Positions 1 through 36,180 of a stretch of DNA of 36,180 nucleotides are shown here, piece by piece. The notes under the pieces were generated by a model that saw only the letters and a list, made by a program, of their open reading frames with translations, was not told where the DNA came from and did not search any database. Origin of the DNA: a virus; IMG/VR virus record IMGVR_UViG_3300032038_000319. The stretch is one strand, 5' to 3'. Position numbers and translations under genes: made by a program. Numbering within the stretch: the first letter of the stretch is position 1; each line of letters begins with the position of its first letter.

Positions 1-127
1 CCTTGCAGTCCTGAATGATTAAATCTATCAGCTTTGCCATTTGCCGCCTGTCGAACGTGCTCGACCCGTACCACAAAAACACGTCTGTCCAGCCGTCATA
101 GCCTGAATACGCCTTATCTGTAAGCCA
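1..127. repeat. Left copy of the 127-bp terminal direct repeat (identical to 36054..36180); most likely a circular-assembly overlap
   Basis: Read directly: ccttgcagtcctgaatgatt...ctgtaagcca occurs at both ends. The repeat lies inside a coding frame that continues in phase across the junction. Confidence 0.9.
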
Positions 128-436
128 CCCTAAGCCTTTACTCTGCCACAGTTCACACAGCATATCTGCCGCCCTGTCTTCGACCCTCATTGTCTGCATA
201 TTATCGCCTATATCTCTGATATACGTCCGATATATAGCTGTTGTTTCAAGCCCCGTGACCGCTGACAGCTTATCCATAAGCACCCACGCACAAGCATTAG
301 CTGATAAAGACCGCTTGCGTTTGATTTCCTTGACCTCGATTTCAAAGGTCTTTTCATCGTCAAGGCTATCTATGTAACTATCAAGCCACGCCATAGCCTT
401 GACTTTTTCTGCTTTAGTAAACTTTAGCTTTTTCAT
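1..436 (-). CDS. NinB/Orf-like recombination mediator, 5' part (continues across the circular junction into 35980..36053; 169 aa in total)
   Basis: ATG at 436 forms an ATGA overlap with the ERF stop. My translation is MKKLKFTKAEKVKAMAWLDSYIDSL...KRKRSLSANACAWVLMDKL...GSSTFDRRQMAKLIDLIIQDCKEYGVE...EWKAERG. This resembles lambda NinB (NRSLDQNRKLWA, GQSTSRMRVGEFAELLELIQ, LEWKARWG). Joined length is 510 nt, in frame. Confidence 0.6.
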   Translation of the reverse strand, partial: MKKLKFTKAEKVKAMAWLDSYIDSLDDEKTFEIEVKEIKRKRSLSANACAWVLMDKLSAVTGLETTAIYRTYIRDIGDNMQTMRVEDRAADMLCELWQSKGLGWLTDKAYSGYDGWTDVFLWYGSSTFDRRQMAKLIDLIIQDCK

Positions 437-1011
437 TTTGTCTTTTTAAGCAACATCTGTATGCAGTTATTAGCGGCATCGAACGTCATATCCTGTAATC
501 TCTTTACCTTGTAATGCTCCAGCATCTTTGCTTTGTCGGTCTTTGTCTTGAAAACTAAGTCCTCGATCTGACAGCCTTGTTCGTTTGTTATCATCTTTGG
601 CTGTTTCGGGGGCGGCGGATTGTTTGCACTCTGATAAGCGTTTGTATCTGCGTCTTTGGTATCGTCTATCAGAAACAGCCCATTCAGCGCATATTTCCTC
701 GCATAGCTGCTTGCCGCTCCCGTGATTTGGCTTTCGTCTGCGCCTTTTTTGTTTTCAGGCTCACGGGCATACGCCGATGTTGTCAAACTGCTGCCCTTAT
801 CATCGGTAAACGTGCATATTGCCTTGACGTACACCCTGCCGCCTACCTCGATTATCTCATCGCTGATTGTCAGCATCGAGTTATATTTTGCAAGCAGGGG
901 CTTGACCGCTTCAAGGATATCCTCAGCCGACCTATACGCATAGTTTCCGAACTTGTTATACTGGTTTTTCGGGGCTTTTAACTCCGCTTGTATCTGTTTT
1001 AAACTTTCCAT
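433..1011 (-). CDS. erf: ERF-family single-strand annealing protein
   Basis: Track ORF 433..1026. Motifs include KFGNYAYRSAEDILEAVKPLL and GAASSYARKYALNGLF, typical of ERF. Start moved to the ATG at 1011 (MESLKQ), which follows GAGGAGTGAAACA. Confidence 0.8.
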   Translation of the reverse strand: MESLKQIQAELKAPKNQYNKFGNYAYRSAEDILEAVKPLLAKYNSMLTISDEIIEVGGRVYVKAICTFTDDKGSSLTTSAYAREPENKKGADESQITGAASSYARKYALNGLFLIDDTKDADTNAYQSANNPPPPKQPKMITNEQGCQIEDLVFKTKTDKAKMLEHYKVKRLQDMTFDAANNCIQMLLKKTK

Positions 1012-1015
1012 TGTT

Positions 1016-1261
1016 TCACTCCTCAAAAATTGCTATTTTAGGCAAGTCGAGCATCTCGCATATCTTGTCTTGCATATATGTGTTCGCAGACTTAAAATCA
1101 TTTTCGATTTTGTTATAATATGTTGAGCATATCCCCAGCTTTTCAGCCATTCGCCGCTGGTCTAACTCTTTGCACTTACGGGCAAATGATATAATGCCAC
1201 GTATTCGCTGTGCTTCCCGTATCTGTTCGGGCGTTTCTGCCCTTAAGTCTGCTTTTCTCAC
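1016..1261 (-). CDS. Small XRE-type HTH DNA-binding protein
   Basis: Track ORF. The segment ELDQRRMAEKLGICSTYYNKIEND is an HTH_3-like helix-turn-helix. GTG start forms a GTGA overlap with the upstream gene. Confidence 0.65.
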   Translation of the reverse strand: MRKADLRAETPEQIREAQRIRGIISFARKCKELDQRRMAEKLGICSTYYNKIENDFKSANTYMQDKICEMLDLPKIAIFEE

Positions 1262-1716
1262 TTAATCTGCATTGACGTTTTCTGCACCAGTTCTGCACCG
1301 TCAACGCTCTCACCTGCCTTTATAGCCGCCTTTATAGCCGTTTTGTCTGCTTCTGCCGGGGCAAAGCGTAAATAGTCTGTCGGTATCTTTGACAGGTCTG
1401 TGATGTTCACACTCTCACTTTTGCGATAAGATATAGCGCATTTTGGAGTTTCAAACTTTGCACCGTCAAGGGCGTTCATCAGATAAGCCGTCAAGCCGTC
1501 AATCTTGCTTTGTTTTGACTTAATCCTATCCTCAAACGCTTTCTTCTCTGCTTTGAGTTCTGCTACATCAGATTTAAGGTTTTTAAGCCAAAGGGCGGCG
1601 TTTTCAATTTTCTGCTCTCTTAACAGGTTTAAGGCTTCAAGCTGCTCTGCATCTACTTCGCCCGTTTCGGGGTCTATGCACTCCAGCATAGCTGCATCTA
1701 TCTCATATATTGTCAT
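1258..1716 (-). CDS. Siphovirus Gp157-like protein (recombination-module accessory)
   Basis: Track ORF, 152 aa. N-terminal IYEI...LE..DPETGEV, then a coiled coil KNLKSDVAELKAEKKAFEDRIKSKQSKIDGL, then ISYRKSESVNITD. This matches the Sipho_Gp157 layout, and it sits next to ERF. Confidence 0.65.
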   Translation of the reverse strand: MTIYEIDAAMLECIDPETGEVDAEQLEALNLLREQKIENAALWLKNLKSDVAELKAEKKAFEDRIKSKQSKIDGLTAYLMNALDGAKFETPKCAISYRKSESVNITDLSKIPTDYLRFAPAEADKTAIKAAIKAGESVDGAELVQKTSMQIK

Positions 1717-1973
1717 TAGTACGGCACGCTCCCTTCGGGCATATCAACAAGATACTCCTTTTTTGTTTCTGTTGCTGTTGCTGTGGTATTTCTCCACTCT
1801 TTTTTGTCAGGCTCAATGCCAAGAATGGCACGTATATCATCGGGCACATAATACCCGACTTCTGCAAGCTTTTTGATATCTTCAATTTTCGTTTCGGCTG
1901 TCGCCAAATCATACTGCATATCAAGCAATGTTGTTATAAAGTCATTTATAAATTCAATTGTTTTCTCGTTCAT
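1716..1973 (-). CDS. Hypothetical early protein (85 aa)
   Basis: Track ORF in operon register, overlapping the next gene's start by 1 nt. No recognisable motif. Confidence 0.5.
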   Translation of the reverse strand: MNEKTIEFINDFITTLLDMQYDLATAETKIEDIKKLAEVGYYVPDDIRAILGIEPDKKEWRNTTATATETKKEYLVDMPEGSVPY

Positions 1974-1983
1974 AATATCCTCC

Positions 1984-2214
1984 TTAAGCTGATTTTTTCC
2001 TGTTCTTCTTGACTTTCATACGGATTTCGCCGAAATGCTCGCCGCCCCAGTCTGTGCGGATTTCCTGCATCTCGCTTTCAAAATCCTTTTCAATCTTCAT
2101 TCGCTTCAAGGCCTTGTTAAACTTGCGTTCCCTCTCGCTATCAATCAACTGAAAAACGAGATACAACGAAAATGCCGTTAAGGCTATTGCGTATATAGCT
2201 GTTCCTATATTCAT
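1984..2214 (-). CDS. Small membrane protein (one N-terminal TM helix, basic tail)
   Basis: Track ORF. IGTAIYAIALTAFSLYLVFQLI is a TM segment. GGGAGGG RBS lies 6 nt before the ATG at 2214. Confidence 0.55.
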   Translation of the reverse strand: MNIGTAIYAIALTAFSLYLVFQLIDSERERKFNKALKRMKIEKDFESEMQEIRTDWGGEHFGEIRMKVKKNRKKSA

Positions 2215-2231
2215 GTTATTCCCTCCCGCAT

Positions 2232-2465
2232 TTATCCGTAGCCGTCGCCGTAGCCGTTGCCGTCGCCGTAGCCGTTGCCGTTGCCGTCGCCGTAGCCGTT
2301 GCCGTAGCCGTCGCCGTAGCCGTTGCCGTAGCCGTCGCCGTCGCCGTAGCCGTAGCCGTTGCCGTTGCCGTAGCCGTTGCCGTAGCCGTAGCCGTTGCCG
2401 TTGCCGTTATCGTAGCCGTAGCCGTCGCCGTCGCCGTAGCCGTAGCCGTAGATTTTAGCACTCAT
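2232..2465 (-). CDS. Gly-[Tyr/Asn/Asp] dipeptide-repeat protein (77 aa, MSAKI + 36 X-Gly units)
   Basis: This is the only one of the three open frames over the repeat that has an ATG. That ATG overlaps the upstream stop by 11 nt. The TAA stop is followed by the RBS of the next gene. Codons used are only GGC/TAC/AAC/GAC plus one GAT. Confidence 0.5.
   Translation of the reverse strand: MSAKIYGYGYGDGDGYGYDNGNGNGYGYGNGYGNGNGYGYGDGDGYGNGYGDGYGNGYGDGNGNGYGDGNGYGDGYG
2235..2450. repeat. 36 tandem hexanucleotide units (GCCGTN on the + strand, N = A/C/T, never G)
   Basis: Read directly. Apart from the first unit (tccgta) and one atcgta unit, only the 6th base varies. The lack of stop codons leaves three open frames (2213..2458 +, 2216..2461 -, 2232..2465 -). 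Confidence 0.95.
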
Positions 2466-2817
2466 AATCTTTCACCGCCTCGATACTTTCCCTTGCCTTT
2501 TCTGTGCAAGGTATTATCTCGATAGCTTCTGTAAGAATAATGAAGTTTACATGTGTGGAGAACTTGCATTCATCGGGTTTACTCACACCATACTTTGACA
2601 TTTCCGAAAGTGTGAATGCCCCTGCCCATTTCCACAGCCTGCGTGCGTTTACCAACTTCACGACCTTTTTTTCGCCCTCTTTGAAATAGCCTGCGTGAAC
2701 GCCTGCGCTGTAAGTTCTGATAATACAATATTTAAGCCCGTCCGTGCTTACTGCCATTTCCTGTGGTATATCGCTCTTTCTTACATATACCTCTCCGTTG
2801 ATTGTGATTTCGTTCAT
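2455..2817 (-). CDS. Conserved-looking phage protein of unknown function (120 aa)
   Basis: Track ORF. The core IIRTYSAGVHAGYFKEGEKKVVKLVNARRLWKWAGAFTLSEM recalls an uncharacterised family seen in many phages. This is from memory only. Confidence 0.55.
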   Translation of the reverse strand: MNEITINGEVYVRKSDIPQEMAVSTDGLKYCIIRTYSAGVHAGYFKEGEKKVVKLVNARRLWKWAGAFTLSEMSKYGVSKPDECKFSTHVNFIILTEAIEIIPCTEKARESIEAVKDYEC

Positions 2818-2829
2818 TGTGATTTCCTC

Positions 2830-2994
2830 CTATTCGTTTCCTGCCATTGCCGACAGTACCTTTGATATGTCCTTGCATATCTTCTGCTGATACCGTTCCC
2901 ATTCTTCACCCTGCATCATATCCTCTGTAAGCGGCTTGTATTCGCCGTTAACAGGGATAAAGAATTGAAACGTGATTTTCTTTTTGCTTGCCAT
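2830..2994 (-). CDS. Hypothetical small early protein (54 aa)
   Basis: Track ORF 2830..3015, trimmed to the ATG at 2994 (MASKKK). That ATG is preceded by GAGGAGTGATTAT and lies just after the antirepressor stop. Confidence 0.45.
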   Translation of the reverse strand: MASKKKITFQFFIPVNGEYKPLTEDMMQGEEWERYQQKICKDISKVLSAMAGNE

Positions 2995-2998
2995 ATAA

Positions 2999-3769
2999 TC
3001 ACTCCTCGCCGTCACCGAGAAATTTATTGATAAAGTATCTCTGACCCTTGCCCGTGACCTTTGGTGTTCTTGTTACTCTTACGCTGCCGTCAGGGTTGTT
3101 TATAACGTGTTCCTTGACCTCAAACAGCCCCAGTTCCATTGAATACTGCGTCGGCATATTGTAGCTGTTGCCCGATTTCATCAGATATCCGTTTGCTCTC
3201 AGCCATTCAAAAAGCCTTTTCTGCCCTATTTCATAGCCGTTTTGCTTTATCAGCTTTGCCAAATCGCCCACAAGTATTGACCCTTTGCTCACCTCAACGC
3301 TTTCAGCAAATAGCACCTTTGACCTGTCAGCCTTGATTTTTTCCTCTGCTACTATCCTGCGTTGCTTTTCCTCTTTCATCTCTGTGAGCAGATTTATGAG
3401 GAAGTCGGGGTTTTCGATAGTCTTTGCAAGAATATCATCGGTCATATACGCCCCGTGTCGGCGTATGCTTGGCAATATCTCACTTGTTACCCAACGCTTG
3501 AACTCTTTCGCCCTCGGCAGCTTACTGCTGAACACCAGTGAATACACACCGCTTTCGTTTATTACCGTGATTTCTTGCTTTCCTCCGGGGGTGTCGCATT
3601 TTGCGACCCCCTTATCTTCGGGGTCAACGTGCTTTGATAAAGCATCACGTACATTGCTGTATCCTAATGCTCTTGCAACATCACGCCCTAAGAAATACGG
3701 CTCTCCGTTCATCTCGGTTATTCTTACTCCTCCGAAAATAGGGCTTTCAAAGATTTTAATATTATTCAC
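2999..3769 (-). CDS. Phage antirepressor (Bro-N domain + KilAC/ANT-like C-terminal domain)
   Basis: Track ORF. IFESPIFGGVRITEMNGEPYFLGRDVARALGYSNVRDALSKHV is Bro-N-like. The C-terminal half (LIKQNGYEIGQKRLFEWLRANGYL) is KilAC-like. Start set to the GTG at 3769, after AAGGAGGTTAAAG. Confidence 0.75.
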   Translation of the reverse strand: MNNIKIFESPIFGGVRITEMNGEPYFLGRDVARALGYSNVRDALSKHVDPEDKGVAKCDTPGGKQEITVINESGVYSLVFSSKLPRAKEFKRWVTSEILPSIRRHGAYMTDDILAKTIENPDFLINLLTEMKEEKQRRIVAEEKIKADRSKVLFAESVEVSKGSILVGDLAKLIKQNGYEIGQKRLFEWLRANGYLMKSGNSYNMPTQYSMELGLFEVKEHVINNPDGSVRVTRTPKVTGKGQRYFINKFLGDGEE

Positions 3770-3786
3770 CTTTAACCTCCTTATCC

Positions 3787-3984
3787 TTATATGTCCAAAT
3801 ATTGACATACACTTGCCTGTATGGTAGTATTTATCACCGTGCCATTAAGCACCTGATTGAGCTGTTTCGGATTGACTTTGAGGATTTTCGCAAGCTGTAC
3901 TTGTGTCATTTCCTTATCAATAAGCCTTTTTTTTGCTTTTTTACACCATAAAGGCAACTTTTTTTGTTTTACAGTACCTATAAT
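3787..3984 (-). CDS. Cro-like small HTH protein with no canonical start codon near its RBS (start uncertain: ATT 3984, ATA 3981 or TTG 3957)
   Basis: Not in the track. My translation is ..GTVKQKKLPLWCKKAKKRLIDKEMTQVQLAKILKVNPKQLNQVLNGTV...QYLDI*. A perfect AAGGAGG lies at 3991..3997. This is the first gene of the leftward operon, facing the repressor. Confidence 0.5.
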   Translation of the reverse strand: MIGTVKQKKLPLWCKKAKKRLIDKEMTQVQLAKILKVNPKQLNQVLNGTVINTTIQASVCQYLDI

Positions 3985-4006
3985 CGTACACCTCCTTATT
4001 TGTATA

Positions 4007-4046
4007 TTGACAAATTATACATCATATGTTATACTAAAATTGTCAA
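4007..4046. promoter_or_regulatory. Overlapping divergent promoter elements and a 10-bp inverted repeat in the genetic-switch region
   Basis: On the + strand, TTGACA (4007..4012) is followed by a 17-bp spacer and TGtTATACT (-10 at 4030..4035). On the - strand, TTGACA (4046..4041) and TATAAT (4019..4014) are 21 bp apart, which is non-optimal. ttgacaaatt (4007..4016) and aaattgtcaa (4037..4046) form a 9/10 inverted repeat. Confidence 0.5.
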
Positions 4047-4119
4047 AAGCAGTATAACAAAAGGTATCAGCTCCCGAAAAAGGCTTAAATTCGAGGGGTC
4101 TGTTTTACTATACTCATTT

Positions 4120-4192
4120 TTGTATACTTGTCTATATATAATTATATTACGTTTAAGCGTAAATGTCAAGCATTTTTTACGTCTATGCGTAA
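4120..4192 (+). promoter_or_regulatory. Second candidate rightward promoter plus two operator-like palindromes upstream of the repressor gene
   Basis: TTGTAT (4120..4125), a 17-bp spacer, then TATATT (4143..4148). TTACGTTTAAGCGTAA (4147..4162) and TTACGTCTATGCGTAA (4177..4192) share TTACG-N5/6-GCGTAA dyad symmetry. Their centres are 30 bp apart. Confidence 0.4.
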
Positions 4193-4228
4193 GTTTTACA
4201 TTATGCATAATTATAATGAGGTGATTTT

Positions 4229-4582
4229 GTGAGTTTTTACGAAAATTTACATAACGCCTGCGAAATGCAGGGCTTAAAAGTATCAAATGTTGTAATAGAG
4301 GTTGGTGAAAAACTCGGCAGCCTTAACGGGTGGAAAAAAGGCTCAATGCCAAATAGCAAAGCTGTTATCGCTTTTGCATTACGTTTAAACGTATCAGCCG
4401 ATTATCTTCTTGACTTGCCTATAAAGCAAGTCACAAGTGCTGAACTTTCGGAAGCCGAAACCGAGCTGCTGTCACTATTTAGGGCTTGCCCAGATACAGA
4501 CAAGGAAAACATTATCTTGCTTGCTCGCTCTTTTGCCGAGCGTGAAACATCTGCAAAGGAAAAAGAAAAAATATCCATATAA
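4229..4582 (+). CDS. CI-like XRE-family repressor (HTH only, no S24 peptidase domain)
   Basis: Track ORF with a GTG start after GAGGTG. It has an HTH-like N-terminus (FYENLHNACEMQGLKVSNVVIEVGEKLGSLNGWKKG...ADYLL). It is divergent from the Cro-like/antirepressor operon. Confidence 0.7.
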   Translation: MSFYENLHNACEMQGLKVSNVVIEVGEKLGSLNGWKKGSMPNSKAVIAFALRLNVSADYLLDLPIKQVTSAELSEAETELLSLFRACPDTDKENIILLARSFAERETSAKEKEKISI

Positions 4583-4594
4583 AGAGGTGATATT

Positions 4595-4924
4595 ATGTTT
4601 GATTTAATAATGACGATTGTATTCGGTGCGTTTGGATATTGGCAATTCAAAAACAAAAAGACAGCATACGGTTTTATTTGGCTTTTAACGGGCGGTCTGT
4701 GTGGTATCGGCTGGGTGATTGATATATTCTCAGCTTACAAGGCATATAAAAAACCACCTGTCGAAACGCCGACCGAATTTTTAAGGCTCAACACCAAATC
4801 AATGACCGTTCACGTTTACAATTGCAGGCTTGTCAATGCAGATATGCCCCGATGCCATAATTACGATGAGGCAAAAGCTAAAGGCTTTAAACCTTGCCGT
4901 ATATGTATGCCTGACAGAAAATAG
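4595..4924 (+). CDS. Membrane protein: TM2-like N-terminal domain + Ada-type Cys-rich metal-binding-like C-terminus (lysogeny-module moron)
   Basis: Track ORF. GAFGYWQFKNKKTAYGFIWLLTGGLCGIGWVIDIF resembles a TM2 domain. VHVYNCRLVNADMPRCHNYDEAKAKGFKPCRICMP resembles the Ada-like H..C..C...GF.PC..C.P motif. Confidence 0.6.
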   Translation: MFDLIMTIVFGAFGYWQFKNKKTAYGFIWLLTGGLCGIGWVIDIFSAYKAYKKPPVETPTEFLRLNTKSMTVHVYNCRLVNADMPRCHNYDEAKAKGFKPCRICMPDRK

Positions 4925-5045
4925 CCACAAACGCATTTAAACACCCCATACAGCCGTTTTTAAAATAGGGGTATAGATATATAAAAATCAGTCAAAAACG
5001 CCATACACGGCATTTTGGTGCATAATACGATAAAGGAGTGATGAT

Positions 5046-6449
5046 ATGAAAATAGCAGCGGCATACATAAGGGTATCAACCGACAGTCAGACCGAGTTAT
5101 CGCCTGACAGCCAAATTAAGCTTATAAGGGAATATGCCAAATCACATGATATGATAGTACCCGATGAGTATATATTTCGTGATGACGGCATATCGGGCAG
5201 AACTACCGCAAAGCGACCACAGTTTAATGCTATGATTGGCACGGCAAAGAAAAAGCCAAAGCCGTTTGATGTTATCCTACTGTGGAAATTTAGCCGATTC
5301 GCTCGGAACCGTGAGGACAGCATTGTTTACAAGTCAATGCTTAAAAAAATCGGCATTGATGTTGTGAGCGTGTCCGAGCCTGTCGGTGATGATAAGATGT
5401 CTGTGCTTATCGAAGCGATGATTGAAGCGATGGACGAATATTACAGCATAAACCTGTCGGAAGAGGTCAACCGAGGAATGCTTGAAGCGTTGAGCCGTGG
5501 AAAATGTGTAAATTCTTATCCGCTCGGCTACAAGATGATTGATAAGCAACTAATCATCAACGAGGAAACCGCTCCAATCATTCGCAGGATATACGCCGAG
5601 TTTATAAGTGGCAAAAATATGTTGCCGATTGCAAGAGGGCTGACCGCTGACGGATACCGCACACTATACGGCAAGCCGTTTGAAACACGCACCATTGAAT
5701 ACATTTTGCGAAATCCCATTTATAAAGGGTATCTGAGATACACACCCGGGGGAAACGGCAGCAAGCAACACTATCACGGCATTGAGCCAATGATTTTCAA
5801 AGGTGTTCACGATGCTATCATACCGCCTGATATGTGGGATAAAGCCGCCGAGCGTATGGAGAGCATTAAAAAAGCACATCAAAAATACCGCCGAGATACG
5901 GCACAAAAATATGATTTAATGCTCCGTGGTCTGCTCAAATGCTCAAATTGTGGGTGTACTCTGACATACACATCAAAAGGCTATCAATGTGGAAATTACA
6001 ACAGGGGCAAATGCTCTGTATCGCATTATGTGAGCGAAAACAGGATAAACGAGGCTGTTGTAAATGCTGTCCGCACTCTTAACATCAACGGCAGAATAAA
6101 CATTGTGCCGCCCAAAGAGCCGATGATACAAGATAACACCGCCGACCTCATCAAACGTGAGGAAAACAAGCTAAAGCGCATAAAAGAAGCATATCTAAAC
6201 GGCATTGATACCATTGAGGAATACAAAGCCAATAAACAAAAAATCACCGCCGACCTTGAAAAACTCAAAGCAAAACAAAAAAAGCCCGAGCCAAAGCCCG
6301 AGCTTGAAACACGCCGATTTGATTTTATAAGAATGTTTGATGAGGGTACTTTTACCCCCGGTGAGTTAAACGCTGCTCTTAAAGCGTTTATAGCATATAT
6401 TATATATGACCGCTTGAATGATAATATAACGCTTTTTTTAAACCCTTAA
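5046..6449 (+). CDS. int: Large serine recombinase (integrase)
   Basis: Track ORF, 467 aa. Has the AAYIRVSTDSQ resolvase catalytic motif, a recombinase domain, a Cys cluster CSNCGCTLTYTSKGYQCGNYNRGKC and a C-terminal coiled coil. Confidence 0.9.
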   Translation: MKIAAAYIRVSTDSQTELSPDSQIKLIREYAKSHDMIVPDEYIFRDDGISGRTTAKRPQFNAMIGTAKKKPKPFDVILLWKFSRFARNREDSIVYKSMLKKIGIDVVSVSEPVGDDKMSVLIEAMIEAMDEYYSINLSEEVNRGMLEALSRGKCVNSYPLGYKMIDKQLIINEETAPIIRRIYAEFISGKNMLPIARGLTADGYRTLYGKPFETRTIEYILRNPIYKGYLRYTPGGNGSKQHYHGIEPMIFKGVHDAIIPPDMWDKAAERMESIKKAHQKYRRDTAQKYDLMLRGLLKCSNCGCTLTYTSKGYQCGNYNRGKCSVSHYVSENRINEAVVNAVRTLNINGRINIVPPKEPMIQDNTADLIKREENKLKRIKEAYLNGIDTIEEYKANKQKITADLEKLKAKQKKPEPKPELETRRFDFIRMFDEGTFTPGELNAALKAFIAYIIYDRLNDNITLFLNP

Positions 6450-6452
6450 TTA

Positions 6453-6492
6453 CAAACATTTACAAAAAGGCGGGGCGTGTTGAAAATGTTTG
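6453..6492. other. Perfect 9-bp inverted repeat (caaacattt / aaatgtttg) with a 22-bp spacer, immediately 3' of int; attP candidate
   Basis: Read directly at 6453..6461 and 6484..6492. Serine-integrase attP sites are roughly 40-50 bp imperfect dyads that usually lie next to int. Confidence 0.35.
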
Positions 6493-6493
6493 C

Positions 6494-6525
6494 AATAAAA
6501 AAGGGGCTACCGTAAAGATAGCCCC
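6494..6525 (-). terminator. Rho-independent terminator closing the late (lysis) operon
   Basis: GGGGCTA (6503..6509) pairs with TAGCCCC (6519..6525), with a 9-nt loop. On the - strand it is followed by TTTTTTATT (+ strand A-run 6497..6502). It sits 7 nt after the endolysin stop. Confidence 0.8.
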
Positions 6526-6531
6526 AATTGC

Positions 6532-7254
6532 TTATTTTGTCTTAAGTATGCCACCGAGTTTTTTGATGAAATTCTCGCCTGCTACTCCATTCTGCTTGTA
6601 CCCCCACTTTTTAAGGCACTCGTTTACGGCTTTTTCTGTGCCGTTACCGAACGCCTCATCATTGTTCACGCCCTGCTTGATATAGCCCTTTGCTTTGGCG
6701 ATGAGGATAAGCTGTTTTAACGCAAGTACGCCTATCGTCTTTTTGCCTTTGGTGTAGCCTGTTTTATCGAGCACGGGCAGGGCTTTCGGTACAGCTTCGG
6801 GATATCGCAATACAACGTTCCAAGGATAGTTATAGTATGAGCGTGTCGCTATCTCATACCCCGTCTGATCCCCCACTTTGCCGCCCATTATGTTGCCGTT
6901 TTCGTCAATGCTCGCCTGAGCAAGCTGCGTAGTGCTTATCATCATAGCCGTGTGATCGGCATGATTAAGCAGCACATCACCTGCTATAAGCCCCTTGCCT
7001 GTTGATAGGTTTATGTCTTTTGTGACGTCCTTAAAGCCGCAGGCGGTAAAGGCAGAGTACATATTACCCGTGTACGTTGCCCCTTTATCTTTTACTGGTA
7101 TACCTGCCGCTTGATAGGCGGATATAACAAGCGATGAGCAGTCATAGTCGCTCCACGTTCCAGGCGTTCCCCACCTGTTGACCTGCGAATATCCGTGCTT
7201 GTTGTCTGCCGCTATATCCTTGATGTATGCGACCGCCTTTTGTACCTTTGTCAT
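6532..7254 (-). CDS. Endolysin: NlpC/P60- or CHAP-like cysteine peptidase + PG_binding_1-like C-terminal domain
   Basis: Track ORF. YDCSSLVISAYQAAGIP (Cys) and GDVLLNHADHTAMMIS (His) fit the papain-like amidase/peptidase pattern. The C-terminus GVLALKQLI...FGNGTEKAVNECLKKWGY is peptidoglycan-binding-like. It is adjacent to the holin. Confidence 0.75.
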   Translation of the reverse strand: MTKVQKAVAYIKDIAADNKHGYSQVNRWGTPGTWSDYDCSSLVISAYQAAGIPVKDKGATYTGNMYSAFTACGFKDVTKDINLSTGKGLIAGDVLLNHADHTAMMISTTQLAQASIDENGNIMGGKVGDQTGYEIATRSYYNYPWNVVLRYPEAVPKALPVLDKTGYTKGKKTIGVLALKQLILIAKAKGYIKQGVNNDEAFGNGTEKAVNECLKKWGYKQNGVAGENFIKKLGGILKTK

Positions 7255-7259
7255 ACGTC

Positions 7260-7472
7260 CTACCTCCTATATTGAGAAATATCATTGTAATATGATTTTG
7301 ATGAGATGCCCAAGATAACGCCAAGAAACGCATCTATCGCCGTTATCGTGCCGACTATCTGCTCGCCATACGGCAAGCCCCAAATGTTAGCAAGTGCAAA
7401 ATATAACGCCCCTGCGGCAGGTAATAAAATCTGTGCTATCCACTTTAAAACATCATATACTGTATTGCTCAT
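7260..7472 (-). CDS. Holin (70 aa, two TM segments)
   Basis: Track ORF. WIAQILLPAAGALYFALANIWGLPYGEQIVGTITAIDAFLGVILGI is a typical small Firmicute-phage holin sequence. It is directly upstream of the endolysin. Confidence 0.75.
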   Translation of the reverse strand: MSNTVYDVLKWIAQILLPAAGALYFALANIWGLPYGEQIVGTITAIDAFLGVILGISSKSYYNDISQYRR

Positions 7473-7768
7473 TCTTTGCGCTCCTTTCCGTCAATTGCAT
7501 CAATGCGGTGATGTGCCGACTTAACGCTTTGCTCAACTATTGTAAGCCGTTCCCGTATCATTTGCATATCGTCTCGTGTGCTTCGAGTGTCAGCCTTTAC
7601 CTCGGCAAGTGTGCTTGTTATCGTCTCCAGCTTTACAAGCACCGCCGCTTGATTGCTTGCATCTTGTTTATCATCGTGCTTTGCGTTTCGGCGCAAACCC
7701 GATAAGCCAACGATAGCCGATAAACTCAATGATATGACAGCTATGAGAAATGATATATCAACTTGCAT
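7469..7768 (-). CDS. Membrane-anchored coiled-coil protein (lysis-associated, XhlA-like role possible)
   Basis: Track ORF. N-terminal TM segment ISFLIAVISLSLSAIVGLSGL, then a coiled coil. 4-nt overlap with the holin gene. Confidence 0.45.
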   Translation of the reverse strand: MQVDISFLIAVISLSLSAIVGLSGLRRNAKHDDKQDASNQAAVLVKLETITSTLAEVKADTRSTRDDMQMIRERLTIVEQSVKSAHHRIDAIDGKERKE

Positions 7769-7772
7769 TATA

Positions 7773-8393
7773 TCACCTCAACCAATAAATAAATGACACA
7801 GCACCCGTTTGTGTTGTGATTGTTGTTCCTGCTGTGTACTTTTCGATTGTGAAATATGGTCTAAAAAATGATGATACATAGCCATACAAAACAATTCCGT
7901 CCTGCTGAAATGCTCCTGTTGTCGCTCCGTTTTTGGTTGATAACGCTTTTGCGACTTTTGTAAAATCGCCTGCTGAAAGTATTATGCTCATATATCCACA
8001 TTGTGCCCCCATATCGCCAAGTGTCATTCTGCCTACAGTTTGGGGTGTTGCCGTTAGGCTATATTTGGATATTCTCGCATTCACGGGGTTTTCTTGCGTT
8101 TCGTTATTCTCATAAAATTTAACGCTGCCGCCACTTATTGGCTCACCGTCTACTGTAGCAACAGATGTCATTTGTTCGGTTGTATCTCCCAAATTGACAG
8201 CTAATTGCAACACTCTATAATCACCCGAATTGTAAAATCCAAAAGAATAAGAAGATGAATGTCCATACATTATATCTTCTGTCACAACATCATATGACGG
8301 CGTTATTTGCGGCCATACTAACACATCACCGCAGTATACCGCATCGACTTGTGCATCTCCGCATTTTATATCATCTGCTAAATTCAGTATCAT
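7773..8393 (-). CDS. Hypothetical distal tail/fibre-associated structural protein (206 aa)
   Basis: Track ORF. Assigned by position between the fibre protein and the lysis genes. No recognisable motif. Confidence 0.45.
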   Translation of the reverse strand: MILNLADDIKCGDAQVDAVYCGDVLVWPQITPSYDVVTEDIMYGHSSSYSFGFYNSGDYRVLQLAVNLGDTTEQMTSVATVDGEPISGGSVKFYENNETQENPVNARISKYSLTATPQTVGRMTLGDMGAQCGYMSIILSAGDFTKVAKALSTKNGATTGAFQQDGIVLYGYVSSFFRPYFTIEKYTAGTTITTQTGAVSFIYWLR

Positions 8394-8397
8394 AGCA

Positions 8398-9360
8398 TCA
8401 CCCCACTATGATATAAACTGTGTTTTCGGGGTGAGATGACATCGCATCATACTCTGCCTGTGTGCATTTTACAAATGACAAACCGCCGAGCTGATTTTGT
8501 AATGCCTGCACCTCGCTCTGTACTGTTTCAGCCGCCGCACCGTTTACCGACTTAAACACCTCAAACTCGACCTTTGTTCCCGCAACATCGAGGGCATTTG
8601 TCAGCACAATGTTTGACCCGCTTTCGGTGTAGTCTGTACCTCGTATCAGCTTCATTCCGTTTACGTACACATTAAGCACATCGAGGGCGTTGTTATACTG
8701 AGATATGCCGATAGCAATAGTTGATACACTATCATTAGAATGCGTTGTGTAGGTGTTGCTGTAACGTGTTATGATCGTTGTACTCGTCACACTCTCCTGC
8801 ACATTGTTAAACCACGTCCAAAAAGCATTGTTATACTGTGCGAATAGGTTAGTTGTATCGATTTGGTCTATTAGCCCTGTTACATAGCCGCATAAAGAAG
8901 TATTTGCACGCTCATCTGTAATGTTTGCCTGCGTTATCGATGTAACGCCTGCGCCCACATATATTTGTGCTAAAGATAACTCCCAAATGCCGCTTGATTG
9001 CCGTGTTAATGCAGGGGCTGTCGGTGTACTTGCCGCCGTGCCTTGTTTAATAGCAAGTGACATTGTGCGATTATCCTTATCCAGTCGAATTACAACCCTG
9101 TCAATTCGGTTTAAAACCACATCAGCCGCTGCCAAGGTAAATTGTGCCGCCGCTGTATTATTGATATATTTGCATTTTATAAAGCCCCAACCTGCCGCAA
9201 CCGATACAACCATACCGCTTGTTGCCGTTACCTGCATCGCCGTTGCAGGTGTAGCAAAAACGCCGTCTGATATCAGCTTTAAAAAATAATTACCGATATC
9301 ATCTGCGTCATATTTTCTGTCGCCGTCCACGCTGTTAAAAAATCCGTATTTCTGCGCCAT
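8398..9360 (-). CDS. Tail fibre / receptor-binding-type structural protein
   Basis: Track ORF, trimmed to the ATG at 9360 (MAQKYGFFNSVDGDRKYDADD...). This N-terminus is typical of Firmicute-phage baseplate/fibre proteins. It follows Tal. Confidence 0.55.
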   Translation of the reverse strand: MAQKYGFFNSVDGDRKYDADDIGNYFLKLISDGVFATPATAMQVTATSGMVVSVAAGWGFIKCKYINNTAAAQFTLAAADVVLNRIDRVVIRLDKDNRTMSLAIKQGTAASTPTAPALTRQSSGIWELSLAQIYVGAGVTSITQANITDERANTSLCGYVTGLIDQIDTTNLFAQYNNAFWTWFNNVQESVTSTTIITRYSNTYTTHSNDSVSTIAIGISQYNNALDVLNVYVNGMKLIRGTDYTESGSNIVLTNALDVAGTKVEFEVFKSVNGAAAETVQSEVQALQNQLGGLSFVKCTQAEYDAMSSHPENTVYIIVG

Positions 9361-9361
9361 T

Positions 9362-10438
9362 TTACACACTCCATTCTGATAATGTCGGAACTAATCTATA
9401 ACCTGTTTCATCTTCTACCTCTGATATTTCCGTTATTGTTGCGCTACCCTGTATGCCGTATTCGTTCACAACAGATACCTTATCACCGAGGTTATAATCA
9501 ACTCCGTATTTGTATGCATTTTCATTCAGCACCTCACCGCTAAACGCTTCAACGATTTTTGAAGCTTCAATTTCTGCCTGCCCCTCTGCGGTAAGCATTT
9601 TTTTGTAATCGCTGTCTGATATCTCGCCATTGTTGCTTGATGTGCTTCTCGCATCAATCCATTTTTCAACGATATACAAACCGCTTTCCAAAATTGAAGC
9701 GACTTGCCGAATTTTCCTTTGATTTCCCTCGCCCTCACCTGCAACATACACCCAGTTACAAAACTGCGTGCGGTCAACCTCATACTCCGTGTTTCCGAGA
9801 TTTTCAAATTCGGGCGAAAAAATCACTCTATTGTTTGTGCTCTGTCCGAGCGTTCTGTCAACGCCCCGATAAAACTCAATAGCCATTTTTTTTGTGCCCG
9901 ATATCGTGGCAAAATTCATTTTGAAACCTGCATTGTATGATGTGCAGACACTTTCATACACCGTTAATAAGTCCTTGCCCGTTATCTGCATATCAATGCT
10001 TTCTTGCCAACTCGGTAGCGTGTTAAATACAACAAATGGTATCTTGCGCATTTGATTTGACGGCTCAATCATATTATTATATACAAGATAATACAACCCC
10101 GTGACAAATGACGGGTATTGTATTATCGTCTGTTCGGGTACTAATCTCCGAGATAATACGCATTCAATCGACCGCCCCGAAATTGTCAAATAGTCGCCTT
10201 CTTCTGCACTCGTTGTCAATTTCATTTTTTCCGCATACATCGCTCTTTGCGTATCATCTCTTGAAATGATAACGCCGTCATGCGAAAACAGATTTATCAA
10301 TTCATCTGTTGCAGGCAGATATAATTCAAATTCTCCCGCTTGATTGTATCGTGTCACCCATATAATTGACGTTGCATTGTCTATGATTTTCTTCTGATTA
10401 AACGCTCCGTCCTCATATCTCCATACGTGCAGTAACAT
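9362..10438 (-). CDS. Tail-associated protein (Tal; Gp37-like siphovirus tail tip)
   Basis: Track ORF, 358 aa, directly after Dit. N-terminus is LLHVWRYEDG...IIWVTRYNQAGEFELYLPA. Confidence 0.6.
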   Translation of the reverse strand: MLLHVWRYEDGAFNQKKIIDNATSIIWVTRYNQAGEFELYLPATDELINLFSHDGVIISRDDTQRAMYAEKMKLTTSAEEGDYLTISGRSIECVLSRRLVPEQTIIQYPSFVTGLYYLVYNNMIEPSNQMRKIPFVVFNTLPSWQESIDMQITGKDLLTVYESVCTSYNAGFKMNFATISGTKKMAIEFYRGVDRTLGQSTNNRVIFSPEFENLGNTEYEVDRTQFCNWVYVAGEGEGNQRKIRQVASILESGLYIVEKWIDARSTSSNNGEISDSDYKKMLTAEGQAEIEASKIVEAFSGEVLNENAYKYGVDYNLGDKVSVVNEYGIQGSATITEISEVEDETGYRLVPTLSEWSV

Positions 10439-11290
10439 TTATACACCCCCGTATAGATTAGCTGTTTCAAACGATATCCACACATCATCAACGCTGCCGC
10501 TCGTTACGGAAAAAGTAAAAATATTCTCGCCTATATCAAGCTTTAACCACGTTGAACCGCTCTTAATGTAGTTAAGCAGATTGATTTCTGCACCATTGCG
10601 TATTAGCTTTGCGAACATATCGCCCGAAACTGTGCTGATAATGATTTCATCATTTGCCGCAAACTCATAGCCAAATGACATTTTTTCCTGCTTCGTTGTG
10701 TTGAAAATGTTTAGGTCTGTAACCGCCGCATCAAGCTGTATATATGCCACAAATCCACATTCAACATCGCCCGTGTTATCAACAACGCATTGCGGATAGT
10801 CTGTAATACTTGCCATTTCCTCAGGCTGTTCAAGCGAAAACGGAAATTCAAACATTTTGATGATCTTTGACAATTCTGTGTATATCGTTGCGGCATCTTC
10901 AAAGTACGGACGTGGGCATATCAAAGATATCTGTATTGTTTCACCGTTTTCAAATAAATCGCCCTCGAGTGTTTCCACATATGCTTTGATTTTTACGTTT
11001 CGGTTTTCGTTGCGAAAATACACTTTGCAGGGCTTTTTGAGATTAAAGACTTTGTATAAATGCTGTCTGTTGCCCTCAATATCGCCCCTCAGATGTATTG
11101 TGATAACGATATTGCGCTGCTCTAAGCGTGAGGAATTGTGAAACGTTCCGTCAAGTGTGCCGCCCGTGCTGGTATTAACTACTGTCGGCGGCGGTGTCAA
11201 GCCCTCTATGCCTATAATGGCATAATTCTGTGTATCGTGGGTAAGTTCAAATATTTCACCCTTTGCATTTTCAATTTTGAGCGAAAACAT
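10439..11290 (-). CDS. Distal tail protein (Dit)
   Basis: Track ORF, 283 aa, immediately after the tape measure. N-terminus MFSLKIENAKGEIFELT...IIGIEGLTPP is typical of Sipho_tail/Dit proteins. Confidence 0.65.
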   Translation of the reverse strand: MFSLKIENAKGEIFELTHDTQNYAIIGIEGLTPPPTVVNTSTGGTLDGTFHNSSRLEQRNIVITIHLRGDIEGNRQHLYKVFNLKKPCKVYFRNENRNVKIKAYVETLEGDLFENGETIQISLICPRPYFEDAATIYTELSKIIKMFEFPFSLEQPEEMASITDYPQCVVDNTGDVECGFVAYIQLDAAVTDLNIFNTTKQEKMSFGYEFAANDEIIISTVSGDMFAKLIRNGAEINLLNYIKSGSTWLKLDIGENIFTFSVTSGSVDDVWISFETANLYGGV

Positions 11291-11293
11291 AAA

Positions 11294-13948
11294 TTATACC
11301 CCCTTTGCCGCCGATATTAAATTCTTTGTCTGCCTGTAAATTTCCCAACGTGAGAGTGCTTTCGGGCTGTTGTTAGTCTGCGTGAAATTGTAAGTATTGC
11401 CGCCGATAGTCTGCCCGTTTGCAAGTGCCGTGTTCTTCATTTCGTTTGCTAACGCATCAGCGATAAGCTTTAAGCCTGCTTTGTTACGTTCAAGCGGTAT
11501 AATAGCTTCTGCGCCTGCTTCGCCTATCTGTGCGAGTGTAGCACGATTTACAACGCCGCCCCTTGCCAATCTCGGCAGAGATATCTCTGACATTTCACCG
11601 ATTTCAACGCCCGGCAATTTGTTTATCAAATCAATTGCGCCGTTTATTGCACTCGGTATCTTGTTAAGTGCGCCCTCAACTGTGCCGATAACCGCATTAA
11701 TAGCGGATTTAAACGCGCCGCCGATAGCTTCTGCGACTTTCGTTCCGATACTTGTAAACTTTGTTTTTATTGTTGTCCAAATGCCGCCGAAAAACGTGCC
11801 AACGCCTGAGAAAACGGATTTTATATTAGTCCATGCTGTGGTAAAAATTGACTTGAACCACGTGCCAACAGCAGAAAATGCGCCCTTTATTTTGCCCCAA
11901 ACGCCTGTGAAAAATTCGCCAACGCTTGAAAATGCTGTCTTTATGTTTGTCCACGCCTGCGAAAACAGACCGCCGATATACTTTGCAATCGGTGATAAAA
12001 TGCCCGTGATAGTTTTGTAAAGCGACTTGAATTTCTCCACAACGGGCGTGATAAAGTGCGATACAAACGAACCAACTATTTTACCGAGCGCAGGTATAAG
12101 ATGCGCTATCATCATCGGGATAGCTTCTACAAGGCTCATCATCACCTGTAAAAACGTGTTAAACATCAAATCTTGATTTGATAAAAATACTGTGTTTATC
12201 GTATCAATAATTTGCGGTAACGCATCAACCAAAGCAACAATTATTTGCGGTAACGCCTGTACAATTGCCATTAGCAATGTGACCGCTGCTTGCATAAGCT
12301 GTTCTATCATAGCAGGGTCTGTCAGAGCCGTTACAAGCTGCGGTATTATCTCAACTATGGCATTTACAATAGTCGGCAATTCTGCTGTTATTGTGTTCAA
12401 AATCTCCGTTGCCATTGATAAAATCGCAGTTATAAGATCGGGTGCAGATTTCACCAACGCCGCCGCCAATTTTACAACCAATTGTGTAAACGTCTTTATT
12501 AATGTCGGTGCTGATTTGCTTACGATTTTTATGATTTTTGGTAAGCCTTTTTCAATGGTTTTTCCTATACTATCGCCCAGTTTGCTAAGTATAGTTACAA
12601 CTTTCGGCAGATTTTTTTCTATTATGCCGCCGATTGTATCTAAGACCTTTGAAAAATCTGCATTCCCTGCGAGGGTATCTGATAAGCCCTCAAAAACTTT
12701 TGTGATTTCGGGTAAAAACTGAGAAGCAAGCTGCGTTTTAACGCCTGTTGCTGTGCCCTTTAGCTTTGTAAGGCTATCTTCAAACGTTGCCGAACTTTTG
12801 ACGGCTTCGTTTGACATTATCATGCCATAGTCTTGTGCTTCTTTTTTGAGGTTTTCCGTTTCTTTGGCGGTCATGTTTAAAACAGCCGCCATATCTGTAC
12901 TTGACTGCCCTAATAAGCCATTTGCTGCCGCTGTTCTTTGTGCACCGCTCTCCATTTCCTGCAAGCGTGAGATAACCAAAGATAGCTGTTCGTCTTGCGA
13001 TAAGCCGTTTAAATCCTTGACCGATAAGCCCACCGCCGCCAGCTTTTGGGCTGCACTTTTCGAGCCGTTTCCTGCATCGGTGATAACCTTTGACAGCTTT
13101 TTCATACCGCCCTCAAGCTTATCAACATCTGCGCCTGAACGTTCAAAAACATACGCCCACTCTTGATAGCTTTCGGCTGATATGCCTATCTTTTGAGATG
13201 TTTTGTCTATTTCATCTCCTGCTTTTGCTGTTTCTGTGATTGTTGCGCCTATCTGCTTTACAAAGCCTTTTAATGCTTCTGTGGCTTTTGTTATAACCTG
13301 CGTTGTAAGGTTAGCCATAACGCCCTTGAAAACAGTAAAACCGCCGTTTCCTGCTTTTTGCGCATCGTCTGCGGCATCTCCTGCGGCTTTTCCTACTCCG
13401 TCAAATGCATCGCCCGTCTGCTCTGCGGTCTTTGCATCGCCGCTCATCTCGGCTTGCAGTTCGTCCAGTTCTTTCTCAAATTGCTTGACTTTGCCGCCTG
13501 CATTCTTTACCGCCGTATCTTGATTTACAATCTTGACTTTGAGGTCGTTTGCCGCTTTGATATTGCGTTCTTGTGCCGCTTTTGCCGCATCAAGCTGTTT
13601 TGCGTATTCTTTAGCTTCTTTGCTGCCCTCGCCGTATACCTTGACAGCATCTTCCTGTTTTTTGGTGAGGTCTGAGATTGTTTTGTCGCCGTCTGCGATG
13701 ACTTTGTTATACTTTTCCAGTTCCGCTTTGAGCGCATCAAGCTTCTTTGTTTCCTCGGCTACAATTTGAGATTGTTTTTCTATTTTCTTGTTTAAACCGT
13801 CAATGCTGTTGCCGCTGTTTTTCATTTCCGCATCGGCGTTTTTTAACTCAGCATTGAGCAGCTTTATTTTATCTGTGCTTTCCTTAAGCCCCTTTTTTAA
13901 GTCGGATATATCGACTTTGAATTTCGTGGTCACGTTCTCTGCTGGCAT
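11294..13948 (-). CDS. Tape measure protein
   Basis: Track ORF 11294..13969. N-terminal coiled coil, central hydrophobic segment and tandem W..IK..FS.VG.FF repeats. Start moved to the ATG at 13948 (MPAENV), after GGTGGTGAGCAA and 5 nt past the GT stop. Confidence 0.85.
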   Translation of the reverse strand: MPAENVTTKFKVDISDLKKGLKESTDKIKLLNAELKNADAEMKNSGNSIDGLNKKIEKQSQIVAEETKKLDALKAELEKYNKVIADGDKTISDLTKKQEDAVKVYGEGSKEAKEYAKQLDAAKAAQERNIKAANDLKVKIVNQDTAVKNAGGKVKQFEKELDELQAEMSGDAKTAEQTGDAFDGVGKAAGDAADDAQKAGNGGFTVFKGVMANLTTQVITKATEALKGFVKQIGATITETAKAGDEIDKTSQKIGISAESYQEWAYVFERSGADVDKLEGGMKKLSKVITDAGNGSKSAAQKLAAVGLSVKDLNGLSQDEQLSLVISRLQEMESGAQRTAAANGLLGQSSTDMAAVLNMTAKETENLKKEAQDYGMIMSNEAVKSSATFEDSLTKLKGTATGVKTQLASQFLPEITKVFEGLSDTLAGNADFSKVLDTIGGIIEKNLPKVVTILSKLGDSIGKTIEKGLPKIIKIVSKSAPTLIKTFTQLVVKLAAALVKSAPDLITAILSMATEILNTITAELPTIVNAIVEIIPQLVTALTDPAMIEQLMQAAVTLLMAIVQALPQIIVALVDALPQIIDTINTVFLSNQDLMFNTFLQVMMSLVEAIPMMIAHLIPALGKIVGSFVSHFITPVVEKFKSLYKTITGILSPIAKYIGGLFSQAWTNIKTAFSSVGEFFTGVWGKIKGAFSAVGTWFKSIFTTAWTNIKSVFSGVGTFFGGIWTTIKTKFTSIGTKVAEAIGGAFKSAINAVIGTVEGALNKIPSAINGAIDLINKLPGVEIGEMSEISLPRLARGGVVNRATLAQIGEAGAEAIIPLERNKAGLKLIADALANEMKNTALANGQTIGGNTYNFTQTNNSPKALSRWEIYRQTKNLISAAKGV

Positions 13949-13952
13949 TTGC

Positions 13953-14201
13953 TCACCACCAATCATCATTTAATGCAGGTCTGTGTAAAATTCCCTTGCT
14001 ATCATAGTATGCGCCCTTTGGCAAATTTCCCGTTGATTTATCCAGCAATCGCTCAAATATCAACATCACGTCATGAAAACGCTGAGAGCGCACCCGAAAT
14101 GGATCTAAAGCAGGAAATCTCTCACACATCTGCAAGTTTATGTCAAATAGAATTTGATATAGTGTTTCGGGGGTATCATTTACCCCCTGCTTTAGTTTTT
14201 T
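13953..14201 (-). CDS. -1 frame T extension of the tail assembly chaperone (G-T fusion 13953..14512 by programmed frameshift)
   Basis: The -1 frame is open from the slip site to TGA at 13953. It encodes ..KKLKQGVNDTPETLYQILFDINLQMCERFPALDPFRVR.., which contains track ORF 13953..14135. Confidence 0.7.
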   Translation of the reverse strand, partial: KKLKQGVNDTPETLYQILFDINLQMCERFPALDPFRVRSQRFHDVMLIFERLLDKSTGNLPKGAYYDSKGILHRPALNDDWW

Positions 14202-14512
14202 GCTGTGGCGTTCATTATTTCGCCTGTTGCGTACTGATACAACCCTCTAAACACTATAATCAAATCCTGTATTTTCGTATGTCTTATCTCTTCCGCAGTT
14301 ACGCCATTGAATAAATCCATTAAAAAAGGCTTAAGCTGCTTTGAACATCTTAAAATCATAACGGCGATTTCTTTGTTATCGCCTGTTTTCATTTCTTCCA
14401 CATTCAGCGCATTGAGTATATCTTCTACAATGCCAAATGAAAAATTAATAGTTTCTGTTGTGTAGGTCTTGACGATTTTATCACCGTCATATATAGGTAA
14501 CTTTAATTCCAT
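14192..14512 (-). CDS. Tail assembly chaperone (G-like)
   Basis: Track ORF, 106 aa, between the major tail and tape measure genes. It ends ...ATAKN* on the slippery run. Confidence 0.7.
   Translation of the reverse strand: MELKLPIYDGDKIVKTYTTETINFSFGIVEDILNALNVEEMKTGDNKEIAVMILRCSKQLKPFLMDLFNGVTAEEIRHTKIQDLIIVFRGLYQYATGEIMNATAKN
14195..14201 (-). promoter_or_regulatory. Slippery heptamer A AAA AAC for -1 programmed ribosomal frameshifting
   Basis: The - strand reads GCA AAA AAC TAA. This is an X XXY YYZ heptamer at the last codons of the chaperone, with the -1 frame open downstream. Confidence 0.7.
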
Positions 14513-14530
14513 AGATAAAAAAACTCCTTA

Positions 14531-14557
14531 TAAAAAATAAGGGGCTAAAAAGCCCCT
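14531..14557 (-). terminator. Intrinsic terminator/attenuator after the major tail gene
   Basis: AAGGGGC (14538..14544) pairs with GCCCCTT (14551..14557), with a 6-nt loop. On the - strand it is followed by A + TTTTTT (14531..14536). Confidence 0.65.
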
Positions 14558-14562
14558 TTTTA

Positions 14563-15408
14563 TTATTCCTTGGTTACTGTTACTGTGCAAGATGCGCTAT
14601 AATAGCCCGAAACTGCCGTTATAATTGCCGTGCCGACTTCCTTTGCAGTTATCAAACCTGTGCTTGATACTGTTGCGACAGCGGCGTTAGATGTGGCATA
14701 TCTAACAGGCTGACCGCTCGGTGTTGTTGTGGGTGTTAGCTGCTGTGTGCCGTCAACGAGCAGGCTTGCTGTTGTGGGTGATACGCTAATAGCTGTTGTT
14801 GTGCTCTTTGCCAACTCTGATATAGTATCAGGTGTCTGTACTGTATCGAAAAATGTTTCAAGGTCGCAAAGGTCATCACGCTCATCTATCACAACGCCCT
14901 TTGCACGCTTTCCGTCATAATTAAAGCGTGTAACGGTCTTATTGCCCGTGAATATGAGCTGCTGATTGTTTGTATCTGTGCCCTCGTTTTCTGTTGCGCT
15001 TGTTTCATCGGGTATGTTAAATGCGCCCTTTAAACGCCATACATAACGATATGAGCCGTCTGTAAGCCTGAGCCTATAGCCGATAGCAAAATATCTCTCA
15101 ACGCTCTCGGTGTCGATAAATGCGCCTGTTGCCTCGTCAAATGTCTTGCCTGTAAGCCAAGCTACTGTTTCAAGGTCAAGTGCAGGTACTGTGAGCGTTA
15201 TGTTGTCGCTGCCCTCACCACGTATAACAATCATACCTACATTATCATAGAAATGTGTTTCAGATGAGTTATCAACAGTTTTTGATATTTCAGCTACGGG
15301 TGCAAGTGTCTTGACTGTGCCTGTGCTGTAGTATGTGTCAAGGTCATCTGTAAGAACTTCGGCTATAACAAGATTGTCACAGCCTCTAAACTCTACCGCT
15401 TGTGCCAT
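14563..15408 (-). CDS. Major tail protein with C-terminal Ig-like (Big_2-type) domain
   Basis: Track ORF, 281 aa. The N-terminal two thirds resemble phi13-family major tail proteins. The C-terminus ISVSPTTASLLVDGTQQLTPTT..VRYATSNAAVATVSSTGLITAKEVGTAIITA is Big_2-like. Confidence 0.75.
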   Translation of the reverse strand: MAQAVEFRGCDNLVIAEVLTDDLDTYYSTGTVKTLAPVAEISKTVDNSSETHFYDNVGMIVIRGEGSDNITLTVPALDLETVAWLTGKTFDEATGAFIDTESVERYFAIGYRLRLTDGSYRYVWRLKGAFNIPDETSATENEGTDTNNQQLIFTGNKTVTRFNYDGKRAKGVVIDERDDLCDLETFFDTVQTPDTISELAKSTTTAISVSPTTASLLVDGTQQLTPTTTPSGQPVRYATSNAAVATVSSTGLITAKEVGTAIITAVSGYYSASCTVTVTKE

Positions 15409-15413
15409 AGTTT

Positions 15414-15770
15414 TTATACCTCGCTTTCGTATTCTTCAAATTTGTAAATCGTGAAAAATGCCCCAGTGTGCGTTACTCGGTCAACATTTATGTCATGCGC
15501 CTTGCCGTCCAATGTCCAGCCTGCGCCCTTTAACACCTTTCTCGCCCGTTCGGGAACTTTTTCCACAAGTGACGGGTCTGTCGAGTAAAAATATACCCAA
15601 AATCCCCATATTGCACGATGTGCATTATCATCATAAAATGCCGCTTCGGGCGTATCGAAATTCCAAAAAGTAAAAAAGCTGTCAGGATAAGCCTCATCAG
15701 CATTTAAAGAGCCTTGCAGAAAAACAGGATATCCAAACGCTTCAAGTATTTGTATTAACTCTTGTTTCAT
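15414..15770 (-). CDS. Tail terminator / tail completion protein (by position)
   Basis: Track ORF, 118 aa, between the gp10-like and major tail genes. Confidence 0.45.
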   Translation of the reverse strand: MKQELIQILEAFGYPVFLQGSLNADEAYPDSFFTFWNFDTPEAAFYDDNAHRAIWGFWVYFYSTDPSLVEKVPERARKVLKGAGWTLDGKAHDINVDRVTHTGAFFTIYKFEEYESEV

Positions 15771-16204
15771 TTCATCGCCCTTTCAATCGCTTCAATCAAA
15801 GCTTTTTCCTGAATGGCTTTGATTTCTTTTTTCGTTTTTGTGCCATAAACAGCGTTATACAATTCCCTGTCGGGCTGTGTATGTGGCTGCCCGTATAATT
15901 TTGTTCCATACATCAAAAATATTGAGGCTAAGCCGCCATTATCAAGGTCAAAGCCCACATCGATAGATGCTGTGAATGCAGTTTCCCACACTACGGGTGA
16001 GTTATCAATGATAGCCCTTTCCGTTCTGCCTGTATCTCGGTGCTTTGCCATTGCTTTATGTGCGTTCTCAGCAACTATTTTTTGACTTGCTTTTAAAGCA
16101 CTTTCAACGGCTTGCTTTGTTGCACCGCCGCCAATTTCGTCAAGCTGCTTTAAATATTTGTCAAAAGCCTTATGGTCAAAAGACATCTTAGCCACATCAA
16201 GCAC
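15767..16204 (-). CDS. HK97 gp10-family head-tail joining protein
   Basis: Track ORF, 145 aa. Assigned from size, position and the KHRDTGRTERAI segment, which resembles the gp10 DTG motif. Confidence 0.55.
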   Translation of the reverse strand: MLDVAKMSFDHKAFDKYLKQLDEIGGGATKQAVESALKASQKIVAENAHKAMAKHRDTGRTERAIIDNSPVVWETAFTASIDVGFDLDNGGLASIFLMYGTKLYGQPHTQPDRELYNAVYGTKTKKEIKAIQEKALIEAIERAMK

Positions 16205-16544
16205 CGCCTTTTACTCGCTCGACTTTAAACTGCATATACATATTTGCATCTTCAACGTTTTCGGGCGGTGTTACAATCTCATATATAGCCCCGTCTTGCT
16301 TCTTTAAACGGCAATTCGCAACTATATCGGGATTATACCAACAAGTAACCTGTGCGGTGTCTATCACGCTGAAAACGCCGTTTACGGTTGTTTCCGTGCC
16401 GCCGTATGTTTTCCAATCGCAATATATTGTCAAGCCTGTTGTTGAGTAGCCCTTGACCCTTACACCGTTAACCTTGCTGTATGTAGGCACTAATAATTCA
16501 ACGGCTGTCCGCAGTTCGTTCATGTTTTTCGGTCTATAAAGCAT
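16197..16544 (-). CDS. Head closure / head-tail adaptor protein
   Basis: Track ORF, 115 aa. The ending IYEIVTPPENVEDANMYMQFKVERV is typical of SPP1 gp16-like adaptors. Confidence 0.6.
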   Translation of the reverse strand: MLYRPKNMNELRTAVELLVPTYSKVNGVRVKGYSTTGLTIYCDWKTYGGTETTVNGVFSVIDTAQVTCWYNPDIVANCRLKKQDGAIYEIVTPPENVEDANMYMQFKVERVKGGA

Positions 16545-16551
16545 AATATCC

Positions 16552-16797
16552 CTACTTTCGCATAGCCAGTTGTGAGACTAATTTTATAAACGCTTGCGAA
16601 AAATCGCCGCTGCCGTTGTTCCAAACATCATTAACTCCACGAGCGATGACTGCGGCAGAGCTGTTGACCTTTGACTGCGGTACTCCTGCACCCAGCATAA
16701 AATCTATCGTACTGTCATAATACGGCTTCATTGCTGCATCAAGTGCCGTGCCCGTTATACCCATAGCGGCTTTAACTTCATCATATAGCCCTGCCAT
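16552..16797 (-). CDS. Head-tail connector (gp6-like), by position
   Basis: Track ORF, 81 aa. It is the first of the connector genes after the capsid-associated ORFs. Confidence 0.45.
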   Translation of the reverse strand: MAGLYDEVKAAMGITGTALDAAMKPYYDSTIDFMLGAGVPQSKVNSSAAVIARGVNDVWNNGSGDFSQAFIKLVSQLAMRK

Positions 16798-16821
16798 AGT
16801 ATCACCCTTTCACCTATAGAA

Positions 16822-17181
16822 TTAAAGTCCTACCTTTGCGATAGTAACTGTGGAACTTGATAAGGTTGCGCTGTAAAGTGTGCTGCCGTCTGCTTCAACG
16901 TCTGCGCCTGCGGTCTCTGTTGCCACACCTGCAAGCGAAAAGCCCTCATAATCAAGAGCGGGTACAAAGTAAACTGTACCTGCTGTTGCTGTTGCGGCAA
17001 AATCAAAAGTCTTAACAGGCTCATTGCAAATAACTGTTGCGCTGTTTGTTGCCTGTGTAAACTCGCCGGGGGCTGTTGCCGCCAGCTTTGTTACGCTTAC
17101 GCTGCCCACCTTAAGGATAAGTGCATAAAGTGTTATAAGGTCTGTTTTTGTTACAGATACTACTCTATCATTATTAATCAT
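16822..17181 (-). CDS. Hypothetical capsid-associated protein (119 aa)
   Basis: Track ORF with a good RBS, located between the capsid and connector genes. Ala/Thr/Val-rich and predicted to be beta-rich. Confidence 0.45.
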   Translation of the reverse strand: MINNDRVVSVTKTDLITLYALILKVGSVSVTKLAATAPGEFTQATNSATVICNEPVKTFDFAATATAGTVYFVPALDYEGFSLAGVATETAGADVEADGSTLYSATLSSSTVTIAKVGL

Positions 17182-17198
17182 TTGTATTTACCTCCTTA

Positions 17199-17570
17199 TT
17201 ATCCCGTGTATGTACCCTCAACGCCGAGTATTGTCACGCCCGATTTTATGTTGCCTGCAACGATGTTCTCATCAATTGCAGCTGTAACTGCGTTAACTGT
17301 TACCTTTGATAACAGTTTTCCAGTATCGGGTGTTATCTCCTGCTGTGATGTTGTAGGTGTTACGGTCTTTGTCTGTGTTGCGGGTGATAATGTGCCTGCG
17401 ACTTCTGCGATGTTTGCTATTGCATCAGCGTTAAGTGTGGCATCTGCATCACCGTCATATTTTGCCGAGATTGCATTTAAAACCTCAACAATTGTATTTG
17501 CGTTTGCAACACCGGCAGCCGAGCCGCCGAGTGCAACATATAACGCTTTAAGTGCTTCAACATTCGTCAT
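17199..17570 (-). CDS. Putative head decoration / fibre-motif protein (123 aa)
   Basis: Track ORF directly after the major capsid gene. TQTKTVTPTTSQQEITPD..LSKVTVNAV...NIKSGVTILGVEGTYTG is a motif shared with Firmicute-phage fibre proteins. Confidence 0.5.
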   Translation of the reverse strand: MTNVEALKALYVALGGSAAGVANANTIVEVLNAISAKYDGDADATLNADAIANIAEVAGTLSPATQTKTVTPTTSQQEITPDTGKLLSKVTVNAVTAAIDENIVAGNIKSGVTILGVEGTYTG

Positions 17571-17584
17571 GTTTTAGCACCCCC

Positions 17585-18895
17585 TTACGAGCCTTTCTTG
17601 ATAAGCCATACGCCCTCGGGGTTGAGAATCTTGCCGTCTACTACAACAAGTGCCTTGTCTACCCACTCGTTTGTTTCCTCATCGAAATAGCGGCGCATTG
17701 TAAAGCCAAAATTCTCGTTGATAGCATAATCAGCAGGATTCCAGAATATGCCGATTACATCGCCTGCGCTTGCAGTATCGAAATCGGGCAGAATGTCAGG
17801 CTCAACAAGTGAAACCTCTCTGCCAAAAAATCTGCCGTTCGGATTCATTGCATCGCCGTCATTAACTTCAAGACCTGTTGCCTGTCTGAATATCGGGTTA
17901 TTGTTGCTGTCTGCCATAGTTTCAAGATAAGCATCAACAGTTGACATCGGGAAGATAAACTCACCGAATCTGTAGCCGAGCGGGATTTTAGCAAAGAAAT
18001 TCTTTCTCCAAGCTGTCCAGTTGCCAATCTGTGCGGCTGTCATTGTTACGCTGTTAGATGTAGCTATAACACGGGGGTCATTAAGTATGCCGAGCATCTG
18101 ACCGTCACCTGTGCCGTTTACAATGCCGTCATCCATAGCCTTAAGATATGCAATAGCAATTACCTCAACTATCTTTGTTTCAAAATCTTCGATAGTAAGA
18201 AGCTGTGCAAGGAATGTCTGTGCGATTCTGATTTCAGCAGTGTTGTACTTGAACATTACCGATGTAAGCTTTGCGAGCTTCTGACGGGGTGATACTGTGC
18301 TCTCGGTTACCCACTTGAAGCTTGCCTGTAATGCGCCGACAGGATACTCAACGCCACCGGGAACGCTGGTCTTTGTAACCTTTGCGTAAAGGTTGCCATA
18401 ACGCTTACGAACGGTGTTGATTACCTCTCTCATTATGGTGAGCGGAATTGCAGGTGCTGTGTCTGCTGTTGCAATCGGAACGCCTGCTCTTTCCTCTGCG
18501 GGCAGGCTCTCTCTGTATGCGTTAATAGATGAAATAACCTCAGCAGGAAGCTGTGTGCCACGCTGCACATACTTCATAAAAGCCTTTCTGTATTCAAGGC
18601 TTTCATAAGGGTTCTCGCTTGTTCTCTTTTCGGTCTTGTAGCTGCCTACTGTCACACCGGGGATAGCATTTCTTACTTTTGCAGTTGCAGGCGGTGTCTG
18701 CTGTCTTGCTTCATCTTCCTCGATTTCGTCAATCTCAGCCTGTACGTCTGCAATATCAGCATTCAGTTCGTCAAGCTGCTCTGTGAGCTGTCTTACCTCG
18801 TTAACGTCTGTGCTTGCCTTGCATCTCTCATCGAGCTGCTTCTTCTTTGCGAGAAGTCTTGCCATTCTCGCTTCAAGTCTTGTTTTCTTGTTCAT
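17585..18895 (-). CDS. Major capsid protein, HK97 family, with N-terminal coiled-coil delta/scaffold region
   Basis: Track ORF 17585..18928. Start moved to the ATG at 18895 (MNKKTRLEARMA), after GGAGGTTAAACGA. Size and position after the protease fit HK97-type capsid proteins. Confidence 0.85.
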   Translation of the reverse strand: MNKKTRLEARMARLLAKKKQLDERCKASTDVNEVRQLTEQLDELNADIADVQAEIDEIEEDEARQQTPPATAKVRNAIPGVTVGSYKTEKRTSENPYESLEYRKAFMKYVQRGTQLPAEVISSINAYRESLPAEERAGVPIATADTAPAIPLTIMREVINTVRKRYGNLYAKVTKTSVPGGVEYPVGALQASFKWVTESTVSPRQKLAKLTSVMFKYNTAEIRIAQTFLAQLLTIEDFETKIVEVIAIAYLKAMDDGIVNGTGDGQMLGILNDPRVIATSNSVTMTAAQIGNWTAWRKNFFAKIPLGYRFGEFIFPMSTVDAYLETMADSNNNPIFRQATGLEVNDGDAMNPNGRFFGREVSLVEPDILPDFDTASAGDVIGIFWNPADYAINENFGFTMRRYFDEETNEWVDKALVVVDGKILNPEGVWLIKKGS

Positions 18896-18899
18896 TCGT

Positions 18900-19535
18900 T
18901 TAACCTCCAAACTTAGATTTAAATTCAAATTTTGCCTTTAATAAATCTATCTCGGCAGTATCCACCGCCGCCGCTCTTTGCTGTTTGGCATTATCCAATG
19001 CCGCCCTCGCACTATCCAGCGCATCTTTGCTCCGAGCATTTATTTCAGTTGCATCATACGCAGGGAATGTTACTGCGCTGACTTCAACAACCGTGCCAAT
19101 TGATGTGATTGTTCGTGTGGGGTGTTCGCTTTCAAGGTCTGTCCATTCCTCGCCGTCCACAGAAAACATAAAACTCATACCCGATATATCGCCACGCTTG
19201 ACCGCAGAATATAACGCCCTTGCATCGGCATTGTTCTCGGTGTCAAGCGTTACCCTGATACCCATACCCATACTATCAACGGTCAAATGCATTGTGCTGT
19301 TGCCGTTGTTTCGTCTGCTTCTTGCAAGCGGTATTTTTGATATGTCATGGTTTACCAAAAAACGAACATCTGTTAAATCGGCATTGTTGAGAGCACCGAC
19401 CGCTATCATTTCATCAAAAAGACCTAAGTCCGTGCGGGAATTATAAACGATCGGTCTGCCCGTGATGATGTTTCCGTTTTCGGTTTCCTCTGCTCTTATT
19501 TCAAAGCAAAACGCTCTTTGTTCAAGTTCATTCAT
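18900..19535 (-). CDS. Prohead serine protease (HK97 / S78 family)
   Basis: Track ORF, 211 aa. FEIRAEETENGNIITGRPIVYNSRTDLG.FDEMI and FLVNHD...PLARS fit the prohead protease pattern. Confidence 0.8.
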   Translation of the reverse strand: MNELEQRAFCFEIRAEETENGNIITGRPIVYNSRTDLGLFDEMIAVGALNNADLTDVRFLVNHDISKIPLARSRRNNGNSTMHLTVDSMGMGIRVTLDTENNADARALYSAVKRGDISGMSFMFSVDGEEWTDLESEHPTRTITSIGTVVEVSAVTFPAYDATEINARSKDALDSARAALDNAKQQRAAAVDTAEIDLLKAKFEFKSKFGG

Positions 19536-19540
19536 TATCT

Positions 19541-19705
19541 TTAACTCCCCTCTTCCTCGGGTTCATCTATCTCATACGGCTCACCCGTGATTTCCTCATA
19601 TTGCTCTGAGGTTATCCACTTGCCGACTGCATTATACACCCTCTGCTTACTCCATAAACCACGCTCATAGTACCCTTTTACCATATCATACTTGTTCTTC
19701 GGCAT
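19541..19705 (-). CDS. XkdX-family small protein
   Basis: Track ORF 19541..19732, trimmed to the ATG at 19705. MPKNKYDMVKGYYERGLWSKQRVYNAVGKWITSEQYEEITGEPY matches the XkdX signature. Confidence 0.65.
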   Translation of the reverse strand: MPKNKYDMVKGYYERGLWSKQRVYNAVGKWITSEQYEEITGEPYEIDEPEEEGS

Positions 19706-19853
19706 CTTTCTCTTCCTCCTCGTCAAGTTCAATATCGCTCATCATCGCCATATATTCCATATCAGCTTTTGTTTTAATAAGGTCTGATAATACAGCTTCA
19801 ATGTTTCTACGCTCCTCTGCGATTTGTTCGATTATGTTTTTGTGTATAAACAT
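19686..19853 (-). CDS. Small acidic protein (55 aa) of the type that precedes XkdX after fibre genes
   Basis: Not in the track. ATG at 19853 follows AAGAGGTGATATAA. My translation is MFIHKNIIEQIAEERRNIEAVLSDLIKTKADMEYMAMMSDIELDEEEEKDAEEQV*. Confidence 0.45.
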   Translation of the reverse strand: MFIHKNIIEQIAEERRNIEAVLSDLIKTKADMEYMAMMSDIELDEEEEKDAEEQV

Positions 19854-19866
19854 TTATATCACCTCT

Positions 19867-21186
19867 TTATATGATGTTGCAAGCTGGCGCCACTCCAACA
19901 CTGTTGTAAGCATAGTTGTAGTACATACTGCCAGCCGAGTGCACAGTGTACACGCGGTAGGAGTTGGACGAGTAATGTGAGCGGAGCCAGTAATTACTTG
20001 CGCTTCCATTTCTATACATAATTCTCGATGCGTCATTAGAATAAGGCGTATATTTTGTGCCCTCACCACTATAGTCACTACTAACCTGAGATTGCGACAT
20101 TAAAAAGAAATAATCCTCTGTGGTGTAAGTACCGTTTATTGCACCTGTTGATGTATCGAAATACTTAGTAGTAACTTGTGTTTTGCCAATAGCACCTAAG
20201 AACTCAGGGTCTAAATCATACATAAACCCATTCATTGTTTCGGCATAAGCAGGAGGTCTATCCCACGGATTCTGAGGTTCCCACCATTGACCTGCTGGTT
20301 TGTCGCTATTAAGCCATTGTCTTATAGCGCTTTCCTTCCAATCGCCTGAGCCATATTTTCGTCTATGGTCTGTATTAAGATTTCCACTGCGGCTGCGAGT
20401 GTCATTAACCAATGTACCGAGATTTGTTCCTGAACTACCTGAAGTTACGCTAACTGTTTCGATAGGCGTTGTACTGCTACCACTTACATACGAACTTAAA
20501 GTTGAATTATCAGTACAAACAAGCTGACCACCAACGGGCACAGATTGTGTAAGCGTAAATTTATACTTTGCACTACCCGTCATATAGTAATATGTGCCCG
20601 CATTTAAAGCACTTGTTTGGCAAGCATAAAATGCTTCAGGTGCATCAAACACTAAATCATCAGGCAGTAAGTTATGGACTCTAAGTGTAAGAGCGTGAGA
20701 AAGATTAGGGTTTGCAGGTGTATCTATATCTTTGCCAATAACATCCCAAGTCAATTCACCACTACCTTGACTACAAGTGTATTGGTCGCCTATTGATATA
20801 TCGCCCATATCATTAGCTCTAACTTTCTGCTGTAATTCATCCCAAGCGGAAACAATTACTGCACTTCCCGTTATAAGTTCACCAGCTGCGTTATACGCTG
20901 TAATACCATCTGCAAGGGTTTCAGCCGTGACCGTTGTGGGTTGACTTAACATTGTTCCAGTTATCTGCTGCCCTGCCGCATTGTGGGCGGTATATCCGCT
21001 TTTTAGTGTTGCCGCCGTGACTGTGTCATTACTTGTATCAACGCCCGTTAAAATGCCATTAATCGCTGTCGGAAACTCTTCCAAGCCGTCACCCTGTGCG
21101 ACTGTGCCGCCTTTTGCTGTGATAGCATTTGCAATAGCTGTTTTTGCATCAACCAAACGTTGTAAATTTTCTGCGATTGTAGGCAT
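19867..21186 (-). CDS. Fibre / receptor-binding-like protein (439 aa) with DUF6273-like C-terminus
   Basis: Track ORF. N-terminus is ENLQRLVDAKTAIANAITAKGGTV. It has duplicated T.TA.TL..G.TA.NAAG..ITG motifs. The C-terminal YWLRS...SVGVAPACNII resembles the WW/YWLRS...GVRPA ending of DUF6273 proteins. This is from memory. Confidence 0.6.
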   Translation of the reverse strand: MPTIAENLQRLVDAKTAIANAITAKGGTVAQGDGLEEFPTAINGILTGVDTSNDTVTAATLKSGYTAHNAAGQQITGTMLSQPTTVTAETLADGITAYNAAGELITGSAVIVSAWDELQQKVRANDMGDISIGDQYTCSQGSGELTWDVIGKDIDTPANPNLSHALTLRVHNLLPDDLVFDAPEAFYACQTSALNAGTYYYMTGSAKYKFTLTQSVPVGGQLVCTDNSTLSSYVSGSSTTPIETVSVTSGSSGTNLGTLVNDTRSRSGNLNTDHRRKYGSGDWKESAIRQWLNSDKPAGQWWEPQNPWDRPPAYAETMNGFMYDLDPEFLGAIGKTQVTTKYFDTSTGAINGTYTTEDYFFLMSQSQVSSDYSGEGTKYTPYSNDASRIMYRNGSASNYWLRSHYSSNSYRVYTVHSAGSMYYNYAYNSVGVAPACNII

Positions 21187-21765
21187 TTACAACACCCCCT
21201 CTATCGTGGTGTTTATATCTCCGATAGTGTCTTGTATATCGGAAATATCGCTTGTATTCGTGCCGATTTGCGTTTTATCGGCTGCGGTCAAACCGCTCTG
21301 TATTGTTGCCCATTGTGCCGCCGTGAATGATGAATTGTTTAACGCATACTCAAATGCCCACGCTGTGCCGTTGTATTTGTAGCGATTGTATACTGTATTT
21401 CCTGCGGTATCTGTACCGGCAACAAACGCATAGTCATTATTTGTGACTGTTCCGCTGTATGCCTCTAATTCCGCAACGCTGTTAAACGTTCCAATAAAAT
21501 TGGCTGTGTTTGTTGATACCGAGGAATTGACAAAGTTGTATATTGCCTTGTTCTGCACGGCATTTTCACTTGTTCCGTTGACCTGTGTATCAACCTCAAC
21601 GCCGCCACCCTGCTCGATAGCTTCTTTTAACTCAATCAGCAACGCTTCAATTCTGCTCTGTGGCGGTGCTGTGTACTCAACGCCGTCTATGATAGCCGTT
21701 AGTATCGCTTCATTTCTGCTCTGCGGCGGTGCTGTGTACTGCACACCGCTGTTGTTCCTACTCAT
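21187..21765 (-). CDS. Fibre-associated structural protein (192 aa) with duplicated YTAPPQSR.EA.L motif
   Basis: Track ORF. The internal repeat VQYTAPPQSRNEAILTAI / VEYTAPPQSRIEALLIEL is a motif common at N-termini of Firmicute-phage fibre proteins. Confidence 0.5.
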   Translation of the reverse strand: MSRNNSGVQYTAPPQSRNEAILTAIIDGVEYTAPPQSRIEALLIELKEAIEQGGGVEVDTQVNGTSENAVQNKAIYNFVNSSVSTNTANFIGTFNSVAELEAYSGTVTNNDYAFVAGTDTAGNTVYNRYKYNGTAWAFEYALNNSSFTAAQWATIQSGLTAADKTQIGTNTSDISDIQDTIGDINTTIEGVL

Positions 21766-21769
21766 AGCC

Positions 21770-23029
21770 TTATACCTCCGTTCGCTCTTCGTCTACAACG
21801 TCAATTTTTACATTTGCGCCTGCCTGATACTGTGCCGCCAAATCTGCATCAATCCAGTTCAGCGACATATAACGTTTACCCTCTAATTCGGGCAAAGGTC
21901 TTAAGCCCAGCCACGTTCTATACTCGTTTACATAGCCGCCGCCCTGCGGTGCTATTGTGTTTATCATTTCGAGCGTTTGTGATACCGTCATAAAGATTAA
22001 TTCTTTTGGGTATAACTCTATGCGATTTCCAAACGCCTTTTCACGGCACGTAAACAGCTTTTTCGTGAATGCCTGCGAAATCGCCTTGATTATCGGCTCT
22101 AACGTGCGCTGATAGAATGCTTCGTATGTTTCTTTTGTGTAGTTTGAGTTAAGAATATCGACAGGAACGCCAAAATTTCTTAAAATCTTTTCATCAACGA
22201 ATTTGAGTGTCTTATCGTCAACAATCTCGCTTTTACGCTCAAACGGCGTAAACTCCGCTTTAAGGTCAATCGGCAAAAATCCGCTTTCTGAATTTTGAAG
22301 CTTTCGCTCTAATTCTTTTAAATTGCGTTCCATATCTCCGTCATCAAGCAGGGTATTGTATTTCACAATACCATTGACTTGATACGATGATTTCATCGCC
22401 TTTGCAACACCTTTTAAAAGTTCCTCATTAAGTTCGAGGGTCTTTAAAAGTGCCATGTTGTCAGGCTGTCCCATTCTGTCGCCGCCCATATACTGATTAA
22501 CGCTGTAATTGTATCTGATATGTATTACATCATCGTATGGTATTGTGGTTTTCTCGCCGTTCCAAAACCAAAACGTCACGTATAATCTGCCGCTCTCATC
22601 TTCGATAAAATCGACCTGTGTCGGCTGTATCGGATATAGTGCTTCATAATATCTGCGCTCTTCGCCTGTCTTTTCGTCTGTCCATACCCTATAAACAGGT
22701 ATTACAAACGCATTGTAATTCATCAAGAGCAGATAGCATATTTTCTCTATAAATTCCGATGTTGTCATTAATGGATTAGGCTCGTTTAATACGTCTTGCA
22801 CCGTACTCTTGACGGGTATCGGGTCTGTATCTCTGTATCTGACGTGTGTCGGGTTGAGTTTCTTCATTTCGTCAACGATACACTTTAACGCCTGCTTAAC
22901 AACATCGCTTGCATAAATATTTGTGCCAAACTGCGAAAACAGGGGCATATAGCCGTCTAATGTCGGCGCAAACCTCCGCTTTGCAGGCGGCTTGTGAAAA
23001 AGTTTATCAAAAAGCCCCGTATAAATCAC
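21770..23029 (-). CDS. Portal protein (HK97 family)
   Basis: Track ORF, 419 aa, with a 4-nt overlap with terL. Size and sequence character fit HK97-type portals. Confidence 0.8.
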   Translation of the reverse strand: MIYTGLFDKLFHKPPAKRRFAPTLDGYMPLFSQFGTNIYASDVVKQALKCIVDEMKKLNPTHVRYRDTDPIPVKSTVQDVLNEPNPLMTTSEFIEKICYLLLMNYNAFVIPVYRVWTDEKTGEERRYYEALYPIQPTQVDFIEDESGRLYVTFWFWNGEKTTIPYDDVIHIRYNYSVNQYMGGDRMGQPDNMALLKTLELNEELLKGVAKAMKSSYQVNGIVKYNTLLDDGDMERNLKELERKLQNSESGFLPIDLKAEFTPFERKSEIVDDKTLKFVDEKILRNFGVPVDILNSNYTKETYEAFYQRTLEPIIKAISQAFTKKLFTCREKAFGNRIELYPKELIFMTVSQTLEMINTIAPQGGGYVNEYRTWLGLRPLPELEGKRYMSLNWIDADLAAQYQAGANVKIDVVDEERTEV

Positions 23030-24711
23030 CCTTTCAGCATTTTTACAAAGTCGCTTCTATATCGGCGGTACATCTCATAAGCTATTGTGAGCGTGACCGC
23101 TCCGTCTATGCGCTTGCTCGGTATCTTTTTTACTACCTGACAATTGCCTAAGTTGTCAACGTCAAGGGCAGCATTACCAAAACACCACGCATCAACCTCA
23201 TTCTGATTGTAGTTTATTAGTTGCTGTTTAAAATCCGCTTCGCACAGCTTCACAGCATTTGATAATGTCAATTTATTTTGTATAACGATCTCGGTGTCAA
23301 ATCCGTATTCGTCCATTCGCTTCAAAAATTCCTTTGAAAACTTAACGTCATATCCGCATTTATACACCTTGATTTTGTATTCCTTATACACCTTGAAAAA
23401 CCAATCAGCGACAAGCGTTAAATCAATATCATTACCCTCGCAGATAGTCAATAGCCCAGCCTGCACCCATTCTTTATACTTTGCGCCTGCTTCTTTATCA
23501 TCGCTATCCGTCAATTTGCTCTCAGGTATAAAATAATGCGACAAGATGTATTTGCTCTTGTCGCCTTTTCTCATTAACAATATTTTTGCGCTGGTCATAT
23601 CTGTTGTTTCTGACATATCCACGCCGCCGAGACCTATTGCACCCCGGAAATCGTCTATATCATATACCGCCTGATATGCATAATCCTCTATGTTCAACCA
23701 AGATTTCACGCTGTTTTGCTTGAAATTAAAATCCTTTGACAATACAAATATTCTGTCAGCGGTGCTTTTCCTTGCCGCCGCTATCTGCGTTCTCAAATAA
23801 TCCCATTTCTTAACAACGCCGAGCGAGGGATTTGATTTTTCCCAGCTTTTTTCATTCTGCCATATTTCTTGTTCGCTGTCCTGCGTGTAAAGCCACGGCA
23901 GAAACCTTTCAGCGGCTATATCATCATTTTCGCCGTTGATTGTTTTTCTTGCATCTCTTAACAACTCATCGAGTGCGCCGTCATTAACAAAGCCCTCTGT
24001 TGTTATCATTATCAGCTTTGGATTATCTTTCAAAGATTGCGATTGCTCAATTGATTTGATAATTGTATTATCTTTCATTTCGTGTATCTCATCAACCGCC
24101 GCATAATCAATATTACGCCCCTCTTTATTTCGGGTGCGGTCTGACAGCTTAAAAATCTTTGAGTTATTGACATTGATTTTGATAAAACGCTGATTTCTGC
24201 CCGTGTCAATTTGTTCAGGGTCAATCAGCGTCCTCATAACATCTATCGCATCATATAAAATGCTTGCTTGTATATCATCATTCGATGAGCAAACAAGGTC
24301 AGCACCCTCGTTTCCGATAATGCTCTCTGTCAATATCAATGCCGAGGTGAGTTCTGACTTGGTATTTTTGCGCCCAATCATAAGCAACGCTCTTTGAAAC
24401 CTGTCAGCGTGCTTGATATTGCCGTTTACATCGGTAAATGTGATATCACGCATTTTAAAGCTGTAAAGCACCTCAATAAATGCCTTTTGCCACAGCATCA
24501 GCTTCATTGGCTTGCCGTAAAAAGGTGACTTTGTAAGCTTGATACAATTCTCCATAAAATCAATTCTGATTTCTGCATCTGTGGTATCGTATATATAGCG
24601 TTCATCGTCAAGGTCATTGATAAGATTGTCAAGTTCCGTTATCAGCTCCACACCTGCGATGATTTCTTTGCGGCGAATAGCATCTCGATATTGTATAAGA
24701 TAATTACTCAT
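23026..24711 (-). CDS. terL: Terminase large subunit (Terminase_1-like)
   Basis: Track ORF, 561 aa. It has a Walker A-like MIGRKNTKS, a DEIHE Walker B-like segment (AAVDEIHEM) and a nuclease half. Confidence 0.85.
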   Translation of the reverse strand: MSNYLIQYRDAIRRKEIIAGVELITELDNLINDLDDERYIYDTTDAEIRIDFMENCIKLTKSPFYGKPMKLMLWQKAFIEVLYSFKMRDITFTDVNGNIKHADRFQRALLMIGRKNTKSELTSALILTESIIGNEGADLVCSSNDDIQASILYDAIDVMRTLIDPEQIDTGRNQRFIKINVNNSKIFKLSDRTRNKEGRNIDYAAVDEIHEMKDNTIIKSIEQSQSLKDNPKLIMITTEGFVNDGALDELLRDARKTINGENDDIAAERFLPWLYTQDSEQEIWQNEKSWEKSNPSLGVVKKWDYLRTQIAAARKSTADRIFVLSKDFNFKQNSVKSWLNIEDYAYQAVYDIDDFRGAIGLGGVDMSETTDMTSAKILLMRKGDKSKYILSHYFIPESKLTDSDDKEAGAKYKEWVQAGLLTICEGNDIDLTLVADWFFKVYKEYKIKVYKCGYDVKFSKEFLKRMDEYGFDTEIVIQNKLTLSNAVKLCEADFKQQLINYNQNEVDAWCFGNAALDVDNLGNCQVVKKIPSKRIDGAVTLTIAYEMYRRYRSDFVKMLKG

Positions 24712-24998
24712 TGTTTTAATTTCTGCAAATATTCCCTCAAGGGTGACGTTTCGGAATTGCCCGTTTCCTTGATAAGCAGTTTTACTATCTCTTTATATGC
24801 AGATAAGCATTTTTGATATGCATAAAATGCATCTGTTGTTTTCATCTGTGCCTTGTTTTTCGGGTTGACTTTATAAAAATTAAACTGTTTTAATTCGTCC
24901 AGTTCTTTTTCAAGGTCAATCATTTCCTCGATGAGCCGTGAGGTCTTTATATCTGTCGCCAGTTTTTTAAGCTGTTTTATCCTTTTTTCTTTATCCAT
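24708..24998 (-). CDS. Putative terminase small subunit (by position; P27-like size)
   Basis: Track ORF 24708..25007, trimmed to the ATG at 24998 after AAGGTG. It has a 4-nt overlap with terL and is downstream of an HNH gene, as in HNH/P27-type cos packaging modules. Confidence 0.45.
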   Translation of the reverse strand: MDKEKRIKQLKKLATDIKTSRLIEEMIDLEKELDELKQFNFYKVNPKNKAQMKTTDAFYAYQKCLSAYKEIVKLLIKETGNSETSPLREYLQKLKQ

Positions 24999-25140
24999 TT
25001 TCCACACCTTTTTGTTTTTTCGTATTTAATGGAATGATATATCACTTTTTCAGATTTTTTCAATTTTTAAAATTTTGGAATTTAAAATTGCCTTGCGTGT
25101 TTATGAGTAGCCCCATACCAATCCCCAAGGGCTAAATTTT

Positions 25141-25839
25141 TTAATCGATAGGGGGGGCATATCTGTCAAACCAAGTGTCAATATATTCAATCCATTCGTT
25201 TGATTTCTGCTTTGCTCTCTCAATGCAAACATCTTTCGGCGTATCTATAAATATGATCTGCTTTGCGCCTACTGTTTCTGCTAAACGTTCACGCTCTCCT
25301 TGTAAAGGATATCCACCAATAATAAATGCTTTGCGCCAACGCCCACGCCTGACCCGTATCATGTCAAGCAAAGCATCTCGCAAAGCAAATACATTCTGTT
25401 TCAATTCATTTGGCTTTTCATATGCTGTGCAGCTTTCGGCTCTTATTGCCGCCCATAGCCTGTCAATGTCAAGGATAATGTCGCCGCTCTCGGCATTCTC
25501 TTTAACCCACGTTGACTTGCCTGAACACGGCGCACCATATACAATAAATACTTCCTGCTCTCTGTGAGTGTTATATCCGAAGCGTTTGTGTATTTCGTTA
25601 TGGCATTTGAAATGTATCAGCATAACGTTCTTCGGATTTAAAGATATCATCGCATCATCTACGTTATCATCTGTTAACTCTTCGATGTGATGTCCGATAC
25701 AATCATACGCTTTTACTATCGGCTTTCCGCAATGCTCACAAATAATTGAGCCGTCTGCCTGTGTGCGTTCCTGCCGTAATGTGTTTATAAATCCCTCCCA
25801 TTTACGAGATTTATAAAACCTCTGTAGCTTTTCACTCAT
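25141..25839 (-). CDS. HNH endonuclease fused to a P-loop kinase/NTPase-like domain
   Basis: Track ORF 25141..25866. Start set to the ATG at 25839, which forms an ATGA overlap. The HNH motif is CEHCGKPI...GHHIEEL...N...HFKCHNEIH. The Walker A is VYGAPCSGKSTW, followed by an AAA_33/zeta-like segment. Confidence 0.7.
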   Translation of the reverse strand: MSEKLQRFYKSRKWEGFINTLRQERTQADGSIICEHCGKPIVKAYDCIGHHIEELTDDNVDDAMISLNPKNVMLIHFKCHNEIHKRFGYNTHREQEVFIVYGAPCSGKSTWVKENAESGDIILDIDRLWAAIRAESCTAYEKPNELKQNVFALRDALLDMIRVRRGRWRKAFIIGGYPLQGERERLAETVGAKQIIFIDTPKDVCIERAKQKSNEWIEYIDTWFDRYAPPID

Positions 25840-26201
25840 ACCGATGTAACGGTTACCTTTTTCCAACCGCCGAGATGTTCGCCCTGCGTATCTGTATAAT
25901 AATGACAGTAATACAAATCGCTGTCATATTCAAACAATACCATTGCAGCCGTATTTTTTATAATCGTCATTATTGCCATATCTGTTGACTGTGTTGAAAC
26001 TGGTATGCTCACAGGATAGCCGTTTGTTGTGCTTGTGCCGTTCATCTCATATATTGTTATGCCACTCTCTGCATCACCGATAAGGCTTGACAGCGTTGCC
26101 GTTAAGCCTGATACTTCCTCATAATATGCATTATTGCCCGTTATAACAGGCGCAGAATACGGCTTGAAGCATTTGTTATCCTTTACGAAATTATCAGCCA
26201 T
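25836..26201 (-). CDS. Hypothetical protein (121 aa)
   Basis: Track ORF, overlapping both neighbours by a few nt. No recognisable motif. Confidence 0.45.
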   Translation of the reverse strand: MADNFVKDNKCFKPYSAPVITGNNAYYEEVSGLTATLSSLIGDAESGITIYEMNGTSTTNGYPVSIPVSTQSTDMAIMTIIKNTAAMVLFEYDSDLYYCHYYTDTQGEHLGGWKKVTVTSV

Positions 26202-26688
26202 TGTTCACATCTCCCTCTATACTTGACAAATCAAGGTCAAAGTTGTTTGCTTCGGCTATTAGCTTTTTTAACTCAAATTCACGCTTGCGCAAATCAAGCG
26301 TTTGCGGGTCATTCGCCCAGTTGTCACGGTCGAGGTTTTTCAAGAGCAGGTGTATTGCCGCCACATCTGCATCAACCTCTTTGATTATCTTTTCCTTATA
26401 TGTTACGCTTTTCCCGTCCTCTGTGCGTGTGTATGCCTTGACCGTTTCAAGCTTGTGTTTTTGTGCCAGCTTTGCAAGCTCGCCCTTTAAATCTGCGATA
26501 AATAACTCTTTCGATGTTTTAAAAATCTCCGAAAACTCCGCATATTTCGTCTTTGCGTCATAGTATGTTGATAATGCGATATGTAGCTGCTCACATATCT
26601 GCTCATCTGTTGCGCCGTGCCTTTTCCACTCTTTTATTTGCTCAAGATAAGGCTTGATATGCGTGTCATATTTATTTGGTCTGCCCAT
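26194..26688 (-). CDS. HTH DNA-binding protein resembling a terminase small subunit; first late gene
   Basis: Track ORF, 164 aa. MGRPNKYDTHIKPYLEQIKEWKRHGATDEQICEQLHIALSTYYDAKTKY is the N-terminal HTH pattern seen in many terS proteins. It is followed by a coiled coil. Confidence 0.5.
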   Translation of the reverse strand: MGRPNKYDTHIKPYLEQIKEWKRHGATDEQICEQLHIALSTYYDAKTKYAEFSEIFKTSKELFIADLKGELAKLAQKHKLETVKAYTRTEDGKSVTYKEKIIKEVDADVAAIHLLLKNLDRDNWANDPQTLDLRKREFELKKLIAEANNFDLDLSSIEGDVNNG

Positions 26689-26704
26689 ATAAAGCCCCTT
26701 TCAA

Positions 26705-26738
26705 ATAAAAAAAATGTCGCCCCGGATAACCGAGGCGA
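26705..26738 (-). terminator. Intrinsic terminator 17 nt upstream of the first late gene
   Basis: TCGCC (26717..26721) pairs with GGCGA (26734..26738), with an inner CGG/CCG pairing and an ATAA loop. On the - strand it is followed by CA + T8 (+ strand A-run 26707..26714). Confidence 0.7.
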
Positions 26739-27079
26739 TGAGGAGATAAGAAACCTTGTCAGAAAAAAGGTTGCAATAATTGGCAAGAGGTTTTATAGCG
26801 ATACCTCTCAAAACGCTGTCCAGTCCTGCGGCTCGTGCAAGACCTGAAATGTAAAGGAGTTTTCAAAAAGAAAACTTTGGAAAAGGGCTTATCAAGCGAA
26901 CACCCTTTAGAACGCCGCTATGTATATGAATTGCTGGTGATCGGCATTGGAATCCCACCAATCAGGCGGCGGTATAGCCTGCATTAATGACCGAACATTT
27001 GAGGGCGTGTGCGCTCGCCCTCGAAAGGCTGTGAAAATATTAAGATAGGGAAAAAATAAAATGTTTAGCTTGTATGCCC
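26739..27079 (-). ncRNA. Candidate structured leader / non-coding RNA of the late operon
   Basis: No ORF with an RBS is present. There is a series of stem-loops at 27001..27022, 26946..26962, 26882..26908, 26858..26876, 26786..26808 and 26752..26772. The region is bounded by the promoter at 27086..27114 and the terminator at 26705..26738. Confidence 0.45.
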
Positions 27080-27085
27080 ATTATA

Positions 27086-27114
27086 ATTATATCACTATGT
27101 TTTCGTACATACAA
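27086..27114 (-). promoter_or_regulatory. Candidate late promoter: -35 TTGTAT, 17-bp spacer, extended -10 TGaTATAAT
   Basis: Read on the - strand. The -35 element is at 27114..27109, TG at 27094..27093 and TATAAT at 27091..27086. Confidence 0.55.
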
Positions 27115-27120
27115 GGAAAC

Positions 27121-27150
27121 CACCGTAAAACGCCGTAAAAGCGATGTAAA
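27121..27150 (-). promoter_or_regulatory. Three helically phased 10-bp direct repeats just upstream of the -35 (candidate activator sites)
   Basis: The - strand reads TTTTTACATCGC TTTTACGGCG TTTTACGGTG. The repeats have 10-bp periodicity and abut the -35 region. Confidence 0.4.
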
Positions 27151-27170
27151 AAAATATATCCTCTGTTTGT

Positions 27171-27566
27171 CTATTTTTCACAATCAAGCTTTTTAAGATA
27201 ATTATTGATGTTGCGCCTGAGATTGTCGCCGTCTGCCTGCATCGCATCGCCTACCTCTTCCCATGTTTTGAAGCCCTCATAGCATAGCATCTCTAAAGCT
27301 CGCCTATATTCGGTTATCGGTATGCCTGCGATGAAGATGTCAATTTCGGCTACCTGCCGCTTAACGTCTTTCTGCGCAGCTATCAAATTGATCGAACCCT
27401 CGCCGTGAATGTAGCCCTCGACCTTTTTTGTAACCTTGCTGTATGCAGGCGCACCGCTCGACCCCTGCACGCTGTCATATACCTTGCGCTTGTATAGCTG
27501 GTTTTCTATGCACTCCAGTTTTTCTGTAAGTGCTTTATACTTTTTCGTGATGTCGGATGCTGTCAT
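27171..27566 (-). CDS. RinA/ArpU-like late-gene transcriptional regulator (sigma-70 region-4-like C-terminus)
   Basis: Track ORF 27171..27608, trimmed to the ATG at 27566 after GAGGTGAAACA. Size is ~130 aa, with a central SSGAPAYSK segment and a C-terminal ITEYRRALEMLCYEGFKTWEEVGDAM HTH. It is the last early gene before the packaging genes. Confidence 0.5.
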   Translation of the reverse strand: MTASDITKKYKALTEKLECIENQLYKRKVYDSVQGSSGAPAYSKVTKKVEGYIHGEGSINLIAAQKDVKRQVAEIDIFIAGIPITEYRRALEMLCYEGFKTWEEVGDAMQADGDNLRRNINNYLKKLDCEK

Positions 27567-27570
27567 TGTT

Positions 27571-27933
27571 TCACCTCGTTTCCAACCAGCGTTTTGATAA
27601 ATAGGCATTATCGGATATATCTTTATCGCTTTCTATCCTGCCCATTTGCCGTGTTAGTTTTTGATTTATAAAATAATCAATCCGTTTCTCTGCTTCGTCT
27701 CCAAAATAATGGCTTAATATCTGCTGTATCATAATCGTTACATCGGCGCATTCTTCGGCTAAGTTGAACATCGCCTGCGTTCTGTCAAACGTCTTGCCGC
27801 TCTGCTCTGCCCGTGTCAACTTTGAAACCGCCTGAATTAACTCTGCGCATTTTTCGGCTAATATTCCTTTTTGACTTTCTATGCCGTAATGCTTGCATAT
27901 CTGCTCACACTCACATTTCTGCTTTATTGTCAT
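27571..27933 (-). CDS. MazG-like nucleotide pyrophosphohydrolase (tentative)
   Basis: Track ORF, 120 aa. The paired helices LAEKCAELIQAVSK and LAEECADVTIMIQQI resemble the E..E / E..D MazG metal-binding helices. Confidence 0.4.
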   Translation of the reverse strand: MTIKQKCECEQICKHYGIESQKGILAEKCAELIQAVSKLTRAEQSGKTFDRTQAMFNLAEECADVTIMIQQILSHYFGDEAEKRIDYFINQKLTRQMGRIESDKDISDNAYLSKRWLETR

Positions 27934-27944
27934 TTTTATCCCCC

Positions 27945-28196
27945 TTAATCAGCAACATCAAAATATTCTTGGCGTTTTTTCTCCCTATATAGTTTTGCAC
28001 ATTGGTCACACATATCAATCCATTTCCCGTTTTTGTTTCTTCTATGTTCCCACCCGTGTTCTCTTGCTACACCTATATGTTGTCCAAACTCAAAGCCTGT
28101 TATTTCAGTCCATAACACTACTTCACATATATCGCATTTTACCGCAATACAGTTTGTATCACGAAATCTTGCATTTGTATAGTTAAAATGTCCCAT
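27945..28196 (-). CDS. Small zinc-ribbon protein (83 aa)
   Basis: Track ORF 27945..28268, trimmed to the ATG at 28196 after CGAGGAGGATGAAG. It has CDIC ... CDQC cysteine pairs. Confidence 0.5.
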   Translation of the reverse strand: MGHFNYTNARFRDTNCIAVKCDICEVVLWTEITGFEFGQHIGVAREHGWEHRRNKNGKWIDMCDQCAKLYREKKRQEYFDVAD

Positions 28197-28395
28197 CTTC
28201 ATCCTCCTCGTTAGTTTCGCCCACTCTACCGAATGCATTGGTAAGGCTTTCCGCCGTGCTTTTTTCAACGTTAAAAGTTTTTATAATTACGTTTGATGCG
28301 TCAAAATATCCCTCAATGTATTTCAAACGCTCTCTTAAATCGGCGTTCTCCCTTTCAAGCCGTTTAATCTTCTTTTTCTTGCTCATTTTCATCAC
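28183..28395 (-). CDS. Small coiled-coil protein (70 aa)
   Basis: Track ORF with a basic N-terminus, a leucine-zipper-like KRLERENADLRERLKYIE segment and an acidic tail. Confidence 0.45.
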   Translation of the reverse strand: MMKMSKKKKIKRLERENADLRERLKYIEGYFDASNVIIKTFNVEKSTAESLTNAFGRVGETNEEDEDGTF

Positions 28396-28546
28396 TCCTT
28401 TGAATTTTTCTTAAAATCCGTTCTGCCCTCTTGTTCAAAGCCGTTCCAAGTGCGCCGCATACAATGCACATCGGTTCGTGATATACCCATATGCAGCCGC
28501 ATTTGTCGCATCGGAAACGTGGGCGTTCCTGCTCTTTCTTACTCAT
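28364..28546 (-). CDS. Small zinc-ribbon protein (60 aa)
   Basis: Track ORF 28364..28564, trimmed to the ATG at 28546 (MSKKEQ). It has CDKCGC ... CIVCG cysteine pairs. Confidence 0.5.
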   Translation of the reverse strand: MSKKEQERPRFRCDKCGCIWVYHEPMCIVCGALGTALNKRAERILRKIQRSDENEQEKED

Positions 28547-28649
28547 CGTCATTATCCTTTGCAACTATCAGCAATGCCGAAACAATAACGCCTGAGAAAA
28601 AACCTATTATCGCACCTATTCCCCCGGATATCAGATTGTCAATCATCAT
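28539..28649 (-). CDS. Mini membrane protein (36 aa)
   Basis: Not in the track. ATG at 28649 follows GAGGAGGCAAA. My translation is MMIDNLISGGIGAIIGFFSGVIVSALLIVAKDNDDE*. It overlaps both neighbours in coupling register. Confidence 0.4.
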   Translation of the reverse strand: MMIDNLISGGIGAIIGFFSGVIVSALLIVAKDNDDE

Positions 28650-28837
28650 TTTGCCTCCTCATTTAGCCACTTTGCTATGCACTCACCGCAGCTACCGCAA
28701 CAATCTGAGCTGTAAGTTATCATGCCGTCCGTTAATGCTTGCATAACGCAGTCGCATTGGAAACCTGTTATAGCCTTGTTTATATTACACAACACATCGA
28801 AGATGTTACTCTTTAAAAGCTTTTCTCTGTTCGTCAT
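28646..28837 (-). CDS. Small Cys-rich phage protein (63 aa)
   Basis: Track ORF. The pattern CDC....SSDCCGSCGECIAKWLNEE is a common Firmicute-phage small protein of unknown function. Confidence 0.5.
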   Translation of the reverse strand: MTNREKLLKSNIFDVLCNINKAITGFQCDCVMQALTDGMITYSSDCCGSCGECIAKWLNEEAK

Positions 28838-28912
28838 TTAATCACCCCCTCACTCATACCTTATAAAATCATCGCCATAAATCCCGTTCAGCACATCAAA
28901 AACGTGCCTTCC

Positions 28913-29785
28913 TCACCAAAGTGACAACTGCTCTGATTGTTCAACTGACTGACAATTTTTAACCGCTTGATTATAATAGCTCTCTTTAAGTTCTACGCCT
29001 ATCGCACGCCTGCCCATTTCAACAGCCTTATAACATTCAGATCCAATTCCTAAAAACGGTGTCAGCACTATATCGTTTGGATTTGTCCATAAATTAATGC
29101 CTCTTTCGATCACTTTGAGCTGTAACGGGCATATATGCTTTTCATCTTTGTTATCTCTTGCGGACTTGTATTGCAAGGTATCAGAGGGATTTATATCTGT
29201 CCATATAGGGCTTGCGTATTTTTGCCATATTGCAACGGGAAAACTATCGTTTGTATGAGTTATCGGCTCAGGATTATCTCCCGGCTTTCTCATCGTTATC
29301 AAATAATCTGGTATGCCTTGCCTTGACATTGCACTATCCTTTTTTATTTGCTTATGCAGTAACCCAAGTGCTTTGGTGCGTTGCATAGCAATTACTGGAT
29401 CTTTCCAAATACATACCTCCGAATGATAGATAAAGCCGTGGTCTTGAAAAAGTCTTATCAAATCACCTCTGAAATCATCTATTCCAATAAACCCGTCTCT
29501 GCTCTTGCTTGTTGGCAGATTCATACAATGCACACTCATCAATCTACCGGGCATCAAAACTCTGTATAATTCTTTAACGATAAATTCAAAATGTTCAAAG
29601 AACTCGTGCCTTGTCCTGCAATTTCCCAAATCTCTATCAGAATTACTATATGTGTATAAGCTTGCGAACGGAGGCGAATATATTATATAATGCACACTAC
29701 TATCAGGTATTTGAGGAATAACCTCGCAGCTATCTCCGTTATACAAAGCCAATCTATCTGTTATATATTGTTTTTTTACATTCAT
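28913..29785 (-). CDS. DNA methyltransferase (beta-class N6-adenine or N4-cytosine)
   Basis: Track ORF, 290 aa. Catalytic motif IV IIYSPPFASLY precedes the AdoMet motif I LTPFLGIGSECYKA, the order typical of beta-class N6_N4 MTases. Confidence 0.8.
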   Translation of the reverse strand: MNVKKQYITDRLALYNGDSCEVIPQIPDSSVHYIIYSPPFASLYTYSNSDRDLGNCRTRHEFFEHFEFIVKELYRVLMPGRLMSVHCMNLPTSKSRDGFIGIDDFRGDLIRLFQDHGFIYHSEVCIWKDPVIAMQRTKALGLLHKQIKKDSAMSRQGIPDYLITMRKPGDNPEPITHTNDSFPVAIWQKYASPIWTDINPSDTLQYKSARDNKDEKHICPLQLKVIERGINLWTNPNDIVLTPFLGIGSECYKAVEMGRRAIGVELKESYYNQAVKNCQSVEQSEQLSLW

Positions 29786-29786
29786 A

Positions 29787-31193
29787 TTATCCTACCTCAC
29801 TTCTTATCCACTCAGGGATAATTATATTTTCTGTTGCTATATACTTTTCTGTCATTCTGACAGTTGACCTTACATCATGCTTTAATATATCTTTAGTATG
29901 TCTTACCAGCTCCGTTGTCATCCTCTGTGCATCAGCTTGTTTTCTCTCTATATTGGTTTTTACAGCCCCTTCTTTTTCTGATGTTATTATATATACATTG
30001 ACAGCTTCTGTTTGCCCAAATCTCCAGCACCGTCTTACAGCTTGATAATAGCTTTCAAAACTATCAGACAAACCGACAAAAATCACATTATGACAATTTT
30101 GCCAGTTCATTCCCCACCCGGCAATTTTTGGCTTTGATATTAAAACTCTTACTTCACCTTTTGAGAAGTCCATCATCGCATTTTTTTTGTGTTCGTCACT
30201 GTCAGATCCTTTAACCTCTACACCGCCATTTATAGCTTTGGTTAATTCTTCACTTTCCTTATTTAAATCACACCATACCAAGAACTGTTCATCAGATTTA
30301 TTACATATCTCAGCAGCTACCTTTACCCTATCAAATAAGCTTTCATTTCTTGCTTGTCTACGCTCATTCAAACTTATTGACATTTCAGGAATTAGCATCA
30401 TCTGCCCACTCTCATCTTCAAGATCTAATGATTTAACAATCTTTTCGGTTATATTTAGCGGGGGCAATTTGTATAGCGAACCATCATAATCCAAATCTTC
30501 AGGATTTGTTAAGCAACACGCCCATGATGCAATCCATTCAAAAAACTTGTCTTTCGCATGACCTTTTAATCTCCACGATGATGTGTTTCCACCATCATGC
30601 ACAAAAAAAGTAGATAGCATTTCGGTCTGTGTCATAATGCCGAGAAATTCAGCATGATTACCGATCTCCATAAAGTCATTTGGTGCAGGCGTTGCAGTAC
30701 AGCATAACTTATATGGCGTATTCTTAAATTTATCTGTTATCATTTTTCTTGTCTTTCCATCATGATTTTTTAAAATACTGCTTTCATCAAGTACAACCCC
30801 AAAAAAATCATCATTAAACTTATGCAACATTTCATAATTAGTTATGTTTATACCATTAATCACATCATCTTGTGATCTGCATAAATTTACTTGAAATCCG
30901 AACTTTGAACCTTCGCTGACCGTTTGCGCTGCAACTGCCAATGGTGCAACTATTAATACAGCACGATCATTTTTTTTGGATACTATATCAGCAAATGAAA
31001 GCTGCTGTAATGTTTTTCCAAGCCCACAGTCCTCAAACAAGCAAGCTTTACCTTTACGAATAGCCCAAGCGACTATATCTTTTTGCCATTCATATAGATT
31101 CTGATTAAGTTCATTTTTATCAACTTCAAATCCACTTGCGTTTGATTTGATCTCTTTACTTTTGAGAAATTCCATATACTTTGATTTTTCCAC
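29787..31193 (-). CDS. SNF2/DEAD-like superfamily-2 helicase
   Basis: Track ORF, 468 aa. Motif I is EDCGLGKTLQ, motif II is VVLDESSILKN, followed by TATPAPN and C-terminal helicase motifs (GLSDSFESYYQAVRRCWRFGQ). Confidence 0.8.
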   Translation of the reverse strand: MEKSKYMEFLKSKEIKSNASGFEVDKNELNQNLYEWQKDIVAWAIRKGKACLFEDCGLGKTLQQLSFADIVSKKNDRAVLIVAPLAVAAQTVSEGSKFGFQVNLCRSQDDVINGINITNYEMLHKFNDDFFGVVLDESSILKNHDGKTRKMITDKFKNTPYKLCCTATPAPNDFMEIGNHAEFLGIMTQTEMLSTFFVHDGGNTSSWRLKGHAKDKFFEWIASWACCLTNPEDLDYDGSLYKLPPLNITEKIVKSLDLEDESGQMMLIPEMSISLNERRQARNESLFDRVKVAAEICNKSDEQFLVWCDLNKESEELTKAINGGVEVKGSDSDEHKKNAMMDFSKGEVRVLISKPKIAGWGMNWQNCHNVIFVGLSDSFESYYQAVRRCWRFGQTEAVNVYIITSEKEGAVKTNIERKQADAQRMTTELVRHTKDILKHDVRSTVRMTEKYIATENIIIPEWIRSEVG

Positions 31194-31208
31194 TATTTAT
31201 CTCTCCTT

Positions 31209-31544
31209 TTACGGCTTGATTTCCACGTTTGCCTGAAACTCTTTGCGTATATCAAGCCTGTATTTATCTTTAAGCATCTGCTCAATGTCCAAAGGGCTGA
31301 ACCGATGATGTAGTCTTGACGGATTGCACATCAAGTCATTCGTTGCGTGCAAAGCATCTGCAAAGTTTCTAAGCCTTTGCTTTCTCCAGCCGTAAGCCGT
31401 CAACAACGTGAAAAATACCGTGCATAACGCCTGCGCCATTATATCATCAGCGCACTCCTTGAAGATTTCTTCTCTGACTTCTTCGTATTCCTGCCGAGCT
31501 GCCTTTTTAACGTCTTTTTCGCTTGTTAAAACCCTTGCTTTCAT
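31209..31544 (-). CDS. Hypothetical protein (111 aa from MKARV; the ORF is open up to 31595)
   Basis: Track ORF 31209..31595. The ATG at 31544 has a GGTGGA RBS, whereas the ATG at 31595 has none. Confidence 0.45.
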   Translation of the reverse strand: MKARVLTSEKDVKKAARQEYEEVREEIFKECADDIMAQALCTVFFTLLTAYGWRKQRLRNFADALHATNDLMCNPSRLHHRFSPLDIEQMLKDKYRLDIRKEFQANVEIKP

Positions 31545-31641
31545 TTTTTCCACCGCCTTTTTCAAACTTTCCCAGTATCGCCGCCGTTGCAACATACGAT
31601 ATCAAGGATATTATGCCATATAGTATGAGTATGTAGATCAT
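31507..31641 (-). CDS. Possible mini membrane protein (44 aa)
   Basis: Not in the track. My translation is MIYILILYGIISLISYVATAAILGKFEKGGGKNESKGFNKRKRR*. It has a weak RBS and fills the 31545..31692 gap. Confidence 0.25.
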   Translation of the reverse strand: MIYILILYGIISLISYVATAAILGKFEKGGGKNESKGFNKRKRR

Positions 31642-31692
31642 CTTAACGCCACGTCCAATCGTGATTAAACACTTTATATCCTCTTATACTCA

Positions 31693-32082
31693 TTACATTA
31701 CCCCCGACCTATCAATTAACTCACTTATCAGCTCATCTTTGCGCCTTGCCTCATCGCTGTATAAGGCTATCTGCCTGTTGTTTTCCCACATCTTGCCGAT
31801 TTCCTCAGGCTCTTCGTGGCAAAAACATCGAAATGCTATTCGTGCAAGCGGATATTCTTCTTCGCCCCAGCTGTGTAATATCTGTACTATCGAATGCCCT
31901 GTAATCGGCTGCTCTCTGATTGTCATTAACTGATATATCTTTACTTTCGGGTGAGTAAACTCCAACAATGCGTGAACGTAATCTTTTTCAATCTCCAATA
32001 TTCTGCATTGTGTTCCGTCTTTGTTCATTATCCCGATATACTCATCATATATCTGCTTTATCTGCTCTTTGGTAAGTTCCAT
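31693..32082 (-). CDS. Hypothetical protein (129 aa)
   Basis: Track ORF in operon register. No recognisable motif. Confidence 0.5.
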   Translation of the reverse strand: MELTKEQIKQIYDEYIGIMNKDGTQCRILEIEKDYVHALLEFTHPKVKIYQLMTIREQPITGHSIVQILHSWGEEEYPLARIAFRCFCHEEPEEIGKMWENNRQIALYSDEARRKDELISELIDRSGVM

Positions 32083-32085
32083 TTA

Positions 32086-32490
32086 TCACAACTCCTTTAC
32101 ATCTACAAAAACGCCCTCTTGCTCATCCTCAAAAACATAGCATTTTTGCGCTTTAATCTCAATTACCTGCTTATCATCGGTAAAAGCTACCCCGTTTAAG
32201 CCGTCAAGCACAATCTTCACGATGTTGTCAATATCGGGCTTTACTGTGGGCTTTATCTCTCCTGCATATACCGCCGCCTGTTTTTTCTTGCTCCAGCTTT
32301 TCGGCACAAGGTAAAACGCTGTTATTTCAACCGCTATCGGCTTATCGCTTACTCCGTATCGCTCACACTTCCACAGCATCGCAATCATTTGCTCATACGT
32401 CCTTGTGCTTTCGGGCGTGACTGCATGACCTTTCCAATATCTCGGTCTGCCCTTGCCCTGTGGCTTGCCGGGAATAAATATTTGCATCAC
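32086..32490 (-). CDS. rusA: RusA-family Holliday junction resolvase
   Basis: Track ORF. IFIPGKPQGKGRPRY and KPDIDNIVKIVLDGLNGVAFTDDKQV are RusA signatures. Confidence 0.85.
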   Translation of the reverse strand: MMQIFIPGKPQGKGRPRYWKGHAVTPESTRTYEQMIAMLWKCERYGVSDKPIAVEITAFYLVPKSWSKKKQAAVYAGEIKPTVKPDIDNIVKIVLDGLNGVAFTDDKQVIEIKAQKCYVFEDEQEGVFVDVKEL

Positions 32491-32491
32491 C

Positions 32492-33334
32492 TCACCTCAT
32501 TCTGTAATTTTTTGATTTGTCTTTCGGGATATCCAGTACATAGCTTTTTGCCATTTCCCTGATACGCCCTGCTGTCGCCTCATCGAGTGCCGATATATCG
32601 TAAATCGTCAGCTCTGATGATATGATTGTTATCTTGTCGGGCTGCTTATATCGCTTGTCAATGACCTCGAATGTTTTGATAATGTCCTGCCGTGTAAACT
32701 TTGCGTCCGTTCCGTCAGGCTTGAAATAATCGTCTATATACAGCACATCAACGTTGCACAAATCATCAGCATAGCTTGCCCTTGTTTCATCTTTGTAGTC
32801 TTTGAGCCGTTCAATCATTTGCACCCACATCACATATCTTGTAGCCTTGCCCTGCTTGATAAACTCCCTTGCAATAGCCGAGCAGATATGTGTTTTGCCT
32901 GCGCCGCTTTGCCCGCCGATGTAAAAACACCTTGCCTTATCTTCTTTGAGCGTGAGGTCTTGCTTAATGAACGATAACGCCCTTTCTTTGATGTTTTTTT
33001 GCCACTCTTCGGGGGTCTCAAAATCTGCTATCTTTTTTATGCTGCCCTCTAAGCCGCTTTGCTTTAGAATGCCGATTGACTTTCTCACCTTTTGGCATTT
33101 GCAGGGCTTATATGCTATGCTCTCATCAACGATAACAGGCATATATCCTCTGTTTTTGCACTCATCGCAATTGTAGCCGTCTATCATGTCAAGCGTGCCT
33201 GTCCTCTTTAACTCTTTTTCAAGGTCATATCTCAGCCAATCTTCCGCAGAATACGCATCAAACGATTTGAATGCCTCGATATCTCTCATCTGCTCCGACA
33301 AGACCGAAGTCAGAGAGTCCATTCCTATTATCAT
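32492..33334 (-). CDS. DnaC/IstB-like AAA+ helicase loader
   Basis: Track ORF, 280 aa. Walker A is GGQSGAGKTHICSAIA and Walker B is VLYIDDY. The N-terminus carries a Cys cluster CDECKNRG...CKCQK. Confidence 0.8.
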   Translation of the reverse strand: MIIGMDSLTSVLSEQMRDIEAFKSFDAYSAEDWLRYDLEKELKRTGTLDMIDGYNCDECKNRGYMPVIVDESIAYKPCKCQKVRKSIGILKQSGLEGSIKKIADFETPEEWQKNIKERALSFIKQDLTLKEDKARCFYIGGQSGAGKTHICSAIAREFIKQGKATRYVMWVQMIERLKDYKDETRASYADDLCNVDVLYIDDYFKPDGTDAKFTRQDIIKTFEVIDKRYKQPDKITIISSELTIYDISALDEATAGRIREMAKSYVLDIPKDKSKNYRMR

Positions 33335-34010
33335 AATTTCCCTCCAATACCTTGATAAAGTTTGACGGCTTCATTAACCAATCAAAACTTGCTTTGAAAG
33401 GTCTGCTTCCTTGATTGCTTACCTTGCCCGTAAGAAAGTCGCTTTTCTCTGCTTTTTGAAATACTGTGATGATATCATCAAAGCTGTATTCTTTGAGCCT
33501 TGCTTTGACAGTTGCTTTTCTTGATTTGTCAATGCTGATGATTTTAGGTAGGGAAATACAGATTTCACAGAATTTTTCTTTGACTTGGGTATATATATTC
33601 TCATCTATATTACTAACTATTTTACTATCTATATTACTTTCTTCACAATTTGTGAAGTCTGCCTTGCTTTTTTGTGTAGTCTGCCTTGCGCTTTTGTGTA
33701 GTCTGCCTTCACAATTTGTGAAGTCTGCCTTGCGCAAACTAACCTTACTTTTAAGCACTCTCTTGCGCCCGTCAAAGCTTTTAATATAGATATATCCTAA
33801 CTGTATCAGCTTTGAAATAGCCCTTGAAACGTTACCTTTACTGCACTTGCAAAATGCCGCTATATGTTCATTTGAAGCATAACACCCTGTTTCTTCATCG
33901 TCTAAGCTGTCAATCTCGGCAAGGATAACCTTATCTAATGCACTAAGGTTATCATCAAGCCATATCTCTTTGGGTATCCATATACCCTTGAATTGCCGTT
34001 CCTCTCCCAT
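33258..34010 (-). CDS. Replication initiator / replisome organiser (N-terminal wHTH, Phg_2220_C-like C-terminus)
   Basis: Track ORF, 250 aa. N-terminus is GIWIPKEIWLDDNLSALDKVILAEI...NVSRAISKLIQLGYI. C-terminus is VKARLKEYSFDDIITVFQKAEKSDFLTGK...FDWLMKPSNFIKVLEGNY. The central part carries the iterons. Confidence 0.7.
   Translation of the reverse strand: MGEERQFKGIWIPKEIWLDDNLSALDKVILAEIDSLDDEETGCYASNEHIAAFCKCSKGNVSRAISKLIQLGYIYIKSFDGRKRVLKSKVSLRKADFTNCEGRLHKSARQTTQKSKADFTNCEESNIDSKIVSNIDENIYTQVKEKFCEICISLPKIISIDKSRKATVKARLKEYSFDDIITVFQKAEKSDFLTGKVSNQGSRPFKASFDWLMKPSNFIKVLEGNYDNRNGLSDFGLVGADERYRGIQIV
33601..33733. repeat. Candidate origin of replication: four 22-bp-spaced iterons plus an adjacent AT-rich block, inside the initiator gene
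   Basis: The core GTG(A/T)AGTCTGCCTT occurs at 33652, 33674, 33696 and 33718. The outer two are part of a perfect 26-bp repeat (33642..33667 and 33708..33733). The AT-rich block 33601..33641 contains CTATATTACT twice. Confidence 0.65.
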
Positions 34011-34081
34011 TTCATCACTCCTCCCAAAAGCGGTCTATAATCCGGGAATATACGCCCACGTAAAAACACCTCGCTTTCAGT

Positions 34082-34540
34082 TCAGAAGGGAATCCCCGAA
34101 TCCGATATAACATCTTCATAGTCGGTATAGCCGTTCTGTGGTGCGCCCTGTGGCGTGTTGTAAGGTATTTGGGTGTTGCTATACCCCTGATTGTTACCAC
34201 CGCTAAAACCACCGTTATTTTCGTTTTTAGGCTCACCCGTGAATGATGTTCTTTCGACTATTACATCTGTGGTATATACTGTTTCTCCGTTTTTGTTCTG
34301 ATAGCTTCCCGTCTTGATGTTGCCCTCAATGGCTATCATTCTGCCCTTGCCGAAATATCTGCCGATAAACTCAGCTGTCTGCCCGAATGCAACACAGTTG
34401 ATAAAATCGGCTGACTTCTCGCCGTTCTTCTGCGGTCTGTCCACCGCCACCGAAAACCTAAGCACAGCCGTTCCGCTCTGTGATTGCCTGATTTCAAGGT
34501 CTTTTGTTATGCGCCCCATTATGATTACTCTGTTTAGCAT
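34082..34540 (-). CDS. ssb: Single-stranded DNA-binding protein
   Basis: Track ORF 34082..34609, trimmed to MLNRVIIMGRITKDLEIR.. at 34540. It has an OB-fold N-terminus, a Gly/Asn/Gln-rich linker and an acidic tail DSGIPF. Confidence 0.9.
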   Translation of the reverse strand: MLNRVIIMGRITKDLEIRQSQSGTAVLRFSVAVDRPQKNGEKSADFINCVAFGQTAEFIGRYFGKGRMIAIEGNIKTGSYQNKNGETVYTTDVIVERTSFTGEPKNENNGGFSGGNNQGYSNTQIPYNTPQGAPQNGYTDYEDVISDSGIPF

Positions 34541-34727
34541 ATTTAGATATCCTTTCTGATAATAATAAATAACTATCAATGTGCTGTTCTGCTTCTTTCT
34601 GCGTTTCAATCTTCTTTGTGCAAGCGGCGTGCATCTTAAATGTACCCTTATAAAAAATCATATAGTGATAATTCTCTGTAAGCTCTTGCACAAGTGTATA
34701 GCCTTTATATTCAAAGCTTTGTTGCAT
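34494..34727 (-). CDS. Hypothetical protein (77 aa)
   Basis: Track ORF. GGAGGTAAAA lies before the ATG at 34727. It overlaps the ssb start by 47 nt. Confidence 0.4.
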   Translation of the reverse strand: MQQSFEYKGYTLVQELTENYHYMIFYKGTFKMHAACTKKIETQKEAEQHIDSYLLLSERISKYAKQSNHNGAHNKRP

Positions 34728-34729
34728 TT

Positions 34730-34843
34730 TTACCTCCGATTTTTATTTTTCTCTCTTATCTCATAGCGTTTTCTTCTCGCCTGCCTCTTATTAAGTCCTT
34801 TAACAAGTATTCTACGGCTTATCGTCCTCTGTAAACTTGACAT
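34730..34843 (-). CDS. Possible small, highly basic protein (37 aa)
   Basis: Not in the track. ATG at 34843 follows AGAGGTGGTTAA. My translation is MSSLQRTISRRILVKGLNKRQARRKRYEIREKNKNRR*. Its stop lies within the RBS of the next ORF. Confidence 0.3.
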   Translation of the reverse strand: MSSLQRTISRRILVKGLNKRQARRKRYEIREKNKNRR

Positions 34844-34897
34844 TTAACCACCTCTTTCTTTGATTATTTCAAAACCTCACGCCGCAAAACTTTACCG

Positions 34898-35086
34898 TGC
34901 CTTTGCTGAACCATGCAATACTTTGCCACTGCAGAACAATACCAAACACAACTACGCCTACGCCCCACATTGCTAAATGATACATCACTTCGCAATACCA
35001 TGCCATGCCTTTGCTGAACTATACATCACTTCGCAATACCATGCCATGCCTTCGCGACACAGCACCTTGCTTGACTATGCCTTTGC
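34898..35086. repeat. Direct-repeat array in a ~230-bp non-coding spacer of the replication/recombination module
   Basis: A perfect 32-bp repeat atacatcacttcgcaataccatgccatgcctt occurs at 34980..35011 and 35021..35052, a 41-bp period. tgcctttgctgaac occurs at 34898..34911 and 35006..35019. A shorter tgcctttgc occurs at 35078..35086. Confidence 0.85.
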
Positions 35087-35087
35087 G

Positions 35088-35687
35088 TTAATTAAGGATT
35101 TCAAACGTAAATGCACCCTTGCCTGAATTTCTCCATTGACCCAAGCCGTGCCATTCACCATAAGCGAGCCATTCTTTTACAAGCTCCTCGTCATCATCAT
35201 TCATACAGTGTACTGTAAATGTTGCCGTAGCTCCTGCTGGGATTGTCTCAGAATTAGCAAGTGCAATTCTCTCACCCTGCGCTGTCTGACCTCTTAACGG
35301 TCTCTGACAGTTACCAATTTCGCCGTCAAACTCTATCGGTATCATTCTCGGCTTGACAAATACAAGTCCGTCAATTTCCTTTTTGTACGCCTTTATCTTT
35401 GAACTTAAACTGCCCTTAACCTTACGCAGAAAGCCACAGCTCTCTTTCATATGACCTCTTATCTGATAGTCATATATTATCGGCTTGCCCTCTGCATTTC
35501 TCGGGAATACTGTCATTGACTTCTCGACATATTCCTCAACGCCTATTGCAGCAACTTCTTCCTCTGTGCTCTTAGCATCAGGGGCTTTGCTTGCAATAAA
35601 TTCAGCGTGTACCTCGGGATTTGCGCTTGCAGTACCCAACAAATCCTCAATAAATGTGATTTTTACCTTGATTTCTTTCATTTTCAA
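35088..35687 (-). CDS. Early protein of unknown function (199 aa) with a C-terminal RAMP-like glycine-rich loop
   Basis: Track ORF. The C-terminus ...EWHGLGQWRNSGKGAFTFEILN fits G-h-G-x5-G-x-G followed by a beta strand. The N-terminus IKVKITFIEDLLG and the internal YQIRGHMKES are also RAMP-reminiscent. Similarity was judged by eye only. Confidence 0.6.
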   Translation of the reverse strand: MKMKEIKVKITFIEDLLGTASANPEVHAEFIASKAPDAKSTEEEVAAIGVEEYVEKSMTVFPRNAEGKPIIYDYQIRGHMKESCGFLRKVKGSLSSKIKAYKKEIDGLVFVKPRMIPIEFDGEIGNCQRPLRGQTAQGERIALANSETIPAGATATFTVHCMNDDDEELVKEWLAYGEWHGLGQWRNSGKGAFTFEILN

Positions 35688-35695
35688 AAACTCCT

Positions 35696-35975
35696 TTACA
35701 AATAATTTTTCCCGAACACCTCAATAAATTTTGAGATATCCCAGCCTTGTTCTTTCATCGCTTTCCTTTGTCCGTATTGATGTAATAATAGCATCGTATC
35801 AGCGTTTTGATGTACTGCGTAAGCTCCGCAACGATGACATCGCTCACCGCACAGCCAAACTGTCAAGCCGTATTTCTCCGACTTCCACCGATTAGCACCG
35901 CCGAAAATGTGACTAATGATGCCGCTCTAAGCGGTCTCCCTGTCCGTTCCTACCGCATAACCAGCAGCTTTTCAT
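35696..35975 (-). pseudogene. Small CxxC/HH zinc-binding phage protein gene interrupted by a frameshift (in-frame TAG after codon 20)
   Basis: ATG at 35975 gives MKSCWLCGRNGQGDRLERHH*. The +1 frame continues SHIFGGANRWKSEKYGLTVWLCGERCHRCGAYAVHQNADTMLLLHQYGQRKAMKEQGWDISKFIEVFGKNYL* to 35696. Removing 7 nt (CATTAGT) would restore LERHHIFGG. Confidence 0.5.
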
Positions 35976-35979
35976 ATAA

Positions 35980-36180
35980 TCACCCTCTTTCGGCTTTCCA
36001 TTCGCTTACAAGCCGTTCAATTTCTTCGGGATTTTCGGTTTCAACGCCGTATTCCTTGCAGTCCTGAATGATTAAATCTATCAGCTTTGCCATTTGCCGC
36101 CTGTCGAACGTGCTCGACCCGTACCACAAAAACACGTCTGTCCAGCCGTCATAGCCTGAATACGCCTTATCTGTAAGCCA
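35980..36180 (-). CDS. NinB/Orf-like recombination mediator, 3' part (36054..36180 duplicates 1..127)
   Basis: Same frame as 1..436 across the junction. It ends ...IIQDCKEYGVETENPEEIERLVSEWKAERG* with TGA at 35980..35982. Confidence 0.6.
   Translation of the reverse strand, partial: WLTDKAYSGYDGWTDVFLWYGSSTFDRRQMAKLIDLIIQDCKEYGVETENPEEIERLVSEWKAERG
36054..36180. repeat. Right copy of the 127-bp terminal direct repeat
   Basis: Identical to 1..127, read directly. Confidence 0.9.

Follow-up and report, generated by a model that had tools for sequence, protein, structure and literature searches.

A phage Gly-X dipeptide-repeat gene and its DUF6948 partner

An open reading frame made almost entirely of Gly-X dipeptides and encoded by a near-perfect array of hexanucleotides raises the question of whether such an array is a gene at all, and if it is, with which partner and in what way its product might act. 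We analysed the whole stretch of viral DNA that carries the array (36,180 nt, hereafter the window) together with related loci from viral contigs, species genomes and metagenomes. The features are collected in Table 1.

Table 1 Features at the Gly-X locus of the window
Feature	Coordinates	Strand	Basis
Stand-alone Gly-X dipeptide-repeat gene, 77 aa	2232..2465	-	ORF listing, sequence, related loci
Array of 36 hexamers	2235..2450	-	TRF, hexamer counts, pattern search
11-nt overlap ATGAGTGCTAA of repeat-gene start and DUF6948 stop	2455..2465	-	sequence
Shine-Dalgarno-like GAGGCGGTGA, 7-16 nt 5' of the repeat-gene ATG	2472..2481	-	sequence
DUF6948 gene, 120 aa, predicted Sm/LSm-like beta-barrel	2455..2817	-	Pfam, AlphaFold2 model, Foldseek
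Small protein gene, 76 aa, one hydrophobic helix	1984..2214	-	ORF

The hexamer array and its reading frame

The array had been described in a first-pass annotation, made from the letters of the window, as 36 near-perfect hexamers with a sixth base that is never G, and this description was borne out. Tandem Repeats Finder called 2236-2451 with period 6, 36.0 copies and a score of 285, and the count of + strand hexamers from 2235 to 2450 gave GCCGTA 15 times, GCCGTT 11 times and GCCGTC 8 times, so that 34 of the 36 had the form GCCGT[A/C/T] and G was absent at the sixth base. The two exceptions were TCCGTA at 2235, which is the last Gly with codon GGA, and ATCGTA at 2409, where GAT puts Asp in place of Gly; on the coding strand the hexamer reads NAC-GGC. 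A three-unit pattern allowing up to 2 mismatches matched 34 times, every time within 2235-2449 (0.05 expected from shuffles), and runs of (Gly-X)≥5 in the six frames of the window were confined to the array. Neither the pattern search nor the six-frame search for Gly-X runs gave a second copy of the array in the 36-kb window. A diversity-generating retroelement was rejected on this absence and on the second-position A of NAC, which never varies.

The product of the minus-strand ORF is MSAKI followed by 36 X-Gly units, with Tyr as X in 17, Asn in 11 and Asp in 8, and the TAA stop directly after the last Gly gives the gene its stand-alone form. The protein is acidic, as had been noted at first sight, and rich in Tyr, with 9 Asp and 1 Lys in 77 residues, no basic residue in the array itself and no aliphatic residue past MSAKI. 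Two other frames are open over the array, a + strand ORF at 2213-2458 that begins with ATG and a second - strand frame with a GTG at 2461, so the earlier statement that an ATG is found in the Gly-X frame alone is true of the minus strand but not of the plus strand. The gene ends were placed as the first-pass annotation had placed them: the ATG (2465-2463) overlaps the upstream stop (TAA, 2457-2455), and the stop of the repeat gene (TAA, 2234-2232) lies just before the GGGAGGG (2227-2221) in front of the next ATG at 2214.

The start/stop overlap is consistent with translational coupling. Across about 90 related loci, all but a few had a start codon (mostly ATG) no more than about 25 nt from where the DUF6948 match ends, and in the several pairs that were checked directly the two ORFs overlapped by 10-17 nt. 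A GGAG, GAGG or AGGA core at -20 to -5 of the start was found at 40 of 82 related loci vs 14% of random positions. The Gly-X frame, which had been taken as the coding frame, was further supported by an in-frame fusion of the array to a conserved domain in two related loci (L006/L007) and by the retention of the array after DUF6948. We conclude that the ORF is almost certainly a coding gene within a conserved module.

Conservation of the Gly-X gene with DUF6948

The upstream protein, called conserved-looking at first reading, turned out to be a member of PF22253 (DUF6948) and a near-obligate partner of the Gly-X gene. The Pfam match had an E value of 1.1e-28 and 99.6 bits (cutoff 27) and covered profile positions 2-85 of 85, and no other Pfam family matched this protein at E <= 1. 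Two independent samples of 80 loci each were examined for an array that started no more than 300 nt past DUF6948 on the same strand. The Gly-X array followed DUF6948 directly in 78 of 80 IMG/VR viral contigs and 74 of 80 GTDB species genomes, so related phages do keep it at this position, as had been supposed, and 4 of the 6 negative GTDB genomes had less than 50 nt of sequence available downstream of DUF6948. The chance expectation was about 0.03 or less per locus, and the six-frame background of Gly-X runs was 22 in 264 kb and 4 in 185 kb. The Gly-X gene is the second gene of a two-gene module with DUF6948. The phages and prophages with this module were assigned to most bacterial phyla, and DUF6948 representatives at 50% identity made up 2383 clusters. 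Among cultured phages, Pectobacterium phages Ymer and Koroua and Ralstonia phage NK-7 are carriers.

The C-terminal tail past the last unit had 0-17 residues in most loci, the stand-alone form being the majority across phyla. The DUF6948-linked Gly-X group was defined by a start at the DUF6948 stop or overlapping it on the same strand, a (Gly-X)n array of typically 10-75 units in which X is mainly Ser, Tyr, Asp, Asn or Phe and Lys, Arg and His are nearly absent, a leader of a few residues and a stop close to the end of the array, and the repeat gene of the window has every one of these properties, including the stand-alone form.

In a second architecture, the array was in frame with a conserved domain of 155 aa. 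In L006/L007, the closest relatives, the DUF6948 protein was 98% identical to that of the window and the array ran in frame into this domain. DNA similarity to the window broke off precisely at the array's distal end. The fused-array query matched at least 4058 protein clusters; 12 were examined and all but one had the fusion, and fused clusters with known context stood directly after DUF6948. AlphaFold2 gave the fused homologue a pLDDT of about 30 in the repeat region and above 90 in the adjoining domain, so the repeat region of this close homologue is predicted to be disordered, in line with the disordered protein that the first reading had thought possible. The 155-aa domain has His83, His131 and Cys138 as invariant residues. 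Its model had no Foldseek match in PDB (best E 0.29) and so gave no functional clue, and hhalign found no relation between DUF6948 and the fused family (probability 0.06). Against PDB sequences, the profile of the fused family hit linker-like low-complexity stretches only; PDB GR20 entries matched its low-complexity part, and Sm D1 was a very weak match of the same kind. Gly-X arrays were also found joined to other, unrelated domains.

The AlphaFold2 model of the DUF6948 protein had a mean pLDDT of 80. In a Foldseek search of PDB its best 50 matches were nearly all Sm/LSm chains, with E values from 2e-3 to 1.6e-2 and TM scores of about 0.4-0.7 when normalised to the target and about 0.4 when normalised to the query, and Sm-like and Hfq-like viral models stood lower in its BFVD match list. 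On this one model and these matches of E about 1e-3 to 1e-2, DUF6948 is modelled as an Sm/LSm-like small beta-barrel. At the sequence level, Pfam and PDB sequences gave no Sm, LSm or Hfq match (Sm1/Sm2 motifs), and the family profile had no hmmsearch match among PDB sequences at E <= 10. Alignment of distant homologues showed R59, R60, W62 and W64 as invariant (motif ARRLWxW), and the protein is near charge-neutral, with 17 K/R vs 17 D/E counted from the sequence.

The module lies in the early lytic operon of a temperate siphophage, with an antirepressor on one side and the Gp157/Erf/SSB recombination genes on the other. The first-pass annotation had proposed a cassette of three genes, including the small membrane protein, and of this only the DUF6948/Gly-X pair is conserved: a small hydrophobic protein stood 3' of the pair in 5 of 57 loci vs 13% among background small ORFs, on which the three-gene cassette was rejected, and a similar one after the array was found only in L011/L012. 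The membrane protein at 1984..2214 is a lineage-specific neighbour outside the conserved module.

The repeat protein gave only sub-threshold low-complexity matches in Pfam, PHROGs, NCBIfam and PADLOC (TrAA12, 'serine-rich protein' and PHROGs of unknown function). No family was above cutoff in Pfam, NCBIfam or PADLOC, so no curated family covers the protein, and the early remark that no known phage function could be named for it still holds. The phmmer search against 5.8 billion proteins gave 35 weak, unnamed matches; the repeat protein, DUF6948, the membrane protein and the fused homologue had no PADLOC match at E <= 1, and megablast of window positions 1-6500 against 50,697 phage records found no match. 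A weak match of phrog_18306 to both the repeat protein and DUF6948 was dropped as evidence of fusion, since L085 carries a wrong-frame ORF running from an upstream array into DUF6948 and the phrog may rest on ORFs mis-called in this way. An identity as RTX or beta-roll calcium-binding repeats was rejected, as RTX repeats are GGxGxDxUx nonapeptides with a hydrophobic position 8, while the period here is 2 residues (6 nt) with no aliphatics and no RTX-type match in Pfam. A literature search for DUF6948, a fibroin-like phage protein and glycine/tyrosine repeats turned up nothing published on the repeat protein or its pairing with DUF6948, and the gene is not mentioned in the paper on Ymer-genus Pectobacterium phages. 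The pairing is therefore undescribed in the literature and databases searched, with no paper or family found. To our knowledge, the DUF6948/Gly-X pair is among the more widespread phage modules without an assigned function. The repeat protein is barely detectable by homology, and it is synteny that reveals the conserved pair.

Unit number and residue choice in the arrays

The only contig with the exact junction 24-mer was one metagenome contig (L177), and no viral contig had it. L177 was identical to the window over 564 nt upstream and 307 nt downstream of the array and had 37 units rather than 36; the differences lay within 2390-2444 only and amounted to one extra GGCAAC unit and one T>A change. 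Near-identical phages differed by 15 hexamers in L006/L007 and by 11 in L011/L012, where collapse in the assemblies is a possible source of the difference. The observed length differences of 6, 66 and 90 nt were all in frame and all inside the ORF. In its evolution the array gains, loses and replaces hexamers as whole units, which means that the frame is always kept, as each unit is 6 nt. So the earlier idea of a slippage-prone contingency locus was right about a varying unit number with a preserved frame, but an on/off switch is not supported, because a 6-nt unit stays in frame and no frame shift was seen. The array was also a mosaic boundary between related phages. Several assemblies were broken inside it.

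The pooled X residues were Ser (805), Tyr (672), Asp (571), Asn (250) and Phe (93), and His (22), Lys (11), Arg (6) and Ala (24 of about 2650) were scarce. The aromatic fraction of X was 0.31, the acidic (Asp/Glu) 0.22 on average and the basic 0.003. Codons were compared between arrays by the major codon of each. For Tyr this was TAT in 30 arrays and TAC in 22, for Asp GAC in 26 and GAT in 26, for Ser TCT in 32, TCC in 14 and AGC in 3, and for Gly GGC in 69, GGT in 9 and GGA in 5, while inside one array the major codon had a share of 0.89-1.0. Codon choice thus differs between arrays and they have no common nucleotide motif. Selection holds Gly at every second residue with Ser, Tyr, Asp, Asn or Phe between, with Lys and Arg almost wholly excluded and His rare, and the residue composition is under purifying selection across phyla. 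Aromatic residues were spaced more evenly than in shuffles in 36 of 47 arrays, of which 10 were individually significant. Block duplication is another possible source of even aromatic spacing. The array mRNA folded worse than all 200 shuffles (z = +3.6), and a structured RNA was rejected on this. The first-pass suggestion of a role at the DNA or RNA level fared badly on both counts, the residues being kept where the codons differ.

Possible roles of the pair

The reading that we tentatively prefer is that the repeat protein may be a multivalent, nucleic-acid-like tail that acts in trans and binds or regulates an Sm-like oligomer of DUF6948. On a flexible Gly backbone the aromatic side chains would be base-like and Asp phosphate-like, and with its rather evenly spaced aromatics the chain could dock in multivalent fashion on the invariant Arg-Arg-x-Trp-x-Trp patch of DUF6948 oligomers. 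Bound there, it would gate RNA or ssDNA binding or compete with it, in the manner of the acidic C-terminal tip of Hfq, and the unit number would set the valency. Alternatively or in addition, rings might be cross-linked into higher-order assemblies in early lytic growth. The near-neutral charge of DUF6948 counts against this mechanism, as a polyanion would not find in it a partner that is basic overall, and since arrays are also joined to unrelated domains, a general role of the array without DUF6948 is conceivable. A more elaborate version, which we regard as doubtful, is a two-component system in which an Sm-like ring and a length-tunable Tyr/Asp polymer would form a nucleic-acid-mimicking condensate or sponge that captures or releases RNA, ssDNA or the host proteins binding them early in infection, with hexamer slippage tuning the valency.

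The disordered C-terminal domain of Hfq ends in an acidic tip, as in E. coli, and this tip mimics nucleic acid in binding to the basic Sm core (PMC5606850). Hfq of Acinetobacter baumannii combines an acidic tip with GGFGGQ repeats, and how many of these repeats it has makes a difference to its function (PMC11617691). The likeness lies in an Sm fold, in DUF6948 a predicted one, together with a disordered stretch rich in Gly, aromatic and acidic residues. Here, however, the tail is encoded apart, by a coupled downstream gene, its repeat has a period of two residues and not six, acidic and aromatic residues are mixed from one end of the chain to the other, and DUF6948, for which a ring and RNA binding are proposals, has no sequence-level match to Hfq or LSM. 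The eukaryotic proteins Sm B, D1, D3 and LSm4 have tails of Arg-Gly dipeptide repeats which are basic and methylated, stand in cis and are ligands of Tudor domains. They resemble the phage pair, with its predicted Sm-like fold, in that an Sm-fold protein comes with a Gly-X dipeptide repeat for multivalent docking, but in the phage X is Tyr, Asp, Asn or Ser, the repeat is net negative and it has its own gene. If the reading of an Sm-like protein with a trans-acting tail is true, phages would possess a means of handling RNA or ssDNA under the control of a disordered mimic. The repeat protein would then also be a minimal 'sticker-spacer' polymer found in nature, in which slippage drives the evolution of valency in real populations, and the pair would be a useful system for how repeat number tunes multivalent binding.

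The repeat protein could instead be directed at the host as a decoy, a nucleic-acid or polyanion mimic against a host protein, with DUF6948 as its chaperone or to dose or deliver it, and we consider this unlikely. Candidate targets would be a restriction or other defence nuclease, RNase E and the degradosome, or SSB and OB-fold proteins. The gene stands in the early accessory region adjoining the antirepressor, L096 has, two genes 3' of the pair, a Sequestin/Tad2-like gene, whose name points to an anti-defence sponge family, the composition is strongly acidic with almost no basic residues, as in the acidic phage DNA mimics Ocr and ArdA, and fast turnover is limited to the array in otherwise identical genomes, as in an arms race. 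Known DNA mimics are folded with fixed charge spacing, however, and are not dipeptide repeats, and a near-obligate tie to DUF6948 that spans phyla and hosts speaks less for a host-specific target than for one inside the module or one that is universal. That neither protein had a PADLOC match carries little weight, because PADLOC covers defence systems and not anti-defence genes.

It is less likely still that the repeat protein is a self-assembling material, forming a silk-like or LARKS-like cross-beta structure or a FUS-like Tyr condensate that makes a gel or compartment with DUF6948 as client or nucleator. With a strict two-residue period, all X side chains of a strand would point the same way, Tyr and Phe make up 31% of X and tend to even spacing, and GYGNGYG-type segments resemble the kinked aromatic low-complexity segments of FUS and hnRNPA1. 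Against this, 22% Asp/Glu with no counter-charge opposes stacking or homotypic condensation at neutral pH, barring cations or a basic partner, and AlphaFold2 gave no ordered structure for the array. The low-complexity domains of FUS and hnRNP proteins carry [G/S]Y[G/S] motifs and are described by the 'stickers and spacers' model and by LARKS. With these the phage protein shares Gly/Ser spacers, regular Tyr/Phe stickers, disorder (predicted here) and the lack of aliphatics, but it is much shorter, has a strict 2-residue period, about 22% Asp/Glu and no Gln, has no attached RNA-binding domain, and comes from a phage and not a eukaryote. The homologue in Ralstonia phage NK-7 is named 'fibroin heavy chain-like protein' in its GenBank record, which fits self-assembly by name. 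The silk fibroin heavy chain is built of GAGAGS/GAGAGY. What it and the glycine/tyrosine-rich structural proteins of plants and animals have in common with the phage protein is a chain of tens of units with Gly at every other position and a small or aromatic residue between. But X in silk is mainly Ala and Ser, with Ala the leading one, while the phage family has little Ala and abundant Asp, and the phage protein is small and cytoplasmic, with no signal peptide or crystalline blocks. A silk fibroin-type (GAGAGS)n identity was rejected, since the array of the window has neither Ala nor Ser and Ala is so rare in the family.

A highly improbable alternative is that the copy in the window is a decayed remnant that lost the 155-aa C-terminal domain and has no function of its own. 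The L006/L007 array, which continues into this domain next to a nearly identical DUF6948, and the break of DNA similarity at the distal end of the array would agree with such a loss. Yet stand-alone arrays are the majority form across phyla, the ORF of the window is intact with a Shine-Dalgarno-like sequence, ATG and a clean TAA, L177 keeps the stand-alone gene open with one more unit, and residue-level selection is indicated to be alike in stand-alone and fused arrays.

Barely credible is a nucleic-acid-level element (binding sites, a recombination hot spot, a structured RNA or a contingency switch) in which the frame is incidental: third codon positions are near-invariant per array, with the variation falling on the first base of the X codon, 73% of array Gly codons are GGC vs 26% in flanking ORFs, and the array is a mosaic boundary in which several assemblies break, but the same residues are encoded by TAT/TAC, GAT/GAC, TCT/AGC and GGC/GGT/GGA, the RNA is less structured than its shuffles, a 6-nt unit cannot switch frame, the Gly-X frame runs into a conserved folded domain in thousands of relatives, and the neighbouring-codon residues His, Cys, Val and Ala are avoided.

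The array of the window also resembles the GGGGCC expansion of C9orf72, in which a hexanucleotide array of unstable length, with all frames open, is read as dipeptide repeats. There it is non-canonical translation of a pathogenic non-coding expansion, whereas the phage gene is a normal one initiated at ATG. Genes of this kind are hidden or put in the wrong frame by gene callers and low-complexity filters, and assemblies from short reads break at them. At least one GenBank record has a homologue annotated in the wrong frame.

The repeat gene and its genome

The array of 36 hexamers and the Gly-X ORF, both described in the first-pass annotation, were confirmed by Tandem Repeats Finder (2236-2451, period 6, 36.0 copies, score 285), hexamer counts and ORF listing. 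The + strand hexamers from 2235 to 2450 were GCCGTA (15), GCCGTT (11) and GCCGTC (8), with exceptions at 2235 (TCCGTA, which gives GGA for the final Gly codon) and 2409 (ATCGTA, which gives GAT, with Asp replacing the expected Gly). In the reverse complement of 1800-3000, ATG AGT GCT AAA ATC was followed by 36 NAC-GGC units and TAA, and the X residues were 17 Tyr, 11 Asn and 8 Asp. A search with a three-unit pattern (up to 2 mismatches) gave 34 matches, all within 2235-2449, where shuffles predict 0.05, and no second array copy in the window; this is a real feature, well beyond what chance would produce. The 11-nt overlap of its ATG with the upstream stop was seen in the sequence, as was the TAA ahead of the RBS of the next gene (GGGAGGG, then the next ATG), and GAGGCGGTGA lies 7-16 nt 5' of the repeat-gene ATG. 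The statement that only the Gly-X frame has an ATG did not hold, as the + strand ORF 2213-2458 likewise starts with ATG.

The complete genome of a temperate siphophage, circularly permuted, makes up the window, and the repeat gene sits in its early lytic operon on the - strand. This operon wraps round to include the SSB, HTH_36 initiator, DnaC-like loader, SNF2 helicase and methylase genes, and the cI-like repressor and serine integrase are in divergent orientation. The nearest DUF6948 homologues among species genomes (68% identity) were from Ruminococcus and Oscillospiraceae assemblies. A three-gene cassette including the small membrane protein had been proposed, but this protein was common to the close relatives L011/L012 only and was not enriched downstream across the family (5 of 57 loci vs 13% background). 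The direct repeats inside the HTH_36 gene look like an iteron-type replication origin.

Coordinates of the repeat gene, its surroundings and related genes
Feature	Position or record	Strand	Remarks
Repeat gene ORF	2232-2465	-	77 aa; 9 Asp, 1 Lys
DUF6948 gene	2455-2817	-	120 aa
Antirepressor	2999-3808		Bro-N and KilAC domains; upstream of repeat gene
Small membrane protein gene	1984-2214		Downstream of repeat gene
Gp157/Gam-like gene	1258-1716		Downstream of repeat gene
Erf gene	433-1026		Downstream of repeat gene
DnaC/IstB-like loader	32492-33334		Adjoins HTH_36 gene
HTH_36 replication-initiator gene	33258-34010		
Direct repeat, 12 bp	33590-33642		4.4 copies; inside HTH_36 gene
Direct repeat, 22 bp	33649-33735		3.9 copies; inside HTH_36 gene
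SSB	34082-34609		
Repeat, 21 bp	34988-35055		3.3 copies, 62% matches; between SSB and 199-aa ORF
199-aa ORF	35088-35687		No Pfam match
Gly-X gene after DUF6948	Ralstonia phage NK-7		Annotated "fibroin heavy chain-like protein"
Gly-X gene after DUF6948	Pectobacterium phage Koroua		
Gly-X gene after DUF6948	Manatee Spring podovirus		
Gly-X gene after DUF6948	Chlorobiaceae phage CV-1-33		
Fused family	L006 1749-2390; L005 1767-2288; P0121-P0240		

Coupling of the repeat gene to DUF6948

The upstream partner of the repeat gene is a DUF6948 protein (Pfam E 1.1e-28). Its AlphaFold2 model, made from a 30-sequence alignment, was mostly beta with a mean pLDDT of 80, and Foldseek analysis against the PDB showed that the best 50 matches were nearly all Sm/LSm chains (archaeal Sm, Lsm1-7, spliceosomal Sm; E 2e-3 to 1.6e-2, target-normalised TM about 0.4-0.7). 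In the viral model library other DUF6948 proteins matched best, and models named Sm-like, RNA-binding and Hfq-like came lower down. Because neither the Pfam scan nor the profile search against PDB sequences gave sequence-level support for an Sm fold, the modelled Sm-like small beta-barrel is graded as likely, not proven. Exhaustive profile search found 2383 DUF6948 representatives at the 50% cluster level, and the residues invariant across distant homologues include R59, R60, W62 and W64 (motif ARR[LI]WxW).

A tblastn search of DUF6948 against cultured and deposited phages gave 17 records, of which five were read, and in four of these a Gly-X repeat protein was encoded directly downstream of DUF6948. 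In the fifth, human-gut phage MT835900, the gene after DUF6948 encodes a short GYGSGYGDGYG stretch and then a globular domain. The deposited annotation of CV-1-33 (GenBank MT192033, gene_25, L001 1827-2085) is in the wrong array frame (MAMAMALAMA...); the Gly-X frame (MDGINYGYGDGDGSG...) agrees with all other loci and has an ATG of its own, which overlaps the stop of DUF6948.

The linkage was then measured in two independent samples, IMG/VR and one genome per GTDB species, by counting runs of at least 5 Gly-X units that were on the DUF6948 strand and began no more than 300 nt beyond it. For IMG/VR, the alignment-based scan picked out 567 relatives from the first 600 pattern matches, and the run was present in 78 of the 80 loci kept. 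The same type of scan in GTDB found 105 relatives, whose records name Bacillota (Firmicutes), Pseudomonadota (Proteobacteria), Bacteroidota, Chlorobiaceae and Planctomycetota among many lineages, which also included cyanobacteria, Nitrospirota, Actinomycetota, candidate-phyla bacteria and a few archaeal bins; the array was found in 74 of 80 kept loci, and four of the six exceptions have less than 50 nt of downstream sequence. Related phages thus keep a Gly-X array at this position. Outside the post-DUF6948 zone, Gly-X runs in six frames were rare (22 in 264 kb and 4 in 185 kb). The start codon, mostly ATG, was within about 25 nt of the DUF6948 match end in all but a few loci, the ORF ended 0-17 residues past the final unit in most, and the two ORFs overlapped by 10-17 nt in several pairs checked directly. 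A Shine-Dalgarno core preceded the start in 40 of 82 loci, compared with 14% at random positions. The repeat gene and the gene of the probable Sm-like protein are a coupled pair within the early operon.

In some loci DUF6948 is flanked by one Gly-X gene upstream and another downstream (L052 93-1125, L085 2215-3378), and both copies in L052 carry an identical leader, MTEDKIFNGSGSG. A leader M-S/P-K/R-L-N-K-P before the array is common to L004, L163, L166, L168, L170, L171, L173 and L175, assigned to Pectobacterium, Moraxella, Betaproteobacteria and Syntrophomonadaceae, among others; it is either constrained by overlap with the DUF6948 C-terminus or a docking motif. In the 103-kb contig L096, two genes beyond the pair in the downstream direction, there is a gene (4991-5707) with Sequestin and Tad2-like domains; from these names we take them for anti-defence sponge families.

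Protein-level selection and change of unit number

The nearest relatives of the window, L006/L007, have a fused form. Searching with the 213-aa fused protein of L006 gave at least 4058 protein clusters at 90% identity. Eleven of 12 sequences read had a short N-terminal helix, an in-frame array and a conserved domain of about 155 aa, and the twelfth had this domain without the array. In the AlphaFold2 model of one fused protein, pLDDT was above 90 in the domain and about 30 in the array. All fused genes with known context directly follow DUF6948, and three overlap it by 11-13 nt. His83, His131 and Cys138 of the domain are invariant and Cys146 nearly so; it matched no Pfam, PHROG or NCBIfam family, its model had no PDB structural neighbour (best E 0.29), and comparison showed it to be unrelated to DUF6948. 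A third architecture (P0250, P0259, P0262) has an N-terminal domain of about 60 aa with the motif ..AGACK....DL.W.E and then a C-terminal Gly-X array.

Across arrays the residues are kept and the codons are not. Tyr is mainly TAT in 30 arrays and TAC in 22, Asp mainly GAC in 26 and GAT in 26, Ser mainly TCT in 32, TCC in 14 and AGC in 3, and Gly mainly GGC in 69, GGT in 9 and GGA in 5. The pooled X residues were S 805, Y 672, D 571, N 250 and F 93, and single-step neighbours were rare (H 22, C 34, A 24, V 8, K 11, R 6). This residue conservation with differing codons, together with the in-frame fusion in relatives, bears out Gly-X as the coding frame, and the repeat ORF is a gene under protein-level selection. 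The proposed action at the DNA level is contradicted by the same codon variation, by a frame that runs into a conserved domain, and by array RNA that folded less well than every one of 200 dinucleotide-shuffled sequences (z = +3.6); the array works as coding sequence and not as a DNA or RNA element. Within one array the major codon share was 0.89-1.0, which fits growth by whole-unit duplication. In L001-L094 and the window, GGC made up 73% of Gly codons inside arrays and 26% in flanking ORFs, across genomes of 31-65% G+C, and Ser was almost always TCY, not AGY; possible reasons are the supply of tRNA for long stretches of Gly, or that strings resembling Shine-Dalgarno sites (GGAG/GGTG) are avoided.

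The suggestion that unit number varies with the frame kept was borne out. The JGI metagenome contig L177 and the window do not differ at all in 564 nt upstream, a stretch that takes in all of the DUF6948 gene, or in 307 nt downstream; the differences are confined to 2390-2444, where L177 has an additional GGCAAC unit and a T>A substitution that turns Tyr into Asn, giving 37 units and 79 aa instead of 36 and 77. L006 and L007 differ by 90 nt inside the array (flanks 99.3-99.9% identical), and L011 and L012 by 66 nt (flanks 100% and 99.4%). The 4 differences between L020 and L021 in 3946 nt all fall within at most 18 nt of the array and amount to three replaced units. Short-read assemblies break at these arrays and may collapse them; metagenome contigs often end inside the array (L008, L009, L010, L013 and L014), so the larger length differences could partly be assembly collapse, but L177 is a clean single-unit change. 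Array valency thus changes in hexamer steps. Where the array ends distally, the window ceases to resemble L006/L007/L011/L012, which makes the array also a mosaic boundary.

Candidate roles of the repeat protein

The repeat protein had been described as lacking a known family, and this stood: homology search barely detects it (35 weak matches), no curated family describing the group was found, PADLOC gave no match, and we found no paper on DUF6948, the repeat protein or their pairing. The gene belongs to a large group of phage proteins for which no curated family or paper was found.

The nearest characterised precedent is Hfq, in which the basic Sm core is bound by the disordered, acidic tip of the C-terminus acting as a nucleic-acid mimic (PMC5606850); in Acinetobacter Hfq, the count of GGFGGQ repeats is functionally important (PMC11617691). 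Sm-type proteins that carry a Gly-rich, acidic, disordered tail are a known kind, but here the tail is a separate gene product with a two-residue period and the Sm-like family is different. The split of the tail into a second gene and its dipeptide units would be new.

The repeat protein may be a multivalent nucleic-acid-like ligand in which a flexible Gly backbone bears aromatic and acidic side chains (X fractions: aromatic 0.31, acidic 0.22, basic 0.003). Its docking site would be the conserved Arg/Trp patch on oligomers of DUF6948, and docking would gate their RNA or ssDNA binding or join them into larger assemblies. We favour this reading tentatively. A decoy directed at the host is unlikely, and a self-assembling material, silk-like or condensate, somewhat more so. 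Decay from the fused form is improbable, and a DNA- or RNA-level element, in view of the codon and folding results, is the least credible of all. The remaining probability belongs to an explanation not yet thought of. Aromatic spacing in the arrays tended to be more even than in shuffles.

Follow-up and report, generated by a model that had tools for sequence, protein, structure and literature searches.

What could be the role of a stretch of ~480 nt, free of recognisable genes, that separates a small regulator gene from the first late gene of a phage? Such a gap lies at 26689..27170, read on the - strand, between ORF 27171..27566 and ORF 26194..26688 of the window, the 36,180-nt stretch of viral DNA that we analysed. 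It is the longest ORF-poor stretch of the window; of two competing gaps, that at 19536..19866 holds plausible small ORFs, and that at 34844..35087 is shorter, at about 244 nt. ORFs within 26689..27170 do not exceed 36 aa and have TTG starts, the sole ATG ORF being one of 25 aa (MQAIPPPDWW...) that lacks a Shine-Dalgarno sequence, and comparison of the gap with its relatives revealed no conserved ORF. These observations bear out the original prediction, made from the DNA letters, that this is the longest non-coding stretch and holds no ORF with a ribosome-binding site. The first late gene (26194..26688, - strand) encodes a small-terminase-like protein of 164 aa (terS; phrog_309, E 3e-27), with a Shine-Dalgarno sequence at 26700..26695 and an ATG at 26688, and an HNH-terminase module lies downstream of the gap. 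We propose that the gap is a transcription-control module of the late operon that moves with the upstream gene for a small sigma-region-4-like regulator, and that a ~370-nt folded RNA made from it probably decides the entry of transcription into the late genes. The explanation as a whole, a processive antitermination gate consisting of a cis-acting leader and a filter terminator rather than a riboswitch with one terminator, has in our estimate a probability of roughly 0.5.

The upstream part of the gap holds four direct repeats in 10-bp phase, read from the sequence at 27111..27150 on the - strand (TTTACATCGC at 27150..27141, TTTTACGGCG at 27140..27131, TTTTACGGTG at 27130..27121 and GTTTCCTTGT at 27120..27111). 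Every leader group has phased repeats in this position, of the TTTAC/TTTCC type or with another 10-bp unit. This putative array is probably a binding site for the regulator or an upstream promoter element. A promoter can be read at 27086..27114 (- strand), with a -35 hexamer TTGTAT at 27114..27109, a 17-nt spacer and an extended -10 element TG-a-TATAAT at 27094..27086. The -35 hexamer agrees with the consensus at 3/6 positions and falls below the listing level of a consensus promoter scan. Most leader groups retain a -35-like hexamer (TTGnAn in most groups) together with a -10-like hexamer preceded by TGn, and conservation extends to the region GTTTCCTTG around the -35. A second -10-like hexamer, TATAAT at 27085..27080, directly follows the -10 and is also conserved; it is located upstream of the transcription start, which is predicted to be near 27079. 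Both the 10-bp-phased repeats and the TTGTAT-17-TGaTATAAT promoter of the original prediction are thus present in the sequence, the former recurring in every relative and the latter kept in most.

An intrinsic terminator is located at the other end of the gap, at 26707..26738 on the - strand. It has a 9-bp stem (26738..26717) with 7 G-C pairs, a UUAU loop and a run of eight T (26714..26707), with a pyrimidine-rich YCUC..UCAAA tract in front. It is the only terminator-like match in 25800..28200, and no intrinsic terminator within 30 kb is stronger; those 30 kb hold only two strong - strand terminators, the second of which (14558..14539) lies inside the late operon. A GC hairpin followed by T8 had been expected close to the terS start codon; the terminator itself was confirmed, and the distance was corrected from 17 to 18 nt, counted from the last T (26707) to the ATG. 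Since the terminator is inside the 5' UTR, 18 nt before the ATG, every late mRNA has to cross it, and there is no space for a promoter between terminator and terS. All relatives with a readable leader 3' end, bar one, retain the terminator; that of locus L055 is degraded. Across 11 leaders, both sides have changed in 5/9 pairs of the terminator stem, with pairing in 94% of cells as compared to 79% in shuffles. Two loci from different samples (L042 and L044) have a pair of intrinsic terminators in tandem after the leader and ahead of terS, indicating a need for processive read-through at these loci.

In the proposed gate, the regulator would bind the repeats and turn the promoter on, and RNA polymerase transcribing the leader would gain resistance to termination. 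The folded leader RNA could confer this resistance by acting in cis on polymerase, by itself or together with the regulator; alternatively, the regulator could do so after loading at the promoter. Polymerase modified in this way would pass the filter terminator and the later terminators of the operon, and unmodified polymerase would halt at the filter terminator. A gate on late transcription was the interpretation offered originally, and the anatomy fits it: there is no promoter room after the terminator, the terminator is conserved, and tandem terminators occur; the control of read-through is what we infer. Transcription reading through early from the regulator gene would include the leader, and hence a purely RNA-based mechanism could not alone separate early from late expression. 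The regulator also looks like an activator of the RinA/DUF1492/sigma-region-4 type, which argues against the gate.

We next consider the RNA that would be transcribed between promoter and terminator. All six stem-loops of the original prediction (P1, P4, H6, H8, H10 and H11 below) are present where they had been placed, and three helices, P2, P3 and H9, were found beyond them. All are on the - strand. The G+C-rich hairpin P1 (GAGGGCG/CGCCCTC, 27001..27022) is found in every leader group, with different stems (GAGGGC/GCCCUC, GGGGGC/GCCCCC, GGGGCG/CGCCCC and CCCGGG/CCCGGG). A three-way junction P2/P3/P4 occupies 26939..26996, with P2 (26996..26991 with 26944..26939) as the closing stem, the P3 hairpin at 26981..26977 with 26967..26963, and the T-loop hairpin P4 (ATTGG-TGGGATT-CCAAT) at 26962..26946. 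The consensus of the P4 loop is UGNRAWU, with the canonical tRNA-like UUCAAAU as the loop in L056; a convincing T-loop is missing from one leader group, and there is large variation in the junction between groups. Hairpin H6 (AAAGGG/CCCTTT, 26882..26908) has a GUUCGC-type loop and is a first copy of the H10 unit; it is confined to the closest group, where three of its pairs show compensatory change. Hairpin H8 (AGTTTTC/GAAAACT, 26858..26876) is invariant in the closest group, and a second group has a related hairpin, AGUUUUUG/CAAAAACU. A conserved 3' core at 26777..26859 has the order CUCC, H9 (26844..26837 with 26829..26822), GCGUUU (26816..26811), H10 (AGAGGT/ACCTCT, 26808..26803 with 26791..26786, also with a GUUCGC-type loop) and CCAA. 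The last hairpin before the terminator, H11 (AACCTT/AAGGTT, 26752..26772), carries a conserved CUGACA in its loop (26762..26757); stems around CUGACA/UUGACA in relatives, compared by eye and without a formal count, are GCCUA/UAGGC in L049, GUGUAU/AUACAC in L036 and GUGUA/UACAC in L045.

Several candidate pairings were set aside. Long-range helices from RNAalifold (5' GGCA with UGCC, and AACCUUUC with GAAAGCGUU) are invariant or broken in the closest group and, by eye, irreproducible elsewhere. A long variant of P3, also from RNAalifold (UCAUUAAUGCAGGC with GCCUGAUUGGUG), was replaced by P3 plus P4, because only the latter layout is common to other groups. A loop-loop pairing of GUUCGC with GCGA(A/G) of P1 was dropped as inconsistent among groups.

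Fold stability and covariation both point to a maintained structure. The 386-nt - strand RNA folds at -105.3 kcal/mol, as compared to -89.3 +/- 5.1 kcal/mol in shuffles (z = -3.15), with 0/100 shuffles as good. Among close relatives, 12/77 pairs of the full-length fold show compensatory change, as compared to 4.5 +/- 1.4 in shuffles. In the H9/H10 core, both sides have changed in 9/14 pairs, and 94% of cells pair, as compared to 74.5% in shuffles; for P2 and P4 together, the change affects both sides of 6/11 pairs, with 98% of cells paired in a MAFFT alignment of 10 leaders. Shuffled and slid controls showed clearly less covariation than the real helices. These counts come from about 10–11 distinct sequences, out of at least about 12 distinct leaders overall. 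Conservation and covariation of the stems in related phages is what the original prediction had staked itself on, and the stems are conserved and do covary. On these comparative grounds, we conclude that the conserved folded RNA structure is real.

Searches for known RNA families gave no assignment. Rfam 15 had no match in the whole window at the gathering threshold; with E values up to 10, positions 26500..27400 gave only terminator-like matches and snoRNA noise, at 21 bits or less, and nothing was found with the leaders of L035, L036, L040, L045, L047, L049, L051, L055, L056 and L057. The families covered include ROOL, GOLLD, raiA, HEARO, T-box, cobalamin, FMN, TPP, epsC/EAR, pRNA and tmRNA; EAR, which we take to be the Rfam family epsC, is thus among those scanned. 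ARAGORN, run on the window and on 10 relatives, reported no tRNA or tmRNA genes; there is only an isolated hairpin resembling a T-arm. The impression recorded originally, that the RNA could not be assigned to a known family, therefore holds for cmscan against Rfam as well. Judged by these searches, the RNA is a new family, of a known kind.

T-loop hairpins occur in the FMN, cobalamin and TPP aptamers, and T-loop junctions are typical of ligand-binding RNAs. The leader might accordingly be read as a riboswitch or attenuator, in which binding of a protein, a tRNA or a host metabolite to the T-loop junction RNA would set whether a single terminator forms, tying the late genes to host physiology. 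In favour are the size and conservation of this multi-helix RNA, its T-loop hairpin and the terminator directly after it. Complementarity to the terminator 5' arm is seen in the 5' strand of H10 in L051 (-14.1 kcal/mol) and, for the two closest groups, in the P1 5' arm (-9 to -18.5 kcal/mol). However, there is no conserved antiterminator pairing, the best partner of the terminator 5' arm being the P1 5' arm, the T-loop stem, H10 or another hairpin, depending on the group. One sensor could not control both tandem terminators of L042 and L044, no Rfam riboswitch was matched even with E up to 10, and the junction is highly variable between groups. We therefore consider ligand-controlled termination unlikely, and favour the antitermination gate.

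We also compared the surroundings of the element among relatives. All 20/20 loci of the regulator family have a gene-free stretch of 296–630 nt directly after the regulator gene, with one contig ending within the stretch, and in all 20 the element has the same orientation and a fixed position, flanked by the regulator gene and the first late gene. By contrast, the first late gene after the leader differs, being of at least four kinds (a ParB_N gene, a 135-aa terS and others). The leader persists beside at least three unrelated modules (packaging or first-gene). Its architecture differs between groups, which counts against the gate. By its variable identity, the first late gene is interchangeable and outside the conserved module. 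Among 32 loci related through terS only (L001-L024, L026-L033), blastn, nhmmer, a motif search and a covariance model found no element. The covariance model, R1, was seeded on the closest group only; it finds the other leader groups at E 1e-6 to 1e-9 and has nothing below E 0.05 in the terS-only loci, which also lack the pair of motifs formed by the T-loop and GUUCGC. Since no terS-only locus has the element, the element does not travel with terS. Searches of 50,697 GenBank phages with the gap (blastn) and the regulator (tblastn) gave no match, two conserved cores used as exact patterns had no match in IMG/VR, and the single regulator protein had no relative there.

The leader of L048 is 94% identical, and its adjoining regulator only 66% identical. 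We count this, with the variable first late gene, as support for an independent module in the proposed gate. The RNA module recombines independently of the regulator allele, as might also be expected of a stand-alone ncRNA of ~370 nt that works in trans, as an anti-defence decoy or as a regulator of host or phage mRNAs, with the late genes expressed by leaky read-through. The promoter-like element of its own, the strong terminator and the conserved structure between them are consistent with such an RNA. Nevertheless, the fixed position and orientation in all 20 loci argue against action in trans, there is no other promoter space for the late genes, and leaky read-through would be very inefficient across tandem terminators. 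A separate RNA of this kind is improbable, and the cis-acting gate remains our preferred reading.

The regulator gene (27171..27566, - strand) encodes a protein of 131 aa with a sigma-region-4-like helix-turn-helix and is directly upstream of the element in all cases. Its family comprises 17 clusters when grouped at 90% identity and 252 when grouped at 50%. The protein matches phrog_36, 'transcriptional regulator', at E 1.3e-7; TIGR01636 (E 0.033) and Sigma70_r4 (E 0.01) were each matched by 1/11 family members, and further weak matches of the family are to RinA and YlxM. In an AF2 model (pLDDT 80), the fold resembles small phage proteins in BFVD annotated as Sigma70, sigma-70 region 4, DUF1492 and ECF sigma, with E values of 3e-5 to 0.04; no significant match was found in the PDB. 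The label 'RinA/ArpU-like' given to this ORF originally is weakly supported, by phrog_36, by TIGR01636 in one member and by the fold matches. Pfam scans gave no match to a Q-family domain (Phage_antitermQ, Antiterm) in the regulator and, for 11 family members with E up to 1, none to PF17362 (pXO2-34).

The order of regulator gene, adjacent promoter, short terminated leader and late genes is that of the lambda Q/qut-pR'/6S RNA/tR' system, where the terminator likewise filters unmodified polymerase. This order, together with the second -10-like hexamer beside the -10 and the conserved region around the -35, would suit a mechanism at the DNA level alone, in which the regulator would load onto RNA polymerase at either the promoter or the repeats, with the leader as a passive spacer like lambda 6S RNA. 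The lambda leader has 194 nt and is not known to require a conserved fold. The leader here, in contrast, has ~370 nt and covarying helices; compensatory substitutions that keep helices are unexpected for a passive spacer, and the regulator has no Q-family match. Lambda-type Q systems have a sigma-dependent promoter-proximal pause, caused by a -10-like element in the initially transcribed region; the conserved second -10-like hexamer here directly follows the -10 and lies upstream of the predicted start. We regard a purely Q-like mechanism as quite improbable.

A DNA-level element (a cos/pac site, a parS site or an origin) is very improbable, as is a small protein gene that has decayed or escaped recognition: the element does adjoin packaging genes, with the HNH-terminase module downstream, and the closest group does have the 25-aa ATG ORF, but retention with three or more unrelated modules and absence from terS relatives speak against co-inheritance with a cognate terminase, promoter and terminator confer strand polarity, and a protein gene is rejected at the family level by leader indels with lengths that are not multiples of three and by loss of the ORF in other groups.

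Besides lambda Q/6S/tR' and HK022 put, the closest analogue of the proposed gate is pLS20 conAn1/conAn2. In pLS20, a 383-bp intergenic region comes after the conAn1 gene and holds conAn2, an RNA element with processive action in cis, in which a G+C-rich segment and a stem-loop are essential (PMC8191782). Tn916 canT is a comparable cis-acting element, paired with an insulator terminator (PMC11658703). As with conAn, a small protein gene is followed here by an RNA-encoding intergenic region of ~300–400 nt at the head of a long, terminator-containing operon of a Firmicutes mobile element, and the essential G+C-rich segment of conAn2 is paralleled by the universal G+C-rich hairpin P1. Unlike conAn, the regulator is sigma-region-4-like and lacks the pXO2-34 (PF17362) domain, the RNA has its own promoter-like element and a terminator immediately after it, and the host element is a phage rather than a conjugative plasmid. 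The conAn system acts only in cis and on several terminators, heterologous ones among them; the tandem terminators of L042 and L044 and the terminator inside the late operon may be indirect hints of similar action here. HK022 put, Bacillus EAR and Tn916 canT are also described as folded cis-acting RNAs transcribed upstream of terminators; the leader here is far larger than put, which has two stem-loops in ~70 nt, and than EAR, with ~120 nt (sizes in part from PMC8191782).

RinA, ArpU, Alt and DUF1492 proteins are likewise encoded by small genes directly upstream of terS at the early/late boundary; the repeats here may be a binding site for such a protein, and the regulator has weak similarity to this group in sequence and fold. 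RinA-type regulators of staphylococcal phages work by promoter activation. For 80alpha and phi11, the interval from rinA to terS is indicated to hold a terminator, apparently ahead of the activator-dependent promoter, which itself lies near terS, and no long structured leader is described (PMC3152322). The order here is different: promoter, 370-nt RNA, terminator and ribosome-binding site.

The locus thus holds a conserved, covarying RNA at the early/late switch, always linked to one regulator family, in a module of promoter, RNA and terminator of ~450 bp. Our tentative suggestion is that it may represent a previously undescribed class, in which a cis-acting processive-antitermination RNA of ~270-400 nt, marked by a T-loop junction and a hairpin with a GUUCGC loop, would act with a small sigma-region-4-like protein to gate the late operon in Clostridia phages of the rumen and gut, as a phage counterpart of plasmid conAn. 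An antitermination RNA would be a large new member of a very short list (put, EAR, conAn2 and canT), and would mean that phages, like plasmids, use a protein-plus-RNA antitermination pair; a ligand-sensing RNA would be a phage riboswitch controlling the timing of lysis. Either way, it would be a new family for Rfam and a portable terminator-bypass part, possibly useful in engineering. Beyond RinA-type activators, little is understood of how temperate phages that infect Gram-positive bacteria of the gut and rumen time their late genes, and an antitermination role, if true, would be the first we know of for an RNA acting on late genes in phages of Gram-positive bacteria. Two short motifs may be added: YCUCUUCAAAY presumably resembles boxA, and CUGACAA presumably resembles the boxB of P22.

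The gap under study (27170..26689 on the - strand; 482 nt) follows a MazG-like gene (27571..27933; phrog_2245) and a 131-aa ORF annotated as 'transcriptional regulator' (27171..27566; phrog_36), and precedes a small-terminase-like gene, terS (26194..26688; phrog_309). The next genes on this strand are a 121-aa gene with no assigned function, an HNH-AAA_33 fusion (25141..25866; 241 aa), a 99-aa gene, and the large terminase gene (23026..24711). The fusion protein, encoded between the terS-like and large terminase genes, carries an HNH endonuclease domain and an AAA_33 (kinase-like P-loop) domain in one chain; its best PHROG is phrog_4581, 'terminase small subunit' (E 1e-50). A coding reading of the gap is countered by indels among relatives that are not multiples of three. 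No sense-strand ORF in the gap exceeds 36 aa, and shorter ones begin with TTG. The sole ATG ORF (25 aa) has no Shine-Dalgarno sequence, and its loss outside the closest group of relatives is further evidence against coding.

We searched the whole window with cmscan against Rfam 15 at gathering thresholds and observed no match; raising the E-value limit to 10 returned terminator look-alikes alone in the gap region, and homologous regions of ten relatives likewise matched no known family. Hence, the gap RNA, which the original prediction could not place by eye, has no Rfam assignment. ARAGORN reported no tRNA or tmRNA, and GenBank phages contained neither DNA resembling the gap nor a protein resembling the regulator. 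The Rfam int-alpA RNA motif (RF02996), for which the window had no match, was detected above the gathering threshold in one related locus (L055:2768-2837; 51.4 bits, E 2e-8), ~110 nt 3' of the leader core; the leader terminator is degraded in this locus.

Folding of the 386-nt RNA is 3.15 sd more stable than that of dinucleotide shuffles. RNAalifold analysis of six close relatives yielded 11 helices with 77 pairs, of which 12 have two-sided changes, as compared to 4.5 +/- 1.4 in column shuffles (0/500 shuffles reached 12) and 0-4 in slid controls with one strand moved by 1-3 columns. We built a covariance model, R1, spanning the conserved 3' core hairpins H9 and H10 and the GCGUUU between them. 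Although seeded with the closest group only, R1 retrieved other leader groups at E 1e-6 to 1e-9, with two-sided change in 9/14 pairs and 94% of cells pairing versus 74.5% in shuffles; pairing in the H9 stem is kept although its sequence is wholly different between groups. Ten leaders aligned with MAFFT alone showed compensatory change in 6/11 pairs of the closing stem of the junction (P2) and the hairpin bearing the T-loop (P4), with 98% of cells pairing. Thus, the stem conservation and covariation on which the original prediction had staked its case were found, above shuffled and slid controls, together with three helices beyond the six that it named and a T-loop junction. Based on these comparisons of related sequences, we conclude that the gap encodes a genuine structured RNA, conserved as a module and absent from Rfam 15.

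Several single-stranded motifs are also conserved. The P4 loop has the consensus UGNRAWU, and the version in one locus (L056) is the canonical tRNA-like UUCAAAU. Conserved elsewhere are GCGUUU ahead of H10, the H10 loop GUUCGC(A)YAA, CUGACA, and a YCUC..UCAAA tract preceding the terminator. A hairpin-dependent pause may occur at the GCGUUU that follows H9. In L042, from the second leader group, H9 and the conserved GCGUUUU (L042:3699-3738; H9 + GGCGUUUUUA) score as terminator-like. At 26737..26757 and homologous positions, a pyrimidine-rich YCUCUUCAAAY lies just before the terminator, with CUGACA(A) in the loop of the preceding hairpin; the former is reminiscent of boxA and the latter of the P22 boxB loop, a likeness that may be coincidence.

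Relatives of terS from IMG/VR and GTDB (L001-L024 and L026-L033; amino acid identity at most 58%) do not share the gap. By contrast, a gene-free stretch of 296-630 nt directly follows the regulator gene in 20/20 regulator-family loci (one contig ends inside the stretch), which were collected by a metagenome scan, a protein search (17 clusters) with contig look-ups, and an IMG/VR scan with the regulator alignment. The leaders form about six sequence groups, and the first gene after them varies: a 164-aa terS, a 135-aa terS paired with another terL, a gene for a ParB_N protein, or others. R1 and a search for a T-loop hairpin combined with GUGUUCGY both detected the element in regulator loci, and in 0/32 terS-only loci, indicating that it co-travels with the regulator and not with terS. 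In L048:3079-3590, the leader DNA is 94% identical to 26669..27180 of the window and the adjacent regulator protein 66%; L035 has the reverse pattern, with 90% identity for the regulator and 75% for the leader. These opposite patterns indicate that the promoter-RNA-terminator unit is a mosaic module of its own, and that regulator and RNA module recombine independently.

The direct repeats, promoter, six hairpins and terminator described in the original prediction were each found in place. On the - strand, direct repeats with 10-bp phasing (27150..27111) lead into a -35 element, TTGTAT (27114..27109), and, after a 17-nt spacer, an extended -10, TGaTATAAT (27094..27086). A consensus scanner did not list this promoter because the -35 fits just 3/6 positions. 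The intrinsic terminator stem (26738..26717) and its T8 (26714..26707) end 18 nt before the terS ATG; they belong to the 5' UTR of this first late gene and leave no space for a promoter beyond them. This terminator is conserved and covarying, with compensatory change in 5/9 pairs among 11 leaders, and it is the sole one listed by the scanner within 25800..28200. We found no terminator between the regulator gene and the leader, so early transcription also meets the leader's terminator. Strong - strand terminators in 6701..36180 number two, at 26738..26707 and 14558..14539. The second lies within the late operon, between ORF 14563..15408 and ORF 14192..14512. Its hairpin, AAGGGGCT-TTTT-AGCCCCTT, is bidirectional, each strand carrying a T-run; as the only other such terminator of the late region, it implies that downstream tail genes need read-through.

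Two loci from different samples (L042:3799-3972 and L044:1112-1285) have two intrinsic terminators in tandem between leader and terS, with a remnant of a ParB-like gene start between them (ATGAACATTATCGAAAAACG...). This arrangement looks like a recombination scar in the 3' part of the leader, from CUGACA to the terminator, which seems to be a joint for swapping alternative late modules.

No Pfam family matched the regulator above threshold; weak matches were to Sigma70_r4, sigma70-ECF, YlxM and RinA. Its AF2 model (pLDDT 80) combines a helix at the N-terminus and a helical bundle at the C-terminus with a beta-hairpin. The best fold matches were small phage proteins labelled 'Sigma70', 'sigma-70 region 4', 'DUF1492' or 'ECF sigma', and nothing in the PDB was significant. 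Given the weak sigma-type and fold matches, the regulator is plausibly a candidate late activator of the RinA/DUF1492 type. A profile search placed 252 clusters at 50% identity in its family, nearly all ~130 aa.

We searched the leaders for an antiterminator pairing shared between groups, without success: the terminator 5' arm has its best complement in different helices in different groups. Together with the terminator placement at the late genes, the tandem terminators and the internal late terminator, this favours processive antitermination over a riboswitch acting on one terminator. Under processive antitermination, the regulator would bind the phased repeats and switch on the promoter; the leader RNA, once folded, would by itself or jointly with the regulator render polymerase terminator-resistant; and the terminator would act as a filter, stopping unmodified polymerase. 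A weakness of this model is that early read-through transcripts carry the leader too, so some promoter or regulator dependence would be needed to separate early from late. There are good grounds for proposing that the leader may gate late transcription. We regard the element as a novel RNA family belonging to an established class of system, the leader or antitermination elements of mobile elements, with pLS20 conAn, Tn916 canT, lambda Q/pR'/6S/tR' and HK022 put as close analogues. The conAn1 gene of pLS20 precedes a 383-bp intergenic region containing the RNA element conAn2, which antiterminates in cis, with the protein conferring processivity (PMC8191782); in Tn916, canT occurs alongside an insulator terminator (PMC11658703). 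The terminator of staphylococcal RinA phages is apparently upstream of the activator-dependent promoter (PMC3152322), whereas here the order is opposite, the promoter preceding the terminator.

Repeats were also observed elsewhere in the window. A 21-nt tandem repeat in 3.3 copies (34988..35055) falls in an ORF-poor stretch of ~244 nt (34844..35087) that lies immediately upstream of the SSB-like gene at 34082..34609; this stretch is a possible origin or iteron region. ORF 33258..34010 contains two neighbouring tandem arrays (33590..33735), one of 12 nt x 4.4 and the other of 22 nt x 3.9, which are iteron-like and could be the sign of an origin located in a replication gene. At 2236..2451, the hexamer CCGTAG occurs in 36 tandem copies (86% matches), overlapping small ORFs 2216..2461 and 2232..2465.
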